From: a virus
Length of the DNA stretch: 64,000 nt
Virus record (IMG/VR): IMGVR_UViG_3300037549_000096
Reading direction: 5' to 3' (one strand)
Shown here: positions 1-64,000 of the stretch, piece after piece
How the letters are laid out: each line of letters starts with the position of its first letter
How positions within the stretch are numbered: position 1 is the stretch's first letter
Notes under the pieces: model-generated
Seen by the model: the letters and a program-made list of their open reading frames with translations, nothing else
Told to the model about the DNA's origin: nothing
The model's database searches: none
Program-made: the position numbers and the translations under genes

Positions 1-301
1 GAGAAATACCCCCAGCCATTCCACCTACTCTAACTATCTTTCCCCATTTATTATTGAATTCTTCTGCAATATCAGATGGAATACCAGGACCACTAGCAGA
101 ATAGTAATACCAGAGTCGCTTAAATATCCATCCAGCAAAAGAACCTACAATACTAGTTGGTACTTCTCCGCATGAATTAATGAAGACCGGAAAATCAACT
201 ACTTCAATACCTGCTTCTGTAAGTTCTTTTCTTACGATCTCTTGTACTTCTGAATCTACTTTTGGATTATCTCTATCCACTTGTCGAGCTAGATTTATCA
301 T
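1..301 (-). CDS. phage hypothetical protein, partial (runs off the window)
   Basis: ATG at 301 opens MINLARQVDRDNPKVDSEVQEIVRKELTEAGI...GEVPTSIVG..GWIFKRLWYYY, with no stop before position 1; absent from the ORF track. Confidence 0.7.
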   Translation of the reverse strand, partial: MINLARQVDRDNPKVDSEVQEIVRKELTEAGIEVVDFPVFINSCGEVPTSIVGSFAGWIFKRLWYYYSASGPGIPSDIAEEFNNKWGKIVRVGGMAGGIS

Positions 302-3300
302 GATTAGCCTCTAAATATTTATTTAATTTATAAAATAGTTTTCCAATTTTGTATGGAATAGTAATAAACCAGAATAAAACCTTAATTAAAAATATAAATA
401 AAGTACTGTCTTTTTCTAATACCTCTTCATTTACTTCTCCCATTAAAAAGAAAATAGAAAACACAAAACCAAAAAGATAAATCTTTAAAGTAAGTAAAAC
501 TAATTCCATTTCGCTTGTCATAACGTCATTCTAAGAATGTATTCTTTTGCTTTCTTTGCATCTGTTTCATGAAATAGAGTAGGATGACCTTCGATCTTAT
601 GGTTGTTCATGAACCATTGACCAAATCTCAAAGGTCTTCCTAGCGCACACCATTGGTTATATTCATCACCAATTTGCCATGCCTCAAACATACGAGTTTG
701 AATTTGAAGATTCATACAAGTCCCGTATGTTGAATTGGTTGATTAGGGAAATGAATAAGTACTCGTGAAACACGCTTAATTTCATCATCATGTTCTACGT
801 GAATCACTTCTGCATCTACTTCGTATTTATCACATTGAATTGTATTTTCTGTAATTTTAACAGGGCCTAATGCTCGATGCATTAGAACATCGCCGGGTTT
901 AACTAGACTCACTTGTTTCTCCTTAAAAGTATGTAAATCGTTTTACATTAAGAGGATTAATAAAACCCCATGCTTTGAGATTGATTTGCTTATCGTAATC
1001 TGTTACTGAAATATCTAGATCTTTCTTATCAAAATAAACAAAAGTAATCCCCTGTCTTGCTTGTGTAATTTTGTAAGTTTGTTCATCAATTTTAAATAAA
1101 ACTTCAGAAATAAAACTAGAATTCGGATCAAGAACAATCCACCTTTTTTGAATATATTTATTCATTTGAGTAAAAACTTTTATAGCATGATCCCAGCGAG
1201 ACTTTTGAAGTTTATTCATCTTCATTTCCCTTAAAAATGATTTCAATACCATCATCTTCTAGACGCAATTCCACGATTGGTTGATTTTCTCGTTCTTGTA
1301 AAATACGAGTTAAACTATCCCAAGTAATGAATGATTTAGGTTCATCCTCATTACTATCGTTTGCAACCGCCTCTAGAAGATCTACAAAACGTTCGTTAAA
1401 TGTGACTCTCAATGGAATGCTCGTTTAAGAGCATCACAAAGTTCTGGAATAGGAATTTGCGAAGTATATTCACGGTTAAAATGCTTTTTAATAAATTCCA
1501 TGTATTCTTCACCACCTCCATCCATACCAAAACCCATAATAAATCCAATTTCAGACCAATCCATGCAGTATTTAAAGATATAAATCAAATACCCATGAGG
1601 TGAACAACTATCTCTAAGACAAGTATGATCATATGGATGTGTATTTTTTTTTAATTCTTGTACATTTTTCAAAAAATTGATCTGTATTTTTACAATTTTT
1701 ACTTGTTTTAAGAAGCCATACCCAACCAGTAGTACAAGGATCTGTTTCTTTTACAATTTGCTTGAATGTTTCGATATGCATTTTTAAAACCTTTCATAAA
1801 GATCTAAAAACTCTTCTTTATGTAATGTGGAAGGTTGATCTTGTGGTCTGGAAACAATACCAAACATTATAAAACCTCTATAATCAGCTTTGACTTCTAC
1901 GAGCGTTTTATTAAGTTTGTTTTTCCAGCAACCAAGATTCGATGGTTCTTTAAGAGCTTTGTGTGATGGGTATTTATGTCCACGTTCACAGATATCATTA
2001 CCATTAAGTCTACGTTCTCTAGCAAAACAAGCAGCACCACACTGAGGACAATAACCTAGTTCACTCATGATGCATAAGCTCCTTTACTAATAAGAAGATT
2101 AAGAGTATGAGGCCAACGAACTTGAACATCTGCTTTAATTTCAGCACGATGTTTTTCGTCTTCTCTTTCAGTATGGTTATGAATTTGTTCTAATTGTAGA
2201 GTGATTTCTTCTTTTTCTGATAGATACATGTAAATTCTCCTAAAAAGGTTTATTTAAAATATTAATCCCTCGCTTGAAGAACAATATCAAGACAAAGTTC
2301 TTTACCTTTTTCCGACATAGGTAAACCCTTCTTTTCCATATCTTCAAATGTCTTATTCATCCAATTTGTAAGAGACTGATCACGATGCTCTTTGGTTGGA
2401 TGAAGAATTTTCTGAGCTTCTTCAACCGTATTTGCAAATCCTAGAATTTCATAAGCTGAATAACGATTGTAATCACCTTCATATCCAGTAATGAATTCAT
2501 TTCCTTCTTTCTTATGATGAAGGACGATAAATGGCATAATACGAGCGTCCATTACTTTCTCCCAATCTTATTAGCTGTTTCTTTTTGAAGGGATGCACTC
2601 TTAAGCTTGGTTTCCATATCTTCAAAACAATGAAATTTATAAAGAGTAATCACTTCTTTTGTTCCCTGTCCTTCAAGTTGAACTAGCTTATAATGGTTTG
2701 TATCTTCACCGATAACTTTAAATATTCCATTACCAAAATTACGATCTTTATTAATCTTAACAATTTTCATATGTATCCTTTTTATAAAGAAAAGTTATCT
2801 TCATCTAATTGATAGTCTTCAAGATCCATACCAAGTGGCTTCCTTGGCTTAAGTTCAATACCTAGTTCCTTCATATATGCTTTAGTTCCTTCTTTATCAT
2901 TGATAAGATCAAGACGAAGAAGTTCACCCATTTGTTGAAGATGCTTAGTTTTGGTTCTTTTAAGTTTAAACGCAAATGCAAATGCACGTTCAAAAGCTTC
3001 ATGAAGTTCATAAATCAACTTAAGAACTTCGGCGTCTTTGTCTGATTCTAGTAGTTCTTTAGCCTGTATACAACGTAAAAGAAAATCTGATCTATTCGTT
3101 CCTTCAATCATATAAACCTCTAAATAAAATTATGTAAAGGAAATGTCAAGGGAGCTATCTCCCTTGCCTTGTTATTTGTTGATGATCTGAATGAATGAAA
3201 GCCCTTGTCTTTTGCCTTCTACGATTTTACTTCCAATCGCATAGGCAACGAACATGAGAACGGGAATCATGAGCAGTACTAAGAACTTTTCTGAAGTTCT

Positions 3301-3605
3301 TAGGGGAGGATTTTTCTTGAACATAAGCCTAGTTCCTCCATTAAAGGTTTGACTTGTGCCATAAAAATACATCGTCATGCCATCATCCTTTCTTCTTCAC
3401 ATGCTTTATTAACACACCATCGACAATCGTGATGATGACGTTCAAACTTCGCTGGTCCTTCGATAATCGCGTTATTAAGTTCATCATGAGAAAGAATACC
3501 GTCAATCATAACGACTGATAAATCTCTAGTAATACCACCTTTCCATGTTTCATTAGCTTGAAGAGTGATTAGAGTGATGTTTTCGGAAAGGCTTTCTTTT
3601 TGCAC
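273..3605 (-). other. cluster of ~14 small tightly packed hypothetical phage genes
   Basis: ORF track; overlapping ATGA/TAATG junctions and GGAG/GAGG RBSs; no recognisable domains. Confidence 0.75.
3147..3166 (-). terminator. putative intrinsic terminator
   Basis: caagggag-ctat-ctcccttg hairpin immediately after the stop of 3172..3378, with a T-rich tail on the minus strand. Confidence 0.55.
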
Positions 3606-3634
3606 AAATGCTCCTATTAAGTTTATTTAAACAA

Positions 3635-4315
3635 AGGGTGCCGATACTTAGACAGTCGGCAATTGTTTCTGTTCCTTATACAATAGGTTATATCCCTGTT
3701 TCCACCTATTGATGCTCTCGGTTTCTGTAGACGGAACAAATCGTCTGGGAATATGCTTAGGAGTAGCTTTGCGATAGGCGATGTTCTCGATCACCGTTCT
3801 GCTCTAAGAAACCCTAGTCATAAGCATTAACTTATGATATGTATCAAACTAGGGCTTCTTAGAACAGAAATAAGTCCGTTTTCTGGATATACGGACAAAC
3901 CCAAAGTCTTACATATACATAGCGGTATGGACCTTTTCGGTTTTCTCCATACTTCTAACGATGGTAAGTTGCTCCTCGTTAGCATGTTAACCCTCACATA
4001 TCTTTGATTCTGTGAGTTCCTACGCTTTTTCAGGGTATGCATCCCCTTATCTAACGTAGCAAGACGTTCCGTTTGCAGTAACGGTAGTGTCCCGAGCTTG
4101 TAATTTCCCTAACAGTGTGCCTCTGTTAGCAAAATTACTTAGCTGTTGTAGATCCACCTGTCCTACAGGCAATTAATGTATGGTTGATTATGACGCCTCC
4201 ACCATACACCGGAAACATAAAGTTTCCTGAATCTACTTCTCGGCTTTGAGCGCGCCACTTCCGAACTATATTAGCTTCGGAAGTGGCCCTAGCAGCCCTC
4301 CCATTAAGTAGGGAA
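3635..4315 (-). ncRNA. large structured non-coding RNA candidate, family unassigned
   Basis: GC-elevated intergenic block tiled by more than 12 stems, e.g. 3797-3818/3848-3869 (22 bp, both mismatches become G.U on the minus strand), 4254-4265/4276-4287 (12 bp perfect), 3639-3661, 3681-3711, 3874-3896, 3925-3952, 3955-3982, 3993-4016, 4100-4138, 4177-4208, 4211-4227. Confidence 0.75.
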
Positions 4316-4681
4316 TCACTGTGCAAGATATTCAATACCATCACTAGTAGTAATGGTTTGAATAGCTTTTGTTTCTTCTTTTGTTGGTGGACGATACAAA
4401 GCAGGACTAATCCTTTTTGTATGTCCACAATGTGAACAAGTTTCCATTACTTCTGGAGTAATGATAAATTTATCCATATCTGATCGCTTGATCAAGCCAA
4501 CATCTTCACCGTTAGTCTGGTCTACTGTATTACGCCAAACAATATCAGCGTTACAGTAAACGATACCTGTTTCAGAAGAAGCAGAAACCATATGATTGCA
4601 GATATCTGACTCACACAATGAATTTTGTGAAGTAAGATGTCCTTTCGAGCAAATTACATCATCGTAACCTTCAAAAGACAT
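4316..4681 (-). CDS. Cys/His-rich (zinc-ribbon-like) hypothetical protein
   Basis: CSKGH, CSHCG motifs; GGAGG RBS. Confidence 0.65.
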   Translation of the reverse strand: MSFEGYDDVICSKGHLTSQNSLCESDICNHMVSASSETGIVYCNADIVWRNTVDQTNGEDVGLIKRSDMDKFIITPEVMETCSHCGHTKRISPALYRPPTKEETKAIQTITTSDGIEYLAQ

Positions 4682-4741
4682 GTTACCTCCGAAGTTAAAA
4701 GAAAGAAACGTTCAAACGTAGATTAGTTATATTCCTTATCC

Positions 4742-4758
4742 ATACTTCTTATACCAGA
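4742..4758 (-). promoter_or_regulatory. putative phage promoter motif TCTGnTATAAGAAGTAT, copy 1
   Basis: 16/17 identical to the intergenic copy at 11371-11387; contains a TGnTATAAG extended -10-like core; lies upstream of a minus-strand gene start. Confidence 0.5.
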
Positions 4759-4759
4759 A

Positions 4760-6364
4760 TTAAGTCTTTATTTGCACGTAACTATTTCTTACATGAGCAG
4801 GACGAATAAAACGAATATAATCATAATTAATTAACTCAACAGAACCATTTCTTAACTCAACAATAGCCAATGTATGATGCATTGGAATATTATCTACTAA
4901 TTGTGAGTCAATAGTCCATTGATGAAAAGTAGCTTCCTCTACGTCTACTTTTACTCCTTCTACATACCTTTGGATCATGACTTTTCGCATATCATTCCTT
5001 ATTATTCTCTACTATATACTTCAATGCTTCTCTTTCTACCATTTGTTGAGCTAATGCTAACCAAGATGATCCAGTAAATTGAACCATTCTTCCCAACTCA
5101 CGAACTTTACCATTCTTAAGAATGCCTGTTTCTATCCATTCAAGTAATTCTTTAGCACATTCCACTCGATTTACATGAGTAAATAACTCAGCTTCATTCA
5201 TTAACTCTGAAGGTGTCATACAATCTCCGCAATATGCATCGTTGCGGATAGAAGTTTAACACTTTCATTTTGAGTAGATTCTGTAGGTTCCCAAAATTTA
5301 CCAGTTTGAAGATTAACTACACCAAACTTTGTATTAGGATAAACTAGTCGATTAGTTACGCATATTTCTACTCTCATAAGAATCTTATTATCTTCTGTTT
5401 TAAAGATTTGTCCAATCTCCATATGATGCATTTTGTATTTAGGGTATTGAACTGGAGGGTCTTCGATAAACCTAAGCACTCTGTCTCCTTTTTGTTATAA
5501 TGGTAGCATCTAGAAGAATGACTTTTTCGGAAAGCTGCTCCCTACTTGGATACATAACTAAACCTATATTAAGATTTAAAATGGCAGGAACATTATCTCT
5601 ATTCTGCACTTCAACTTTCATAAAATGACAATTTCCATGTTTAAAAATAACTCCTTTTGGTACATCTGCCATCATAACACCATTAGGAATAGGATCTTCT
5701 TCCACAAACTTGATACTAGTCATTTTAGTCCTTTGAGAGTATTGGTGAAGCATTAAACTTCTCCATCATCAAATACGTGATATACCAAACTACCACCTTG
5801 TAATTGGAATGTTCCAATATAGTGACTCGGCCATTTTTCTCTATGATAATTTGTTTCTATGATAATAATTTTTCGTTTTACATAAATAGTTGATTCAAAG
5901 GCTACCCAAATTTGAGGTAAGCCATCTTGAATTTGTACACATAAAATCTGTGCAAAAGCTGGCATTTCAATTTCTTGATTATCAACAATGCTTAATGTGT
6001 ATTTGTATATTTGCATCATGTTCCTTTCTTAGCAAACAAGTTTCAAAATCACATAATGGAGTACATACATTAGTGCAATTTTGTTTTAAATGTAACTTAC
6101 AGCTAAAGAATGGGTCAGTCTCCATCCATTTTAAGATTGTGAGAGACATTTTGGTTTCCTTATAGAAGGTTTAATATATTTCATAATAAAATCAGGATCA
6201 TTTAAAACAATATGATTATATGGGTCATTTATATCGGCTCCAATGGTCAAAATCCACATATCTTGCTCAAATCTCGCCGTTAATGGCTGGCTCCAATTGA
6301 TCTTGAATATCAGATACACTTTCTTCGGGATAACTTTCATCTTTGATACAGGTATCCACTTCAT
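4760..6364 (-). other. cluster of small hypothetical genes, including the paralog pair 5216..5479 and 5472..5753
   Basis: ORF track; shared F(I/V)E(E)DP..IFK..M(R/K)VE..NL..G..V.LL.AT pattern in the pair. Confidence 0.65.
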
Positions 6365-6923
6365 TTAAACTCCTTAATCCTCTTAATGGTAGAAAATTAT
6401 TAGAAATTTCTTTACATGGATTATTCATCTTAATCTCACTAAAACACCATGTGAAATTATGATAAATATAATCTTTAATACGCCATTTATAGCGAACTTC
6501 ATAAACTGATTTTAATCTATTGAAATTATATTGAAACATTTGTTTCAATGTATAGCGTTTTGTACATCCACTAAAACCACATGCGCCTTTCCAATCTGTG
6601 TCTTGATCAGGAAAAGTTCTACACATTTTAGGACGATCATCATAAATCAAACAATTACCTGTGATATTACAATGATGTTTACATGTGTAGTAATGAGTAT
6701 TGCTATATTCTTTATGTTTGAAATGATTTGATGAAAGAACTTTTTTAGCTGATTCTGGAAATTTATTAGGATCATTACCTAAATAAATAACCATATTTAA
6801 AACTTGTTGTGCCTCTGAATCATCTTTATAAAATTCTCTTTTATGTTCGATTTGATCAGGTGCAAGCCAGGGTAATATAAACGATTTACAACAATGTCCT
6901 GAACATCTACGTTCAAACAACAT
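6267..6923 (-). CDS. YkgJ/CxxCxxCC-type zinc- or iron-chelating domain protein
   Basis: RCSGHCC ... CKHH ... CLIYDDRPKMCRTFP. Confidence 0.7.
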   Translation of the reverse strand: MLFERRCSGHCCKSFILPWLAPDQIEHKREFYKDDSEAQQVLNMVIYLGNDPNKFPESAKKVLSSNHFKHKEYSNTHYYTCKHHCNITGNCLIYDDRPKMCRTFPDQDTDWKGACGFSGCTKRYTLKQMFQYNFNRLKSVYEVRYKWRIKDYIYHNFTWCFSEIKMNNPCKEISNNFLPLRGLRSLNEVDTCIKDESYPEESVSDIQDQLEPAINGEI

Positions 6924-7272
6924 ACTATTCCTCTGGTTGAGTAAGTTTAATATCGTTCATGAGGAATTTGCCATGTTTTTGTGCCCAATTATGAATTTCG
7001 TCTATTGTCGCACTTGAATCAAAAATTTTTGTTACGGGACAAACTCTATAATCGTCTGGACCTATCTGATTTGCTAATTCAATAATTGCAACAATTTTCA
7101 TAGACAATCCTCACAAACGGCTGGACCATCGCCGGTAGGTGAAACACAAATAAGATCATAATTAACACGTTTTTTACATATCATACACGTTCTATCGTCT
7201 ATAAATTGATCTATAAGTTTTTCTATATTGTTATTCATTTGTTCAATTGGATCTAGAATATGCATAATATTC

Positions 7273-7755
7273 CTATCTGTTATCCCAATTTTCATTAACT
7301 CTAAATGAGTGAAAACTATCATTACATAAAATAATATGATCTGACAAAGGTAGAGATAAAGTTTCTCCTGATTCTTTACATCTACGAGTTAAAGTAATAT
7401 CTTCTCTTGATGGAACTGGATTACCACTTGGATGATTATGGCACATAACAAAAGAAGTACCACCTAATACGATAGCTGCTCTTAAAATTTGTGCAGGACT
7501 ACATAATGTACCAGTTTCAGTTCCAGAAGAAATAAGTTTATGTCCTATAACTTTACCTTTTGCGTTAAGAGCGAGTAAAATCATATGTTCCTGATTTACG
7601 TCAAGTTCTAGTTGTGCGAATAAAGTACGTAATACATCTACCGCAATACGAGGACTTGTACATGTTGGTGCAAAAGAGTCTGCTACTTCACGAACTACAA
7701 AGGTCTTGGATTTAAATCGATAATCGATCATGACTTCCTTTCTGGTGGACCGCAA
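7273..7755 (-). CDS. radC: RadC-like JAB/MPN domain protein
   Basis: QEHMILLALN...ISSGT...HNHPSGNPVPSREDITLT...DHII. Confidence 0.9.
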   Translation of the reverse strand: MRSTRKEVMIDYRFKSKTFVVREVADSFAPTCTSPRIAVDVLRTLFAQLELDVNQEHMILLALNAKGKVIGHKLISSGTETGTLCSPAQILRAAIVLGGTSFVMCHNHPSGNPVPSREDITLTRRCKESGETLSLPLSDHIILCNDSFHSFRVNENWDNR

Positions 7756-9373
7756 AGAAGTATACGTATGGCTCTTAATTGTTCATTGGTTAATTCAATT
7801 GTTTTAATTCTAACATCAGCCAAAGTAGAAGGAGTGTTAGGTAAACATCGTGTCGTAAATTCTTCCCATATCGGAAATCTATAACCACGAAACTCATCAG
7901 TCATTTCAATGAGCTGATCTAATGCATGACCCATTTCTATCTTCATTGTAAAACGACCTTCTTTTACTCCTTGTCTACGCCATAATTGTTGAAGATTTGC
8001 GTATTCATGATCTGAGAATGATGGCATTAGATTTCCTCATGTTTATAAAATTGTTTAAATGTCCATTTCTCTATCATGAATATCATTTTATTAAAAGACG
8101 GATTGTTTAAGAGTAAATTTTTAGTCTTCCAATCTTCACGTTTATAAATTTTATGTATTAATTTACGTCTAATACGAAAAATTAATGTAACTCTTATTGC
8201 TACTAATATTAATAATGATTCAATTACTAATAATATAATTATCATGAGATTTCCTCATGTTCGATACGTGGATAATTCACACGAAAATCTTTAAGATGCC
8301 CATTCTTACAGGTGTGTTCATAAAGTGGTGGATAAAGCGTGAATACTGATCCTGTTGGACTCATTAATTCTTCACATACATCACAATGATAGTTTATTGC
8401 ATAGGTTTTTACTTCTTTCTTGATTTCGGGCATGATTACTCCGCTAATTTATTAAATAAAGCTTCGTTTGTTTTATACTCTTCTGAATCAGGTAATGGAC
8501 CTGTATATTCTAGATATTCTTTTACAGTATAACCAATAATAATTGCAAGTAGACTTACTGGATCTCTCCCATTAACAGCTTCGTTAGAAGGAGAATATAA
8601 ATGAGTCCAAGGTCCAGCTGTATTATCTCGTAGAATTGTAATCTTAAGATGATCAAGAGGATCTTTCCATCCTGGCTTTCTTAGTCTTTCGATACCTAAC
8701 TCTGCGGCTTCTTTGATCGAGATTAGATTCATTCTGTTTCCTTTTTGATTTGACTCTCGAAACAAGTAAAACCAACTGGATGATTATCTTTATCGTAAAG
8801 AAGATAACCAGTTAATGTAGCTGGAACTTTCTTTACAGCTAATTCTTCATCTTCTAACCCAATTGTCATTGAAGCTGAATAAAGAAAAAGAGGATCATCT
8901 ATATAAGGAAGTGAATGAATAAAACCACCTTGCAAAAGAAACGAAGCAAACGTTTCCATATTATCCATATTAATTTTTACACCTGAAGGTAAGGCTTCTG
9001 TAAGAGCTTTTTTAATTTCTTCATGTGAAGGTGGACGATTTTCTGGATCTGTAAAGAACTCTGGCATTTATTCTCCTTAAAGATAAATAAAATTCTCTTC
9101 TGTTGGATATAATGCGTCTTCTGCTCTAGATTGAGCCATTGCTTGTAGTTCGTCTTTGCATGTATCCATTATATATTCTTCTGCAAACCAAGGTGTTTGC
9201 ATTTTATCAGCTTCTAAATTAGCTTTATCAATTCTAGCTTGAAGATCAGAATTATTTAATTCATCATTAAACCTAATAGCTCCTTCAGTGATTGATTTAA
9301 GTAAATTACTTAGACATATTTTAACTGCTGTTTGTTTTAGTTCGTCTGATAGATCGTTGTAAGTGCGGATCAT
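7728..9373 (-). other. cluster of six small hypothetical genes
   Basis: ORF track, packed head to tail. Confidence 0.65.
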
Positions 9374-9381
9374 TATTTCCC

Positions 9382-10455
9382 CTATAGATTATCAATAAAG
9401 ATTTGAGCTTCTTCTTCTGATTTGAAAGTTTTATCTGGATAGTTTTTAATTTCATCTTTAATACTCATATACTTATAACCATCACCTTTAGGGAAGACGA
9501 TATAAGTCGTATTATCTTTCTTACGCCACATATTACCTGATTGGGCACGTTTCCATTTAGAGTTTTTGTCTTTCTTCGGTGCAGGTCTAGCTTTATCGCT
9601 AAAAACGTTTATGTCTGCATAGTCCATTGCTTCCTGCTCAGTTTGATATTGTTCAGGAAACATAAAACTATTAGAACCGATGATGATATTAACACAATAG
9701 AAAACACCATTACGTTTAATCTTAACCGTAGTGAGATTCTTACGTTTTTCTAAATTATCAAGAATTCTCGTCCATTCACTTGTTGGTTGAGTTTCTTTAT
9801 CTTTAAAAATGGTAATATCAGCATAATTCATAGCATCTTCGGCTTTGCTGAATTTTTTATCATGAGTAACTGTCATTGGTGGAGCATCACCAATTTTAAT
9901 TACCTGTGAAACATAATATTGGTCAATCGTTATATTGAATTTAACGAAAACCGTATTATCACCTTTCTTTTTCTGCCAATCACGGTTATTTGATTGACGC
10001 CAAATACCTTCTTGTTGCTGTGTTTTACCTGCATTCCTAGCATTACCGAAGAAAGTTTTCTTTGTATCTTCTTCAAAGTGTCTTTCAAAGAATTTATCAA
10101 AAAAGTCATGATTTGATTTAAACTTACCAAATTCAAATTGATTAAAATCAAATTCTACTTGATCCTCGAATCTTTGTTGATCTTCAGGTGTTGGTTTACG
10201 AGTAAAACCACTCTTAAAACTAGGATTATACGTATCTTTAATTGGAACTTTATTTTCCAATAAATCAAAGCATACGTTTAGCATTTTCATCTTTTCTTCT
10301 GCATCTTTATCTTTGCAGATATCTGGATGATAAGTTCTAGCAAGATCTTTATAGCGGGATTTAAGGTCGTCAACGCTTATGGTTAAACTGATGCCCATGA
10401 AGCTTGCCGCCTCATGAATGGTTAGTTTCATAGGCTCATTTCCGTTGTGAGACAT
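9382..10455 (-). CDS. DnaJ (J-domain) protein with repeated small C-terminal domains
   Basis: LKSRYKDLARTYHPD...AEEKMKMLN; repeated F/Y..(A/E)..AM(N/D)YADI motif and W.R...GN.W.KK..NT segments. Confidence 0.85.
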   Translation of the reverse strand: MSHNGNEPMKLTIHEAASFMGISLTISVDDLKSRYKDLARTYHPDICKDKDAEEKMKMLNVCFDLLENKVPIKDTYNPSFKSGFTRKPTPEDQQRFEDQVEFDFNQFEFGKFKSNHDFFDKFFERHFEEDTKKTFFGNARNAGKTQQQEGIWRQSNNRDWQKKKGDNTVFVKFNITIDQYYVSQVIKIGDAPPMTVTHDKKFSKAEDAMNYADITIFKDKETQPTSEWTRILDNLEKRKNLTTVKIKRNGVFYCVNIIIGSNSFMFPEQYQTEQEAMDYADINVFSDKARPAPKKDKNSKWKRAQSGNMWRKKDNTTYIVFPKGDGYKYMSIKDEIKNYPDKTFKSEEEAQIFIDNL

Positions 10456-10753
10456 AGGTAAGAGTGTAGTTTATTTCTCTCGCCAATGTCATTGAACGAT
10501 TAAATCCGATGCATAAACCATCTTTAAGTTCGTTTGCTTGCTGAAGCAGTAAATGTTCTGCCTTAAGTTGTTGATTTGCTAATTGCCATGTAGGTGGTGT
10601 TTTATATTTAGAGTTATGTTTTGGATATTTAATAATAGTTTTAACCATATAAATTAGATCGAGTGCTTTTTCTCTATCTACGTTAGCGGATTGCATAACT
10701 AAGACGATTAGATATTCATCATGCATTGGATACCTATCTAAAAAGAATGTTAA

Positions 10754-10772
10754 AGGGGGGTGGAAACCCCCT
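10754..10772 (-). terminator. putative intrinsic terminator
   Basis: G/C-rich hairpin agggggt-ttcca-cccccct followed by ttaacattctttt on the minus strand. Confidence 0.55.
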
Positions 10773-10778
10773 ACGTTG

Positions 10779-11114
10779 TTAGCGTAGAGGTTTCCATCGA
10801 GTTTGAGTATTAACTATTTTACGAGCCTTTTTGATGATCTTGTGAGAATTGACGTATTCATTTAAAAATGTTATAGCATCATTCATCTTTTTAGGTTTAA
10901 GGAACTCAATACGAATTCCAGTTTTTGAAAAATGTTGAAGATATAGACCACTTTCTGTCATTTGTTCATCATTATAAAAAAATAAATCACTAATTATAGC
11001 AAGTAATACAGAACTTGGTTTACTGATAATCCAATTGTGGCGATTATCACTTTTCATTACATGTACATCGATATGATGAAAGTCATCACGGCTCCAAAGT
11101 TGCGATCCCCACAT
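10779..11114 (-). CDS. hypothetical protein (true start may be the downstream MKSDN)
   Basis: ORF track. Confidence 0.55.
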   Translation of the reverse strand: MWGSQLWSRDDFHHIDVHVMKSDNRHNWIISKPSSVLLAIISDLFFYNDEQMTESGLYLQHFSKTGIRIEFLKPKKMNDAITFLNEYVNSHKIIKKARKIVNTQTRWKPLR

Positions 11115-11144
11115 ATCGTACCAGATATGCAGGGATCGCGGTTA

Positions 11145-11297
11145 TTAGATGTTAGCGAAAACCAAATCCTTTCCGCTATCTATTCTATTAAACTCTTGAT
11201 GCAACTCAACAGCGCGAGTATAACTCACGCACATTGAGGTCATGATTTGATGAATTTCAAGCTCTTTCTGACGATCTGATTCCTTACGTCCAGCCAT
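11145..11297 (-). CDS. small hypothetical protein (50 aa, MAGRKESDRQ...)
   Basis: AGGAG RBS upstream of the ATG; first gene after the promoter-like motif; below the track length cut-off. Confidence 0.6.
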   Translation of the reverse strand: MAGRKESDRQKELEIHQIMTSMCVSYTRAVELHQEFNRIDSGKDLVFANI

Positions 11298-11370
11298 GAT
11301 AGACTCCTGTAGCTTAAATAAAGGAAATTATCTAGGCGTAGGCTATTCGCGTAGATAATATAGTTCTCTT

Positions 11371-11387
11371 ATACTTCTTATAACAGA
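11371..11387 (-). promoter_or_regulatory. putative phage promoter motif TCTGnTATAAGAAGTAT, copy 2
   Basis: near-identical to 4742-4758; sits just downstream of a terminator. Confidence 0.5.
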
Positions 11388-11413
11388 TTATTATATGAAA
11401 TTACAATAAAATA

Positions 11414-11442
11414 GAGCCTAACACAAGCTACGTGTTAGGCTC
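11414..11442 (-). terminator. intrinsic terminator
   Basis: gagcctaacac-7nt-gtgttaggctc perfect 11-bp stem with a TATTTTATT tail on the minus strand. Confidence 0.75.
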
Positions 11443-11463
11443 CTTTGATGAACATTCACGCGG

Positions 11464-11931
11464 TTAACGGGGAGGCGACTGATATTCGTATAAAATAAGA
11501 TTATTTAAGTTTACGTTATTTAACAATGGAATAACCATGTTCTTAGTTAGACCGCCATAGCCTATACCTGGAATTGGTAAATGGAAAAAGGTATGTTTAT
11601 GATTATTGGCAAATTCTTCAAGCTTGTTTAAAGAACCTACTACTAGACTTATCGGGGTTTTATTCAAATAATGAGTCTTTGTCTGAAACGCGAAGATATT
11701 ATAGGTTAAATATCTTACAATAGCTAAATAATAGGGATTATCTAATTTTTGAATTTCTTCTGCTATTGCTAAATCAAGATTAGGCATGTAATCTCGAAAA
11801 GCTTTCGCATTTCCCGCGCCCATAACTAATCGTTCTTGACGAATGATAGCGTTTGCAGTAAAACCAAAATAGTCTTCATTATTAAGATAGTTTAAAATAT
11901 TATCACGAATAATTGGATGCTTTGATATCAT
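11464..11931 (-). CDS. macro-domain-like (ADP-ribose binding/hydrolase) protein
   Basis: TAN...LVMGAGNAKAF, FQTK.HY, LPIPGIGYGGL resemble macro/DarG-type signatures. Confidence 0.7.
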   Translation of the reverse strand: MISKHPIIRDNILNYLNNEDYFGFTANAIIRQERLVMGAGNAKAFRDYMPNLDLAIAEEIQKLDNPYYLAIVRYLTYNIFAFQTKTHYLNKTPISLVVGSLNKLEEFANNHKHTFFHLPIPGIGYGGLTKNMVIPLLNNVNLNNLILYEYQSPPR

Positions 11932-12563
11932 ATAATTGGGTCCAGTAGCCCAAACGGATATTGATTCGGACCTGTAAACATGAACCTTTTGGACACTCTG
12001 ATCTTATGATCATAAATAACTTTATCTAAATCTTCATCCGTAACACTTGTTCTTTTAGTGACGATCATTGGTACAGGATAGCGTACAATAGGGAATTTTT
12101 CCCAAATTTTCAAGGTCATATCGTATTCAGGCATAAAACTATTATTGTCAAATCTTAACAGGTAATCAACGATCTTACGATTGTAGAAAATCGGTTTTCT
12201 TACTGGATTAATACCTAACATGTTCTCATCGGTATTAGGTAAAAGACTAAATGGATTTAACTTGCCGTTACGTTGATTAATCGAATCTGCATAAATAAGA
12301 CCAAACGATTTATATTTTAAAAATTCAAAGAAACCTTCAAATATATTTGATAGGTAATAATCACTTGAATCAATAATCGTAAATATTGGATTATTACAAT
12401 ATTGCAATGCGACGTTATATGTTGATCCAGGCGTTTCAATTAATGTAGGATTATTAGACAAGTATAATGTATGTAAGGAAATTCTTGGATCACTAGGTAA
12501 ACTACTTAAACATCTGTTTAAGTAAGGATCGTTTTCTTTGGTAATTATTAAAACATCGATCAT
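11928..12563 (-). CDS. glycosyltransferase family 2-like protein
   Basis: IDVLIIT...YLNRCLSSL; YNVAL...IFTIIDSSDY (DxxD); EYDMTLKI. Confidence 0.65.
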   Translation of the reverse strand: MIDVLIITKENDPYLNRCLSSLPSDPRISLHTLYLSNNPTLIETPGSTYNVALQYCNNPIFTIIDSSDYYLSNIFEGFFEFLKYKSFGLIYADSINQRNGKLNPFSLLPNTDENMLGINPVRKPIFYNRKIVDYLLRFDNNSFMPEYDMTLKIWEKFPIVRYPVPMIVTKRTSVTDEDLDKVIYDHKIRVSKRFMFTGPNQYPFGLLDPII

Positions 12564-15500
12564 ACAATAGCGTTAGGAGAAAGAGTGCAACCGCTATTAC
12601 TACCACCGTTATAAACGCCGGAACCTAGTGTATTACTAGAACCATCATTTCCGGTTACAGTAGCGTTAAGGGCATGAGAAACTTCTATACCATAACCATG
12701 ATTACTAGAACAATGATTACCAATCACAGTAAAGTTCTCTGTTCCATAATAAGAACTAGTATATTCACCAAGTTCAATACCGTTACTAGCATTGCTATTA
12801 GAAGTACAACCAGTTATAGAAGAATTAATTGTAGAATCATTGCAATAGATACCTTGAAGACCATTTCCGTTAGTTGTACAGTTAGTAAGAGTTACATTAG
12901 AAGTATTATGTAAATCACGACCACCAGTTGAAATACCACAACCAAGATTATTGGAAGCTGTTACTCCTGTGATAGCGATATTACTAACCGTTTGAGTAAC
13001 ATTAGGCTCAAGATCAATACCACCACCCGCACCAGCTAAACCACCATTATTTGAATAAATACCACCAGTAACCGTCATGCCATTAGCAGAAACAACAGAC
13101 ATTCCTGAACGCCAATTATGCTGGCAGTTACAGTCATTTATTGTTGTATTGGTAGCATTATTATCAACGAGAATGCCATCACCCCAGGCATAGGAACAAT
13201 TTACGTTATTCAATGTTATATTGTTTGTTCCGTAAAGATAAATACAAGTTCCGTCTTGTCCATCTGAAGAAGAAGAATGGTGAGTTGGATACGGGCTATC
13301 ACCTACGAAATTACCACCATTAATCGTTACGTTAGAGCTACTTGCGAATGTAAAAATAGTATAAGCATCAAAATTATTAACAAATACTTTAAGAGTTGCA
13401 CCAGAAGTTAAATCAAGAGTCATGCTACGACCACCTGATAAGTTTTGTGCAGGTCGTAAACCAGAATGACTTGAACTAAAATTAGAATTAATCATATAAA
13501 TGCCAGGAGGAAAGATAACTGTTCCTCCTATAGCGGCTACAGCATCACAACACGCTTGAATTGCGGCTGAATCATCGGTAATACCATTACCAGTAGCATT
13601 GTAAGGTGAATCTTTAACACTAGTACCAGTAGGTGCTGTTGTTAAAGTAATTACAGCATTTGCTAATTTAGTATTATCTTGAACACTAGTTGCTGTAACA
13701 GAATCCGCAACACCACTAGCAGGCGCAGTATACAAACCATTACTTGTAATCGTTCCATGTAAACAAGTCCATGTTACGGTGGTATTAAAGGAACCATTAC
13801 CTGTTACTGTATCGATAAACTGTTGAGATTCATTAAAATAAACAGTTGTAGAAGATGGATTAATTGAAACACTAGTAATACTAGAAACACTACTTGCTGT
13901 CTGGAATGTATTATCACCTGAAATACTTATATTACCTAATTGATCGGCTGATTTGACTTTATAATGATAAAGTGTATTGGGAGTCAATCCGCTTAAATGT
14001 TGTTCATGAGAAGAATAGTTAAAACTTAATTCAGGAGTACTTAATAGATTATAAGTAAGATCAGTACTATACATGACTTGACCAGTACCTACTTCACTCA
14101 AATCCCAGGCAATATCAATACTTGTTTCAGCTAAATTTAAATAATGGACATTAGTAATAAGAGGACCAGTAGCTACACTTGTTACATTAATAGTAACTGT
14201 AGCATATTTAGAAGTATCCGCAACACTTATAGCTGAAATTACACGAGCGCCAGCATTAACAGGAGCCAGATAAGTAACAGTATCACTATTACCATTTAAT
14301 TCAGTAATTGTACCAACTGTACTATTACCATTAGGAATACCATCAACTGTCCAAGTTACGTTTGTATTAGAAATACCAGTTACTATTGCTGTAAGAGCTA
14401 ATTCTTGACTTGTATTAATAGTTTGAGGACCACTTGGAGATAAAGCCACACTAGCCTCCACATTAATAGTAATAGAAGAAGTTCCTGATTTAGTATTATC
14501 TTGATAAGATGTAGCTGTAATTGTATCAGTAGTGCCAGTTAAAGGTGCTGTATAAAGACCACTACTATTAATTGTTCCATAAATACAAGACCAACTAACT
14601 ACATGACTAAATGGACCTGTTCCTGTAACCGTAGCAGTAAATTGATGCGTTGTTCCTGAATTAATTGTATAAGATGAAGGAGCTACTGTAACACCTGTAA
14701 TAGCGGCACCAACAGGATTACCCATACAAAATTGATAATGACTTAAAGAAGGAAACCCTAAATTAGTTGGAATATACATGAATTCACTATCAGTAAAATT
14801 GAAAACACTAAAACCATTTGCTACATAAGCTGTTATATCATTTAAAATATATTGTGAAAGAATATCTGAAAAACCAGTAGTAACCGTAAAAGGTGAGTTA
14901 ACTAAACTAATAATATCACAATAACCACTTACTGAATTATAAGCAGCTTTATAGACATTAAAAGTACAAGCAACATTACATGTATAATAATCACCTACTA
15001 TTAATCCTGTTGAAGAAGCGCCTTGCATGACACCTAAATAAATACCATCGTCTTGAAAACTGTATCTGACAATTTGACTAAAGGTTTCATTAGTAGGAGT
15101 TAATGTATTAAATACTTGCTGACTCCACGTAACGCCTAAATCTTTTGATTGAAGATTTAATCCAAGTTGTATTGATGTAAAACTAGTTATTAGACTTGGA
15201 TCAAAATAATCTACGGCTATTGTGTATACGTATACATTGCCACATTTTTTGAAATAAGATTTATCTTGAGTTATTTTAGTAAAATGATTATCAGATGTAA
15301 AAATAGGCGTTTTATCATCAATTAAGTTTCGACTGGTAGAAATCATAGTTCTAACAATATTACCATTATCTATAATTGTTCCAGCTATCGTATCTACGAT
15401 AAAAAATACGCTATTAATCACACCAATAATGTTTGCATAGTTAGTAGCTATAGGAGTCCACGTTGTAAAATCAACCGAAGAAACATATATAACATTTAAA

Positions 15501-16555
15501 TCGCTTATATATAAATAAGCATAACCTGTTTCTTCGTCAAACATTATTGAATTACTAAAAATAACATTAAATACATTAGAGAAACTAGTTGTTAATTCAG
15601 TATAAGTAATAAAATCAGTAGTTGTTACTACGTACAAATGTCCTGTATTACCGGCTGAAGATGAAATAGAATCTACTATAAATAAATAGTAGGTACTTAA
15701 TATTTTACGAATAGCTAGTATTTGACCAACATAAGGAACAACAAATAAACTAAATGGTTTACATCCATCTACGAAAGTTTGATCACCTTGAGAAACGATT
15801 AATACATTACCATTAGAATTAAAAATATTAATATTATCTTTTTCATATAATACTCTAAGATTAGAACCTACAAATTGATCGAGATTAGTATTAATTTTAT
15901 AAAGATGATTTGGTAAAGGTTCATTAAGGATGGTTTTTTCTACTAAACTAAACGCATCATTAGTAGCGCCTAATTCTAAATCATTACGATTATTAAAACA
16001 TGTATAAAATAAAGAATCATAAACACCTAAAATAGGTGGATAATAAACATTACCGTCACTATCTATACTTGATGGTAATGTTGCAAATTCATTAAATTGA
16101 ATAGAAAGTTTACCGTTTATAATAGAGCCTGGATAATTAACATTATCGGTAGAATTATAAATTTCAGCAGAAATGATTTGTGTATTTAAAATATTAACTC
16201 TATAAATATAATTAGGATTACTAAGTGTAGTTTGTGCAAGAATACCAATAGAACTAGGACCAGAAGCCGTATAAGCTTGAGTTAAAACCGTTAATGTTAA
16301 ACCTTGAGTACCAAAATAAATACTATATAAGGAACTATTAATATTAATATCATTAGTTAATGGAGCATTATAATCAAAATAAAAGAAATTATTAATTCGA
16401 TCATAACGTAAATGACTAGCATAATTAGAAGAAGGAAGAATGACTTTTTTACCTACTTCATACAGGTTGTTTACATAATCACCATAAATAGTAGGAGGAT
16501 AATCATCTGAAGGACAAGGAGAAACATAACTAACATCCCATACAACACTACTCAT
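12560..16555 (-). CDS. large virion surface/receptor-binding protein: N-terminal beta-rich region, Ig-like repeats, FN3-like domain and C-terminal pectin-lyase-like beta-helix
   Basis: SKDLGVTW Asp-box; QFTATVTG..V.W.C..GTI.S.GLYTAP repeats; LSGLTPNTLYHYKVKS; ATGNGITDDSAAIQA...GGTVIFPPGIY followed by parallel beta-helix repeats. Confidence 0.8.
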   Translation of the reverse strand: MSSVVWDVSYVSPCPSDDYPPTIYGDYVNNLYEVGKKVILPSSNYASHLRYDRINNFFYFDYNAPLTNDININSSLYSIYFGTQGLTLTVLTQAYTASGPSSIGILAQTTLSNPNYIYRVNILNTQIISAEIYNSTDNVNYPGSIINGKLSIQFNEFATLPSSIDSDGNVYYPPILGVYDSLFYTCFNNRNDLELGATNDAFSLVEKTILNEPLPNHLYKINTNLDQFVGSNLRVLYEKDNINIFNSNGNVLIVSQGDQTFVDGCKPFSLFVVPYVGQILAIRKILSTYYLFIVDSISSSAGNTGHLYVVTTTDFITYTELTTSFSNVFNVIFSNSIMFDEETGYAYLYISDLNVIYVSSVDFTTWTPIATNYANIIGVINSVFFIVDTIAGTIIDNGNIVRTMISTSRNLIDDKTPIFTSDNHFTKITQDKSYFKKCGNVYVYTIAVDYFDPSLITSFTSIQLGLNLQSKDLGVTWSQQVFNTLTPTNETFSQIVRYSFQDDGIYLGVMQGASSTGLIVGDYYTCNVACTFNVYKAAYNSVSGYCDIISLVNSPFTVTTGFSDILSQYILNDITAYVANGFSVFNFTDSEFMYIPTNLGFPSLSHYQFCMGNPVGAAITGVTVAPSSYTINSGTTHQFTATVTGTGPFSHVVSWSCIYGTINSSGLYTAPLTGTTDTITATSYQDNTKSGTSSITINVEASVALSPSGPQTINTSQELALTAIVTGISNTNVTWTVDGIPNGNSTVGTITELNGNSDTVTYLAPVNAGARVISAISVADTSKYATVTINVTSVATGPLITNVHYLNLAETSIDIAWDLSEVGTGQVMYSTDLTYNLLSTPELSFNYSSHEQHLSGLTPNTLYHYKVKSADQLGNISISGDNTFQTASSVSSITSVSINPSSTTVYFNESQQFIDTVTGNGSFNTTVTWTCLHGTITSNGLYTAPASGVADSVTATSVQDNTKLANAVITLTTAPTGTSVKDSPYNATGNGITDDSAAIQACCDAVAAIGGTVIFPPGIYMINSNFSSSHSGLRPAQNLSGGRSMTLDLTSGATLKVFVNNFDAYTIFTFASSSNVTINGGNFVGDSPYPTHHSSSSDGQDGTCIYLYGTNNITLNNVNCSYAWGDGILVDNNATNTTINDCNCQHNWRSGMSVVSANGMTVTGGIYSNNGGLAGAGGGIDLEPNVTQTVSNIAITGVTASNNLGCGISTGGRDLHNTSNVTLTNCTTNGNGLQGIYCNDSTINSSITGCTSNSNASNGIELGEYTSSYYGTENFTVIGNHCSSNHGYGIEVSHALNATVTGNDGSSNTLGSGVYNGGSNSGCTLSPNAIV

Positions 16556-17550
16556 TCACCGCCTCCATGATAGGGTGCAGATATAATTAAATCTAAACCA
16601 AATGTTTCACGTATACCCGCTGTAGCATAAACGGCAAACTGTCTATTATTCTCAAGTGATAATTCTATATATTGATTAGAGTTTGCTATACTTACATTTT
16701 CTGTTTGTGCGGTTAAATCAATGGTTCTAAAAAAGAAGTTAATAGAATGATCAGACTGAAATACATAAAGCATATCATGTATAGTATTATCGATAACATA
16801 TTGAGTAAATGATAAATCTATTGGATCTGTATCATAACCTGACGTATCATAAGGTGCAGGTGTAGGTAAATTCCATGTATATTTTAATGTTAATGTGTTA
16901 TTAGTATAATCTAAGATATATGCATAAAATAAACTACTATTTGTTTGATCATAAGTTAATATAGATAAAATATTACCTGTATAATCTTTTTTAGAAACTA
17001 TCAGATAACCTGCTAGAATAATCGTATTACTTAAAGAACCTGTAGACCAATCTTCTATAATCATAGTTCCGTCATTGTTATTACGTACAATAAAGAAACC
17101 ACCATCATTTAACGCTATAATAGCTAGTACATTAAAAATATCAACAAAAGCTATATTCCATGTAGTTGTATTATAAGTACTAATATTTCGTGATAACAAT
17201 GTACCTTGTGTACCTAATACATAAATTTTTGAGTTAGATGCAGCTATATACTCTGCGTATTCTATTGTATCGTTATTGGTCATAAAAATAGAATAATCAC
17301 CCACAATAGAAGGTGATTGATTTAAATAATTAGTTCTAATAACTGTATTACTATACTTGTCGGTATAATAGACGTTGTTTTTATTAACGGTATCTCCTAA
17401 ATTCATATTAGCTAAGATATTTGGTAAACCATTATCAGGAAAAGAAACAATAGATGATCCTGGCATAAAGAACCAATACGGTTTACGTTCCTTTTTTAGT
17501 TGAAAAGGGTTTAAGTTTGAGTTTGGGTTAATGAAAAATTCTTGAGTCAT
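16552..17550 (-). CDS. beta-rich hypothetical (probably structural) protein
   Basis: N/T/Y/I-rich composition; coupled to the 1331-aa gene. Confidence 0.6.
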   Translation of the reverse strand: MTQEFFINPNSNLNPFQLKKERKPYWFFMPGSSIVSFPDNGLPNILANMNLGDTVNKNNVYYTDKYSNTVIRTNYLNQSPSIVGDYSIFMTNNDTIEYAEYIAASNSKIYVLGTQGTLLSRNISTYNTTTWNIAFVDIFNVLAIIALNDGGFFIVRNNNDGTMIIEDWSTGSLSNTIILAGYLIVSKKDYTGNILSILTYDQTNSSLFYAYILDYTNNTLTLKYTWNLPTPAPYDTSGYDTDPIDLSFTQYVIDNTIHDMLYVFQSDHSINFFFRTIDLTAQTENVSIANSNQYIELSLENNRQFAVYATAGIRETFGLDLIISAPYHGGGE

Positions 17551-17726
17551 TTCACTTTCTTTTTAGTTTTCTTACTATTAAGAATAGTTATAAATGGCAT
17601 TTTGAAATTCTTAATAAGAGTAGCCTCTTTAGCCAAAAACATCTTTTTAGCTTTAAAGTTTTTAATCGGGATCATCTGACACCTGTTTAATGATTATGTC
17701 AGATGGAAGGGTTATTGTCAATAAGG

Positions 17727-18110
17727 TTAAACTTTATCTGGTTTAGCTATTCTTAGATCAATAAAACCGATTGGATTACGTTCTTTGTCATATTTTTCGT
17801 TTGCCCATGAACGTTGTTGTATTTGAAAATCAATAGGTAAGCCCGTCATTTTTGTACCTAACGCTGAGAAAGCCATAACTAAAGCGACCCACTTACCATT
17901 ACGGTGTGGGTCTTTTGGATTACCTAATTTTAAGGCTTCATATTCTTCGTCATCTAATATTAAACGAACATCAACATCACGCCATTGTTTGCCATATAAA
18001 GCTGAACCTACTAAATAAGCCGGTTTACCAAATGCTGACCATACTTGTGAACCAAATTCATCTAAATGTAGAATTGCTGGCATTCCTATACCGATATTTA
18101 TTTTGGGCAT
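17727..18110 (-). CDS. minimal nucleotidyltransferase (pol-beta superfamily)
   Basis: AYLVGSALYGKQWRDVDV (GS-x7-DxD) and a later IDFQI aspartate. Confidence 0.75.
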   Translation of the reverse strand: MPKINIGIGMPAILHLDEFGSQVWSAFGKPAYLVGSALYGKQWRDVDVRLILDDEEYEALKLGNPKDPHRNGKWVALVMAFSALGTKMTGLPIDFQIQQRSWANEKYDKERNPIGFIDLRIAKPDKV

Positions 18111-18609
18111 TGATTAGCCTCTAAAAGATTCATTAAATGTCTTATTTTCGTTTCATGTTTCTTTTCTTCGGATTGTATTTTTTCAAGAATTGCTTCTTTT
18201 AAATGTGATTTAGCCTCTTCTTCGGTTTGATATGATTTTTCTTTCTTTAGAGTATTAGTATAAATTTTATCAATATAAATTCTAGCTGAATAAATATTAA
18301 CGTCAATTTCTATATAATAATAACTTAGATCTTTTCTAATAGGTTTAGAGCAATTACATGGTAAATTGCCACATGTTTCACAACACATTTCTGAGAAATA
18401 GTGCCCCATGTTATTGTCCTACTAAATGATAAAACGATTTACTAGTTACTGTAAGAATTCCTCGCTTAATCAATCCTTTAAGTGGTCGTTCTACTTCATG
18501 CCAATCCCATCCAGCACACCAATTCGCTTTTAAAGTTATACCAATATAAACGTGTTTACCACCTTGTTCTTTAATATAATTTAAAATGATTTCTTGATTT
18601 TTAGATAGT

Positions 18610-18924
18610 TTAATCTTCTTCATAATATCTAACTCTTTCAGGTAATTCAGGTAAATCTACTGTTTGTCCAGCTAATTCATGTGTACAATCAGTTAAAAAT
18701 TGAATTTGACCATCTTTAACAAATGAATGACAACGTGCAGTAGGAATACCACCTGAACATGATACTAGAACAGATGGATAAAACGTAGGTTTATCTACAT
18801 TTTGATTGTATTCCCATTTATGTTCGCCTTCAATACGAACGTTATGAGATTCGTTACAACCTGGGCACCAAAAGAAGATGTTGTTATCTTGTGTTTGAAA
18901 TAGAATTTTAGATAGGCGTTTCAT
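18610..18924 (-). CDS. DUF6527-like Cys/His metal-binding protein
   Basis: FWCPGCNESH...PTFYPSVL...CHSFVKDGQIQFLTDCTHELAGQT. Confidence 0.75.
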   Translation of the reverse strand: MKRLSKILFQTQDNNIFFWCPGCNESHNVRIEGEHKWEYNQNVDKPTFYPSVLVSCSGGIPTARCHSFVKDGQIQFLTDCTHELAGQTVDLPELPERVRYYEED

Positions 18925-20364
18925 AAAAGATTATGCTCCTTACAATATTCTAATGCTGCGTTTGATGGACCTTCAATCCATTCTTTTTCGATTTCTTGTT
19001 CTGTCCATACTTTTCCATTAGGATCAGAACCAGTTAAGTTCTTCATTGCTTCACAAACAGGGCAATAATCATTATTAGATATTAAATATAAACCACCACA
19101 TTTTAATGCTTGATTTACTATCATCCAATGACAATTCATTAATGGATCATAAGGCGCTTCTTTACATTTTAATTCTTCCGTAAGTCTAACCGCTGCTTCA
19201 TTGCCGCTTTTAGCTACTAAATGCATTAAATTTCTATCTTCGATAGCTTTTCTTAACATAGTCCAGTGATTATCACAAAATTTCATTAAAGTCTCCTATC
19301 ACCTTTACTTAATTTTAACACTTGTTCTTCTAATATTGCAACTCTTTGTTCTAACGTCATTTTCTTTAAAGTCTCTAATCTATTTAAATCTCTAGCATTT
19401 TCACAACCAGAACATCGACCATCACTAGAATGTGGCATTACACATTTACATGTGTTACAGAAAATGTTTGTCATGTTACTACCTCCGCTTCTGTGTTTAA
19501 CTTAACGTCTATTGTTACTTCAGCGTATGGAATTGCGGCTCTTGTACTTGATGAATTGGTACTAATATAAATTTTTACAGCATCTACATTCTTATGAAGA
19601 AGTTTAGCTTCTTTAACTACTGCATCTAAAATAATTCTATGTAATTCTTGTTCATCTAAACGAGTAAAAAACTGTTTTTTACTAATTGTTGTTTCATGAA
19701 TATTCATTCAATTACCTCCAAATTTCATTAAAGCTTCTACTTTAGTTTCTAAATCTTTAATTCTCTTATTTTTAAATTCCCTATCAAACATTTCTTCCAT
19801 CATTAAAGCTGCTCGTAATGTAGACTCATCGCATAAACAAGTATCCCAAACTACTACACCACCACCAATCTCTGTAGAATAGTAAGTTCGGCCACCTGCT
19901 TCGTTTAGTTTCCAAATTAAAGTGTTGCCGTTAGGTAAAGGGCATTCGCCGGATTCTTGGATTGACATATTAGCTCCTAGTTATTAACGCAACTGATTAC
20001 TCTGTTGATTTTAGATAAAGGAATAACTGTTTGTCTTCTATAAGTTGGAAAAACTTCAGTTACAACAACTTTAGTTTCGGTTAACATTAGATCTAATGTC
20101 ATTCCATCTTTAGGTTCAAATTCTTCTATCTCTCCACCTTCAAATATAATTTGAATTAGAGTGAAAAACATACTAAGGCTCCATATTTTTAAGAAGAGTA
20201 TTTAAAGAAACGAATTTATGCATAGATTCGTGTCCAGGCCAGTAATCGGCTCTAAGACAGAATTGGTTCTTTTCTACATGAAAACAAGGTGGTCCGTTAT
20301 GTCCTAGTAATTGATTCCAATCTACCTCTTCTGAAGCTTTTAGAATTTCTTCTTTGGTTGTCAT
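18921..20364 (-). other. cluster of small hypothetical genes
   Basis: ORF track. Confidence 0.65.
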
Positions 20365-20506
20365 TTAACCTCCATTAATAAAGTAGGCTTAATTGCTTTA
20401 TGTTTTTTGTTACGAGGTTTTTTAGCATTAATAGAATGACCACCACAACAACATTTTTTCTTACTATGATTTTCTGGATCTTTACAATTAGATGAAATAG
20501 CTTTTT

Positions 20507-20965
20507 TCATTCTACTACCTCTACATTATTCTTTAATAATTCGACCGTATTTGTAAAGGCTTGCATTAATACTTCTGGTTTAATGCCTAATGGATAAACT
20601 ATTCCCGTTCGTCCTTTACCTGCCATAACACAATCAACGATCATTTCTAGAACATCGATCAAGTTAACATCGGAAGGGATACCATCATCAACTAGAAGAT
20701 GATGGCGATTAACTTTACGGTGATTGTCCCACCACTCCGTTGTGGCAAAGCCTGTAATGAATTCTTTATGGAAAAGGTCGATTCCTGATACTTTATCATA
20801 ATCATGAAAAGTAATTGCTTTTTCAATTTCGTCTTGAAAGAATTCTAAACCTTTATTTACATCAGTAATATGTTGAATACTACTGTCTAATAATTGTTCT
20901 TTTGTGACATTTTTAAAATCACATGATCTTGTGTCTGCGTTTTTAGAGGGATGGATAATGATCAT
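20507..20965 (-). CDS. HD-domain-like protein (DUF5662-like)
   Basis: H..DV, HDYDK, HRKVNRHH, LIDVLEMIVDC. Confidence 0.65.
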   Translation of the reverse strand: MIIIHPSKNADTRSCDFKNVTKEQLLDSSIQHITDVNKGLEFFQDEIEKAITFHDYDKVSGIDLFHKEFITGFATTEWWDNHRKVNRHHLLVDDGIPSDVNLIDVLEMIVDCVMAGKGRTGIVYPLGIKPEVLMQAFTNTVELLKNNVEVVE

Positions 20966-21537
20966 TTAGTTTCTCCTGATTGATTACATGATTCAAAGGA
21001 TACTATTTTACCTTTATAAAATACTACATTAGTATAAACTAAACTTATATCTTTTCCAGCAAAAACCATTTCAATAATCATTTTATTAACAGTTACCTTA
21101 TCTTCGTTTAACATTCTATAAGTTAGCTGGTTCATTATTATCTCCCATGAATGTATCTAGTTATTGTGTCTATACAATACTGTTTTTGATTAATTTGTTC
21201 TCTAATATCATTCTTATATAGATACATTGTTCGTTCTGTAAAACCTACATAATCAATCGCAAATTTATCATCATGATCTTCAACGTATGTTAATTTATAA
21301 TATCTATTATGAATGTTAAAATTTTGAGGTAGATATTGTCGTAATTCTTGGGGAGTTATCATTCTTTATCGCTCCTATAAGGATAATAAAGCTGATTAAC
21401 CATTATTGTAAGTTTTTCTACTTGAGATTTAAGATCATCTATTTGTTGTAATAAAATTGGATCTAAATGCTTTTTAGGAATCTTAGATAATTCATAAGCG
21501 GCACAATTTTTAATCATATCATCGTTTTGTGCCATAA

Positions 21538-22443
21538 TTAATACTCCAAACTTAAATCATCAGAAATAAGATCGGAATTTTCTTTCTTAAATAAGAGATC
21601 AGCTTTTCGCCAAGCGTTTAAATAAGGTAGATCGCATCTTTTTGTGTGTTGTTTAATAATTGCATAATTTTCTCTAATATAGCTCATTTTAACCTTTTTT
21701 AAAGTTAGAGGAAGCTTTTCGTATTCTGAAAGATTTAATCCAAGGAGTATTAGGTCTTTAGCTCTAATTGCGGCGCGTAAGCCTTGAACTGATGGTTTTA
21801 GATACATAGCATTATGTTTTGGTGTTGCCTTAAGGAATTTGCCTTCGATTGGGAAGGTGCCGGTGTAAATATAATATTCAATCAGGCAGTTATTACTGCA
21901 AATTTTACGTTCTTCGATAGGTAGCGACTCCCAATCTTTTTTCTTTCCTTGCGTGGTTGTCTTATCTTTTATAGCTAGGTAGATCGGGCCAAAATGATTG
22001 AAATAGGGTAAGTGTTCATAGAAAAAGTCCGATTCCATCTTGTAAGCGTTAATAGGTGCAAGTAGCGTATCTGGTATGAGTTGTGAAGTATCCAAGAAGT
22101 TCATGCAATCTATTTTTGGTGTATACGCTTTCCTATAAGATGCTACCTTTAGCATGTTCTTTTGAGACTGTTTCACTCCCAAAGCTATCCTTCTGGTGCG
22201 TGTGTAGAGGCTTTTTGATAGGTCGGCTAGTTTAGGAAAGTAAGCTTGAGCGTGACTAATAAAGAACATCGCATCAAAGTCTTTAAATAAGAATAAAGGA
22301 ATAAAGAAACGAAAGTCCTTTGTTTCTTCTACTATATTAAAGAGTTTTTCAATACGATTATGATTCCTCATATCTTCATATGTATTCATACGATAATAAA
22401 TTGATTCGAGATTTTGATTAAATTGGATAACGCTCATATTCAT
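21538..22443 (-). CDS. basic hypothetical protein (301 aa)
   Basis: long ORF with an AAGGA RBS; no motif recognised. Confidence 0.7.
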   Translation of the reverse strand: MNMSVIQFNQNLESIYYRMNTYEDMRNHNRIEKLFNIVEETKDFRFFIPLFLFKDFDAMFFISHAQAYFPKLADLSKSLYTRTRRIALGVKQSQKNMLKVASYRKAYTPKIDCMNFLDTSQLIPDTLLAPINAYKMESDFFYEHLPYFNHFGPIYLAIKDKTTTQGKKKDWESLPIEERKICSNNCLIEYYIYTGTFPIEGKFLKATPKHNAMYLKPSVQGLRAAIRAKDLILLGLNLSEYEKLPLTLKKVKMSYIRENYAIIKQHTKRCDLPYLNAWRKADLLFKKENSDLISDDLSLEY

Positions 22444-22663
22444 CCTTTATTCTTTTGTGTCTATTACTTGAAATTCAAATAAATATTTTAAATTAACAAT
22501 ATTTGCATCATTAAAATCTGAATTTGTATCTTTATTAAAAATAATTGAAGCTATGTCATTGTTGTGACTAATTATCTTTGCTATATATAATTTACTTCCT
22601 AGTTGATATAAATATTTTTTCTATCTATAACAATATTTGACGCTAATACCGGAACTAAGATCT

Positions 22664-23023
22664 TCATAACTTTATCCCTTGTCTAATAATCTTAGAAAAT
22701 CCTCTAGGTGCATCAATCTTGATTAAATTACCGAATCTTTCTAATTCTTTTATATAATCGATGATATAATTTAAATCTTTATCATGTAAATAATTTACTT
22801 TAACATAATCTTGCCCTTTATATCGACCAATTATAATTACTGTACTTGGTTCGTGAAAACCAATATCCATATCTATTTCAGTTCGTTCTTTAATAAGTTT
22901 TTTAAGTTCACTTACTTCGTTAGAAATCGTATTAAATCTATCTCTGACATATTTTTCTTTAGATTCATTCATCATATCGTAATATTTAACTATTTCTCTC
23001 AATTTTCGTAAAAAATTAAACAT
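22664..23023 (-). CDS. hypothetical protein, first gene of the left arm
   Basis: GAGG RBS; ORF track. Confidence 0.7.
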   Translation of the reverse strand: MFNFLRKLREIVKYYDMMNESKEKYVRDRFNTISNEVSELKKLIKERTEIDMDIGFHEPSTVIIIGRYKGQDYVKVNYLHDKDLNYIIDYIKELERFGNLIKIDAPRGFSKIIRQGIKL

Positions 23024-23174
23024 ATCAACCTCTCTTTCTTAAGGTATACAGTGTAACGCTTCTGCATGGTTGTGTATACCTGTTATTTTTTACCATTTCC
23101 GTTGCTGGCCTGACCGTGATATCCTCAATGGTATGAGCAACCGGCCTCCTTCCCAAAATCGAGCTAACTCCTGT

Positions 23175-23200
23175 AAAGCCTCGCAGTTGCGGGGCTTTTT
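23175..23200 (+). terminator. terminator-like hairpin
   Basis: aaagcctcgc-agtt-gcggggc-ttttt. Confidence 0.55.
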
Positions 23201-23208
23201 GTTGGTCG

Positions 23209-23515
23209 GTGTTACATTTGTTACACTTCGTCACACGTTTTCTACACTGGAAAATGGAGTGGTCATGAAAGCTAAGTTGGCTTCAAATCATATAGTTAAA
23301 CTTGTCTCTCACTGTGTCACATTTCAGAGGGTGAAATGGTCCCTCGCGTATGTGTGTGTGTGCGCTATGTGTGTGCGCGATGTGTGCTTTTACGGTCGTG
23401 GCATGTGACACGGAAACAGGCTAATACATATATCTGGTTATGCGGGACTTATGCGTACAAATCACTCTAAAACCTAGTGTAGAAAGTCTGTGACGAAGTG
23501 TAACATCTGAAACAC
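23209..23515. repeat. nested imperfect inverted repeat, candidate replication origin
   Basis: arms 23219-23250 and 23474-23505 match 28/32 (extendable ~10 bp outward); inner arms 23312-23322 and 23403-23413 match 10/11; both pairs are centred on ~23362. Confidence 0.8.
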
Positions 23516-23549
23516 TTGATACCATTATACTTATAAATATTAAGATACT

Positions 23550-23645
23550 TCTTACTTAATTTATTCTTAAAATAATATATAATATATAATATATATCTTA
23601 TTTTAATATATTATTATATATATTATATAAGGTTTTTATTCAATT
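23550..23645. other. extremely AT-rich tract (possible DNA-unwinding element)
   Basis: almost purely A/T with TATAAT/ATTATA repeats on both strands. Confidence 0.6.
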
Positions 23646-24010
23646 TGTTCATCTTGGAAGGTTTTATGAAAAAACGCGAAAATAAGCACAAATTATGGCA
23701 ATCGATGATAAATTTAGATCTTACTCCTGATGAGTTTATTTATTTAAAAGCTTTAGGTCAGATTCGTGAACAGAGCCTTCGTCAGTTGGTATCTAATATT
23801 TTAAGACAAGAAATGAAAGCTTTTAATGATATAATTCAGTCTCACGTAGATACTAATGTAATGCTCCCTTCCTTGGAAGCTAACGCTTCCAAAAAGAGAT
23901 TAAGAGGAAGACCTAGATTAAAAGACGAGCGCGTGTATACCAAAGCTAGGAAGGAAGAAAAGTTACCTACTTCTATGCTACAATTAATAGAAGATCAAAT
24001 AGAGGATTGA
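23645..24010 (+). CDS. putative DNA-binding protein (RHH-like N-terminus, RGRPR AT-hook-like motif); likely start at 23666
   Basis: INLDLTPDEFIYLKALG...SLRQLVSNIL; KKRLRGRPR. Confidence 0.55.
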   Translation: MFILEGFMKKRENKHKLWQSMINLDLTPDEFIYLKALGQIREQSLRQLVSNILRQEMKAFNDIIQSHVDTNVMLPSLEANASKKRLRGRPRLKDERVYTKARKEEKLPTSMLQLIEDQIED

Positions 24011-24011
24011 A

Positions 24012-24275
24012 ATGCCTATTATATATGTTCCAAAGTTTATGAGCGATTTAGACTATAAACTATTAACAATAATGGATAATATGAATGGTAAAGTAAAATT
24101 TGATACTTATTTTCTCGATAAATATAATCTTAGCTATGTTAGAACTCATAATGCTTTTATGAGACTTAATAGAGAAGGGTTAGTCTTGTTTAAATGTAGA
24201 GATTCTGTTATAGTTGAGGTTGAACTGACTTATAAGGCTCAGTCGTTTTTAGCCGAACATATATTAGGTGTATAA
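24012..24275 (+). CDS. small winged-helix-like protein
   Basis: RLNREGLV...VELTYKAQSFL. Confidence 0.5.
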   Translation: MPIIYVPKFMSDLDYKLLTIMDNMNGKVKFDTYFLDKYNLSYVRTHNAFMRLNREGLVLFKCRDSVIVEVELTYKAQSFLAEHILGV

Positions 24276-25283
24276 TTGGATAATAAGAGTTTGTTTCCAG
24301 ATTCTCAATCTATGACATATGTAAACGCTACAATTAATTTTGTGGATACTGTTAATAACGTATTTGATGCTATCAGTCAGGATGGTTTACGTTTTATAAC
24401 TAATTGTCAATACTTAAAAATCAATGTTGATGCTTCTGGAGAGATTCATCATCCATGTTCAGGTGATACTTGTGTAATTAAGTTAATGCCTGATGGTTCT
24501 TCTAATTTAGAAAAGATTTATACTGTAACTCCTGTTGATAGTGACGGTGTTCCTACGTTAGATTTAGGGCCTTATAGTAAATATATGCCAGGAGACAAAC
24601 TATTAATAGCTAAAGGTGGTGCATTCCTTGGGTTATTAAGAAATGGTTTAACAAAAATAGGTGTTACTCCATTATGTCAAATGATATTTATGAAAATCGA
24701 AAGCTATACTCGTTGGATATCACGTAATATTGAGATATTGGCAAGTGGTTTTAGATTTTATTCAGTAAATGTGGATGGTGAGAATACCACTCGTTTATCT
24801 ATCTTTTTACAAGATGCTATGAATAGTAAGATGAAGAATGCTTCTTCATTATCTAGTGATTATGAGATAGTTGCTCAAGGTCATTCATTAGCTTTAATGT
24901 ATGGACCTAAAGATAGTAACGGAAATCGTATTAATGCAACTACAATAGATATGGTTAATTCAGGTGCTTTGTTTATTGATTTTACTGATCCTAAAACTGG
25001 TAAATTAGTACGTGAGTTAATGTTTACGCCTGATGGAAGTAGTTCAGATACTATTTATAACAATGATACAGCTATATATGAGAAAACAATTAATAACTTA
25101 GGTGATGTAGTATCGGTTTTAGAGAAGATATCGGGAGATTATACAGTTATTGTAGAAGGTCATTATGGTATTACTGCATTAAAAGATGTTAATTTAAATG
25201 GTAATAACGTTAACTCTGTAGCAGTTATTTCGCATTCTATTCAAGCCCCTGCAACACTACATGATACGGATGTAAAAATATGA
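24276..25283 (+). CDS. putative baseplate/spike-related protein
   Basis: beta-rich, with C-terminal ISGDYTVIVEG..ITA..DVNLNG spike-like strands; heads the tail module. Confidence 0.4.
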   Translation: MDNKSLFPDSQSMTYVNATINFVDTVNNVFDAISQDGLRFITNCQYLKINVDASGEIHHPCSGDTCVIKLMPDGSSNLEKIYTVTPVDSDGVPTLDLGPYSKYMPGDKLLIAKGGAFLGLLRNGLTKIGVTPLCQMIFMKIESYTRWISRNIEILASGFRFYSVNVDGENTTRLSIFLQDAMNSKMKNASSLSSDYEIVAQGHSLALMYGPKDSNGNRINATTIDMVNSGALFIDFTDPKTGKLVRELMFTPDGSSSDTIYNNDTAIYEKTINNLGDVVSVLEKISGDYTVIVEGHYGITALKDVNLNGNNVNSVAVISHSIQAPATLHDTDVKI

Positions 25284-25825
25284 TTAAATCAAGTGATTTA
25301 ATGCATGGTGATGTATTACTTTATAAACATAATTTACGTAGATCAAGTTTTATTGTTAGAGGAATTCATTTTATTACTGGAGCCGACGTAGAACATGCTT
25401 CAATTATATGGGAAGTTGATCGTATTAAATATGTGTTAGAGCAATTATCAGAACGTACACACTCCTTATTAAAGTTTTATTATGAATTAACTGGAGAAGA
25501 TATCATTGTTGTGCGTCCTTTATTTCCCATACCTGAGCAAGATGATAAAAAGATGTTCCGTAGAGAGAATTATGGTTACTCTACGATTATTGACTCTTTA
25601 CTTAATCATGGTATGGGTAGAATTTCGTTTGGTTATTGGACTTATAAACCTATAGTCCGAAAGTACTATGAGAAAGAATTAACTGATTGTTCTGGAATGG
25701 TCGCATTAATGTTAAAATTAACAAAGAATACAGATTGGTGTAAATATCCTTCTGTTGTGGAACCTGGAACATATTTACAACACCCTGAATCGTTTCTTCT
25801 GTTAGGGCCAGTAGATTGGAGTTAA
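25280..25825 (+). CDS. permuted NlpC/P60 papain-like (YiiX/YaeF-type) enzyme
   Basis: GDVLL...EHASI (His first), Y.Y, then DCSGMVA (Cys last). Confidence 0.7.
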   Translation: MIKSSDLMHGDVLLYKHNLRRSSFIVRGIHFITGADVEHASIIWEVDRIKYVLEQLSERTHSLLKFYYELTGEDIIVVRPLFPIPEQDDKKMFRRENYGYSTIIDSLLNHGMGRISFGYWTYKPIVRKYYEKELTDCSGMVALMLKLTKNTDWCKYPSVVEPGTYLQHPESFLLLGPVDWS

Positions 25826-25901
25826 TATGTGGACACATATGATGGCTGTGCTTCATTATAAAAAGCCAGTTGCGGTTCAAGTGTTTAAAGAAAGGAGAAA
25901 T

Positions 25902-26288
25902 ATGGAATTACCTAAAACTAGTATTGCTTATATAGATGAAGGTCATATTGAAATATTAAATAAAATTCTTAAATTAGATAAAATTACGAATCGTGAGGAA
26001 TATTTTACTAATTGTATAGAAGTTCTTAATAGTTTAAATAATGATTTGTTTGAAGAAGAAGAATTAATGAAAGAGATTCATTATCCTGGTTTAAAAATTC
26101 ATCAATTAGATCATGAGTCTCTTCATAATTTCTTTAAAGTATTCATTAAACCACTTATGTTTGATAAAAGTGATAAAGATTCAATTATTAGAGAATGTGT
26201 ATTAGGGTTACGTTATCATATTCAAAAACATGATGTACCTTTAGCTGAGTATATTAATAGTTCTGATGTAACTATTCCTGGTGTTTAA
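25902..26288 (+). CDS. bacteriohemerythrin-like protein
   Basis: AAGGAG RBS before MELPK; IDEGH...FEEEELM...YP...HQLDH...HIQKHD. Confidence 0.8.
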   Translation: MELPKTSIAYIDEGHIEILNKILKLDKITNREEYFTNCIEVLNSLNNDLFEEEELMKEIHYPGLKIHQLDHESLHNFFKVFIKPLMFDKSDKDSIIRECVLGLRYHIQKHDVPLAEYINSSDVTIPGV

Positions 26289-28372
26289 TGTCTGAATCGT
26301 TAGATAGTCAAGTAGCTTCTGCTGGTAATAATATAGTAGAATCTATTCAAAAAGCATACAGTTCTAATACTATTGATAATTCAGTCATATCGAACCCTAC
26401 TGCGGCTCTAAGTCAACGTGTACCTCAAAATAAAATAGAATTACCTTTTAAATCATGTAATTTAGATATTGATTTCTTAAATACTTATAATAATTTAGAT
26501 ATGAGTAAGGATATTAAATCATTATCATTAGATCCGGTTATGAAACGTCTTATACAAGAGAAAAATGATATCTTAAGAGCTATTGAAGGCTGGGTTGCAA
26601 GTCAAGCTAATGATGGTGCTAGACAACCACTCTTGGCGACTACTATTACAAAATGGATTCAAAAAGCTATTGGTTATATGCGTTGCGGTATCATGCTTAT
26701 TCAACAAATTACCGAATTAATTAATGGTTGGATTACGGCTATATTGGCTTTAATTGATAATATTGAACAGTTAATTATGTCTGATATTATAGCCGCTAAT
26801 CGTTTAATTACACAAATGCAAACGATAGGTGATCAACTTAAAAATGAAGCCAGTGTTATGCAGGCTATATTAAGAATTTATGCATATCAAGATTTTATCG
26901 CTTTATATAATGAAACATTAGCTTTAGAAAAACAGGTTAATAGTGTTAAGGCTCAGTTTTCTAAAGATCATATGAAAGCTATGCAGACTTCTTTATTGAA
27001 TTCATTTTTATGTATCTTAAATATGTTTAATCGTACTGTTAATAGGATTCAACGTAATAAAAATATGCAAGTTAGTTTACAAAGTGCTGTTACTAATTTA
27101 AGAACACAATTAGCTGCTGTTAAAAATATAGATTTAACCATACCTATTAATCCTGGAGGTATTAATCCGGGTGCATTGAGTAACTTTACAATCACTAATA
27201 ATAATGGAATATTTACTAGTTATGATTCTTTGACAAAAACTACATTATTAAATCAACTAAATAATGCGAAACTTTTAGGTATTCACAATATTACTGAATG
27301 GACTACGATATTTACAGCTAGTGAAGCTGGTTATATTACCTTCTCTGCTAATAACTTTGGAGCGTTTCAGTTAGGTGCTACTTTTGATATGCCTAGTTTA
27401 TGTCCTGGCTCTAATATTACAGGACAACTTATTATTAATGGCGGTGATTGGGTTATTCAAACTTCCGTCTCTGGTAAACATGATGAAATAGACGATAACT
27501 CTATTACTGGTTATGCTACTAAGAATGGTATTTTTACTAAAGTACCATCTGCGCCTAGTCCTATAATGCAAATGAAAGTAGCATTTGATGATTTCATACG
27601 AGCAATTAATCGACCTGCTATTTTAAACACTTATGCAGCTAGTCATACGTTGATTTTAGATCCTACACAGCCAGGGGTTGTTACTCCTACATTATCTAAT
27701 CCTAATGGTTGTCAAATGATTAGTGTACCTGATATTTATAATGATAATGGTGATTACTATGTACTACAAGGAACTTTACCTACTTTAAGTGATCCTACTG
27801 GTTATACGGTTGATGATGTTAGTAAAATCAATCAAATGGTTCGTTATCCTACTCAATCTGAAATAGCTTTTTTTGAAGCACAATATACGAGTATTTTACA
27901 AACGCTTAACGTATCGGTTGATTTGTATAATCCTAGTATTTATAATTTTTTAAATACATCACTGAATCCGTTAGCTTCTAGTATTACAATTCCTAATACG
28001 TTAACAAAATTAGAAGCACAAATTTATGTTTATATTTTAAATTTAAACCCAGGAATACTAGCATTAGATTTATGGGCATTATTAAATACTAGCACATTAC
28101 ATTATCCTATTTATAATAGTGGTGGAACTGATATTGTATTAGGCTTCAGTTTACCGTTTGATACTCAACTTCAATCAAACCTCCTTGGAAGCAAACCTTT
28201 TGCTGGATTACAGATTTATACAAGTGCTTTGACTTTTGAAATATGTAGATATTCTAGTGATCCGTTGAATATGCCTTATTTTATAGATAATGGCGGTCTA
28301 ACCACTGATCATGTGGTATCATTTGGTATTCAAGCTGATTGGGGATTTGCCCCTATCGCACAATTGTCATAG
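26288..28372 (+). CDS. large hypothetical structural protein (helical N-terminus)
   Basis: 694-aa ORF within the tail module. Confidence 0.6.
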   Translation: MSESLDSQVASAGNNIVESIQKAYSSNTIDNSVISNPTAALSQRVPQNKIELPFKSCNLDIDFLNTYNNLDMSKDIKSLSLDPVMKRLIQEKNDILRAIEGWVASQANDGARQPLLATTITKWIQKAIGYMRCGIMLIQQITELINGWITAILALIDNIEQLIMSDIIAANRLITQMQTIGDQLKNEASVMQAILRIYAYQDFIALYNETLALEKQVNSVKAQFSKDHMKAMQTSLLNSFLCILNMFNRTVNRIQRNKNMQVSLQSAVTNLRTQLAAVKNIDLTIPINPGGINPGALSNFTITNNNGIFTSYDSLTKTTLLNQLNNAKLLGIHNITEWTTIFTASEAGYITFSANNFGAFQLGATFDMPSLCPGSNITGQLIINGGDWVIQTSVSGKHDEIDDNSITGYATKNGIFTKVPSAPSPIMQMKVAFDDFIRAINRPAILNTYAASHTLILDPTQPGVVTPTLSNPNGCQMISVPDIYNDNGDYYVLQGTLPTLSDPTGYTVDDVSKINQMVRYPTQSEIAFFEAQYTSILQTLNVSVDLYNPSIYNFLNTSLNPLASSITIPNTLTKLEAQIYVYILNLNPGILALDLWALLNTSTLHYPIYNSGGTDIVLGFSLPFDTQLQSNLLGSKPFAGLQIYTSALTFEICRYSSDPLNMPYFIDNGGLTTDHVVSFGIQADWGFAPIAQLS

Positions 28373-28381
28373 GAGACAAAA

Positions 28382-28882
28382 ATGTCAGATCAAGACGTTA
28401 ATCAAGATGGAAGTATGAAAGTTGATCCAGAGTTACAGTTTAAAATTCTTTCTAAGGATGACCAATTACTTTATAAGACTTCACAAGAAGAGTTAGATGA
28501 TTCATTCTATTCAATTATTGCTTTAATGTCGTGGACTAAGACATTTAATGTTGGTAGTAAGCTTAAACTTACATTTACTACGATTTCAGATGATCAGAAA
28601 ATGGTGTTACTATCTTCTATGAAGAAGTGGGCTAGTGATAACGATGCTTCTTCTACGATGTTTGATCAACACTTAAATAAATTGAATCTCGCTAACTATT
28701 TATCGTATATAGAAATTAATAATGATCCTATCAATCTTCGTGAAAAGACCGTTGAAGATAGAATGGAATTTTTAGGAACACAAGCTGAAGCTTCTCTTCA
28801 GTTATATGGAACATATCTTTATGTGTTTCTTGAGATTATTCGTAAAGCTTTAGTGAGTCAGGTAAGTATAAAAAACTCCTAG
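28382..28882 (+). CDS. tail assembly chaperone (G-like)
   Basis: acidic ~166 aa; ends in an A AAA AAC slippery site; two genes upstream of the tape measure. Confidence 0.7.
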   Translation: MSDQDVNQDGSMKVDPELQFKILSKDDQLLYKTSQEELDDSFYSIIALMSWTKTFNVGSKLKLTFTTISDDQKMVLLSSMKKWASDNDASSTMFDQHLNKLNLANYLSYIEINNDPINLREKTVEDRMEFLGTQAEASLQLYGTYLYVFLEIIRKALVSQVSIKNS

Positions 28883-28927
28883 AGTCTCCGCGTGGAATAA
28901 GACTAGCTATGCTAGTTTCGCGGGGAC
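28870..28927 (+). promoter_or_regulatory. programmed -1 ribosomal frameshift signal
   Basis: A AAA AAC at 28870-28876, 7-nt spacer, 9-bp stem 28884-28892/28919-28927; the -1 frame is open into 28909..29256. Confidence 0.8.
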
Positions 28928-29256
28928 AAATTAAAGAGTTTGAGTTTATAGAGCGAATTGATGTTAGATATTTATTTTTATTACTAAAAGATCATGCAAT
29001 GGAACTGGAAATTCAAAGAGATCTATATCATGATATCGCTATATTAACATCTAACTCTAATGATCCTAACAAATTTACACTTTTAGATAAAATTCAAAAA
29101 CTTTATAATAGTAAATTTAAAACATCAATTGAAAAACTTATCGAAGGATATAAAGAAGAGTTTAAGGATGGTAAACCTAAAGAAGTTACTATTAAGTTTA
29201 AACAAAGTGATAAAAAGAAAGTTAGAGATTTGGTTAAGATAATGAAGGAAAAATAA
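28909..29256 (+). CDS. tail assembly chaperone frameshift extension (T-like)
   Basis: in the -1 frame of the upstream gene; no clear RBS of its own. Confidence 0.7.
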   Translation: MLVSRGQIKEFEFIERIDVRYLFLLLKDHAMELEIQRDLYHDIAILTSNSNDPNKFTLLDKIQKLYNSKFKTSIEKLIEGYKEEFKDGKPKEVTIKFKQSDKKKVRDLVKIMKEK

Positions 29257-32200
29257 TGCCCGATCAACCTCAACCAGATTTTAGCCAGAATCAACAGTTT
29301 GCACCAGGGTTTCAGCCTCAAATGCCGATCCCTGGTATTTCTTCGTCTTATCAAAGTGGTCAACAACCGTTTCAACCTCAGTTTAATTATAATCAATCTT
29401 CAGATTATATATCTAGTAATTCTGTTAATAGTTCTAAAGTAACAATGGCTTTAGCTCAACAGAACTTAATGAATTCCATGCATACAGCCATGCTTGGAAC
29501 ATTAACAGCTTTTTCTGATATGGGTAGACGCGGTAGTAATATGATTACTGCTATGTCTCCTGCTGGTAGATATAACGATATGCTTGCGCCTAATCAAAAT
29601 TGGGCGCTTGAATCTTCGTTCAGAAGAGAAGCTGGTTTTGGTATAGCTAATATGATGGGTTTAGATCCTCATAATAGTGTTATGAGTCGTTTGATTCAAG
29701 GTAGAAGACCTGAATTCTTAACAGAAGGTGAATATTCTTCTACAATGGGTTATGCTAATCAATTAAGAATGAGTCAAATAGCTAAAGTGGGAATTGGCTT
29801 TGCTGGTAGTTCTGCCTTATCTTATGGTGCTGGTGCTTTAGGATTAGGGTTAGCTCCAGCTTTAGCTATTCCTATGGTTGGTGGAATGGTTTTAGATCGT
29901 GCCTTAGAAGCACATTTTGCCGAAAAAGAAGATTTAGTTAAACAACAAATGTATGTAAAAAATAAACGAGTTGGTGTTGGTCAACAATTTATCGGTACTG
30001 GTGATATGGCAAAAGTTCATGGAGCCTTCTATGAACAAGAAAACCCTTATTGGTCACGCTTTTTTGGTGATAACGCTTTAGGGAATGCTTTTAAACCTGA
30101 TGTTCAAAAATTAAAATTATTTACTGCGGCTAATGAAGGTGGATTGTTATCTAATGAAAGTCTGGACGCAGATAGCCTTATTCGTCAAATTAATAAAATA
30201 TCTGAAACTGTAGAAAAGTTTTCTCGTATAGGTAAAGTCACTAGAGAAGCTTCAGTAAAAATGATGAGTGAACTTAAGGGCGCAGGTATTCATGGAGATA
30301 ATTTATTATCTAGCTATAAACAATCTGCATTAACCTCTAGTTTAACTGGTATTGATATGGATCAGTTAGTAGGTATGAAAGCTATGTCTGCGCGTGGTGG
30401 TGCTACAATGGGTTTTGATACTTATTCTGCTGGCGCAAATTACGAAAATACTTTATCCGGTTTTGCTATGATGCAAGCTAATGGCTTATTTAAACAAAAA
30501 GATATTATGCGTATGACTCAAGTTGTTAATCAGAAAAATACTGAAGGTGGACCTCAAGATATTGTAGATGGTATTTTAAGATTTGGCTCATTAGAGAACT
30601 ATAAAGCTTATTTAGTAAAATTAGGTGGAGGTAATGCAGCGGTTGGTCAATTAAATATGAATTTACTTAATTATCCAGTCATTAATAAAGTACAAGGCGC
30701 TATAGATCAAGCTGAAAAATCAGGTAAATATAAAACATGGGATACATTAAGTCAAGATACTTTGGTTAGATCTGTTATAGGTACTTCTCAAGAATTACAA
30801 TTAGTAGGTCGTGAACATTATTTAGGTTTAGATACTATTACAAAAGATGATCGAATTAGACAGGCTATGAGATTGGCTGGAAATGAACCCGAATCAGCTT
30901 CAATTATGCGTATGGGTTTTATGGGTCAGACTCATGAAAGTACAATGAAATTATTTAATAGAGGTATTAGACAGGTTGATAGTGTTGATATTTCTAATGC
31001 TAGTGTTTTTGTTAATTCTACTCCCGGTTTACGTAAAGAAGCAGCTTTAATTAAAGCTAAGTTTGGTAATAAAAATTTTACTTCATTAAATGATTTTGAA
31101 GAAGTTAACGCTTATTTAAACACTAATATGAAAATAACATCTGATGGTAAATTTGAAAGAGAAGATCTAGAAAATAAAGGAAATAGATCTGGTTTTACAC
31201 AAGATAGAAGACAAGATCAATTAGCTGTATTAAGATTAGGTTTAGGAAAAGATAAAGTTGATAAATTGTTTAGTTTAGGTATGTCCGAAGAAGAAGCAGG
31301 TACTCCATTTAGTAGAATTTCACAACATTTAGAAGCTACAGGAATTAACCGAAGAACTGATAATGAAGATTCTAGACACTTAATAGGAATTATAACTGAA
31401 TTGGGGTCCAGTAAATTAAAAAAATTAGGCGGAGTATTAACTGATACATGGAATACTGGTAATTATTCAAATAAAGCTAAAACATCAGCTACTACTCAAA
31501 CTTATTTAGCAGACGTTAGAAAGGCTTTGAAAAATAGTAACATAGATCAAAATGTTATTGATTTGTTAGATAATAAAACATCTACAGTTTTATCAGCACT
31601 TGGTCTTAGTGAAAAATCTGGAAGTGCTTTTGATAGAAAATTATTTAATTTTATACAAGGAAAAGGTTATACAGGCAATGAAGATGTATTAGGCGGTATT
31701 ATAGGAGCGATTGATTCAGATACATATGGCAGAAACGCTAGAACTCAGCAAATAGAAATGTCTAGAGCTAAAGAAATGGGTGATTGGAGTGTGGATAGAT
31801 TAAGAAAAGCTTATGCTCCATTTAAATCTTTAGGTGGTAAATATATTGATGATAATGGAAGACTTTTAGAAAGTAGTATAACTAAAGATGAAGGTGGCGC
31901 TGAAGTAGTTACAAAAGAAGCAAAACAAGCTTTATATAAAACATTAGCAGGATTAAAAGGCGATAGTAAAGCTTATGCGGAAAAAGCTTTAGATATAGAT
32001 GATAAGGGATTAGATAAAATTAAACGTAATTTAGCTAGTGGTCTTTCTTTAACAACAGAAGAGTTTAATGTTTATTCAAGTAAATTATTTAATATGGATA
32101 AAGGGTTAGATGATACTATTAGAAAACAATATGAACAAAATCTAAAAGATGCTCAAGATCCTTCGGGAGCAGCTATTGAAACATTAAACCATATATTAAC

Positions 32201-32291
32201 AAAAGTATATAATACAATGTCTGGTCACTCAGAAGCTAATACAGCTAAAGCTGGTGGTATAGTTGAAGCGTGGGACAAAAAGAAGAAATAA
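29256..32291 (+). CDS. tape measure-like protein
   Basis: 1011 aa, A/G/M-rich helical, with a hydrophobic Gly-rich segment; follows the frameshifted chaperone pair. Confidence 0.7.
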   Translation: MPDQPQPDFSQNQQFAPGFQPQMPIPGISSSYQSGQQPFQPQFNYNQSSDYISSNSVNSSKVTMALAQQNLMNSMHTAMLGTLTAFSDMGRRGSNMITAMSPAGRYNDMLAPNQNWALESSFRREAGFGIANMMGLDPHNSVMSRLIQGRRPEFLTEGEYSSTMGYANQLRMSQIAKVGIGFAGSSALSYGAGALGLGLAPALAIPMVGGMVLDRALEAHFAEKEDLVKQQMYVKNKRVGVGQQFIGTGDMAKVHGAFYEQENPYWSRFFGDNALGNAFKPDVQKLKLFTAANEGGLLSNESLDADSLIRQINKISETVEKFSRIGKVTREASVKMMSELKGAGIHGDNLLSSYKQSALTSSLTGIDMDQLVGMKAMSARGGATMGFDTYSAGANYENTLSGFAMMQANGLFKQKDIMRMTQVVNQKNTEGGPQDIVDGILRFGSLENYKAYLVKLGGGNAAVGQLNMNLLNYPVINKVQGAIDQAEKSGKYKTWDTLSQDTLVRSVIGTSQELQLVGREHYLGLDTITKDDRIRQAMRLAGNEPESASIMRMGFMGQTHESTMKLFNRGIRQVDSVDISNASVFVNSTPGLRKEAALIKAKFGNKNFTSLNDFEEVNAYLNTNMKITSDGKFEREDLENKGNRSGFTQDRRQDQLAVLRLGLGKDKVDKLFSLGMSEEEAGTPFSRISQHLEATGINRRTDNEDSRHLIGIITELGSSKLKKLGGVLTDTWNTGNYSNKAKTSATTQTYLADVRKALKNSNIDQNVIDLLDNKTSTVLSALGLSEKSGSAFDRKLFNFIQGKGYTGNEDVLGGIIGAIDSDTYGRNARTQQIEMSRAKEMGDWSVDRLRKAYAPFKSLGGKYIDDNGRLLESSITKDEGGAEVVTKEAKQALYKTLAGLKGDSKAYAEKALDIDDKGLDKIKRNLASGLSLTTEEFNVYSSKLFNMDKGLDDTIRKQYEQNLKDAQDPSGAAIETLNHILTKVYNTMSGHSEANTAKAGGIVEAWDKKKK

Positions 32292-32878
32292 TGTCGGATA
32301 ATGTAAATCAAGATATAGCTAAAAGAATATTAACAGAGCTTAACGCTCCGTTAAATGAGGCTAATCTTAAATTCTTAAATTCTTGGATGGCACAGGAAGG
32401 TACTAAAGCTAAATATAATCCATTATCTTCAACGTTAACTGTTCCAGGTTCAACTAATTTTAATAAGAATAATGGTTATCCTGTACAGAATTATCCAGAT
32501 ATAGAAACTGGCGCAAAAGCAATAGCTCGTACAATCTCTAGAGGATATCCAGAAATAAAAACAGGTTTAAGAACTGGTGATCCTTCTAAAATTGTGTTTT
32601 CTAAAGAATTTCAAAAATGGTCAGGTACAACTGACGATTCATACTCTCAGGCTATAGCAAAACGATTAGGTATTCAAGGTAGTGGTTCTGTAGTATCGAC
32701 TGATCCATATAAATCTAAAAAAGAACAAAAACCTGCTTCTGATTCATTTTTTGACCAATTTGGAAAACTAGAACCTATTTTAAAAAGTTTTCAAGCATTA
32801 CCACAGGAAAAAATAAATGGATTAGGTAAATTTTTATTAAACGCTGGTAAAGGCAAATTAATTAATCCATTTAAATAG
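32291..32878 (+). CDS. virion-associated lysozyme-like peptidoglycan hydrolase
   Basis: WMAQEG...NPL.ST...VQNY...G.KA.A.TI pattern; TAATG-coupled to the tape measure (track start 32270). Confidence 0.55.
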   Translation: MSDNVNQDIAKRILTELNAPLNEANLKFLNSWMAQEGTKAKYNPLSSTLTVPGSTNFNKNNGYPVQNYPDIETGAKAIARTISRGYPEIKTGLRTGDPSKIVFSKEFQKWSGTTDDSYSQAIAKRLGIQGSGSVVSTDPYKSKKEQKPASDSFFDQFGKLEPILKSFQALPQEKINGLGKFLLNAGKGKLINPFK

Positions 32879-32886
32879 GATATAAA

Positions 32887-33624
32887 ATGGCAGAGCCAAA
32901 TCAAGATGCTATTAATACGGCTGTGGGTTTAATATCAGCTAGAGGTTTACAAACTATTGCTTTAAATTCTTTAGATATTAATTCTATATCTAGTAGTATT
33001 AATGTTAATCAAACTATGCCTTCTCCTACAGAAGCTAAGTTGTCTTCTACCGATTTTGCTTATAGGTATATGTCGTTAGATTCAACACAATCTTCAGAAG
33101 ATGGTTCTGATATAGCTTATTTAAGAGTCTTAAAATTTGTTAATGGAATGTTTGGTAAACAAGTATTTCCTATAAACTCTAATGGTAGTTTATCTAATTA
33201 TCAAGATTTTATTGTTACTAATACAAGTTCTGGAATGATAGAAAAAGCACAATTAATTAAAACTAATAAGACATTACAAATTTATGCTTTTGATTCACAA
33301 GTAGAAGTTTTAAATATACAAGGTGTATTAAAATCTACTATTGAAAATAATTGGGATATGGCGATGGTATTATTATGGGACGATTTACTTAGATTAACAA
33401 AATTAATTCAATTAGGATTAATAGTAGAGTTTGGTTATCAATCTAATGTATATTGGGGTTATCCGTTAAATTTTCAATATCAAAAATCTTCTAATATGCA
33501 ATATCTTGTATCTTACTCAATGCAGTTTGTTATTCTTAAAAGATCTGCTTTATTAAAAAATTCTATTCAATCGAAAATGATGAATGATTTAGCTCGACAG
33601 ATTAATACAGCGATTAATTCTTAA
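32887..33624 (+). CDS. putative baseplate/tail-tube initiator protein
   Basis: position after the tape measure; EKAQL...YAF...LNIQG.L...YSMQFVI beta pattern. Confidence 0.45.
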   Translation: MAEPNQDAINTAVGLISARGLQTIALNSLDINSISSSINVNQTMPSPTEAKLSSTDFAYRYMSLDSTQSSEDGSDIAYLRVLKFVNGMFGKQVFPINSNGSLSNYQDFIVTNTSSGMIEKAQLIKTNKTLQIYAFDSQVEVLNIQGVLKSTIENNWDMAMVLLWDDLLRLTKLIQLGLIVEFGYQSNVYWGYPLNFQYQKSSNMQYLVSYSMQFVILKRSALLKNSIQSKMMNDLARQINTAINS

Positions 33625-33633
33625 AGAGAAACT

Positions 33634-35784
33634 ATGTCATTTGTAACAGGTAATCCTCAATGGGTTTGTTTTATTAACGGTCTTGAGGTTCCTATTATAG
33701 CAGCTTCTACAACTACTCAATCGGGTGGTTTAGCTTCTGCTCAAATTACAATGGCTTATTCTCCGTTTTTATCTAAACTTCCTAAACATACTAAGATTAC
33801 ATTATTTTCTTTAGATTTAAATAGCAATAACGAACCATTGTTAGAATTTGATGGAACGATTCAGGGTATATCATGGCGACAAGATAAAGTTTCTGGTAAT
33901 ACTGGATTGTTTGTAATGGCTCAAACAGATGGATTAATATGGTCTGAACGAGAAAAATTTAATTTTTATATTGATGGAGGTTTTAGTCAAGCTCGATTAT
34001 TACAAACAACTAAAACTTATGAATCAAATAATTCTACATCAACGAGTCCAGTTACGGACCCTTTAGCATATATACTTAATTCAAACAATAACGACGCAGG
34101 TGAAGTAGTTTTATTATTATTAACTCATACATTTGAATTTAGTCAAGGTAATGTAGGTAAAATTAATTATACAGATTGTGGCTGGCATTTAACTAAAGAT
34201 AAAAATACTATTGATGAAGATGCTTCGGTAGATCCTTTATATTATGCTAATTATATTAAAAAATTCTATGAAGCTTTTAATGTTACTAGAAAATTATGCA
34301 GACTACCAATGCCTGATTCCTGGAAAAAAGCATTTCAGTTACAATACACTTGGTTATTGCTAACTAAACAAATACAACCCTTAGAAGGTAAAGTAAACTT
34401 CTGGAATTATGTAACTTATATTTGTGATATGTTTAATTTTGAAGTTTATGATATACCTGATGCTACGATGGCGACTATTTCCTCTTCTGATATAAATCAT
34501 ATTAATAATCATGGAAGTGGTAACAAAAATGGTCAATCGGTTCTTTCTGAGTATTTAATTAAACCTAAAACTCCGTTTGGTCCAATACCTTACTGTAATG
34601 TTGTTTTTCCTGATCAAGTTTTAGATAAGAGTTTCTTTAAAAATTATCAGAATGAAACCACTAGATGCTATACAGTTGTATCTACGTTTCCTGGTGCTAT
34701 TTCTACTCAAACAGCGGGTTTAGCTTATTCTGGATATACTGCACCTTATTTTCCTGATGATACGAATAATTATTTTGGATCATTTAATACTAAAATTCCT
34801 ATGTTTGATGCTTCTTCTACAGATAAACAATTCTTATTAAGAAGCGCATACGAAGATGAGTTTGGTGTAGCTTCAAAAGAGGTTATACTTCCTGATATTT
34901 TATCTAGACTTCTTACGACTATACCTAAAACTTTACCACAAGGTATGACACAGCAGGAATTTCTACAAAAGAATCAAGCTACATTACAAAATATGATGAA
35001 TGCTGAGTTTTTTACATCTTATACTGATAAGGTTTCTTTTACATTACAAGTAACTCCTGATGTTAATGTGGTTCCTGGTATGTCTATGTTAGTGTTAGAT
35101 GAAAATGATGATCATATGGTAGCTTATTGTTATGGTCGTGAAAAAATATGGGATAAAAACGGTCAACAAGTTATTAATTTAAAGTTAATGTATCCTCGAC
35201 ATTATTCATTACAAGCTGGGTTTGCTAATAATTATTTAAATACACTCGATCCTGTTTATTATAATTCTTCTTATAAACAAGATTTATCTATTTTATCGCA
35301 ATATATTGGTTGTGGTTTTCTAGATCAAAATAAGACTATTATACAAAACATTAATGAAATTATGACTAACTGGAATCAAATAGGTAAAAATACACCTTTA
35401 TTAACAAAAAGTGCTTTATATAAAAGAACACGTACTGCTTACTCTCAATATTTAAGTTTTTATAATGTTACTAGTCCTATTAAATATGATACCAATAATA
35501 GTTTTAACAAAATGGATCAAAATTTAATAATTCAATGGGATATTTCTACGACTATTGCTAACGCTCCTGCTTTACAATGGTCATGGGCTAAAGAAGGCTA
35601 TCAAAACAGACAAGATACAACTTGGTTAAACACAGCAAGTGATGGCACTTATTATCCTCCATGTTATAATCCTCCTTACAACGAGCTTAACACTCCCGGC
35701 CCCATCAAAGTCTCTCCTTACATCGCTGGTATCGTGAACTGTCATAATCGTTATTTAATGCAAGTTGGAAATAATATCTCATAA
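33634..35784 (+). CDS. putative baseplate hub protein
   Basis: FINGLEVP...ASAQI...EFDGTI N-terminus; position in the module. Confidence 0.5.
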   Translation: MSFVTGNPQWVCFINGLEVPIIAASTTTQSGGLASAQITMAYSPFLSKLPKHTKITLFSLDLNSNNEPLLEFDGTIQGISWRQDKVSGNTGLFVMAQTDGLIWSEREKFNFYIDGGFSQARLLQTTKTYESNNSTSTSPVTDPLAYILNSNNNDAGEVVLLLLTHTFEFSQGNVGKINYTDCGWHLTKDKNTIDEDASVDPLYYANYIKKFYEAFNVTRKLCRLPMPDSWKKAFQLQYTWLLLTKQIQPLEGKVNFWNYVTYICDMFNFEVYDIPDATMATISSSDINHINNHGSGNKNGQSVLSEYLIKPKTPFGPIPYCNVVFPDQVLDKSFFKNYQNETTRCYTVVSTFPGAISTQTAGLAYSGYTAPYFPDDTNNYFGSFNTKIPMFDASSTDKQFLLRSAYEDEFGVASKEVILPDILSRLLTTIPKTLPQGMTQQEFLQKNQATLQNMMNAEFFTSYTDKVSFTLQVTPDVNVVPGMSMLVLDENDDHMVAYCYGREKIWDKNGQQVINLKLMYPRHYSLQAGFANNYLNTLDPVYYNSSYKQDLSILSQYIGCGFLDQNKTIIQNINEIMTNWNQIGKNTPLLTKSALYKRTRTAYSQYLSFYNVTSPIKYDTNNSFNKMDQNLIIQWDISTTIANAPALQWSWAKEGYQNRQDTTWLNTASDGTYYPPCYNPPYNELNTPGPIKVSPYIAGIVNCHNRYLMQVGNNIS

Positions 35785-35793
35785 GGATAACAA

Positions 35794-36066
35794 ATGTTTG
35801 ATATGATGACTCCAATTTCTCAAGCTAAAAAAGGAGATATCATTCTTCTTAAGAAATTGACTGAGGCTCAAGGTTATATTATCGATCATACTGTTCCTTT
35901 ATATTTTATAGAATTAGAAAAAGAGAAACAGTATGTGAAAGCTTCGTTAGATCCTGCTTTTGAAAAAGAAATTAAACTATCATTAAGAGCAATTAAACAA
36001 ATTACGTCACCCCTTGGAGTCTTTGTTTATAAAGCTGATCCAAGAGATATTGTTTATGGTCAATAA
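35794..36066 (+). CDS. hypothetical protein
   Basis: AAGGA RBS; ORF track. Confidence 0.65.
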   Translation: MFDMMTPISQAKKGDIILLKKLTEAQGYIIDHTVPLYFIELEKEKQYVKASLDPAFEKEIKLSLRAIKQITSPLGVFVYKADPRDIVYGQ

Positions 36067-36069
36067 AGT

Positions 36070-36092
36070 AAAACAAGCTTAACGCTTGTTTT
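36070..36092 (+). terminator. putative terminator
   Basis: aaaacaagc-ttaac-gcttgtttt. Confidence 0.55.
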
Positions 36093-36109
36093 GTATACAT
36101 AAAAATCGC

Positions 36110-36138
36110 TTGACTTTCTTATTATGTAGTGCTATGCT
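36110..36138 (+). promoter_or_regulatory. sigma70-type promoter for the RNR N-terminal half
   Basis: TTGACT-17nt-TATGCT with TGn extension. Confidence 0.75.
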
Positions 36139-36164
36139 TTATATCCAATGTGAGAGGAATATAA

Positions 36165-37340
36165 ATGAAAGACGTTAATACCTTCTTTTCGAGAGAAATC
36201 GATCCTGGAATGGGCATGGCAGTAGCCAAACGTACCTATTTAAGAAAAAATGAGTGTTGGGCCGATGTAGCAATGAGAGTTTCTGAAGGTAATGCGTCTT
36301 TAGTACCGACTACTAGAGAAGAACAATTAGAATTAACGAAAGCTATTGCTAAAGCCTCTTTTCTTCCTGCTGGTAGACATTTACAGCATGGTGATCATAC
36401 TCAGAAAGACAGAAATATTGAAGTATTTAGTAATTGTTCAACTGCTAATTCTTCATTTATTAAGTTTTATTTACTTCTAAATGGTAGCGGTGTCGGAAGA
36501 ATGTATAACAATGACCTTATGTTGATTGATTGGCGTAATATGCCAGAGGTTATTATTATACTTAGTCCTGATCATCCTGATTTTAAAGAATTTATTGAAA
36601 CGATTTATCGTTCAAAGATTGATCAGACTCTTAGTAAGCTTGATCAGTTTGAACAAGGTTTTAATTTATACGTAAAAGACATTGAAAGAATTAATCCTTA
36701 CAATCAAAATAACGTACATTACGATGTAGAAGATTCACGCGAAGGTTGGGCAAAGGGTTTAGAGTTACTTGAAGTGATGGCTTATGAAAAACGGTCTAAT
36801 TCTCAATTAGTTTTAGATTTATCTAATGTAAGAGAACGAGGTAAACCTATTGGCGGAATGCAGAAACGTCCCGCGAGCGGCCCAGCACCATTAGCTTATG
36901 CTTATTGGAAGACTTCTCTCATTCGTAAAAATATCTTTACTTATTATGATGAATATTTAAAGCAAGAAATCTTCCGTGACCTCGGACCCATTGATCCGTG
37001 GTTCCAAACGATTCTGATAGATCACTATCAATCTGAATGCGTAGCAAACGGTGGCGCTAGACGGTCTGCTCGTATTTCGGTGAAGGTATGGACTGATTTA
37101 GGAATTTTAGATTTTATCAATCTTAAGCATAACTTCTTAAATAGTAATGGTGAATCAATTCTTTGGTCATCTAACAACAGCGTAGGAGTTGATTCAGAAT
37201 TTTGGGATTCTATTAAAGATGAAACTAGTCAAGCATATATTGTTTACCAAGCTATTATAGATGCTTCTTATGGTCATGGAACCGGCGAACCTGGTTTAAT
37301 TAATTTAGATAAATTAACAGCAAATGAGAGTGGAATATGA
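36165..37340 (+). CDS. nrdJ: class II (B12-dependent) ribonucleotide reductase, N-terminal half
   Basis: KRTYLR, FLPAGRHL, FSNC, GSGVG, VEDSREGW, ASGPAPL, GGARRSA, NNSV, GEPGLIN; stops before the NPCxE motif. Confidence 0.85.
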   Translation: MKDVNTFFSREIDPGMGMAVAKRTYLRKNECWADVAMRVSEGNASLVPTTREEQLELTKAIAKASFLPAGRHLQHGDHTQKDRNIEVFSNCSTANSSFIKFYLLLNGSGVGRMYNNDLMLIDWRNMPEVIIILSPDHPDFKEFIETIYRSKIDQTLSKLDQFEQGFNLYVKDIERINPYNQNNVHYDVEDSREGWAKGLELLEVMAYEKRSNSQLVLDLSNVRERGKPIGGMQKRPASGPAPLAYAYWKTSLIRKNIFTYYDEYLKQEIFRDLGPIDPWFQTILIDHYQSECVANGGARRSARISVKVWTDLGILDFINLKHNFLNSNGESILWSSNNSVGVDSEFWDSIKDETSQAYIVYQAIIDASYGHGTGEPGLINLDKLTANESGI

Positions 37341-38190
37341 AAATGGATTCACATCCTGAGATTATTAAGATCAAATCAACTCAAATTGAAATGATTAATA
37401 ATTTCACAGGATTTAAATCTAAACCTAAGAGTGTTAAAGAGTCTATTATTATATTATTAAGACAATATAATATGTTAAATACTCGTGATGTTGAATTTGC
37501 TTTATCTCCTTATTTTCATTCAAGTGAAGTAGGTTTTGCGCTTAATGATTTAGTGTTTAACAGAATTGTTAAAAGCGATATGATAAAGGATATTTTATCA
37601 TTGAGGTAAATCATGTATGTTATTAATTATCAATGGGCGAAACTTTCTCCAATCAAATATGTTAATCCACATATAGGAAGTATAGTCTTTGGTGGTGATA
37701 AATGGGAAGCGATACCTCGTTTTTATTATGAAGAATCAAGAACAAAGTTTACTTCTCTAAAAGAAGCAATTAATTGGATGGAGGGATTACATGTTAACCA
37801 AAGCGCAAGCATCTAATCACTATTATACAATTCTTTTACCTGAAAAATTTGAAGATGTTTGTAATAAACTTGAAGACTCATATAAGAAAATCGTTACGAA
37901 CAACTCTTTAAATAAACCTATTAAATTAATTTCTCATAATGGTATTGAGTATAAATTTAATCTTCCAATAGAATTAAGAGCATTCATCCTTGGTTTAAGT
38001 TTTAAAAAGGATTGATATGACTTTTCTTGTTAATCTAATTAAGAAGATCATTAATTGGTTATTAAGTCTGTTTGGGTATAGTAACTTAGCTAAACCTTAT
38101 GTAACTTTAACGGTAGGATCATCTTATCGTAAAACCGCAGAGCAAGTAATACTAACCTTGGGTATTTCACAAAGAAAACCCACTAACTAA
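37337..38190 (+). other. four small hypothetical genes (37337..37609, 37613..37816, 37791..38015, 38017..38190)
   Basis: ORF track plus an untracked ORF MTFLVNLIKK... Confidence 0.6.
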
Positions 38191-38201
38191 AGGAGCCTAA
38201 C

Positions 38202-38537
38202 ATGGCTACTAGCAATCTTCCTTATTCGGATCAAGTAATCGTTACCGCTACGTTCTTTGATGGCGTAACTCCTACTCCGAAAGAAGCTCCAGTTACTAAT
38301 GTAACTGCTACTATCGATGATACCGCTATTGCAACCATTGGCGTTGTTATTCAAGTTAGTCCTTCTCAGTATACTGTAGAAGTTATTGCTGTTGGTGCTT
38401 TAGGAAATGCAGTTTTAACTATCTCAGGTACTAATTCACAGGGTCAAGTCGTTAGTGCTACTCAGGATTTTAGTGTTGTTGAAAGTCCTGCTGCTTCTGT
38501 TGTTATTGTTGTTGGTACTCCCGTAGCTAAGTCATAA
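38202..38537 (+). CDS. small Ig-like protein
   Basis: V/T-rich beta strands, AVGALGNAVLTISG; strong AAGGAG RBS. Confidence 0.55.
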   Translation: MATSNLPYSDQVIVTATFFDGVTPTPKEAPVTNVTATIDDTAIATIGVVIQVSPSQYTVEVIAVGALGNAVLTISGTNSQGQVVSATQDFSVVESPAASVVIVVGTPVAKS

Positions 38538-38545
38538 TTCAATGA

Positions 38546-38572
38546 TGGTGGAGAGATAATATCTCTCCACCA
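38546..38572 (+). terminator. terminator hairpin
   Basis: tggtggagagat-aat-atctctccacca perfect 12-bp stem followed by a T-rich tail. Confidence 0.7.
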
Positions 38573-38595
38573 ATCGTTTATTTCATGGAGTTAAA

Positions 38596-39030
38596 ATGTT
38601 AGTTGAGTTTATTCCTTTAGTTCATAACCCATTGCCGTTATTTTATGCGACATTATTAAGCTCTGGTATCGATCTTAGAGCTTATGTTAAGAGTCGTACT
38701 CTTACAGTTTATCCTAATCAAAGAGTTATTGTTGAGACTGGTTATAAATGTAAGTTAGATCCAGGTTTTGAAGGTCAGATTCGTTCTCGTAGTGGATTAG
38801 CTGCTAATAATGGTGTGATTGTTTTAAATGCGCCTGGAACGATTGACGCTGATTATGATGGACCTATTAAAGTAATTCTCTATAATACATCACCTGATCC
38901 ATTTCAGATTCAACACGGTGATCGAATTGCTCAGTTTGTCATCGTTCCGGTAGTAAGAGAAGATACTTATATGCCATTAGATGTAATTGAACGTGGAACT
39001 GGTGGCTTAGGATCTACGGGTGTAAAATGA
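38596..39030 (+). CDS. dut: trimeric dUTPase
   Basis: SGIDL, RSRSGLA, PGTIDADYDG, GDRIAQ, RGTGGLGSTG. Confidence 0.95.
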   Translation: MLVEFIPLVHNPLPLFYATLLSSGIDLRAYVKSRTLTVYPNQRVIVETGYKCKLDPGFEGQIRSRSGLAANNGVIVLNAPGTIDADYDGPIKVILYNTSPDPFQIQHGDRIAQFVIVPVVREDTYMPLDVIERGTGGLGSTGVK

Positions 39031-39410
39031 ATGCAGTAGATTGGCGAGGATTGGAACGTATTATTATCGTATTAGCTGCGATGATTATTTCAATCCTTGG
39101 TTATCTATTATTCAAAGCAGGTATTACTAGCTATAATACAGTAGATGTAAAAACGTCGTTTGGTAAAATCATTATTTCAGGTACAGGTCCAGGTTTAAGT
39201 TTCATGATTTTTAGTGTATTTGTTTTAATTTATGCTATTAAAAGTGGTGGTGCTAGTGTTGTAACAGATGCTAAACTAAATCAAGTTACTGAAAGTTTAG
39301 ATACTCTTAAAAAATCGCATGAAAATTTAAAGACTCAAGTGTTAGGTAATAGTCAAGAGTTAAAATCAATAGAAACGTTAAAATCAGTTCGTCAACCACA
39401 GGAGAAATAA
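39027..39410 (+). CDS. two-TM membrane protein with a C-terminal coiled coil
   Basis: hydrophobic segments; GPGL.F motif. Confidence 0.6.
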   Translation: MNAVDWRGLERIIIVLAAMIISILGYLLFKAGITSYNTVDVKTSFGKIIISGTGPGLSFMIFSVFVLIYAIKSGGASVVTDAKLNQVTESLDTLKKSHENLKTQVLGNSQELKSIETLKSVRQPQEK

Positions 39411-39411
39411 C

Positions 39412-39867
39412 ATGGAAACTTACGTTGTCGGTTTTTGTTTTAATGAAGATAAATCCGAAGTAGCACTTATTAAGAAAACGCATCCAGAATGGCAGGCCGG
39501 GCTTTTCAATGGAATTGGAGGTCATGTTAATGAAGACGAAACACCTTTAGAAGCAATGCAACGAGAATTTAAAGAAGAAGCTGGTGTTGATACTGTTCTT
39601 ATTGATTGGCATTTATTTGCTGAGTTATCTGGTGATTATTTCCATTTATATTGTTTTAATTGTTTTGATGATGAAATTTTCAAAAACATTAAAACTTGCA
39701 CCGATGAATTTATTATACCGTTCCCTACAGCTTGTATTAAAATTAGAGATTCTAGATTCATTTCTAATCTATCCTGGTTATTAGGTATTTGTCTTGATGA
39801 AGATATGTCACGGATTAATGTACAAGCTACTTACGAAAATCTTGAAGCGTTAACCCAGGAGCGATAA
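39412..39867 (+). CDS. Nudix hydrolase
   Basis: GGHVNEDETPLEAMQREFKEEAG Nudix box. Confidence 0.92.
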   Translation: METYVVGFCFNEDKSEVALIKKTHPEWQAGLFNGIGGHVNEDETPLEAMQREFKEEAGVDTVLIDWHLFAELSGDYFHLYCFNCFDDEIFKNIKTCTDEFIIPFPTACIKIRDSRFISNLSWLLGICLDEDMSRINVQATYENLEALTQER

Positions 39868-40211
39868 TGTCTATGATGGCTCTTGATTTTGACGGAACGC
39901 TTTGTGTTCATGCTTTTCCTGAAATTGGCGAAGTATTAGAGCAACATCTAAAAGTTCATGAAAGAGTTAGAAAGTTTAAAGAAAATGGTGGAATAGTCAT
40001 TCTCTGGACTTGTCGAGACGATAAAGAAGAAAGAGCTTATCTCACTGAAGCTGTTGAATGGTGTAAAAAACATAATATTCCTATTGATTATGCTAATTGT
40101 TATCCTAATCCTGGTTGGAGTGGTTTTGAGATTGGTGAAATAATCCCTTGTCGAAAAGTTTGTGCTGATGTTTATATTGATGATAAATGTTTGCATGTAG
40201 ATCATTGTTAA
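39867..40211 (+). CDS. small HAD-superfamily phosphatase (BT0820-like)
   Basis: ALDFDGTL, LWTCR, RK..ADVYIDDK. Confidence 0.88.
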   Translation: MSMMALDFDGTLCVHAFPEIGEVLEQHLKVHERVRKFKENGGIVILWTCRDDKEERAYLTEAVEWCKKHNIPIDYANCYPNPGWSGFEIGEIIPCRKVCADVYIDDKCLHVDHC

Positions 40212-40217
40212 GGGGAA

Positions 40218-40571
40218 GTGATGAATCGTGATCAGTTTAATAAATTAATCGATGAAACGTTTACTAAAATTAAAAATTTAAGCAATACTAAAGGTGAAGA
40301 ATATAGCGGACAGGAAGACGCTTTAGCTAATTTTAAACGTAATGCTGAAAGAATGGGTCTTGATCCTCTTCAAGTATGGTTCGTTTATACAGCTAAACAT
40401 TTTGATTCAGTTTCTACATTCATTAAAGATATTGCAAGTAATAAAGTAAGAAATTATAGTGAACCGATTGATGGTAGAGCCGATGATCTTATTGTTTATT
40501 TCTTAATTTTCAAAGCACTTTATAAAGAAAAACTAGAGCAGAATACTAAGGCTTTATCGGAGATTAGATAA
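40218..40571 (+). CDS. nucleotide-modification-associated helical domain protein (DUF1599/MazG-like)
   Basis: KGEEYSG.EDALANF, KH, EPI.GR..DLIVY. Confidence 0.6.
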   Translation: MMNRDQFNKLIDETFTKIKNLSNTKGEEYSGQEDALANFKRNAERMGLDPLQVWFVYTAKHFDSVSTFIKDIASNKVRNYSEPIDGRADDLIVYFLIFKALYKEKLEQNTKALSEIR

Positions 40572-40575
40572 TAAA

Positions 40576-41433
40576 ATGTTATTACCTTTTAAATGGGTTG
40601 GTCTTAGTTTTAATAATTGTGAAATTATTAAACCTATTGATTTATCTAAAATTAAAGGTAAAGATTTTTATGAATGTAAATGTTATTGTGGAAAAGCTTT
40701 TAACGTTAGACCTTATGATTTAAGTTATAATAGAGTCAAATCATGTGGTTGTTTAAAAAGAAAGATCGTTAGTGATTTAGGTAAAAGTTTTAGAAAATAT
40801 AATTATTATAATTTTATTAATGAACAAACTAAAGCTCAAATACTTAGACCTGTAGATCCATTAAAAGAAAATAACATAGACGAATGGATTTGTTTATGCC
40901 CTTATCATGATCCGCCAGTAGAATTTATTAATATTCCTAGTAGTATTATATCTGGTGTAACTAAATCATGCGGTTGTCTTGCTCCTAAAAAAGCTAGTGA
41001 ACGTTTTATTTTATTTAATAAACAACAAAAATTAAATCGACATTTATTTAAAAATAAATGTATTTCTAAAAATATTTTAATACGTAATTTAATATATAAT
41101 CCAATAAAACATTTAATTTATAAACTTCATAAAACATGTGCATTATGTAATATAAACAAAACTGCTAATATTCATCATATTATCCCATTACATACAATTG
41201 ATCATAACGATATTACTACTTATTTAATAGCTTATGATATAAATAATCTAATTGGTTTATGTAAAGACTGTCATTGGTTAGCGCATGATTATGATGTTTA
41301 TTGTATTGATAAACCTATTCAGAAAGAATTACAAAATTTAGTAAAATCAAGAAAAGTTTCTAATAAATTAATGTTAGAATATAATAATATAATAGAAATA
41401 AGAATTAAACCCTATCTTAATAAATTAATATAA
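40576..41433 (+). CDS. free-standing HNH homing endonuclease
   Basis: CKCYCG and two KSCGCL DNA-binding repeats; CALC...IHHIIP...NNLIGLCKDCH...H. Confidence 0.85.
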   Translation: MLLPFKWVGLSFNNCEIIKPIDLSKIKGKDFYECKCYCGKAFNVRPYDLSYNRVKSCGCLKRKIVSDLGKSFRKYNYYNFINEQTKAQILRPVDPLKENNIDEWICLCPYHDPPVEFINIPSSIISGVTKSCGCLAPKKASERFILFNKQQKLNRHLFKNKCISKNILIRNLIYNPIKHLIYKLHKTCALCNINKTANIHHIIPLHTIDHNDITTYLIAYDINNLIGLCKDCHWLAHDYDVYCIDKPIQKELQNLVKSRKVSNKLMLEYNNIIEIRIKPYLNKLI

Positions 41434-41441
41434 GATAGTTG

Positions 41442-41470
41442 TTGACATTTTATTTAATTTATGCGATACT
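41442..41470 (+). promoter_or_regulatory. sigma70-type promoter for the RNR C-terminal half
   Basis: TTGACA-17nt-GATACT with TGn extension; GAGG RBS before 41495. Confidence 0.75.
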
Positions 41471-41494
41471 TGTTATCACTCTTTGAGGTAGCTC

Positions 41495-42553
41495 ATGATT
41501 GAATCTAAGAAATACAAACTATCAGAAAGCGCGAAATCATATTATGAACAACTTTATAAACAAGTAAGTGAGTCAAAATATAAATATCTTACTAATCCTT
41601 GTGGTGAGATTACCTTAAGAGCTTCTGGTGGCTATTGTATTATATCTGACATAGTTCCTTTTCATTGTGATACGTTAGAGGAAGTATTAGATGTTGGTAG
41701 AATTGCCGCTAGATTCTTAATTCGTGTTAATACAATGGATTCACTTTATAGTGATGAAACTAAACGAACTAATCGTATTAGTGTTTGTATTACTGGTATT
41801 CATGAATTCGCTTGGAAGTTCTTTGGATTAGGTTTTAGAGACATTTTAAATCCTGATTGGAATAAAGCATTTTGGCAATTCATCAATAAACTTGGTAGAG
41901 CTATTGAAGAAGCAGCAAAAGCTTATTGTTTAGAACTTGGAATTGAATGTCCTCATACTTATTTAGCGATTAAACCTTCCGGTTCTGTGTCTAAACTATT
42001 CGCTCTTACCGAAGGCGCGCATTTACCTTCAATGGTAGCATATATGCGTTGGGTTCAATTCCAGAATGGTGATCCTTTAATTCAAAAATATATGGATCGT
42101 GGTTATCCTGTACTTCCGTGTAACTCTTATCCTAATATGACAAGAGTTGGATTTCCTACCGTTCCTGCTATTACTAAATTAGGAATGGGTGATAAATTAG
42201 TAACAGCTAATGAAGCTACGCCAGAAGAACAGTATCAATATCTTATGTTATTAGAAAAACACTGGCTTGGAGAAGGTAACAACCAGATTTCATATACGCT
42301 TAAATTTAATAAAGATAAAGTAACCCGCGAAGAATTTAGCGAAATGCTGGAAAAATATCAGTCACAGATTAGGTGCTGCGCTGTTATGCCCTCTGTTAAC
42401 GAAGAAGAATTGAAGTCACGTTATGAGTATCTTCCTGAAGAAAGTATTACTATGTCTGACCTTTTGAATATTATATCTAACATTAACGATCCTGATATGG
42501 ATCAAGTGTTAGATCCAGAGACTTTAGTTTGTGCAGGTGCATGTCCTTTATAG
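41495..42553 (+). CDS. nrdJ: class II ribonucleotide reductase, C-terminal half
   Basis: TNPCGEI, GGYC, IKPSGSVS, NQISYT, C-terminal CAGACPL. Confidence 0.88.
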   Translation: MIESKKYKLSESAKSYYEQLYKQVSESKYKYLTNPCGEITLRASGGYCIISDIVPFHCDTLEEVLDVGRIAARFLIRVNTMDSLYSDETKRTNRISVCITGIHEFAWKFFGLGFRDILNPDWNKAFWQFINKLGRAIEEAAKAYCLELGIECPHTYLAIKPSGSVSKLFALTEGAHLPSMVAYMRWVQFQNGDPLIQKYMDRGYPVLPCNSYPNMTRVGFPTVPAITKLGMGDKLVTANEATPEEQYQYLMLLEKHWLGEGNNQISYTLKFNKDKVTREEFSEMLEKYQSQIRCCAVMPSVNEEELKSRYEYLPEESITMSDLLNIISNINDPDMDQVLDPETLVCAGACPL

Positions 42554-42587
42554 GTTTATGAAATTGTTTTTTAGCTATTTAACACCA

Positions 42588-42615
42588 AAAGAGCCGAATT
42601 TATCTTCGGCTCTTT
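42588..42615 (+). terminator. intrinsic terminator
   Basis: aaagagccgaa-tttatc-ttcggctcttt. Confidence 0.75.
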
Positions 42616-42641
42616 GCATATCTAAACTACTATGATATAAT
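42614..42641 (+). promoter_or_regulatory. sigma70-type promoter
   Basis: TTGCAT-16nt-TATAAT with TGn extension. Confidence 0.6.
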
Positions 42642-42658
42642 TGATTCAGGAGTACATT

Positions 42659-42985
42659 ATGATTGTTAAATTAGCTGGATTTATTCCGAAAGCTACTGGA
42701 TTTATACCTAAAGCAATTGAAGGATTAGGATTATCTAATCTATCTAAAAAGTTAGCCGGGAATCCAGGTTTAGTTAGTAAGATTCAGAATGCATCTTTAA
42801 TTCCGACTATCGCTTTAGGTGATGGTGCCGTGAAAGCTATGGACGCAAAACCTGGAGAGTCAAAAATAAAAGCATTTGGTAAAGGTGCTGCTCAAGGTGC
42901 ATTTGCTGGTGCGCTTATTGGTGGTGCAGATCAATTAGTAAATACTTTAGCTCATCATGGCGCTACTAAATTAATAGCTAAATAA
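42659..42985 (+). CDS. MIIKLA-family protein (MIVKLAG) with a glycine zipper
   Basis: AGGAG RBS places the start at 42659; GAAQGAFAGALIGG. Confidence 0.75.
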   Translation: MIVKLAGFIPKATGFIPKAIEGLGLSNLSKKLAGNPGLVSKIQNASLIPTIALGDGAVKAMDAKPGESKIKAFGKGAAQGAFAGALIGGADQLVNTLAHHGATKLIAK

Positions 42986-42999
42986 GGTATTAAACCTAA

Positions 43000-44445
43000 A
43001 TGAGTGATCTTTTTTGTTCTACACTTAATGAATTAAGACTAACTTCTGTTAGTGGATTAGATAATCTTACAACCGCTTATGTAGGTACATTAAGAAGTCT
43101 TTTTATATGGGTTAATAATGAAGGCGGTACAGATGATAATCAAACTGTTATCACTCCTTCTAATAATCCACCTTCAGGAAGATGGATTTGTCCACAAGCT
43201 CCTATAATTCCTAATCAAACAACACCTTGGAACTTAGTAGATAAAACTGGATCTAAACTAAGTGATCTTAGTATTAGATCTGCTACTGATTTAGACTCAG
43301 GTACAATACATTATTTACGTTTACCTGATGGTGTTCCTTATTTTAATCCTGCTCCACCTTTAATGATTTTAACTACAGATAATAGTGGTAATTATCAGTT
43401 AACACATATTAACGTTTCTCAGTTAGATGGTTTAGTTCCTTTTGGTAAAATTGATTGGACTAATTTTGATCCTAATACTATTGGAGCCGAATCTTTAATA
43501 GTATTTAATCCTAATCAGTTTGATGTAGATGCTTTTAATAATGTATCTATTAAATTAATGTCGAATAATCAAGCAGGTTTAGCGATTCCAGGCGAAGGAA
43601 TTATATCAGATACTCAAGGAAGAATTAATGTTATATATGGAACAGGCCCTAGTCAAGCTTTAGAAGGTACTACTCCTTTAGGCGGTGATTTAAGTGGCGA
43701 ACATTCTACTGCTGTAGTTGATGCTTTACGTAATGTTCCATTAACTTTCTTTTTTAATGAATTAGAAGATAAAGATGGTTATATTTTAAGATTAAATAGT
43801 TCTAACCATAGTACGCCGTTCTTTTATCTTTCTCCTGGTGGTAGTGGTGGTAACGGTAATGTCTTTAGTATTGAATTTAATTGTTCTACTCCAATTGCAG
43901 AGATTGGACAAACTGTTTCTAATCTTTTATTTAATGCTGCTTATAGTGGAACTGTAACAAGTGCTACTCTGACTGATACATTAGGACATTCTACTAATTT
44001 AACAAGCCCTTATACTTCGGTTGTTTCACCTTATTCATTTACTGAAAATACACAAACAAGCATTACATTTACTTTATCTATCTTAGATTCAGAAAGCGCA
44101 AGCCATGAAGCAACTACAGAAGTTTCTTGGTTGCCACGAATTTATTGGGGATCATATATAGCTACTACTGATTATATAAGTTTAATCAACGGTCTACAAT
44201 ATTCGCAATTAGCCTCAACCCGTAATGGCAGTTTCACAGCAAATCCTGGTTTAAGTGAATATATTTATTATGCTGTACCTTCTAGTTTTGGGTCTGCTAT
44301 TCTAAGTGTTGGTGATATTGTGGGCGGGATTGAATGTATTGCCTCTTCAATTATGATTACTAATTCGTATGGAATTACAATTCCATACGATATTTATAAG
44401 TCAGATAATGTTGGGTTAGGTCAAACAACAGTGGTGGTTAACTAA
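43000..44445 (+). CDS. tail fibre/structural protein
   Basis: LGGDLSG motif; C-terminal YIYYAVPSSFG domain. Confidence 0.65.
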   Translation: MSDLFCSTLNELRLTSVSGLDNLTTAYVGTLRSLFIWVNNEGGTDDNQTVITPSNNPPSGRWICPQAPIIPNQTTPWNLVDKTGSKLSDLSIRSATDLDSGTIHYLRLPDGVPYFNPAPPLMILTTDNSGNYQLTHINVSQLDGLVPFGKIDWTNFDPNTIGAESLIVFNPNQFDVDAFNNVSIKLMSNNQAGLAIPGEGIISDTQGRINVIYGTGPSQALEGTTPLGGDLSGEHSTAVVDALRNVPLTFFFNELEDKDGYILRLNSSNHSTPFFYLSPGGSGGNGNVFSIEFNCSTPIAEIGQTVSNLLFNAAYSGTVTSATLTDTLGHSTNLTSPYTSVVSPYSFTENTQTSITFTLSILDSESASHEATTEVSWLPRIYWGSYIATTDYISLINGLQYSQLASTRNGSFTANPGLSEYIYYAVPSSFGSAILSVGDIVGGIECIASSIMITNSYGITIPYDIYKSDNVGLGQTTVVVN

Positions 44446-45075
44446 ATGCCTATTCCGATTATTGCCGAATTAGTTCCTAAGAATGCAGGGCAATTTGCTC
44501 TTTTAGATGATTCTAATATAAGAGGCGGTTTAAGAGTTTGTGCATTATTAAATGATCGTGATAATATTTCAGACGATAAACGTAAAGAAGGAATGCTTGT
44601 TTATGTAATTGAAACAGGATTAATGTATTCTTTAGCTCATGATTTAGTTTCATGGAATCCGGCTTCAGGTTCAGGTGATATTAGCGCATTGGTTTTAACC
44701 GCAGTATTAGCTGGTTATACTTTAGGCTCAGATGGAACTAGTTTACTTTCAACCGATACAATACTTCATGCATTTCAAAAGATTCAAGTTCAAATAAATA
44801 ACAAACAAAGAAAACCTGTAGTATCTCATGTAACTGGAACAACAGTTCTTGATGCATCAACTGATATTTTAATTATAAACTCAGTTGTTAATTGTGATGT
44901 TTTTTTACCTTCTATTTCTGGTAATACATCTTATCGTACTAAAAGTATAGGTTCAGGTATCGCTACCTTAAGACCAAATGGTTTAAATACGGTCGAAAAT
45001 TTACCTTCCTATAGTATCCTAACTAAAAACGCTTTTGATCTTGTATCTTATTCTAATAACTGGTATATTCTCTAA
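44446..45075 (+). CDS. tail-fibre-associated protein
   Basis: R..I...RKEGMLVYV; STDTILHAFQKIQ motif also present in the next gene. Confidence 0.6.
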   Translation: MPIPIIAELVPKNAGQFALLDDSNIRGGLRVCALLNDRDNISDDKRKEGMLVYVIETGLMYSLAHDLVSWNPASGSGDISALVLTAVLAGYTLGSDGTSLLSTDTILHAFQKIQVQINNKQRKPVVSHVTGTTVLDASTDILIINSVVNCDVFLPSISGNTSYRTKSIGSGIATLRPNGLNTVENLPSYSILTKNAFDLVSYSNNWYIL

Positions 45076-45087
45076 GGAGAGACTCTC

Positions 45088-47778
45088 ATGGCTTATATTT
45101 TAAATAGTCCCGTATTTACGGGTAATCCTCAAGCTCCTACTCCTTTAACTGCGGATAATAGCACTAGTCTCGCTACTACTGCATTCGTTAAAGCACAAGG
45201 TTACGGATTAGGTTCTGTAACCGCCATTGGCGTAACTACAGCTAACGGAGTGTCAGGTTCATCTTCGGGTGGATCTACACCTAACTTAACGATTACATTA
45301 GGCGCGATTACTCCGACTAATGTAAATGGTTTAACTTTAACTGCTAACGCAACTGGTTTCCAGATCGCTGGTGGTACGACTAGTAAAACATTGATTGTTC
45401 AGAATAACCTTACTCTCGCTGGTACAGATTTAGCAACTTTGAATATTGGTGGTGGTGGTACTTTAGGTAGTGCTGCTTATACTGCTTCTTCTGCTTATCA
45501 ACCTGTAGCTACTAATTTAACTAGTATTGGTTCATTAGCTAACTCTGCTGGTGTTTTATATAATAATGGTTCTGGAACATTTACTTATGCTGTTTTAGGT
45601 GGAACTGCTCAAGCTGATGCAGGTGCAGGAAGTAATGGAACTGGAACTGCTGTTGCTTTAGCTAATCACGTTCACCCTCTTAGTACTGCTTATGAACCAG
45701 CTTTAGGTAATCCTGGAACTAATGGCTGGATTTTATCTTCAACTACAGCCGGAGTTAGAAGCTGGATAGCGATGACAGCGGGTTTCTCTAACCCAATGAC
45801 AACAACTGGCGATATAATGATCGCTAATCCAACAACTACCGCAGTTAGATTAGGTATTGGTACAACTGGATATGTTTTGACTGTTGTTGGTGGTTTACCT
45901 GCATGGTCTAACACTCCTACCTTAACTGGTACAAATTTTAGTGGTATTGGTAATAGTGCATTAACTAACAATACGGTTACAATTGGCTCTACTTCAGTTG
46001 CTCTTGGTGCTACTGTTACTACGTTTGTTGGTTTAGTATCTGTAACTTCTACTACGTTTGTTGGTGCTTTAACTGGTAACGCTTCAACTTCAACATCATT
46101 AGCAGGTGGTTCTACTGGTGCTTTAGTTTATCAAAGTGGTGCTGGCGCCACAGCTTTCTTAGCTGCTGGTACTTCTTCACAAGTCTTAGTTGGTGGTGCT
46201 TCACTTCCCGCTTGGTCTAATACACCTACATTAACTGGTACTAATTTTACTGGTATTCCCGAATCTGCCGTAACTAACTTAACAACTGACTTAAGTAATA
46301 GAGTATTAATTTCTTCTGTTGGTGTTGCTAATGGCGTTGCTTCACTTGACTCTGGTGGTCATGTACCTTTAGCTCAATTACCTACTGCTATTCAAGGCGC
46401 TTTACAGTATCAAGGTACTTGGAATGCCTCTACAAACACTTCTCCTGCTTTAGCTTCAGGTGTTGGTACTAAAGGTTATTATTATAAAGTATCAGTAGCA
46501 GGTACTACTACTATTGATACTGTCTCTAACTGGAATGTTGGAGATATGATCGTATTCGATGGAACTACCTGGGATAAGATAGATGGTCCTGCTGAAGCTG
46601 TTATTAGCGTTAACGGTTCTATTGGTGCTGTAACGGTAGCAGCAACTAACCAGACCATGTATTTAGGTACTACTGCTTTAACTATTAACGCTACTACTGG
46701 TACACAAAATACTATAGCCGGTATGACTTCAATTACATCAACAACTTTTGTTGGTGCTTTAACTGGTAATGCTTCTACAGCTACTTCATTAAGCGCGGGT
46801 GCTACTGGTTCATTACCTTATCAGTCTGGTGCGGGTGTTACTGCTTATTTAGCAGCGGGTACAGCTTCTCAAGTCTTAATTGGTGGCGCTTCATTACCTG
46901 CCTGGACTAATACTCCTACTTTAACAGGTACTAACTTCACAGGTATTCCTGGTACTGCTATTAATAGTATTGTTGCTACAGCTACATTAGCTTCTACTTC
47001 TACTATAGCTAATGATAATGCTACTAATGCTTCTATGTATCTTACCTGGGTTACTGCTACTACAGGTTCTTTAGCTCTTAAGACTACTACTGCTATTGCC
47101 GTTAATCCTTCGACTGGTATTTTAAGTGCTACTGGCTTTGCTGGTTCTGGTTCTGGTTTAACTTCATTAACTGCTGGTAATTTAAGTGGTACTATTCCTT
47201 CAGGTGTTTTAGGTAACTCTACTGTTTATATTGGTACGACCGCAGTAGCCTTAAATAGAGCCTCTGCCGCTTTAGTTCTCACTGGTATTACTTCAATTGA
47301 TGGTTCTGCTGCTTCTATTAGTGGTAACTTAACTGGTGACGTAACTTCGGTAGGTATGACTACTAGTTTAGCTGCTTCTGTTGTAATGGGTAAAACCTTA
47401 ACTGGTTATAGTGCTGGATCTGATTATACTCAATTAGCTTCTACTGATACATTATTACAAGCTTATCAAAAATTACAATATCAAATTAATGTTAGTATTC
47501 TTCAAGGTATTTCTACTAAGACTACTACTTATAACCCTGTAGTTGTGACTGATAAATTTATTCGTTTAGATGCTACTGGTGGTGCATTTAACGTTACTTT
47601 AATGGCCGCGCCTCCTACTGGTTATTGGTGCGTATTTAAGAAGATTGATTCTACCGCTAATGCGATTACTATTTCTGGTAATGGTAAAACAATTGATGGT
47701 AATGCTTCTGTTACTATTTCTGCTCAATATAATGCATTAGAACTTCAATACAATGGTACAACTTGGGATATCCTGTAA
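45088..47778 (+). CDS. long tail fibre protein
   Basis: SPVFTGNPQAPTP..DNSTSLATTAFV; GVASLD.GG.VP..QLP; YQGTWNASTN; internal ~70-aa duplication. Confidence 0.85.
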   Translation: MAYILNSPVFTGNPQAPTPLTADNSTSLATTAFVKAQGYGLGSVTAIGVTTANGVSGSSSGGSTPNLTITLGAITPTNVNGLTLTANATGFQIAGGTTSKTLIVQNNLTLAGTDLATLNIGGGGTLGSAAYTASSAYQPVATNLTSIGSLANSAGVLYNNGSGTFTYAVLGGTAQADAGAGSNGTGTAVALANHVHPLSTAYEPALGNPGTNGWILSSTTAGVRSWIAMTAGFSNPMTTTGDIMIANPTTTAVRLGIGTTGYVLTVVGGLPAWSNTPTLTGTNFSGIGNSALTNNTVTIGSTSVALGATVTTFVGLVSVTSTTFVGALTGNASTSTSLAGGSTGALVYQSGAGATAFLAAGTSSQVLVGGASLPAWSNTPTLTGTNFTGIPESAVTNLTTDLSNRVLISSVGVANGVASLDSGGHVPLAQLPTAIQGALQYQGTWNASTNTSPALASGVGTKGYYYKVSVAGTTTIDTVSNWNVGDMIVFDGTTWDKIDGPAEAVISVNGSIGAVTVAATNQTMYLGTTALTINATTGTQNTIAGMTSITSTTFVGALTGNASTATSLSAGATGSLPYQSGAGVTAYLAAGTASQVLIGGASLPAWTNTPTLTGTNFTGIPGTAINSIVATATLASTSTIANDNATNASMYLTWVTATTGSLALKTTTAIAVNPSTGILSATGFAGSGSGLTSLTAGNLSGTIPSGVLGNSTVYIGTTAVALNRASAALVLTGITSIDGSAASISGNLTGDVTSVGMTTSLAASVVMGKTLTGYSAGSDYTQLASTDTLLQAYQKLQYQINVSILQGISTKTTTYNPVVVTDKFIRLDATGGAFNVTLMAAPPTGYWCVFKKIDSTANAITISGNGKTIDGNASVTISAQYNALELQYNGTTWDIL

Positions 47779-47781
47779 ACA

Positions 47782-48822
47782 ATGGCTTATATTGTAAATA
47801 GCCCAACGTTTAGCGGGACTGTTACAAGTCTTGGGCCTATTTCGTTAGCGGCTTCCCAAGGTATAGTAGTTGCATCTGGCGCTCCAGGTGTGACTACTAA
47901 TACCTTATATCAAATTGCAGGAACGTTATATTTTAACGGTAATTCTGTTGGTGGTATTGGTGCTTCTTATAGTCAAACAATTGGTAATGGAGCTTTAACT
48001 TCTATTGTTGTTACTCATGGTTTGGGGACTACAGATATAAATGTAACTGTTTGGGAATTAGGTGGTAGTAAACGAAACGTAACTGCTGCTATTGAAATAC
48101 AAAATACTAGTTCTACTCAAATTACTTTAATATTTGCTACTGCTCCTGCTACTAATTCATTACGTGTAGATATTACACCTTTAGGTACTTCTGGTAGTTA
48201 TACGTTAACAGATGACACGGCAACAAATGCTACTTATTACCCAGTAGTAGCTACGGCTTCTGGTGGTTCTACTTTAAAAACTTCATCAACTAAGTTAAGT
48301 TATAATCCATCTACTGGAAATCTCGTATCCACAAGTCATAATAGTGTAGTTATTACTCCACCTGCCACTACTGCTACTTTAACTTTAGCAAATAACTCTT
48401 CTTTAATTACTTCTGGAGCTTATTCTACTACTCTTACGGTTACGGGTACAACTACTTTAACTTTACCTACTAGTGGCACTCTCGCTACTACTTCACAAAT
48501 ACAAGGTGTTACAACTGTAAGTTTTGCTTCTACGATTAATCTAGATTTAACTACTATTCCAGGTCCAGTAGCTAGAATAACTTTAACAGGAACATGTACT
48601 ATAAATATCACTAATGGATCTGATGGTCAAAAAGTATTATTAGAATTACTTCAAAATGGAACGGGAACATACGTGGTTACATTAGGAACTGGTTGGGCTT
48701 ACGGGACTGATATTACAAGTTATACTAATACATTAACAGCCAGTAAGCGAGATATTTTAGGATTAGAATATAATTCATCACTTTCAAAAGCTATGTTAAT
48801 CGCTGTAGCTCACGGATATTAA
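47782..48822 (+). CDS. tail fibre protein
   Basis: T/G/S-rich; THGLGTTD; modules shared with 49502..52870. Confidence 0.75.
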   Translation: MAYIVNSPTFSGTVTSLGPISLAASQGIVVASGAPGVTTNTLYQIAGTLYFNGNSVGGIGASYSQTIGNGALTSIVVTHGLGTTDINVTVWELGGSKRNVTAAIEIQNTSSTQITLIFATAPATNSLRVDITPLGTSGSYTLTDDTATNATYYPVVATASGGSTLKTSSTKLSYNPSTGNLVSTSHNSVVITPPATTATLTLANNSSLITSGAYSTTLTVTGTTTLTLPTSGTLATTSQIQGVTTVSFASTINLDLTTIPGPVARITLTGTCTINITNGSDGQKVLLELLQNGTGTYVVTLGTGWAYGTDITSYTNTLTASKRDILGLEYNSSLSKAMLIAVAHGY

Positions 48823-48823
48823 T

Positions 48824-49492
48824 ATGGCGATAGCTCTTAGACATTCTTATATAACAAGATCAGTTAAAGTTCAATCTGGTGTAGCTGTTACTGTAGGTGA
48901 TATTATTGTAGTTTTTTTAGGTGGTGCTTCTTCAGTTAATATTACGTCAAGTTGTGCTGATAATTCTAGTGGTGGAACGAATACTTATACTAAACAAACA
49001 GGAACTTATGGATATTTGTTTACTAATGCAGGAATGAGTATTGATGTTTTTACCGCAAAAGCAAAAGCTACTGAAACTCTAACTATTACCGTTACTTCAA
49101 CATTACCTACAGCAGATGATATAGCTGTTCAAGTGATTTCTGGTGCAGCCGCTTCTTCTTATGTAGAAAGTATTGCTTATCAAGATTGTGTCTCTGGTGG
49201 AGGTACATCTTTTACTGGCGCTTCTATTACTACTACAAATGCTAATGATTATTTAGCTTGTTTTTGGGATGCAGATTATAACGGTGTTACCTGGACTGAA
49301 AACGGAGCAGGTTTTACTATTGATAGTCAATCGGTAACTGGAGTTAATAGTTATAGAGTAGTATCTTCTATAGGAACTTATGCAGATAAAGTAACAACAG
49401 GTGCTAATACTCAAGAACCCGCCTGTGTTATGTTAGCTATTAAAGCTGCTGGCTCTAGTTATGATGCTACAAAAATGTTAGCTTGTTTTTAA
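48824..49492 (+). CDS. tail-tip beta-sandwich protein
   Basis: VTVGDIIVV...TLTITVT...ITTTNANDYL pattern; within the fibre cluster. Confidence 0.55.
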   Translation: MAIALRHSYITRSVKVQSGVAVTVGDIIVVFLGGASSVNITSSCADNSSGGTNTYTKQTGTYGYLFTNAGMSIDVFTAKAKATETLTITVTSTLPTADDIAVQVISGAAASSYVESIAYQDCVSGGGTSFTGASITTTNANDYLACFWDADYNGVTWTENGAGFTIDSQSVTGVNSYRVVSSIGTYADKVTTGANTQEPACVMLAIKAAGSSYDATKMLACF

Positions 49493-49501
49493 GGTGTAAT
49501 T

Positions 49502-52500
49502 ATGGCTTTAGCGCAATTACAAGTATCTGATCCTATTTCTACTACCGGATTAACGATAGTAGGTACTACTACAGGAATTATTATACCTTCAGGCGTTCCT
49601 TCTAATGGCACAACTAATGCTTTATATCAAGTAAGTGGAAGTTTATATTTTAATGGTTCAGTTTTAGGCGGCGGTTCCGTAACTCTTACAGACGACAATT
49701 CAACAAATGCTACTTATTATCCAGTTATCGCTACTACGGCTGGCGGATCTACCTTAAAAACAAGTTCTACTAAAATAAGCTTTAATCCTTCAACTGGTAA
49801 TCTTGTAATTGGTGGACCTTTAACTTTAGCCGCTTCACAAGGTATTACTTTACCTAGTGGGGCTCCTGGAACTACTACTAATGCTTTATATAGTGTTAGT
49901 GGAACTTTATACTTTAACGGAACTGCTATTACTGGTGGTACTGGCTTGACTAACCCAATGACAACATTGGGAGATTTTATTTATGGTGGCGCTTCTGGTG
50001 CAGGAACTAGATTAGCTGGTAATATTACGGCTAGACAGCAAATGTTAGTTCAAATGGGAACTGGTACAGTTTCAGCGGCTCCATATTGGATTAATACACC
50101 TGAAATTATTATTACCGGAATGGACCCTACAGGCGCAACTGATTCGACTTCCGCTATCAATACAGCTATAACCGCACTACCCACAAATGGCGGAACATTA
50201 AGAATACCTGATCCTGGTCCAACTGGGTTTTATAGTTTTAATTTAGTATTAACTAAAACTGGTGTAACTATTATTGGTCCTGGAATGTCAAATTCAGGGA
50301 CTAATGGTGGTGGTGCGCCTGTCAGATATTGTCAAGCTTATAATACAACATTACCTGTAATACAAATAGGTAATGATACTTTATCTGTATATACTGATAG
50401 TTGTCATTTAAGAGATTTTTGTTTTTATGGTGGAAATAATAGTAGTCAATATGGATTAACTCTTACAGGCGGCTGTATAGCGGCTTGTTGTGAAGATATT
50501 CAAATTATTAATTTTAGTAATCAGGGCCTTACAATTAAAAATGAAGACGTTACAGAATGTGAATATAGCAAGTTTTATAATCTTCGTATTAACTCAAATA
50601 TAGCTGGTGCTGTTGGTTTAGCTATTTTAGATAAACATGTATCTGGTACTGGCTGGACTAGTGCTATAGATATTATTGGTTTTAGTATTCAGGCTGTTAG
50701 TTATCAAATACTTTGTGATTCAACTCAAGCTAATTTAACAAATGGTTATATCCAAAGTGGTGTTAGCGGTTCTAGCATCATGATTAAAAATTCATATTCT
50801 GGTGCTAATATTCAATATATTGGTTTAGTTTGTGAAAATGTTAATCAAGATGCTGTTGGAACTGGCAATTATAACGTTGGAACTACAGTTAATATTCCAA
50901 CTATAAACTCAACAAATCTACAAGAGTCATCTTGGATATCAGGAGACTTTAGTTCTGGTGGAAATACTTTTGTAGCTCCTATTACTACTACTGGAAGTAT
51001 TACTGGAGGTCTTAAAGCATTAACGGTAGCTAGTGCTACTGGTATTTATGCTGGCAAAGCTGTAATGGTGGTTGGAGCAGGCCCAAACTACCTTAACTTT
51101 GTTTCTTTTGTACAAAGTATTTCAGGAACTACGTTAACATTATTTGATGCCGCTAATTATACAGTAGCAGGAGCTACAGTATATGTAGGAGATATAACTG
51201 GTTTTGAAGCACATTCAATGTTTAATAATAGTGCTGGTTATGTAGGATTTTATCCATTAAATAAAGCTGGTATTAATACAAGTAATGCTCCTATTTTATA
51301 CCAAACAGCTTGTCCTCGGTTAACCGCAGATCAACCCGGTCAAATTGGTCCATGGAATCAATACGGTAATGTGATTTTTGAACAAGGATTATATAATTTT
51401 TATTTATTAGAACAAATAGGAACAGCCGCTACACCTACCTCTATTACTCAATCTGGTTATACTGTAACTGTAACAATGGGGTCTTATGCTGCTCCCGGCG
51501 ATATTGTTGTTATCGGAGGCGTAAAAGAACGTGGTATCAATGGAACTTGGGTAGTTCAAACCGTTCCTGGTGGTTATCAAAACAATTTTACATTTACATG
51601 TAATTTTAGCCAAACATTAGCGGGTGTTACAGGTGTCCCTTTAGTAACAATCTATAAATCTACTAGTTTTGGTGGATCACAAGATGCAGATAATCACCCT
51701 GGATCAATCAATATACCTAGTGGTGAAAAATCAGGTATCTGGTTTAGTAATCCTACTGTAGCTGGTGGTAATTTAGCTAAAACATTATATCAAGACGCTG
51801 GATCAAGTAATTTCTATTTAATGACTCCAGATGCTACTAATGGTATTTTAAATCTTTGGGCCGGGACCGCAATAACAACAGGACCAGTTTTAAATATAGG
51901 TGATTCAGGCGGAACTGTTTTTAGTGTAAGTGGATTAGGTCAAGTTACAGCTAATGGTGCTATTAACAAAGTAACGATTACAGCACCTACTACTTCAGCT
52001 ACATTAACTTTAATTACAGGATCTACTTTAGCTACAAGCACAGCGGCATCCTTAACATTAGCTCTTTCTACTGTAGCTACAACTGTAACTACAATTCCTT
52101 CCGGTACACATAGTTTAGCTATTACAGATGCAGCTAATACATTCTCTGGATTACAAACATTTAGTAATGGTATTACTGTAAATAACACTACTATAACTGC
52201 CCCACAATCTACAGCTTCTCTCGCGTCTTTAACTCTTCCTTTAGGTTCTGCGTCTTACACTGGTGGAACTTTAGGAACAATCTGGAATGATTATACTAGA
52301 CAGACTTTAGGAGTTAATGTAGGAGCTTCTGGTTATCCATTAGTCAATTATTGGTCTGGTGTGATTTGGACTAAAACCGCAGCAACTACTCTATCTAACT
52401 GGACAACCGCAGCTACTATATTAGGTGCCGCCGGTACAGGTGTAGGCACTCTTACTCTTCCTGCTAACTTCTTTGTTGTTGGTAAGACTATTAGATTAAC

Positions 52501-52870
52501 TCTAAAAGGTTATCTAGGTACTTATACTTCTGCTCCTACTTTAAACATACAAACGACACTTGGCGGATCTGCTGTATCATCTTCTGGTGCAGTTAGTTTA
52601 ACTACTGTAAGTATGAGTATTAGAGGTTGGTCTTTAGAGTATTTATTTACATGTAGAACAACTGGGTCATCTGGTACAGTTATTGGAACCGGAGAATTTA
52701 TATGGTCTAATAGTGCAACATTATTTAGTTGCATACCAGTATTATCATCTACTGCTACTACTATTAATACAACAACCGTACAAGCTATAGACGTTACTAT
52801 GGCTTGTTCATCTGCAAATGCTAGTAATACTGTAGTATGTACAGTAGCCACTGTAGAAGTATTAAACTAA
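49502..52870 (+). CDS. tail spike/fibre with a pectin-lyase-like beta-helix
   Basis: NPMTTLGDFIYGG; DPTGATDSTSAINTAI...GGTLRIP followed by beta-helix repeats. Confidence 0.8.
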   Translation: MALAQLQVSDPISTTGLTIVGTTTGIIIPSGVPSNGTTNALYQVSGSLYFNGSVLGGGSVTLTDDNSTNATYYPVIATTAGGSTLKTSSTKISFNPSTGNLVIGGPLTLAASQGITLPSGAPGTTTNALYSVSGTLYFNGTAITGGTGLTNPMTTLGDFIYGGASGAGTRLAGNITARQQMLVQMGTGTVSAAPYWINTPEIIITGMDPTGATDSTSAINTAITALPTNGGTLRIPDPGPTGFYSFNLVLTKTGVTIIGPGMSNSGTNGGGAPVRYCQAYNTTLPVIQIGNDTLSVYTDSCHLRDFCFYGGNNSSQYGLTLTGGCIAACCEDIQIINFSNQGLTIKNEDVTECEYSKFYNLRINSNIAGAVGLAILDKHVSGTGWTSAIDIIGFSIQAVSYQILCDSTQANLTNGYIQSGVSGSSIMIKNSYSGANIQYIGLVCENVNQDAVGTGNYNVGTTVNIPTINSTNLQESSWISGDFSSGGNTFVAPITTTGSITGGLKALTVASATGIYAGKAVMVVGAGPNYLNFVSFVQSISGTTLTLFDAANYTVAGATVYVGDITGFEAHSMFNNSAGYVGFYPLNKAGINTSNAPILYQTACPRLTADQPGQIGPWNQYGNVIFEQGLYNFYLLEQIGTAATPTSITQSGYTVTVTMGSYAAPGDIVVIGGVKERGINGTWVVQTVPGGYQNNFTFTCNFSQTLAGVTGVPLVTIYKSTSFGGSQDADNHPGSINIPSGEKSGIWFSNPTVAGGNLAKTLYQDAGSSNFYLMTPDATNGILNLWAGTAITTGPVLNIGDSGGTVFSVSGLGQVTANGAINKVTITAPTTSATLTLITGSTLATSTAASLTLALSTVATTVTTIPSGTHSLAITDAANTFSGLQTFSNGITVNNTTITAPQSTASLASLTLPLGSASYTGGTLGTIWNDYTRQTLGVNVGASGYPLVNYWSGVIWTKTAATTLSNWTTAATILGAAGTGVGTLTLPANFFVVGKTIRLTLKGYLGTYTSAPTLNIQTTLGGSAVSSSGAVSLTTVSMSIRGWSLEYLFTCRTTGSSGTVIGTGEFIWSNSATLFSCIPVLSSTATTINTTTVQAIDVTMACSSANASNTVVCTVATVEVLN

Positions 52871-52879
52871 AGGAATAAT

Positions 52880-53326
52880 ATGTCTCTTCAAGAATTACAA
52901 ACAATTCTAAATACTGCTGAAACTGCAATGAATTTAGCAGATCAAGCGCATTCAGAAGCTATTCAAGCATATAATTTAGCTTTAGCTAATTATAATACAG
53001 CATTAACTCAAGGTATTCAATCTGGTACTGTTGGTTCTATATCTTCTGTTACTACTTTACTTTTAACGGAAAGAAATGCTGGTATTCAATCAGTCGCTAC
53101 TTTTTTAAAAGCTAATCCTACCGCTACTCAGGCTCAAGTTATCGCTAATTGGACAGGTGCAGCTACAGTAGCTACAGGATTACCTTCTTTACTTCAAGAT
53201 CCGACTCAATTATGTAATATTTATACTAATAATTTACATCAATTAGGTGCAATTCCTGACACTACATGGCAATCATTTATTAATTGGATTATCGCAACTC
53301 CTATTGAAGAGATTTTAGCTGATTAG
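52880..53326 (+). CDS. helical hypothetical protein (possible fibre chaperone)
   Basis: follows the fibre genes; AAGGA RBS. Confidence 0.6.
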   Translation: MSLQELQTILNTAETAMNLADQAHSEAIQAYNLALANYNTALTQGIQSGTVGSISSVTTLLLTERNAGIQSVATFLKANPTATQAQVIANWTGAATVATGLPSLLQDPTQLCNIYTNNLHQLGAIPDTTWQSFINWIIATPIEEILAD

Positions 53327-53334
53327 ATTTTTAT

Positions 53335-53363
53335 TTGACAAACGTGTATACATGTGATAAGAT
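53335..53363 (+). promoter_or_regulatory. sigma70-type promoter
   Basis: TTGACA-17nt-TAAGAT with TGn extension. Confidence 0.65.
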
Positions 53364-53425
53364 ATACTTCTCAACTCAGTAGTATCAACTACTGTCAACC
53401 ATAACCCACGTTCAACGGAGTTAAC

Positions 53426-53725
53426 GTGAAAATCGACTTTATGCAAGAACTTAAAGACTTTGCCGGGGAACCTCTTCAGTTACAGAAAGACGGACCCAAT
53501 CTTACACTCAAGGAAGCTATTACTATCTCTATTAGATCAGCATTACAGGAAGACGCTCATGCGCCTCTTGCTGATAAGATCGCTTTAGATCGTATTGGCG
53601 AACTGGTTTATCAAGATGGTGGAGAAATTGATACTGGTCAAGCAACAATCATTAAAGAACGTATCGCTAAGGTGTTTACTGCGCCTGCTGTAAGTGGGGC
53701 TGTAAAGAGAGCTATCGAAGGTTAA
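53426..53725 (+). CDS. hypothetical protein
   Basis: GGAG RBS, GTG start. Confidence 0.7.
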   Translation: MKIDFMQELKDFAGEPLQLQKDGPNLTLKEAITISIRSALQEDAHAPLADKIALDRIGELVYQDGGEIDTGQATIIKERIAKVFTAPAVSGAVKRAIEG

Positions 53726-53746
53726 GAATTAAATACAATGAAAACG

Positions 53747-53774
53747 AAAAAGGGAAACTTCGGTTTCCTTTTTT
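53747..53774 (+). terminator. intrinsic terminator with a cUUCGg loop
   Basis: aaaaagggaaac-ttcg-gtttcc-tttttt. Confidence 0.85.
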
Positions 53775-53845
53775 CATTTTAGTTGCCAAACTTCTATTTT
53801 TCGTGTTAAGATACTAATACACTGTTCATCAAAGGAGAACACTCT

Positions 53846-54322
53846 ATGTCAATCGCCGGAACACAACACTTCTCTCAAACAGAAGTAGAACACAGTGATT
53901 ATGCAATAGAGCATAACATTGATAATACACTTCCTGAAGAATTAGAAGGAAACGCACAAAGACAATGTGAATTCTTGGAAGAACTTCGATCCTTACTTTC
54001 TGGTCATTATGGTCAGGATGTAAAGATTTTTACTTCTAGTTTCTATCGTGGTCCTAAACTTAATCATGCTATTGGTGGCGTTGAAACTTCACAGCATATG
54101 AAGGGTCAAGCTACTGACTTACATACGAGCGTTGGAACATTAGATGAAGTTTTTGAATTTATCGAAGAATCAGATCTTCAGTTTGATCAATTAATTGAAG
54201 AATCAGATAAAGAAGGTCATAGATGGATTCATATTAGTACTCCTGATGATGGTGTTGAACCTCGTCGTGAAGTATTAAAAGGTGAAAAAGGACAAAGACT
54301 CACAAGAGTCGCATTAGGATAA
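53846..54322 (+). CDS. peptidase M15 family endolysin
   Basis: SSFYR.PKLN.AIGG..TSQHMKGQATD...FDQLI.E...WIHIS. Confidence 0.9.
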   Translation: MSIAGTQHFSQTEVEHSDYAIEHNIDNTLPEELEGNAQRQCEFLEELRSLLSGHYGQDVKIFTSSFYRGPKLNHAIGGVETSQHMKGQATDLHTSVGTLDEVFEFIEESDLQFDQLIEESDKEGHRWIHISTPDDGVEPRREVLKGEKGQRLTRVALG

Positions 54323-54323
54323 T

Positions 54324-55268
54324 ATGATAATCAAACTTGCATTTGATCCTTTAACTATTGGTGCTGGTTTAGCTTTAGCTAAAGGTATTCCTACAGCTAT
54401 TGGTGCTGCAATTGGTAATCAAATGCATGATATTCCTCATTTTATTTCTTCTAAATCTAATAGATTTGGTAAATTTATACAACGAAGTGTAATCGCTGAT
54501 TCGATTATAGCGGCAAAGAAAGGTACAGAAGGTAAAATTTATGCAAATCGTAAATTAGGGCCTACTGCTTTCTTTGCCGGTATTCCAGGTCTTAATTTAG
54601 GCGGCGCTCCACAAGAAGGTAAATCTATTGCTGTAATGGAAGCGAATTTACTTGGCGCTAATATTCCTGGTCTAAAACATGCTTTTAAAGGTAATAAATT
54701 AAAAGTTAATCGTATTAAGGGCGCATTAGGTTTTGCTAGAGGTATTGATAGAAGTGCTGGTGCTGCTCAAATAGTTATTCCTACTGGAATGGGTATTAAA
54801 GGTTTTAATGACGAATATAAACGAAGTGGTGATTTTAAAGCCGCAAGTAAAAAAGGTTTAATCGGAGCCGCTACAGGTGGTGTCATTGCTGCTGGCTTAG
54901 AAATTCCTCGTAGATTAGCCTCTACTGGTTCTAAACTTCATAATACATTATCAAAAGATAATGGTTATGGATATAAACTTTTAGAAGAAGCTGCTGTTCA
55001 TGCTGAAAAATCTATGAATCGTCCTAAATTATTAAATTATTCACATCATTTTTATGCAACTCCTGAAGAAAATCTTAAAGGTATTACAGGTAAAGTATTT
55101 GGTAATAATTGGCAACGGTTATTAGGGCAGAAACGAGCTAAAGGTTATGATCCTATTAAGGGTTATGACTATGGCGAAACAAGTGAAGCTGGTCCTATTT
55201 CTTCTACTATTGATAAACTAGATCATTTAAAAAGAAAAATAGAACGAACAATAAAGAAACCATTCTAA
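54324..55268 (+). CDS. MIIKLA-family basic glycine-zipper protein
   Basis: MIIKLAF; GLIGAATGGVIAAG; K/R-rich. Confidence 0.8.
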   Translation: MIIKLAFDPLTIGAGLALAKGIPTAIGAAIGNQMHDIPHFISSKSNRFGKFIQRSVIADSIIAAKKGTEGKIYANRKLGPTAFFAGIPGLNLGGAPQEGKSIAVMEANLLGANIPGLKHAFKGNKLKVNRIKGALGFARGIDRSAGAAQIVIPTGMGIKGFNDEYKRSGDFKAASKKGLIGAATGGVIAAGLEIPRRLASTGSKLHNTLSKDNGYGYKLLEEAAVHAEKSMNRPKLLNYSHHFYATPEENLKGITGKVFGNNWQRLLGQKRAKGYDPIKGYDYGETSEAGPISSTIDKLDHLKRKIERTIKKPF

Positions 55269-55732
55269 TGATTATTAAATTAGCTGAATCAACTCTAGAA
55301 AAAGCCAAACACGAACTCGACTTGATCGGGATGACAGCTAATAATAAAGATGAAATGAACAAGGATATGCGTAAGCATATTCTTGAAATTATCAAAACTT
55401 TTAGTAAGCAGGGACATTCAGGATTTTCAGCTAATTATGCAATTGGTATTTTATCTAAACTTTTACAGCATAAACCTTTAAGTCCATTAACAGGTAACGA
55501 TAATGAATGGGAAGATGTATCCGTAATGTCTCAGTGTAAAAACAAAGATAAATGGTATCAGAATAAACGTGCATCAAATGTATTTAAAGAAATTAAGAAT
55601 GGCAAAGTTTTTACTTATGACATATATGGTAAAAGTTTTGTAGATAAAGATGGCATTTCTTATTCTAATAAGAATAGTAAAGTCAAAGTTAAATTTCCTT
55701 ATACACCTAAAACCGAAGTCATAAAGGAGTAA
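55268..55732 (+). CDS. MIIKLA-tagged conserved phage protein
   Basis: MIIKLAE followed by AKHEL..FSKQGHSGFSA..PLSPLTG.D.EW..QNKR. Confidence 0.8.
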   Translation: MIIKLAESTLEKAKHELDLIGMTANNKDEMNKDMRKHILEIIKTFSKQGHSGFSANYAIGILSKLLQHKPLSPLTGNDNEWEDVSVMSQCKNKDKWYQNKRASNVFKEIKNGKVFTYDIYGKSFVDKDGISYSNKNSKVKVKFPYTPKTEVIKE

Positions 55733-55734
55733 TT

Positions 55735-55914
55735 ATGTTTAAACTCATTTTAACTCATGCTTTAGCTACTGGTGTTGGTGGTGGTTTAGGTATGTTACTT
55801 AAATCATGGCTTTCAAGAAAATCTACCGCTTTATTAGCTGAATTAAAAACTAAGGCTAAGATTGAAGGCAATGACGCTAAGGATGCTATCTTAGTAAAAC
55901 TCAAAAATCTATGA
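55735..55914 (+). CDS. small single-TM protein (59 aa)
   Basis: AAGGAG RBS; MFKLILTHALATGVGGGLGMLL; not in the track. Confidence 0.6.
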   Translation: MFKLILTHALATGVGGGLGMLLKSWLSRKSTALLAELKTKAKIEGNDAKDAILVKLKNL

Positions 55915-56219
55915 TTTGTTTATCTATTTTATTATCTGTAACACATATTTATCCTTCTATGCCTATTATTCCTTTGCCTAATATTAAATTAGATATTAAT
56001 CTTAATGAATTAGTGTTATTTATTGAAAAAAATATGAAAGATAAAGAAATTAGCATTGAAGTAGAAGATGAAAATTTTAATGAAGTTTATTCAAGTACAT
56101 TTTTAAAACTAATTATTAGAACTTCAACTTATTTTGAAAATCAAGGTTATACAGTAATGATAACTGATACAAAAAATCCTCATATTATTTCTTTTACTAT
56201 TTCTAAAAAGAACAAATGA
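55911..56219 (+). CDS. hypothetical protein
   Basis: ATGA-coupled ORF. Confidence 0.6.
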   Translation: MICLSILLSVTHIYPSMPIIPLPNIKLDINLNELVLFIEKNMKDKEISIEVEDENFNEVYSSTFLKLIIRTSTYFENQGYTVMITDTKNPHIISFTISKKNK

Positions 56220-56884
56220 ATAACATCGAACTATATCAACAATCTCAATCACCACAACTCGCTCAATTACTCTTGGACGAAAATAGAGATACTATAAATA
56301 AACATGTAAATAAATGGAAAGGTGTTCTTCCTGATATAGTTATTCAAAAACATGCAGAAAAATATGCTTTAGATGCTTTTAAGACATATGATCCATCTAA
56401 AGGTGCATCACTTCATACACATATGTTTAATCATCTTAGTAAATTATCACGATTAAATTATGACAATCAGAATGTAGTTAAGATTCCTGAACATCAGATT
56501 CTTCAAATTCGTAATTACCATGATTCAGTTGCTCATTTAACTGATCAATTAGGATATGCGCCAAGTCATGAAGAAATTGCTGATCATATGATACTTCCAG
56601 TATCACATGTAAAACGATTATCTGAAAATGTTAATCGAAAGGATTATACTTATGATTCAGATCATGAAGATTTGCAGCAAAGAGATATCGAATCTAATCC
56701 TAAATCTCTTTATATTCAAGATGTTTTTAGCCATCTTAACAAAAAACAAAAACAACAATTCCAAGATCTTACTGGATTTAATGGTGCGCCGATTTTAAAA
56801 CCTAGTGAGTTTGGTAAGAAACATAACATGAAACCGTTTGAAGTTTCTAGAGTGAAAATGACGTTAGCTAAGAAGTTTAAATAG
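56216..56884 (+). CDS. phage sigma70-like RNA polymerase sigma factor
   Basis: ALDAFKTYDPSKGASLHTHM (region 2); VKIPEH; LTDQLGYAPSHEEIADHM (region 3). Confidence 0.8.
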   Translation: MNNIELYQQSQSPQLAQLLLDENRDTINKHVNKWKGVLPDIVIQKHAEKYALDAFKTYDPSKGASLHTHMFNHLSKLSRLNYDNQNVVKIPEHQILQIRNYHDSVAHLTDQLGYAPSHEEIADHMILPVSHVKRLSENVNRKDYTYDSDHEDLQQRDIESNPKSLYIQDVFSHLNKKQKQQFQDLTGFNGAPILKPSEFGKKHNMKPFEVSRVKMTLAKKFK

Positions 56885-56893
56885 GAGTAAATA

Positions 56894-57289
56894 ATGGCTA
56901 CTACCTTTAATAAATCGATTCAACCTCTTGATGGTAACTGGATTGTTACTTTTAGTATTGCCTCTAAAGATCCAGACGATTACACCTTGGCTCAACAATA
57001 TGGTGATCTTGATTTAGAGTTTGCTAATAAGTATGTTGATCCTCTTGATAATACTTTTTCTTTTACAATTCTTAAATCTAATAGATCAATTTGGTCGGAT
57101 ATATTATTAAACAAACTTCCTAATATTGAATATAAGTTTGTCTTTGATGATGCGTCCATCGTATCGGCCACTCGATATCGACAAGCTGTGATTTATGCCA
57201 ATACTGTACAAGCGGCATTGATAGCGGCTCTTACCGTGTTGAGAGCTATGCCAGCTACTCCCCCTGTAACTTCTACTTTTACGGTGTAA
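56894..57289 (+). CDS. hypothetical (probably structural) protein
   Basis: AGGAG RBS; ORF track. Confidence 0.65.
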   Translation: MATTFNKSIQPLDGNWIVTFSIASKDPDDYTLAQQYGDLDLEFANKYVDPLDNTFSFTILKSNRSIWSDILLNKLPNIEYKFVFDDASIVSATRYRQAVIYANTVQAALIAALTVLRAMPATPPVTSTFTV

Positions 57290-57291
57290 AC

Positions 57292-57498
57292 ATGATTGCT
57301 AAATTAGCAGGACGACAACAGTACAAACCTTTAGCTGATTTAGCTAAAGAAATGGCAAAAGAAACTTCGCCACTTCCTAAAGTAGAACCTTCTTCTATTA
57401 TTAAGAATTTTAAAAACAAGAAAGCTTTAGCTATTGGTGCCGGTGTTGCTGCTTTAGGTGGTGGTGCTTTAGCTTATCTTAAGAGTAAGAAGAAATGA
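57292..57498 (+). CDS. MIIKLA-family protein (MIAKLAG) with a C-terminal glycine zipper
   Basis: ALAIGAGVAALGGGALAYL. Confidence 0.75.
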   Translation: MIAKLAGRQQYKPLADLAKEMAKETSPLPKVEPSSIIKNFKNKKALAIGAGVAALGGGALAYLKSKKK

Positions 57499-57746
57499 TT
57501 ATTAAATTAGCTAATCAATGTAATCAATGCGAACAACATCGAGTACAATTAGCCGGTGTTGGTGTAGCTGCATTAGGTGGAACTAAACCTTCTATGATAG
57601 CTAAAAAATTTAGTTATGGATGGTCGCCAGCTTATCAAGATACATTAAATCTTAGAAAAAAGTATGATAAGTTATTAAAGTCTTTACCTGAAAAAGAACA
57701 ATTAAAACATATGGACCCATCTGTTAGAAAGGCTTTAAGGAAATGA
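57495..57746 (+). CDS. MIIKLA-family protein
   Basis: MIIKLAN; QLAG.GVAALGG. Confidence 0.75.
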   Translation: MIIKLANQCNQCEQHRVQLAGVGVAALGGTKPSMIAKKFSYGWSPAYQDTLNLRKKYDKLLKSLPEKEQLKHMDPSVRKALRK

Positions 57747-57892
57747 TTATTAAACTAGCTCTCTTAGCTATTAAGAAAGTTCCTAAAGCGTTACAAAACC
57801 AAGAGCAAGCTCTTGATTTTGCAAACAAAGTAGTTCACGTTTCAAGACCCGATCCTGGTAAAATGAAATCACCAATTAGGATTATTGATTAA
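57743..57892 (+). CDS. MIIKLA-family protein (49 aa)
   Basis: MIIKLALLAIKKVPK...; ATGA- and TAATG-coupled on both sides; not in the track. Confidence 0.7.
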   Translation: MIIKLALLAIKKVPKALQNQEQALDFANKVVHVSRPDPGKMKSPIRIID

Positions 57893-58311
57893 TGGCTTAT
57901 GCTGATTTTTCAGAAATCTATGTAGCTTGGCTCCAGAGTCAGTTAGATTATATTGATGGTCAACCTTATTCTAATTTATCAGTTAGCATAGATCCGACTT
58001 ATGAAATTACAGCATTTAAAAATTCAGTTGATGTAAATCAACAGAAAATCTTTCATAATGCCGCAGATGATCAAGTTGGCTATTTACGTTGTATGAAAGA
58101 GATTGCAAAAAATCCTTCAGATTATTTAAATGAATATAAAGAATATCTTAAATTTGAAATGAATGTAGTTCAATCTAGTTCTCAAAAAATAGAAAACACT
58201 CACAATGTTCAAGATAATTCTAATAAGACTACTTTAAACTTTTACGCTACATTCTCTCCAGATATTTTAGCTCATTTAGCTACATATAACCCAATGAGGA
58301 TATTTAGTTGA
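57892..58311 (+). CDS. hypothetical structural protein
   Basis: ORF track; precedes the baseplate genes. Confidence 0.6.
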   Translation: MAYADFSEIYVAWLQSQLDYIDGQPYSNLSVSIDPTYEITAFKNSVDVNQQKIFHNAADDQVGYLRCMKEIAKNPSDYLNEYKEYLKFEMNVVQSSSQKIENTHNVQDNSNKTTLNFYATFSPDILAHLATYNPMRIFS

Positions 58312-58733
58312 GAGAAATAGAAACAGCTTTATTAGATCCGGTTACAGGATTATGCACATTCGCTTTAACGAATATGCGTCCTGTTTCTGGAATTAAATTA
58401 TTAGTAGCTAAAGTTTCTAAAAAGATACTTTCCAGTACCTTCGCTACAAGTATTTTTACTTATTATGGATTAGATTTACAAAAAATTCCTTATTACGCTA
58501 TTTCTAATACTGATACTGATACTATCAAAACAATGTTAAGTGCTAGTTTAGAAAATATTGCTGTTTCTATTCAAGATAATACTTCTAACTTAGCTTTAGC
58601 TACAGAACAATTAGCTTCTCTGACTTTACAAGACTTGTTATACGATAGTACGAATAATCAAATTGTTATTAAGATTTTAATTACACCAGTTAAAGGTGAT
58701 TCTCAATCATTATTATTCCCATTGGCGGTTTAA
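58308..58733 (+). CDS. baseplate wedge gp25-like protein
   Basis: SGIKLLV.KV.K.IL.S...YG..L...EQLASL...IVIKI.I pattern; directly precedes the J-like gene. Confidence 0.55.
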   Translation: MREIETALLDPVTGLCTFALTNMRPVSGIKLLVAKVSKKILSSTFATSIFTYYGLDLQKIPYYAISNTDTDTIKTMLSASLENIAVSIQDNTSNLALATEQLASLTLQDLLYDSTNNQIVIKILITPVKGDSQSLLFPLAV

Positions 58734-60478
58734 TGGATGCTTCAGACGTTCGACAATTTTTTGTAGCTTCTTTACAGAATAGTCAAGATCTTTCAGATCT
58801 TGATACTTCTCCAGATTCTAATTTTGATGATCTGGTTATTAAACCACATATGTTATTTTCTCAAGCTCTATTTAATTATATCGCAGATTATAAAGCTACG
58901 ATTTCATTAGGTAATTTAGCTAATATGACAATGCCGCAATTAACGGCAATTGCTTCACGATTATTAGTTACTCCAAATACAGGGTCTACATTATCTCTAC
59001 AAATTGCTATTTTCTTAAACGCTAACAATAATACTCCATTACAAGTATTACAAAGCGATTCATTTAGAACATCAGACGGAACTACATTTAATCCTATTCA
59101 AACATATGTATTTGTACCAACCAACTTACCTACAGTTACGATTAATGGTCAAACTTTATATGTAGCTTCTATTACGACTGTTTCACAAAACGCTTCTAAA
59201 CAAATTACAGCAAATCAAATCACATCTTGGACAATTAATCATCCAGCATTAGTTAATGTTACTAATCTTGGTTCTTCTCCTGCGCCTGTATTAGCCGATA
59301 CTAATGCTCAATTAATTACCAAGATGCAAAATGCTGGATTCACAAGGAATTTAATTAATAGACCATCTATTTTCAATGCATTGACCAAAGCATTTCCGAA
59401 TAATATGATTTCTGTTTATTCGGTAGGTTATGGTGATCCTGAAATGCAACGTGATATTGTTCCTGCTGGACAAGCGTGGAGTTTTCATGTTGGGGGAACG
59501 ATTGATGTTTATGTGAACACAGCTTTACAGCCATGTATTATTACTGCGACTGGTTCTAGAATTGCAGGTAATATATATCGTGTCATTCTGAAACGATATA
59601 AAGGTTATGATGTTAATGCTACAGATAATTCTAATCCTCATCCTGGCTTATTATATGGATGGGAGTTAGTTGAATTACCTGATAACTCTATGCCTGGTAT
59701 TTCGACGCTTCCTGTATTGCCATTCTTATATATTGATTTTACAAGTAGAACTTTAAGTATTACTGATAATGAGAGCCAGCTTTCATTTAATCAAGGTATT
59801 ATTCAAACTGATAGTACTACTTTAGATTACAAAGTTAATATAGTTAATCTTAATTCTGCAAATTTAAGATTTTCAATCTATGAACAAATTGAATTAGACT
59901 TCTATTTATCACAAGATGTTGGTGATAGTCCTACCTTTACTATTCCATACTTTACAATGAATTCATTAGAAGATGTTCAAGACTATATTTCTGAACCACA
60001 AACTATATTTCATTGTGCTGATACTTTAATTAAATCATTTATTCCGATTGAAATTCGTGATTTTAGTATTAAATATGATAAAAACTATTCAGTAGACGTT
60101 GCAGGTTTAACGATATCGCTTTGCAATATCATTAATAACTGGAATAGTCCTGAACATATTCGTATGTCTACACTCTTGTCAAATGTTCCGGTTCCTGTCA
60201 GAATAGGAGAGTTAGGCGAAGATTTTCCGATCAATGCAGATTTGATTACACCTGACAATTATATTACGGCTGTTCCTTCTCAATTAGATAGTGATGTTTA
60301 TGCAACATTACCAACTTACGTAGAAGTCGTACAACATAACATTGATGGTTCTGAATATCATTTTGTTACAACTGATCAAATTTGCTCAATTGAAAAACCT
60401 CAATTATCTTCGACTCGTAGAACTGTAAAATATTTCATTCAACCTGAGAATCTTCACTTTGTTCCATCATCTTGGTAG
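58733..60478 (+). CDS. baseplate J-like wedge protein
   Basis: F.DLVIKP; VTN...DTNAQL; VGYGDPEMQRD; HVGGTIDVYV. Confidence 0.7.
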   Translation: MDASDVRQFFVASLQNSQDLSDLDTSPDSNFDDLVIKPHMLFSQALFNYIADYKATISLGNLANMTMPQLTAIASRLLVTPNTGSTLSLQIAIFLNANNNTPLQVLQSDSFRTSDGTTFNPIQTYVFVPTNLPTVTINGQTLYVASITTVSQNASKQITANQITSWTINHPALVNVTNLGSSPAPVLADTNAQLITKMQNAGFTRNLINRPSIFNALTKAFPNNMISVYSVGYGDPEMQRDIVPAGQAWSFHVGGTIDVYVNTALQPCIITATGSRIAGNIYRVILKRYKGYDVNATDNSNPHPGLLYGWELVELPDNSMPGISTLPVLPFLYIDFTSRTLSITDNESQLSFNQGIIQTDSTTLDYKVNIVNLNSANLRFSIYEQIELDFYLSQDVGDSPTFTIPYFTMNSLEDVQDYISEPQTIFHCADTLIKSFIPIEIRDFSIKYDKNYSVDVAGLTISLCNIINNWNSPEHIRMSTLLSNVPVPVRIGELGEDFPINADLITPDNYITAVPSQLDSDVYATLPTYVEVVQHNIDGSEYHFVTTDQICSIEKPQLSSTRRTVKYFIQPENLHFVPSSW

Positions 60479-60486
60479 GTTAATTA

Positions 60487-60666
60487 ATGCCACCTATTAA
60501 ACGGTTTGATGAAAAGAATTTAACTCCCGTTAAGGAAACATCGGTTTCCTTTGGAGTAAAGAATCATGTTGTTAAAAATCCAAATACGAGTTTAACTGGT
60601 ATTAGTTATATCAAAAAAATCGCATCTTTCATAAATAATTCTGATTTATATAAAAAGGGGAAGTAA
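60487..60666 (+). CDS. small protein with an internal KKIA motif (59 aa)
   Basis: MPPIKRFDE...YIKKIASF; not in the track. Confidence 0.55.
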   Translation: MPPIKRFDEKNLTPVKETSVSFGVKNHVVKNPNTSLTGISYIKKIASFINNSDLYKKGK

Positions 60667-60667
60667 A

Positions 60668-61423
60668 ATGACTTTATCGGCTGAAGAAATCATCAAGGAA
60701 GCTGAGTTAGCTATTCAAGTTGAAGCTGGTAAAGCTTTAGAAAAGAAAGCCGGTGAAACAGTAATTGAAATTTTAGAACAACGTAAAAAAGATGGACTTG
60801 ATAAAGTAGCGGAAAATACTACTGTATCATTTGAAGGTACTGTAAGTGTTGAAGGTTTTAGTAAAGAAGCCGATGAAAAACCTAGTGATGTTGTAAGTAT
60901 TAAAAGTTTTGATAAAGTAGCTTTAGATTTAACCGCTTTAAAAACTCCTTTAATGGCGTTAGGTAAAGGTATTTTAGCTAATCAAGGTGTTCGTAATATA
61001 GCAGTTGGTAGTGCGATTGGTGCTGCTGGTGGTGCGTTAGCTAATAAGAACGATAGAATGGGTGGTGCTATTAAAGGTGGTTTATTAGGCGGTATTGGTG
61101 GTGCTGCTGTTAGTGCTGGAACTAGACCTTTAGCTAAATCAATTCCTGGTGCTTTAGGTAATGCTAAAATAGTAGCACCTACACCGATTAGACAGTTTAG
61201 TAATACAATGGGTTTAACTAATCCTGCTACATTTAAACAAACAGATCGTATTGCTAAAACTATAATTCCTAATAAAGCTGAACCTATTACTCATAGTGGC
61301 CCTACTATCGGTCAAGGACTTCAAGATAGTCTTAAAAATTTTAAAACTAGACTATTCGGACCCAAACCTTCTGGTCAAGTTTTTAACCCTAATTTTGCTA
61401 GTGAAGCTATGAGTGGTAAATGA
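60668..61423 (+). CDS. virion internal/scaffold-like protein with repeated KxA motifs and a glycine zipper
   Basis: IIKEAE, LEKKAG, LDKVAE, FSKEAD, FDKVAL in an acidic N-terminus, then GSAIGAAGG...GGLLGGIGGAA. Confidence 0.7.
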   Translation: MTLSAEEIIKEAELAIQVEAGKALEKKAGETVIEILEQRKKDGLDKVAENTTVSFEGTVSVEGFSKEADEKPSDVVSIKSFDKVALDLTALKTPLMALGKGILANQGVRNIAVGSAIGAAGGALANKNDRMGGAIKGGLLGGIGGAAVSAGTRPLAKSIPGALGNAKIVAPTPIRQFSNTMGLTNPATFKQTDRIAKTIIPNKAEPITHSGPTIGQGLQDSLKNFKTRLFGPKPSGQVFNPNFASEAMSGK

Positions 61424-61764
61424 TTATTAAACTCGCCACTTTTACCGCAGAAGAAGAAACCCAGCTTCGTAAGAAGTTGGCAGATCCTTCTCAAATAAAA
61501 TCTAAACAAGTTCTACTTAATTACGCTCATCCCGCTACTATTTTAGGTGGTGCTACAGGTGGTTTTATTGGTTCTGAAGTAGGTGATAAGGTATTTGGTG
61601 GTAAGCATATGACTGAAATGTTACATACTCCATTAGGTAAGACTGGACCTGGAATTACTTCTAGATTTGCGAAGAATCTCTTTCGTGGTGGTTTAGGCGC
61701 TGTAGGTGCTGGTATTGGCGCTTATGGAGTGCAAAAGTTTAGAGAACACAAGGAATCAAAATGA
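61420..61764 (+). CDS. MIIKLA-family glycine-zipper protein
   Basis: MIIKLAT; GGATGGFIG, GGLGAVGAGIG. Confidence 0.8.
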   Translation: MIIKLATFTAEEETQLRKKLADPSQIKSKQVLLNYAHPATILGGATGGFIGSEVGDKVFGGKHMTEMLHTPLGKTGPGITSRFAKNLFRGGLGAVGAGIGAYGVQKFREHKESK

Positions 61765-61985
61765 TTATTAAACTAGCTGAAATCTTCAATATCCCATTAA
61801 AACAACAAAATGAATCAGCTAAACCTAACTTTACTCCAATTCATTTAACTAATGAAGTAAAGAAATTCCATCCTGCTTCCACTACTTCTAACAACCCTTT
61901 AATTCAAAACGCCAAGAAAGAAGCTTGTTCTGGTGTTCCGAAAACTAAGTGGTGGAAGAAGATGGAAAAAGCACAATTGAACTAA
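61761..61985 (+). CDS. MIIKLA-family protein
   Basis: MIIKLAE. Confidence 0.75.
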   Translation: MIIKLAEIFNIPLKQQNESAKPNFTPIHLTNEVKKFHPASTTSNNPLIQNAKKEACSGVPKTKWWKKMEKAQLN

Positions 61986-61994
61986 AGGGATAAT

Positions 61995-62300
61995 ATGATT
62001 ATTAAACTAGCCAGTCTTACTAAAGATGAAAAATTTCAGATTAGAAACACTTTATCAGAAGAAGAAAACAAAATGCCTAAAGCTCTTAAACGTGCGCTTT
62101 GGGGTGGTTTATTAACTACCCCTATTGGGGTTGTTCCCGGTGCTGTTGTAGGTGGTCTTTCTGGTCATTTTGCAGACAAGAAACGTAAGGCTCAATTTAA
62201 GGAATTACGTAGAGCTTTATCTAATAATGAAATGCATCCTGAAGCTTCTCATATTTTAAAATCATATAGTAAAGAATATAAAAAATCTTTAAAGAAATAA
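61995..62300 (+). CDS. MIIKLA-family glycine-zipper protein
   Basis: MIIKLAS; GVVPGAVVGGLSG. Confidence 0.8.
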   Translation: MIIKLASLTKDEKFQIRNTLSEEENKMPKALKRALWGGLLTTPIGVVPGAVVGGLSGHFADKKRKAQFKELRRALSNNEMHPEASHILKSYSKEYKKSLKK

Positions 62301-62302
62301 TC

Positions 62303-63592
62303 ATGATCATTAAACTAGCTACATTCAAACAAGCTATTCGTCCTCTTATGAGAAATAAGGGAATAGTTGGTCTACATATTTTAAACGGTACAGTTATTGG
62401 TGCTTCTATTGGTAATAATAGTAATAAAGAAAAACATCTTTATGGTTTTAAACGTAATAAAAATGGTTCTTTTTATCGTAAACCTGAAACGAATACAGGA
62501 AAACGTATTTTAACAGGTGCGATTATTGGCGCATTTGGCGGATTGGGTACTGGAGCATTTACAGCTAAATCTATGGATGGTAGTACAAAAATGTATAGAG
62601 ATTATGCACGACAATTTAAACAACAATTTAAGAGTGGTTATCATACGCCTCCACCTAGAAAACCTAAAACAGCTACTACAGATGATATTAAATCATTCTT
62701 TAAAACTCACGCAAATATTACTCATACTAATATCAAAACTAAAAAAGAAGCAACTAATCATTATCGTAATGCAGCACGAATTCATCATCCAGACGCAGGT
62801 GGTAAAGTAGAAAACTTTCAGAAATTAGAAACTGATTGGAGTAAAGTTAAAACCTCACCTTGGTTTGAAAAGTTAGCTGCTATCATAAACAGAACACGAA
62901 ATAATTCAATAGAACATGATATAGCTCAAATACAATATGGTGGTTATTCTATCTCTGGCAATGGTAATATTAATGTTATGAATCCTAGAAGAAAATTTAA
63001 TAGATTAATGAGTCCTTTTCATAGTGTTTTTGATAATTCTCAAGCAGTTAAAGATGGTCATAAAATTGGTGTATTACACGAATTGTCAGAACGTAAATAT
63101 TTTAAACAACTAGAAAAAGATAAAAATATTAATCCTCGTTCATTCGTTGGCGCTCAAATTCAACGTAAGTTTATGGGAACACCTACAGGCGCTCATGTTA
63201 GTTTAGCTGTTTTAGGTGAAGAAAGTAATAACTTAAATAGAATTACTAGTGAAAAAGTAAAAGAACGTGTAAAGAAAATGCGTTACATGACTGGTGAAAA
63301 TGATTTACTTAAAAATATTACTGGAAAAACTTATGGTAAACATATTTTTACGCCTGAAGATTTAGAAAAATTACATAATACTTCTACAAAAGCTAAATCT
63401 CCGTTTAAAGTAGGATCTAAATCTTTAATTGGTGGTGTAGCAGGTGCAGTTTTAGCTCCAATGTTAGTTAAAAAGAAATATAAAGCCGAAGATGTTCAAG
63501 GTAAGAGAATTGGTGCTGCTATTTTAGGTGGTGTTGCAGGTGCTAGTGCCGAGAAATTCATTAGAACAAATATACTTAAGCTACATAAGTAG
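62303..63592 (+). CDS. MIIKLA-family multidomain protein (glycine zipper, J-domain-like region, internal EKLA, HExxE region, glycine zipper)
   Basis: YRNAARIHHPDAGG..ENFQKL; WFEKLAA; VLHELSE. Confidence 0.8.
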   Translation: MIIKLATFKQAIRPLMRNKGIVGLHILNGTVIGASIGNNSNKEKHLYGFKRNKNGSFYRKPETNTGKRILTGAIIGAFGGLGTGAFTAKSMDGSTKMYRDYARQFKQQFKSGYHTPPPRKPKTATTDDIKSFFKTHANITHTNIKTKKEATNHYRNAARIHHPDAGGKVENFQKLETDWSKVKTSPWFEKLAAIINRTRNNSIEHDIAQIQYGGYSISGNGNINVMNPRRKFNRLMSPFHSVFDNSQAVKDGHKIGVLHELSERKYFKQLEKDKNINPRSFVGAQIQRKFMGTPTGAHVSLAVLGEESNNLNRITSEKVKERVKKMRYMTGENDLLKNITGKTYGKHIFTPEDLEKLHNTSTKAKSPFKVGSKSLIGGVAGAVLAPMLVKKKYKAEDVQGKRIGAAILGGVAGASAEKFIRTNILKLHK

Positions 63593-63600
63593 GAGATATC

Positions 63601-63900
63601 ATGTTAGGCAAACTTGCCGCAGTAAAAATTACTAAAACTCAATACAATGAGTTAGATTTATCTTGGCGATTAAAAGAAAATAAAATCAAAGATGAATTAA
63701 AACCGTGTATTGCTAAACTTTTAGAATCACTTTCTAATAAGAAAGAGTTTTCTGTTAGCATTGGTAATGAAACGTTTAAAATTGATCCTAGTAAATTTTA
63801 TCTTTCTGATTTACGAATGGAAACTCGCAATAATTCTATGTTACGTCAAGACCATAATATAACTACAGGTGATTGCGCTAAAGCTGAAAGTTGTGGTTAA
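63601..63900 (+). CDS. MIIKLA-family variant (MLGKLAA)
   Basis: AGGAG RBS; KLA at residues 4-6. Confidence 0.7.
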   Translation: MLGKLAAVKITKTQYNELDLSWRLKENKIKDELKPCIAKLLESLSNKKEFSVSIGNETFKIDPSKFYLSDLRMETRNNSMLRQDHNITTGDCAKAESCG

Positions 63901-63903
63901 TAT

Positions 63904-64000
63904 ATGATTATTAAATTAGCGCAAAATGTACATGAAAAAATTATGAAAGAATTTGGTTTTAATATTAAACCAAAACATTTTGAAGGTATGGGTGAATTAG
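63904..64000 (+). CDS. MIIKLA-family protein, partial
   Basis: MIIKLAQNVHEKIMKEFG..., open to the window end. Confidence 0.75.
   Translation, partial: MIIKLAQNVHEKIMKEFGFNIKPKHFEGMGEL

Follow-up and report, generated by a model that had tools for sequence, protein, structure and literature searches.

A conserved structured RNA locus without an Rfam match in a divergent uncultivated phage

What does a phage keep in an interval of 710 nt that holds no gene, in a region where its genes otherwise abut one another? The question is raised by positions 3606-4315 of the window, by which we mean the whole 64,000-nt stretch of DNA that was analysed. This stretch corresponds to bases 44228-108227, reverse-complemented, of an IMG/VR phage record that is 168,567 bp long and rated complete. 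The gap is bounded on one side by the stop of a 121-aa gene and on the other by a 76-aa gene with a GTG start, and the genes around it are all on the window minus strand, abutting one another.

RNAs that are both large and intricately folded are rare, and nearly all known classes of them have functions that are either unknown or remarkable; two of them, GOLLD and ROOL, were recently shown to form RNA-only cages. An initial annotation, made from the sequence alone, had proposed that the gap specifies either a divergent member of one of these two classes or a new large phage RNA, and it is the latter half of this proposal that stood, since neither the window nor the related loci gave a match to the GOLLD or ROOL models of Rfam. 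We hold with high confidence that 3629-4319, read on the minus strand, is a conserved structured RNA, and we consider it very likely that this RNA constitutes a new family, in the sense of being absent from Rfam, that is common to a small clade of uncultivated phages.

The gap, its neighbours and its relatives

The locus and the genes that bracket it are as follows.

3629-4319, minus strand: the whole conserved RNA locus of ~690 nt, defined by homology with contig L010, a folding z-score of -10.5 and the lack of an Rfam match
4316-4681, minus strand: the upstream gene, encoding a Cys/His-rich protein of 121 aa without a named family in Pfam or PHROG
3375-3605, minus strand: the downstream gene, encoding 76 aa from a GTG start, with an AGGAG ribosome-binding site at 3611-3615

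The raised GC that the initial annotation had noted in this block, among genes that overlap or abut, was confirmed, the gap having a GC content of 0.40-0.45 vs about 0.29-0.36 on its flanks. The upstream gene is whole and, as judged from its protein matches, one of a large family that is uncharacterised (at E<=0.001 its cluster representatives number 352, and nearly all of the 150 listed are about 90-140 aa long). Its one close homologue is encoded on a 4.3-kb ENA contig (L002), and the nearest homologues in other phages are not accompanied by the 700-nt gap. The sole match of the 76-aa protein was an identical protein. A Logan contig (L003) proved to be the same phage at 100% identity, and the phage itself is very divergent: a Pfam scan of ten large ORFs returned only a beta-helix and a DnaJ domain, a PHROGs scan of ten ORFs gave a single match, to a tail protein, and a tblastn search of GenBank phages with a protein of 1122 aa gave no match.

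Relatives of the RNA were found on four metagenomic phage contigs (L002, L010, L014 and L016), and the known sequences therefore number five, representing about three independent lineages. Contig L010 carries the full RNA at 2073-2890, with RNA positions 7-444 and 440-688 aligning at about 84% (RNA position n corresponds to window position 4316-n), and the homology spans from just before a common GTGATTCCC to an invariant CCCTTTGTTT. Contig L002, which was reached via its homologue of the 121-aa protein, contains the first 165 nt of the RNA and then ends, while L014 and L016 contain RNA 511-688 only, at about 82% identity. The syntenic contigs were reached via a conserved protein of 109 aa encoded 0.5 kb downstream (window 2782-3111); synteny holds across the wider region, and the genes immediately flanking the RNA are non-homologous from phage to phage. 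A covariance model of the 3' module (R1) located exactly one copy each in the window phage, L010, L014 and L016 and none elsewhere in the phage genome or in the other loci, with which profile HMMs agreed, and BLAST, nhmmer and the covariance model all failed to reveal a paralogue of the RNA in its own genome.

The RNA is as conserved as the best neighbouring gene, its identity to L010 and L014 being 80-87%, where the best neighbour gene has 80-84% and the others 70-73%. The 5' domain is 80% identical to L010 and 92% to L002, and in L002 identity amounts to 92% over the RNA part vs 87% over the adjacent gene, in which the changes fall mostly at third-codon positions. The L002 copy of the 121-aa gene (L002:3754-4263) has a 1-nt deletion after codon 94, as a result of which the gene caller read through the RNA and a 'protein' of 169 aa was reported; the deletion may reflect either a genuine frameshift or a fault in the assembly.

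Searches of wider collections added no further members. A blastn search of GenBank phages with 3300-4800 gave no match, and no relatives were found in IMG/VR via the two flanking proteins, two DNA words from the RNA, one further word or a gapped invariant pattern, nor by a profile search there with the family of the 109-aa neighbour. The matches that did surface were rejected: the gapped pattern GGGATATAAC..ATAAGGAAC gave three in IMG/VR, each at the end of a coding gene and non-homologous, a gapped pattern gave four in GTDB genomes, of which only one was even a weak partial match to the model, inside an ORF of 368 aa, and a 21-mer scan of JGI metagenomes gave two, both of them chance matches in high-GC bacterial genes.

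The initial annotation had seen no signatures of tRNA, tmRNA, RNase P or introns in the block, and the model searches agreed. Scanning the whole window with the 4227 families of Rfam 15 (cmscan) gave no match at gathering score, and relaxing the threshold up to E=10 on 3300-4800 gave noise only, and the L010 copy, at thresholds up to E=5, likewise gave nothing beyond noise; across seven related loci the gathering scores yielded one tRNA and nothing else. The ROOL model (RF03087; gathering 99.1 bits) did not match in the window at gathering, on 3300-4800 at E<=10 or in L010, and when the model was run directly against the phage genome as a whole at E<=10 the result was likewise empty, the controls of that search also being without signal. 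The GOLLD model (RF01998) did not match at gathering, at E<=10 on the locus or at E<=5 on L010. Neither Rfam models nor ARAGORN found a tRNA, tmRNA, RNase P, SRP or 6S RNA at the locus, and group I and II intron models found nothing at E<=10 on 3300-4800. The idea that the block is an intron splitting a gene was rejected, given that the upstream gene is a complete, full-length member of its family and that the 121-aa and 76-aa proteins have no similarity to each other.

Several functional classes were set aside on similar grounds. A Y RNA/Ro60 system found no counterpart, there being no TROVE or RtcB protein in the phage and no Rfam (YrlA) match, and a retron or DGR non-coding RNA was rejected because the complete phage genome is without a reverse transcriptase (RVT_1) in a search whose positive controls gave signal. 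A role as a CsrA sponge was rejected, the GGA motifs numbering 18 (counted by eye) vs about 12 expected and lying mostly in stems, as was one as a ribosome sponge, one of the Shine-Dalgarno-like GGAGG motifs being lost in L010.

The coding potential of the gap is confined to short ORFs, none of them conserved. The two that overlap the block in the window, 3827-4042 (71 aa) and 4135-4428 (97 aa), had been named in the initial annotation as a possible coding alternative; both are without a counterpart in L010, where the only sense-strand ORFs lying wholly inside the RNA are of 37 and 46 aa, and in L002 the match to 4135-4428 changes frame at an indel.

The genome carries further RNA genes at a distance from the gap. 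Six tRNAs (Arg, Leu, Met, Asn, Gln and Lys) and a tmRNA lie at C1:114978-120067 of the phage's own genome, 7-12 kb beyond window position 1; the tmRNA has an unusual tag of 23 residues ending in ALKAA, and around these genes there are gene-poor gaps of 598 and 1095 nt with 40% GC. Another relative, contig L018, has gene-free gaps of 0.9 and 1.2 kb (L018:973-1876 and L018:2642-3849), the latter with a tRNA at 3412-3491 and a first 770 nt that fold with z -3.6.

Folding, strand and compensatory changes

The dense structure described in the initial annotation is borne out by the folding energies. As the minus strand the gap folds to -247.4 kcal/mol, vs -178.0 ± 6.6 kcal/mol for dinucleotide shuffles (z -10.5), and the full-length homologue of L010 gives z -8.3. 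In a genome-wide scan with 150-nt segments (168 kb), segments of the gap rank 2nd and 9th in GC-corrected folding energy. The 1st and 3rd places in the same scan are held by 8551-8700 of the phage's own genome and by window 11103-11252 (own genome 96976-97125).

Individual helices were recovered as well. The 22-bp helix at 3797-3818/3848-3869 is present, its 22-nt arms being 91% complementary and enclosing an inner 8-bp hairpin at 3818-3837 in the minus-strand fold, and both of its mismatches are G.U on the minus strand, as had been claimed; the perfect 12-bp helix is likewise found, at 4254-4265/4276-4287. The GNRA-like loops that had been suggested did not materialise, there being zero GNRA tetraloops among the hairpin loops predicted in the minus-strand fold.

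An A.C mismatch on one strand would be a G.U pair on the opposite strand. The full minus-strand fold contains 14 G.U, 4 G.G and 1 G.A within its helices, and zero A.C. The plus strand folds to -227.6 kcal/mol (z -8.9), and with the pair span limited to 80 nt the minus strand reaches -223 kcal/mol with 23 G.U and the plus strand -198 kcal/mol with 10 G.U, the minus strand of the window folding 20-25 kcal/mol better than the plus strand. L010 shows little of this asymmetry, and in the short L014 module it runs the other way. The sense of the RNA is that of the surrounding genes in 4/4 genomic contexts, all on the minus strand in the window, in keeping with the co-orientation noted at the outset. 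We therefore assign the RNA to the minus strand with moderate confidence.

Comparison of the homologues showed that helices have been kept through compensatory change. When the pairs of the window MFE fold were followed into L010, 140 were unchanged, 11 were kept by a one-sided change, 16 by a two-sided change, and 22 were broken; several of these last we read as an indel-shifted alignment register in one hairpin or as weak long-range pairs. Put differently, 18 pairs have changed on both sides, 16 of which still pair and 2 of which have lost pairing, and paired and unpaired positions change at about an equal rate. In the 5' domain (alignment A5; window, L010 and L002) 99.1% of cells are paired and 7 pairs have changed on both sides, and sliding the partners by 1-3 columns leaves 35-42% paired with 0-1 two-sided changes. 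In the 3' module (alignment A6; four sequences) 99.4% of cells are paired with 8 two-sided changes, a result reached by 0/500 shuffles, and the slid controls have 0-1 two-sided changes. Over both alignments 99% of cells are paired, vs about 28-42% with slid partners. The 22-bp hairpin has, relative to L010, 3 two-sided changes that keep pairing, 1 change of G.U to G-C and 1 broken pair. In L002 no predicted helix is broken, most of the substitutions lying in loops or unpaired stretches and those in stems comprising one compensated pair and one change of G.U to A-U. The statistics of covariation are thin, since they draw on only five sequences from about three independent lineages.

Folding excess, conservation, compensatory changes and the lack of a conserved ORF, which are the generic marks of a structured RNA, are all found at this locus. 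The three outcomes that the initial annotation had named as fatal to its proposal (no folding excess, no covariation, or conserved overlapping ORFs) were each looked for and did not occur.

Anatomy and transcription context

The RNA is divided, on the minus strand, into the following parts.

3986-4315, minus strand: 5' domain, a chain of stable hairpins (RNA 1-330)
4037-4077, minus strand: candidate kissing loops, with self-complementary TGCA (4074-4077) and ATGCAT (4037-4042) in neighbouring hairpin loops
3870-3985, minus strand: variable middle (RNA 331-446), rearranged in L010
3797-3869, minus strand: 22-bp helix with the inner 8-bp hairpin (RNA 447-519), its 3' arm overlapping the 5' strand of P1
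3629-3805, minus strand: 3' core module of about 176 nt (RNA 511-687)
3690-3754, minus strand: candidate pseudoknot of ATATTCC (3748-3754) with GGGATAT (3690-3696), 7 pairs including one G.U
3629-3661, minus strand: last hairpin, TGCCGA/TCGGCA, followed by CCC and TTTGTTT, with one compensatory pair (C-G to U-A)

The 5' domain starts with a short hairpin, followed by the 12-bp helix (4254-4287), a 'cloverleaf' of three hairpins closed by an 8-bp helix (4148-4236), and four more hairpins (4100-4138, 4060-4094, 4020-4059 and 3993-4016). The cloverleaf is not tRNA-like to ARAGORN, which found nothing there even with relaxed thresholds. One 44-nt stretch of the domain is identical between the window and L002 and has two differences in L010. 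The TGCA and ATGCAT motifs are kept in L010 and the stems of both loops covary; the two loops are candidates for a kissing interaction. In the MFE fold RNA 20-26 pairs with the ribosome-binding site of the 76-aa gene; this pairing was discarded, two positions of its 5' strand being changed in L002, and would be unsupported unless the 3' strand, which lies outside the L002 contig, compensates.

The middle of the RNA is where the phages differ most in layout. The hairpins at 3955-3982 and 3925-3952 are private to the window phage, and L010 has different hairpins here together with about 170 extra nt; a block of 36 nt (3873-3908, RNA 408-443), which holds the hairpin 3874-3896, is conserved at 97% vs L010.

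By RNAalifold the 3' core is closed by a helix, P1, and further contains four covarying hairpins along with long unpaired runs that are invariant. P1 is formed by AAGCAGA with UUUGUUU and is invariant, and since P1 and the 22-bp helix (through its 3' arm) draw on one and the same AGCAGAA strand, the two are mutually exclusive in the window phage and in L010. The folding energy of the core alone is ordinary (z -0.9 for the L014 copy), unlike that of the 5' part; its conservation resides in the sequence, as in ligand- or protein-binding RNAs. The GGGATAT of the candidate pseudoknot sits in a hairpin loop, and both of its stretches are invariant in 4/4 sequences, so that this pairing, which we infer from complementarity, is one on which covariation has no bearing. 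The end of the core, at 3629-3661, may serve as a weak terminator or else contribute the 3' strand of P1, and it is absent from the calls of the terminator scan.

By these comparisons the RNA is modular, and the 3' core would be its conserved functional unit: it stands solo in some relatives, and in the window phage and L010 it is preceded by the 330-nt hairpin chain, the variable middle and the 22-bp helix. A direct repeat of about 40 nt brackets the solitary 3' module in L014 (2460-2710). The 14-nt core of this repeat, GACCGAAGCAGAAC, occurs twice in L014, and the extent of the repeat beyond that core was read from the alignment; the repeat suggests insertion or duplication by recombination.

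Three short elements bear on the transcription of the locus.

4748-4756, minus strand: extended -10-like box TGgTATAAG, read in the 78-nt spacer before the 121-aa gene
4326-4335, minus strand: TTGAATATCT motif, about 10 nt before the RNA 5' edge, in the last codons of the 121-aa gene
3147-3166, minus strand: terminator-like hairpin after a 68-aa gene, called in the terminator scan

The promoter-like motif that had been placed at 4742 corresponds to the TGgTATAAG box, which can be read by eye and was uncalled by a sigma-70 scan, and a search with the pattern TTGAC-17-TGnTAnnnT gave no site near the locus. Judging from the sequence, the box is probably the promoter of the unit and the hairpin at 3147-3166 probably its end, and the simplest reading would be one early transcript of the 121-aa gene, the RNA, the 76-aa gene and the 68-aa gene. 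No clear promoter or canonical terminator of the RNA's own was found. In L010 the RNA lies 110 nt from the preceding gene and has TATAAG before it, and in L014 a terminator-like hairpin precedes the module, and the RNA may therefore have its own start. The 10-mer TTGARTATCT closely precedes the RNA in both the window and L002, and in L014 and L016 it closely precedes the solitary 3' module; these loci contain no other copy of it. The idea that it is a promoter used throughout the phage was rejected, other near-matches being scattered and nearly all inside coding sequence. At the ends of the gap there is a 12-nt near-repeat (11/12; 3611-3622 and 4298-4309), which is within chance expectation and whose 5' copy differs in L002. 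On the related contig L021, boxes resembling TGgTATAAG (TGTTATAAT) flank a gene-free gap of 714 nt (L021:7804-8517; z -7.1), together with GC-rich hairpins; this gap is non-homologous to the new RNA and may be another structured RNA gene.

Explanations and comparison with known systems

The best explanation overall, to which we give a probability of about 0.55, is that the locus is the gene for a non-Rfam structured non-coding RNA of ~690 nt that is made early, is stable and acts in trans. The extended -10 box that precedes the 121-aa gene would drive transcription of the RNA together with the early/accessory genes; stability would come from the long perfect helices, which are probably also sites for RNase III, by which the RNA would be released from the polycistronic transcript; and the stable RNA might then bind a protein or host factor via its core, in host take-over or counter-defence. 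Co-transcription, processing and action in trans are all inferred here, and that the RNA works as a stable trans-acting molecule is, taken by itself, a claim to which we give slightly less than even odds. No partner protein is linked to the RNA.

The RNA lies directly against the stop codon of the upstream gene, and 24 nt separate its end from the start codon that follows, a placement that would also fit a cis-acting element within the early operon, whether a processive antiterminator (such as HK022 put, or EAR-like), a block that processes or stabilises the mRNA through RNase III sites or 3' protective hairpins, or a translational or transcriptional control of the next gene. We regard this as unlikely, if the most serious of the rivals. 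It would account for the position of the RNA inside a string of same-strand genes without a clear promoter or terminator of its own, for the 3' core ending 24-108 nt before a gene start in 4/4 phages, for the terminator-like hairpin (3147-3166) two genes later, and for the switch-like competition of the 22-bp helix base and P1 for the AGCAGAA strand. However, the downstream genes are non-homologous between phages, consistent downstream terminators are not seen in L010 or L014, at 690 nt the RNA is about tenfold larger than known antiterminator RNAs, and the invariant unpaired stretches with the possible pseudoknot exceed the needs of stability hairpins. It is improbable, in our view, that the locus is a mobile or selfish cassette (an ORF-less intron, ribozyme-like RNA or recombination cassette) of little benefit to the phages, even though it occupies a hypervariable island and has other neighbours in every phage, the 3' module is alone in L014 and L016 with a direct repeat on both sides, TTGARTATCT recurs at the 5' edge in unrelated contexts, a 12-nt near-repeat marks both gap ends, and the nearest homologues of the upstream gene are without the 700-nt gap. 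Searches up to E=10 gave no group I or II intron signal, no gene is interrupted, the upstream one being complete, the phage is without reverse transcriptase and has one copy of the RNA per genome, and the end repeat is within chance, its 5' copy differing in L002.

A very divergent relative of GOLLD or ROOL is a highly improbable identity for the RNA: size class, phage origin, the number of helices and a genome with tRNAs and tmRNA would suit it, as would the conserved self-complementary loops TGCA and ATGCAT, which could mediate RNA-RNA contacts, but neither model matches at any threshold tried, the architecture is a string of local hairpins with a compact 3' core, and the tRNA cluster is 10 kb off and not adjacent. 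Just as remote is a feature of the DNA itself (an origin, packaging site or cruciform cluster) or a decayed coding sequence with incidental hairpins. That the plus strand also beats shuffles (z -8.9) and that the strand asymmetry of L010 is weak would favour it; against this, the helices of the window tolerate G.U and not A.C, most of the pairs changed on both sides still pair, repeats and an AT-rich unwinding element are lacking, and no ORF remnants are held in common with L010. A bolder version of the RNA reading is a long shot: the 176-nt core would be a new, autonomous, horizontally moving fold (binding a ligand, RNA polymerase or a protein, or acting as a ribozyme) built on a five-way junction and pseudoknot, and a 500-nt hairpin scaffold, acquired in this phage, would let the RNA self-assemble into a multimeric particle via its conserved self-complementary loops, in which case RNA-only assemblies would have arisen in a third lineage, independent of GOLLD and ROOL.

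Returning to the reading that we prefer, that of a stable structured RNA made early, the closest comparison is with ROOL (RF03087) and GOLLD (RF01998), which are homo-oligomeric RNA-only assemblies (PMC12286853). Like these, the new RNA is phage-borne, in the class of 600-800 nt, rich in helices, non-coding and of unknown function, its phage also carries tRNAs, and its conserved self-complementary loops might allow self-association. Unlike them, it matches neither model, does not lie beside the tRNAs, is laid out as a hairpin chain with a separable 176-nt core, and comes from about five metagenomic contigs only. With HK022 putL/putR it shares the situation of a structured RNA in an early phage unit upstream of many same-strand genes, as well as a sequence conservation that exceeds the needs of pairing; put RNAs are of about 70 nt with two stem-loops, in contrast to a core of 176 nt or a whole of 690 nt, there is no homology between them and other processive antiterminator RNAs or the new RNA, and no consistent downstream terminators were found in the relatives. 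The long near-perfect helices (12, 15 and 22 bp), on the coding strand between early genes, recall the T7 R-sites, the lambda N leader and sib, although RNase III hairpins are single and of about 60 nt, whereas here 15 or more helices extend across 700 nt and accompany a conserved non-helical core.

Finally, the locus resembles the candidates in the catalogue of structured RNAs from viral metagenomes (Fremin, Bhatt and Kyrpides 2023, PMC10690425), which are mostly tRNA-like structures, terminators and 5' leaders, in being a conserved, covarying intergenic region of uncultivated phages. The new family, new relative to Rfam 15, belongs among the large structured phage RNAs of unknown function, and while its known distribution is narrow, it adds to them a well-delimited and modular member with a covariation-supported structure and a core that is tractable at 176 nt, set in the early/accessory island of a very divergent 168-kb phage with tRNAs and tmRNA. 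It thus offers both a concrete target to synthesise and a seed alignment for wider searches.

What the first reader, a model, noticed from the sequence alone, without database searches (positions are those of the whole stretch)
54324..64000. A shared N-terminal MIIKLA tag on at least 12 unrelated proteins: candidate capsid-targeting/maturation signal for virion cargo
Seen: ORFs starting at 42659 (MIVKLAG), 54324, 55268, 57292 (MIAKLAG), 57495, 57743, 61420, 61761, 61995, 62303, 63601 (MLGKLAA) and 63904 all have KLA at residues 4-6, nine of them exactly MIIKLA. They diverge from residue 7 onward and range from 49 to 429 aa. Codons vary synonymously (Leu TTA/CTA/CTT/CTC; Ala GCT/GCA/GCC/GCG; Ile ATT/ATA/ATC), which points to selection on the peptide rather than on the DNA. 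Most are basic, many carry glycine-zipper helices, and they sit among late or structural genes. Established: T4 internal proteins IPI-III share a short N-terminal capsid-targeting sequence that the prohead protease removes. Inference: MIIKLA is an analogous but minimal six-residue packaging and cleavage tag (cut after K-x-A). It would mark a variable set of proteins for loading into the head and injection into the host, and the glycine zippers may insert into the host membrane.
Basis: partly seen in the sequence, partly recalled or inferred. Interest (0 to 1): 0.9.

Follow-up and report, generated by a model that had tools for sequence, protein, structure and literature searches.

The report
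Six-residue capsid-loading tag on phage proteins
An uncultured 168-kb peat phage and its relatives start many unrelated, positively charged proteins (one a known inhibitor of the Thoeris bacterial defence) with the same six residues. These residues match the motif its own head-maturation protease appears to cut, so the proteins are probably loaded into the capsid and clipped, as phage T4 does with its internal proteins.

Summary
All 12 starts in the window are confirmed. The whole 168,567-bp genome has 17 ORFs, all on one strand, that begin M-[I/L]-[I/V/A/G]-K-[L/I]-A; about 0.009 are expected by chance. Beyond the tag the proteins are not alike.

The tag is selected as a peptide. Orthologues in at least five other metagenomic phages keep it with different codons. 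It is a lineage-specific add-on: about 109 untagged Tad3 homologues lack it.

The same motif, hydrophobic-x-K-[V/I/L/T]-A, is packed into the acidic scaffold-like head proteins (18 sites against 1.2 expected). It sits near the capsid protein's N-terminus. It also flanks the folded core of the phage's own prohead protease, at positions conserved across 40 aligned family members. That protease has the T4 gp21 / herpesvirus assemblin fold (Z 10.1).

Every tagged protein is basic. Tagged Tad3 proteins carry net +6 to +12, against a mean of -11 for untagged ones.

Best reading (about 0.6): a minimal, T4-CTS-like capsid-loading and cleavage tag with a new, Ala-directed cut code. Neither cleavage nor packaging has been measured.

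This scan has noted analogous tags in other phage genomes, so I class it as a new variant of a known kind.

The parts
42659..42985 (+). Tagged ORF, MIVKLA, 108 aa, basic, with a Gly-zipper-like segment. It lies just upstream of the tail/baseplate genes.
   Evidence: AGGAG lies 7 nt upstream of this ATG.
53846..54322 (+). Untagged M15 peptidase (endolysin). This is the conserved left neighbour of the tagged 314-aa gene in relatives.
   Evidence: Pfam PF08291 E 4e-12 and PHROG 894. Same order in L038 and L039.
54324..55268 (+). Tagged ORF, MIIKLA, 314 aa, net charge +24. 17 of 18 family members carry the tag.
   Evidence: Orthologue tags differ at synonymous sites. The AF2 model has low confidence.
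55268..55732 (+). Tagged ORF, MIIKLA, 154 aa. Tad3 family (inhibitor of type I Thoeris ThsB), net charge +8.
   Evidence: Pfam PF25185 E 1.2e-35, 122 bits against a cut-off of 27. Tag present only in the closest homologues. Charge inversion.
56216..56884 (+). Untagged 222-aa sigma-factor-like protein. It is syntenic with Arash gp10 and serves as a context marker.
   Evidence: The orthologue in L037 has a weak Sigma70_r3 hit. Arash gp10 annotation and gene order.
57292..57498 (+). Tagged ORF, MIAKLA, 68 aa, basic, Gly-zipper-like C-terminus.
   Evidence: The syntenic ORF in L028 starts MLAKLG.
57495..57746 (+). Tagged ORF, MIIKLA, 83 aa. Its start overlaps the previous stop (ATGA).
57743..57892 (+). 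Tagged ORF, MIIKLA, 49 aa. Its start overlaps the previous stop (ATGA).
   Evidence: Orthologues start MLIKLA in L028 and MIIKLA in L039.
58733..60478 (+). Untagged 581-aa acidic structural protein, homologue of the Arash virion protein gp13.
   Evidence: tblastn against Arash gp13, 24% identity, E 3e-18. Arash gp13 was found in virions by mass spectrometry (PMC10585845).
60668..61423 (+). Untagged 251-aa protein. It has an acidic N-terminal part with two internal motif sites (predicted cuts after Ala48 and Ala85), followed by a basic Gly-zipper body. This is the 'long propeptide' version of the same logic.
61420..61764 (+). Tagged ORF, MIIKLA, 114 aa, Gly-zipper-like.
61761..61985 (+). Tagged ORF, MIIKLA, 74 aa.
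61995..62300 (+). Tagged ORF, MIIKLA, 101 aa, Gly-zipper-like.
62303..63592 (+). Tagged ORF, MIIKLA, 429 aa, net charge +44. It has Gly-zipper segments and a weak J-domain-like stretch with an HPD motif. An internal motif site starts at residue 188.
63601..63900 (+). Tagged ORF, MLGKLA, 99 aa.
63904..64000 (+). Tagged ORF, MIIKLA. It runs off the window and is 62 aa in the genome. Three more MIIKLA ORFs follow it there.

Best explanation
M-[I/L]-x-K-L-A is a complete recognition site (P5 hydrophobic, P3 Lys, P2 aliphatic, P1 Ala) for the phage's own gp21/assemblin-fold prohead protease, placed at the very N-terminus of a changeable set of basic proteins.

I propose three steps.
(1) Late in infection the tagged, positively charged proteins join the assembling prohead core. 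That core is built from strongly acidic scaffold-like proteins and the protease fusion protein. The tag, probably helped by charge, provides the address.
(2) When the protease is activated it cuts after Ala. It cuts the scaffold-like proteins at their many internal sites, cuts near the capsid protein's N-terminus, cuts itself on both sides of its core, and removes the six-residue tag from the cargo.
(3) The clipped basic proteins stay with the DNA and enter the next host with it. For the Tad3 homologue, clipping would restore the family's normal N-terminus, and the inhibitor would be present before any phage gene is expressed.

Shown here: the tag, its conservation as a peptide, the motif's distribution, the protease's fold and conserved residues, and the charge pattern. 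Inferred: cleavage, packaging and delivery.
For: (a) There are 17 tagged ORFs on one strand against 0.009 expected, and their bodies are unrelated.

(b) Selection acts on the peptide. Orthologues of the 314-aa protein and of Tad3 in L028, L036, L037, L038, L039 and L029 keep M[IL][IV]KL[A/T] with different codons. 17 of 18 homologues of the 314-aa protein carry the tag. L028 has 14 tagged ORFs and L039 has 11, in syntenic clusters.

(c) The tag is an add-on. The 11 closest Tad3 proteins have it and 109 more distant ones do not. In the alignment the tag extends about 5 residues beyond the untagged N-termini. A 2H-phosphoesterase family shows the same pattern.

(d) The same motif marks the head proteins. 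Hydrophobic-x-K-[LIVM]-A occurs 18 times in five head-set proteins against 1.22 expected, and is the top combination of all residue pairs tested. The acidic 177-aa protein has 6 sites (p = 3e-5). The capsid protein has I-E-K-T-A at residues 15-19, and its L034 homologue has V-E-K-V-A at residues 20-24. Arash gp220 has 6 sites against 0.24 expected. A 217-aa protein in L034 has 7 against 0.28.

(e) Protease. The family has 2,228 members. H110 and S163 are invariant. K26/A28 and K233/A235 are at least 90% conserved and lie in the disordered linkers on either side of the confident core. The best structural matches are T4 gp21 (Z 10.1, rmsd 2.9 over 125 residues) and herpesvirus proteases (Z 6.8-9.3). 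From my own knowledge, herpesvirus proteases also cut after Ala.

(f) A logo from 86 internal sites has P5 hydrophobic in 85% and P1' as E/S/A/N in 73%. This matches tag positions 2-6. In L034 the N-terminal form is M-x-L-I-K-[I/A]-A, so the conserved element is the site itself and not its distance from the start codon.

(g) Charge. All tagged proteins are basic. Tagged Tad3 proteins are +6 to +12 against -11 +/- 4 for untagged ones. The scaffold-like proteins are -21 and -13, and the two tagged genes next to the protease are +21 and +7.

(h) Precedent: the T4 CTS is a 10-residue N-terminal peptide removed by gp21 and is sufficient to load foreign proteins into the head (PMC9026906).
Against: There is no biochemical or proteomic evidence of cleavage or packaging, and no cultured member of the tagged clade.

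Most tagged genes sit in the tail/baseplate-lysis part of the late region, not in the head module.

Six residues is shorter than any tested capsid-targeting sequence, so targeting may depend on other features such as charge.

The tagged 2H-phosphoesterase in L036 is not basic (net -1).

The large fused RNA polymerase has no tag and no N-terminal site. In the relative Arash the polymerase is abundant in virion preparations, so tagging is not the only possible route into the particle.

The excess of the CTA codon shows that some of the similarity within this genome is DNA-level ancestry.

Late co-expression of Tad3 could be useful without any packaging.
Confidence: 0.6

Rival explanations
1. The motif is a short binding motif, not a cut site. 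It docks scaffold-like proteins and cargo onto the inner capsid surface, the portal or the protease. The tagged proteins are still capsid cargo but keep their N-termini.
For: The motif recurs in scaffold-like proteins, which must bind the shell. Nothing here measures cleavage.
Against: The last position varies only among small residues (A/S/T/G) in relatives, as expected for a P1 position. The sites flank the protease core in disordered linkers at positions conserved across the family, as auto-processing sites do. Multiple sites spaced 20-30 residues apart in acidic scaffold-like proteins resemble scaffold degradation in T4 and phiKZ-type phages.
Confidence: 0.1
2. The tagged proteins are cut by the phage protease, or by a host protease, in the cytoplasm or at the membrane. 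This acts as a late-timed maturation switch, for example for membrane-active glycine-zipper or lysis-related proteins. They are never packaged.
For: Many tagged genes lie beside the endolysin and tail genes, and 8 of 17 have Gly-zipper-like segments. A preprint abstract reports that phage proteases activate CBASS by proteolysis (PMC12991175, abstract). I have not read the full text.
Against: Removing six residues is unlikely to switch activity. The uniform basic charge, the roughly 20-unit charge inversion of Tad3, and the two tagged genes placed between the scaffold-like genes and the protease gene all point to the head interior. Soluble cargo such as Tad3 carries the tag too.
Confidence: 0.1
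3. The tag is a degradation or recognition signal for a host machine. One candidate is a ClpX-type N-terminal degron (hydrophobic-hydrophobic-basic-hydrophobic; this rests on my own recollection of Flynn et al. 2003). Another is a modifying enzyme, as in radical-SAM-linked leader tags.
For: I-I-K-L resembles that degron class. A weak radical-SAM gene sits next to tagged genes in L036. Earlier scan note e1-127136 found a radical-SAM-linked leader in another phage.
Against: These ideas do not explain the requirement for a small residue at position 6, or the same motif inside head proteins and around the protease core. No radical-SAM gene lies near the tagged clusters of L028 or L039, and Pfam/PHROG scans of 10 window genes around the cluster found none.
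Confidence: 0.05
4. The signal acts at the nucleic-acid level. It would be a translation-initiation enhancer for coupled genes, or a recombination 'handle' that shuffles gene cassettes. The peptide would be a by-product.
For: Many tags overlap the previous stop codon (ATGA), and several lack an obvious ribosome-binding site. CTA is over-used at Leu5 and identical 17-mers recur, which points to copying or gene conversion. Cassette order differs between relatives; for example, Tad3 sits in different slots.
Against: Between genomes the codons differ while the peptide is kept. Ile/Leu/Val swaps change first codon positions. L034 shifts the motif by one codon. The exact DNA motif occurs only at chance level elsewhere in IMG/VR. 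The identical peptide motif occurs internally in head proteins. Recombination at the tags may well occur as a side effect.
Confidence: 0.05
5. The tag is a membrane- or secretion-targeting N-terminus for small phage membrane proteins.
For: Some tagged proteins continue into hydrophobic Gly/Ala-rich stretches.
Against: In Tad3 and several others the tag is followed directly by polar or acidic residues. These have no hydrophobic core and no signal-peptide architecture.
Confidence: 0.03

Closest known systems
Phage T4 capsid targeting sequence (CTS) of internal proteins IPI, IPII, IPIII (and the Alt propeptide), removed by prohead protease gp21
   Same: A short N-terminal peptide is shared by otherwise unrelated, basic, rapidly changing proteins. 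It ends in the same motif that the phage's prohead protease cuts in scaffold and capsid proteins. The cargo includes anti-defence functions (from my own knowledge, T4 IPI* counters GmrSD; here a Tad3 homologue). The protease has the same fold. CTS facts are from PMC9026906.
   Different: The tag is 6 residues, not 10, and has no sequence similarity to the T4 CTS. The predicted cut is after Ala in hydrophobic-x-K-[LIVT]-A, not after Glu in L/I-x-E. The protease belongs to a separate, uncharacterised family and is fused to a C-terminal extension of about 290 residues. This genome has 17 tagged genes against a handful in T4. Nothing has been tested experimentally.
phiKZ / SPN3US-type giant phages: N-terminal propeptides of head and ejection proteins cut by gp175/gp245
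   Same: Many head-internal and ejection proteins are processed by one prohead protease at a short motif. That motif also occurs in multiple copies within propeptides (PMC10052503). These phages also have a virion-associated multisubunit-type RNA polymerase lineage.
   Different: Their propeptides are long and diverse, not a fixed 6-residue tag. From my own knowledge their motif is (A/S/G)-x-E with the cut after Glu. Here only the 251-aa and 517-aa proteins use long acidic propeptides.
Herpesvirus assemblin (maturational protease) release and maturation sites
   Same: The fold is shared (Z 6.8-9.3). Cleavage is after Ala, often before Ser, at sites flanking the protease domain and in the scaffold. 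The herpesvirus specificity rests on my own knowledge.
   Different: The register differs: herpesviruses use (V/L/I)-x-A|S, while here K is at P3 and the aliphatic residue at P2. Herpesviruses have no cargo-tagging use.
Staphylococcal phage 80alpha capsid and scaffold N-termini that mimic ribosomal protein L27 and are cut by host Prp (from my own knowledge)
   Same: A short shared N-terminal leader on unrelated head proteins is removed by one protease.
   Different: In 80alpha the protease is a host enzyme and the leader copies a host protein. Here the motif matches sites in and around the phage's own protease.
Analogous tags noted earlier in this scan on other uncultured phages and on relatives of Bacillus phage G (e1-5665355, e1-5666511, e1-5337322, e1-5687700, e1-3862018)
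   Same: Short N-terminal tags on many unrelated proteins end in K/R-x-small or [IVL]-x-[ACS]. Phage G gp19 is a homologue of this protease, and K-[VTI]-A sites flank its core. Several phage G head-region proteins have such a site within their first 10-25 residues.
   Different: The tag sequences and lineages differ. Those notes are unchecked AI readings. I checked only 18.6 kb of phage G.

Membership tests
T4-type capsid targeting sequence (functional class) | One short N-terminal peptide shared by otherwise unrelated proteins of one phage | tested here: met
   17 ORFs; the bodies are not alike
T4-type capsid targeting sequence (functional class) | The peptide ends in the motif at which the phage's own prohead protease cuts scaffold, capsid and protease proteins | tested here: inconclusive
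   Met by sequence only. The motif is about 15-fold enriched in scaffold-like proteins, lies near the capsid protein N-terminus and flanks the protease core at conserved positions. No cleavage data exist.
T4-type capsid targeting sequence (functional class) | The peptide is necessary and sufficient for incorporation into proheads and is removed there | not testable with these tools
   This needs virion proteomics or reporter fusions. No cultured clade member is known.
T4-type capsid targeting sequence (homology to T4 CTS) | Sequence similarity to the T4 CTS and an L/I-x-E cut motif | tested here: not met
   The tag has no Glu. The enriched internal motif has K at P3 and A at P1. Combinations with Glu are not enriched.
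gp21 / assemblin-fold prohead serine protease | Fold | tested here: met
   AF2 model pLDDT 81.6, core residues 30-232. T4 gp21 5jbl Z 10.1, rmsd 2.9, 125 residues aligned. Herpesvirus proteases Z 6.8-9.3. MCE-domain proteins also score Z about 7. Foldseek alone was not significant.
gp21 / assemblin-fold prohead serine protease | Conserved catalytic His and Ser | tested here: inconclusive
   H110 and S163 are invariant in 40 family members. I did not verify their superposition on the gp21 catalytic residues.
gp21 / assemblin-fold prohead serine protease | Gene lies in the head module between the terminase/scaffold-like genes and the major capsid gene | tested here: met
   Order on L025: TerL, 517 aa, 177 aa, two tagged ORFs, protease, 171 aa..., capsid protein. 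Same order in L034 and Arash.
Tad3 (PF25185, type I Thoeris ThsB inhibitor) | Pfam model matched above its gathering score over the full domain | tested here: met
   122.3 bits against a cut-off of 27; residues 10-135 match profile positions 4-118 of 119. 423 homologues found.
Tad3 (PF25185, type I Thoeris ThsB inhibitor) | Binds and inhibits ThsB | not tested
   The function is known for family members only (review PMC13728456). The host and its Thoeris status are unknown.
Sec/Tat/lipoprotein signal peptide | A charged n-region followed by a 7-15-residue hydrophobic core and a cut site | tested here: not met
   In Tad3 and several others the tag is followed directly by polar or acidic residues.

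The most novel reading that the evidence does not exclude
A clade of 150-170-kb phages uses a portable six-residue address (Met-Ile-Ile-Lys-Leu-Ala), together with positive supercharging, to load interchangeable proteins into the capsid. The cargo includes immune inhibitors such as Tad3 and a 2H phosphoesterase, which would be injected ahead of gene expression so that defences like Thoeris are blocked on arrival. The underlying protease family has more than 2,000 members, only a handful of them in cultured phages. It would define a new, herpesvirus-like, Ala-directed cut code (hydrophobic-x-K-[VILT]-A) for tailed-phage head maturation.
Probability: 0.35. Interest if true: 0.8.

Novelty: new variant of a known kind. 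Interest (0 to 1): 0.65.

Why it matters
If correct, this gives a readable code for which proteins an uncultured phage lineage carries inside its capsid. Virion cargo could then be predicted from sequence alone.

It would assign a cut specificity to a large, uncharacterised family of prohead proteases. It would also give a first case of a signalling-defence inhibitor (Tad3) re-engineered by evolution, through a tag and a charge inversion, for delivery as a pre-made protein.

A six-residue loading tag would be a compact tool for packaging foreign proteins into phage heads.

It also supplies concrete test objects. The cultured phages G, Arash and Vibrio D69 carry the same protease family.

Tried and rejected
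- Megablast of the 10-kb region against 50,697 phage records: no match.
- Exact DNA tag motif scanned in IMG/VR: 16 contigs with a single hit each, which is chance level.
- The search for related loci with the 581-aa protein: nothing.
- Tag pattern in Salmonella phage Arash and Vibrio phage D69: zero hits. A scan for N-terminal sites over the fetched parts gave only chance-like hits.
- Protease against PDB sequences, as a single sequence and as a profile: nothing meaningful. Foldseek: no hit at E <= 0.001. The fold assignment rests on the VIA-align second look.
- Complex prediction of the protease core with the Tad3 homologue: no verdict (score 0.26, mark 0.32), so it counts neither for nor against.
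- AF2 model of the 314-aa tagged protein: pLDDT 61.8, mostly helices, too poor for a fold search.
- Pfam and PHROGs: no confident family for any tagged protein except Tad3. The J-domain hit is sub-threshold.
- Arash virion proteome table: it lists 116 proteins with coverage values that say nothing about N-terminal processing.
- Laying a peat metatranscriptome run on 44100-64000: near-identical contigs cover the whole stretch, including one across 61583-64000. These are contigs of an RNA library, so they cannot prove transcription or give levels.
- Literature search for the tag string: no relevant paper.
- Paralogy as the cause of the shared start: rejected, because there is no similarity beyond the tag.

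Full report
**Observation.**

Across the whole genome, 17 ORFs begin M-[I/L]-[I/V/A/G]-K-[L/I]-A, and all lie on the window's + strand. Twelve are in the window. Three more MIIKLA ORFs follow directly after its end. Two others, MLVKIA (146 aa) and MIVKLA (63 aa), lie directly upstream of the prohead protease gene, about 48 kb before the window's first base in its orientation. Composition predicts 0.009 such starts. With the tag removed, the proteins show no significant similarity to one another.

**Peptide or DNA?**
Inside this genome the codons mostly follow genome usage. The exception is Leu5, which is CTA in 7 of 16 tags against 7% genome-wide, and identical 17-mers recur. The copies here therefore also share DNA ancestry or undergo gene conversion. 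Between genomes the picture is clear.
- The closest homologues of the tagged Tad3 protein (52-73% identity) all begin M[IL][IV]KL[A/T]. The other 109 listed homologues begin differently. In the alignment the tag extends about five residues beyond their N-termini.
- 17 of 18 homologues of the 314-aa protein (40-71% identity, on contigs up to 166 kb) carry the tag.
- A syntenic 20-kb stretch of a 127.7-kb contig (L028) has 14 tagged ORFs. A 166-kb contig (L039) has 11. Shorter contigs L036, L037 and L038 have one to three.
- Orthologous tags differ at synonymous sites in up to five of the six codons while the peptide is kept. The last position varies only among A/S/T/G.
- The exact DNA motif is not repeated on any other IMG/VR contig.

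The selected object is a peptide, and it is a lineage-specific addition to proteins that elsewhere lack it.

**The protease and its motif.**
The head module is on locus L025. It reads: large terminase, a 517-aa protein, a 177-aa acidic protein, the two tagged ORFs, a 522-aa protein, a 171-aa acidic protein, and further on a 303-aa major capsid protein.

The 522-aa protein has 2,228 homologues in the representative library. Among cultured phages it is found only in Arash, three Vibrio phages and Bacillus phage G. Its N-terminal 275 residues fold confidently (pLDDT 81.6; core residues 30-232). The best structural matches are T4 gp21 (Z 10.1, rmsd 2.9 A, 125 residues) and the herpesvirus proteases (Z 6.8-9.3). 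H110 and S163 are invariant in 40 family members.

In that alignment K26/A28 and K233/A235 are at least 90% conserved. They lie in the low-confidence linkers on either side of the core, where auto-processing sites would be expected.

The same motif, hydrophobic-x-K-[LIVM]-A, occurs 18 times in five head-set proteins against 1.22 expected. It is by far the most enriched of all residue combinations tested in that frame, so it is not a general helix periodicity.
- The 177-aa protein has six sites (p = 3e-5).
- The capsid protein has I-E-K-T-A at residues 15-19. Its homologue in L034 has V-E-K-V-A at residues 20-24.
- Scaffold-like proteins of L034, L035 and Arash show the same excess: 7 against 0.28, 4 against 0.23, and 6 against 0.24.

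A logo from 86 sites selected only on K-[LIVMT]-A has a hydrophobic residue at P5 in 85% and E/S/A/N at P1' in 73%. The tag M-[I/L]-x-K-L-A is exactly such a site placed at the N-terminus. In L034 the N-terminal version is M-x-L-I-K-[I/A]-A. There the site is kept while its distance from the start codon changes.

**Charge.**
All 17 tagged proteins are net positive. In a greedy gene set the split is 13 of 13 tagged against 112 of 261 untagged (p = 2.6e-5). All 11 tagged ORFs of L039 are positive, while its untagged structural proteins are mostly acidic.

Tagged Tad3 proteins carry +6 to +12, against a mean of -11 (sd 4, n = 109) for untagged homologues. The scaffold-like proteins are -21 and -13, and the two tagged proteins beside them are +21 and +7. 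The untagged 251-aa and 517-aa proteins have acidic, site-bearing N-terminal parts followed by basic bodies. Basic cargo with an acidic, degradable core is the T4 arrangement; that comparison rests on my own knowledge.

**What the cargo is.**
- The ORF at 55268 is a full-length member of the Tad3 family (PF25185, E 1.2e-35). According to a review, Tad3 binds ThsB and blocks its catalytic site through its N-terminal helices (PMC13728456). Cutting after Ala6 would leave an N-terminus matching that of untagged homologues.
- In L036 the tag also heads a 2H/2'-5' RNA-ligase-family protein, in a group of genes that includes an Acb2/Tad1-hairpin gene.
- The 429-aa protein has a sub-threshold J-domain-like stretch.
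- Eight of the 17 tagged proteins have glycine-zipper-like segments. Their role is unknown.

**Mechanism proposed.**
The tag is an N-terminal prohead-protease site that addresses basic proteins to the assembling head. It is clipped there, and the proteins then travel with the DNA into the next host. The tag, the motif's distribution, the protease's identity and the charge pattern are shown. Cleavage, packaging and delivery are inferred. I put this reading at about 0.6.

The rivals are listed separately with their evidence: a binding-only motif, cytoplasmic processing, a host degron or modification signal, a nucleic-acid-level signal, and membrane targeting.

**Comparison with the known.**
The closest system is the T4 capsid targeting sequence. 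It is a 10-residue peptide, is cut by gp21, and is sufficient to load foreign proteins into the head (PMC9026906). phiKZ/SPN3US-type phages use long propeptides with repeated cut motifs (PMC10052503).

This system works in the same way but is not homologous to the T4 tag. It is shorter, and it uses a Lys/Ala code instead of a Glu code. It belongs to a protease family without a characterised member. It is also used on far more genes.

Arash and Vibrio phage D69 have the protease and the internal motif but no N-terminal tags, so the tag expansion is specific to this clade. Phage G gp19 has the flanking K-[VTI]-A sites, and several neighbouring proteins have a site close to the N-terminus.

Earlier notes of this scan describe analogous tags on other uncultured phages. 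I treat those as leads, not as support.

**Context.**
The DNA comes from peat metagenomes. Near-identical contigs covering 44100-64000 occur in a peat metatranscriptome library from another study. That does not prove transcription.

**Verdict.**
This is a real, lineage-wide feature and a new variant of a known kind of system. Interest 0.65.

Noticed in passing
window 62303-63592: The tagged 429-aa protein has a J-domain-like stretch with an HPD motif (Pfam DnaJ E 0.037, residues 146-175; weak PHROG hits). An internal protease-type site starts at residue 188, right after it. This may be a host-chaperone-hijacking cargo released by a second cut.
   Followed up: partly
window 36165-37340: A 391-aa ORF matches only the N-terminal parts of ribonucleotide reductase (RNR-II insertion domain; PHROG 367 positions 35-371 of 701). 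This fits the split class II RNR noted by another first-stage reader.
   Followed up: no
L026 (G000:C1:33000-44400), just beyond the window end; also L028:17075-20477: Directly after the tagged cluster lies a 1,984-aa ORF. Its counterpart in the relative L028 carries both Rpb2 (beta) and Rpb1 (beta') Pfam domains in one polypeptide, i.e. a fused two-barrel RNA polymerase. It has no tag. In Arash the separate RNA polymerase subunits are the most abundant proteins in virion preparations.
   Followed up: partly
tag codon 5, all tagged starts (e.g. window 57755-57757, 61773-61775): Leu5 is CTA in 7 of 16 tags against 7% genome usage, which creates CTAG. This points to copying or gene conversion between tags, and possibly to cassette exchange at the tag. 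Tad3 occupies different slots in relatives.
   Followed up: partly
L037:1114-2064, L039:11165-12007, L025:808-2397: GIY-YIG endonuclease genes sit between tagged genes in two relatives. A 529-aa HNH/Mom-like endonuclease gene sits at the edge of this phage's head module. Mobile endonucleases may help shuffle the cassettes.
   Followed up: no
window 55735-55914: An untagged 59-aa Gly-zipper membrane-like protein starts MFKLIL. This resembles the protease's own N-terminus MIKLIE, and K3 is invariant in the protease family. It may be a second, shorter N-terminal signature of unknown meaning.
   Followed up: no
G000:C1:137998-138906 (outside the window; encoded on the strand opposite the tagged genes): A 302-aa protein has five hydrophobic-x-K-[LIV]-A sites (0.59 expected, p = 4e-4). 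It is probably another processed virion protein encoded away from the head module.
   Followed up: no
L036:1-5767 and the 62-kb ENA contig carrying P0028: A tagged Tad3 gene sits beside a 2H phosphoesterase (tagged), a weak radical-SAM gene, a papain-like peptidase and an Acb2/Tad1-hairpin gene (untagged). This looks like an anti-defence gene group in a relative. A BubE-domain gene is the left neighbour of Tad3 in L028 and L037.
   Followed up: partly
window 44100-64000: The habitat is peat. Near-identical sequence (99% or more) occurs in a peat metatranscriptomic library from a different study and year, so the phage recurs in that habitat.
   Followed up: partly
L040 (Bacillus phage G 8002-26601): K-[VTI]-A sites flank the core of the phage G gp19 protease. 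gp13, gp9, gp10 and gp20 have K-[TVL]-[AS] sites within their first 10-25 residues. This gives a cultured system in which the Ala-directed cut code could be tested.
   Followed up: partly
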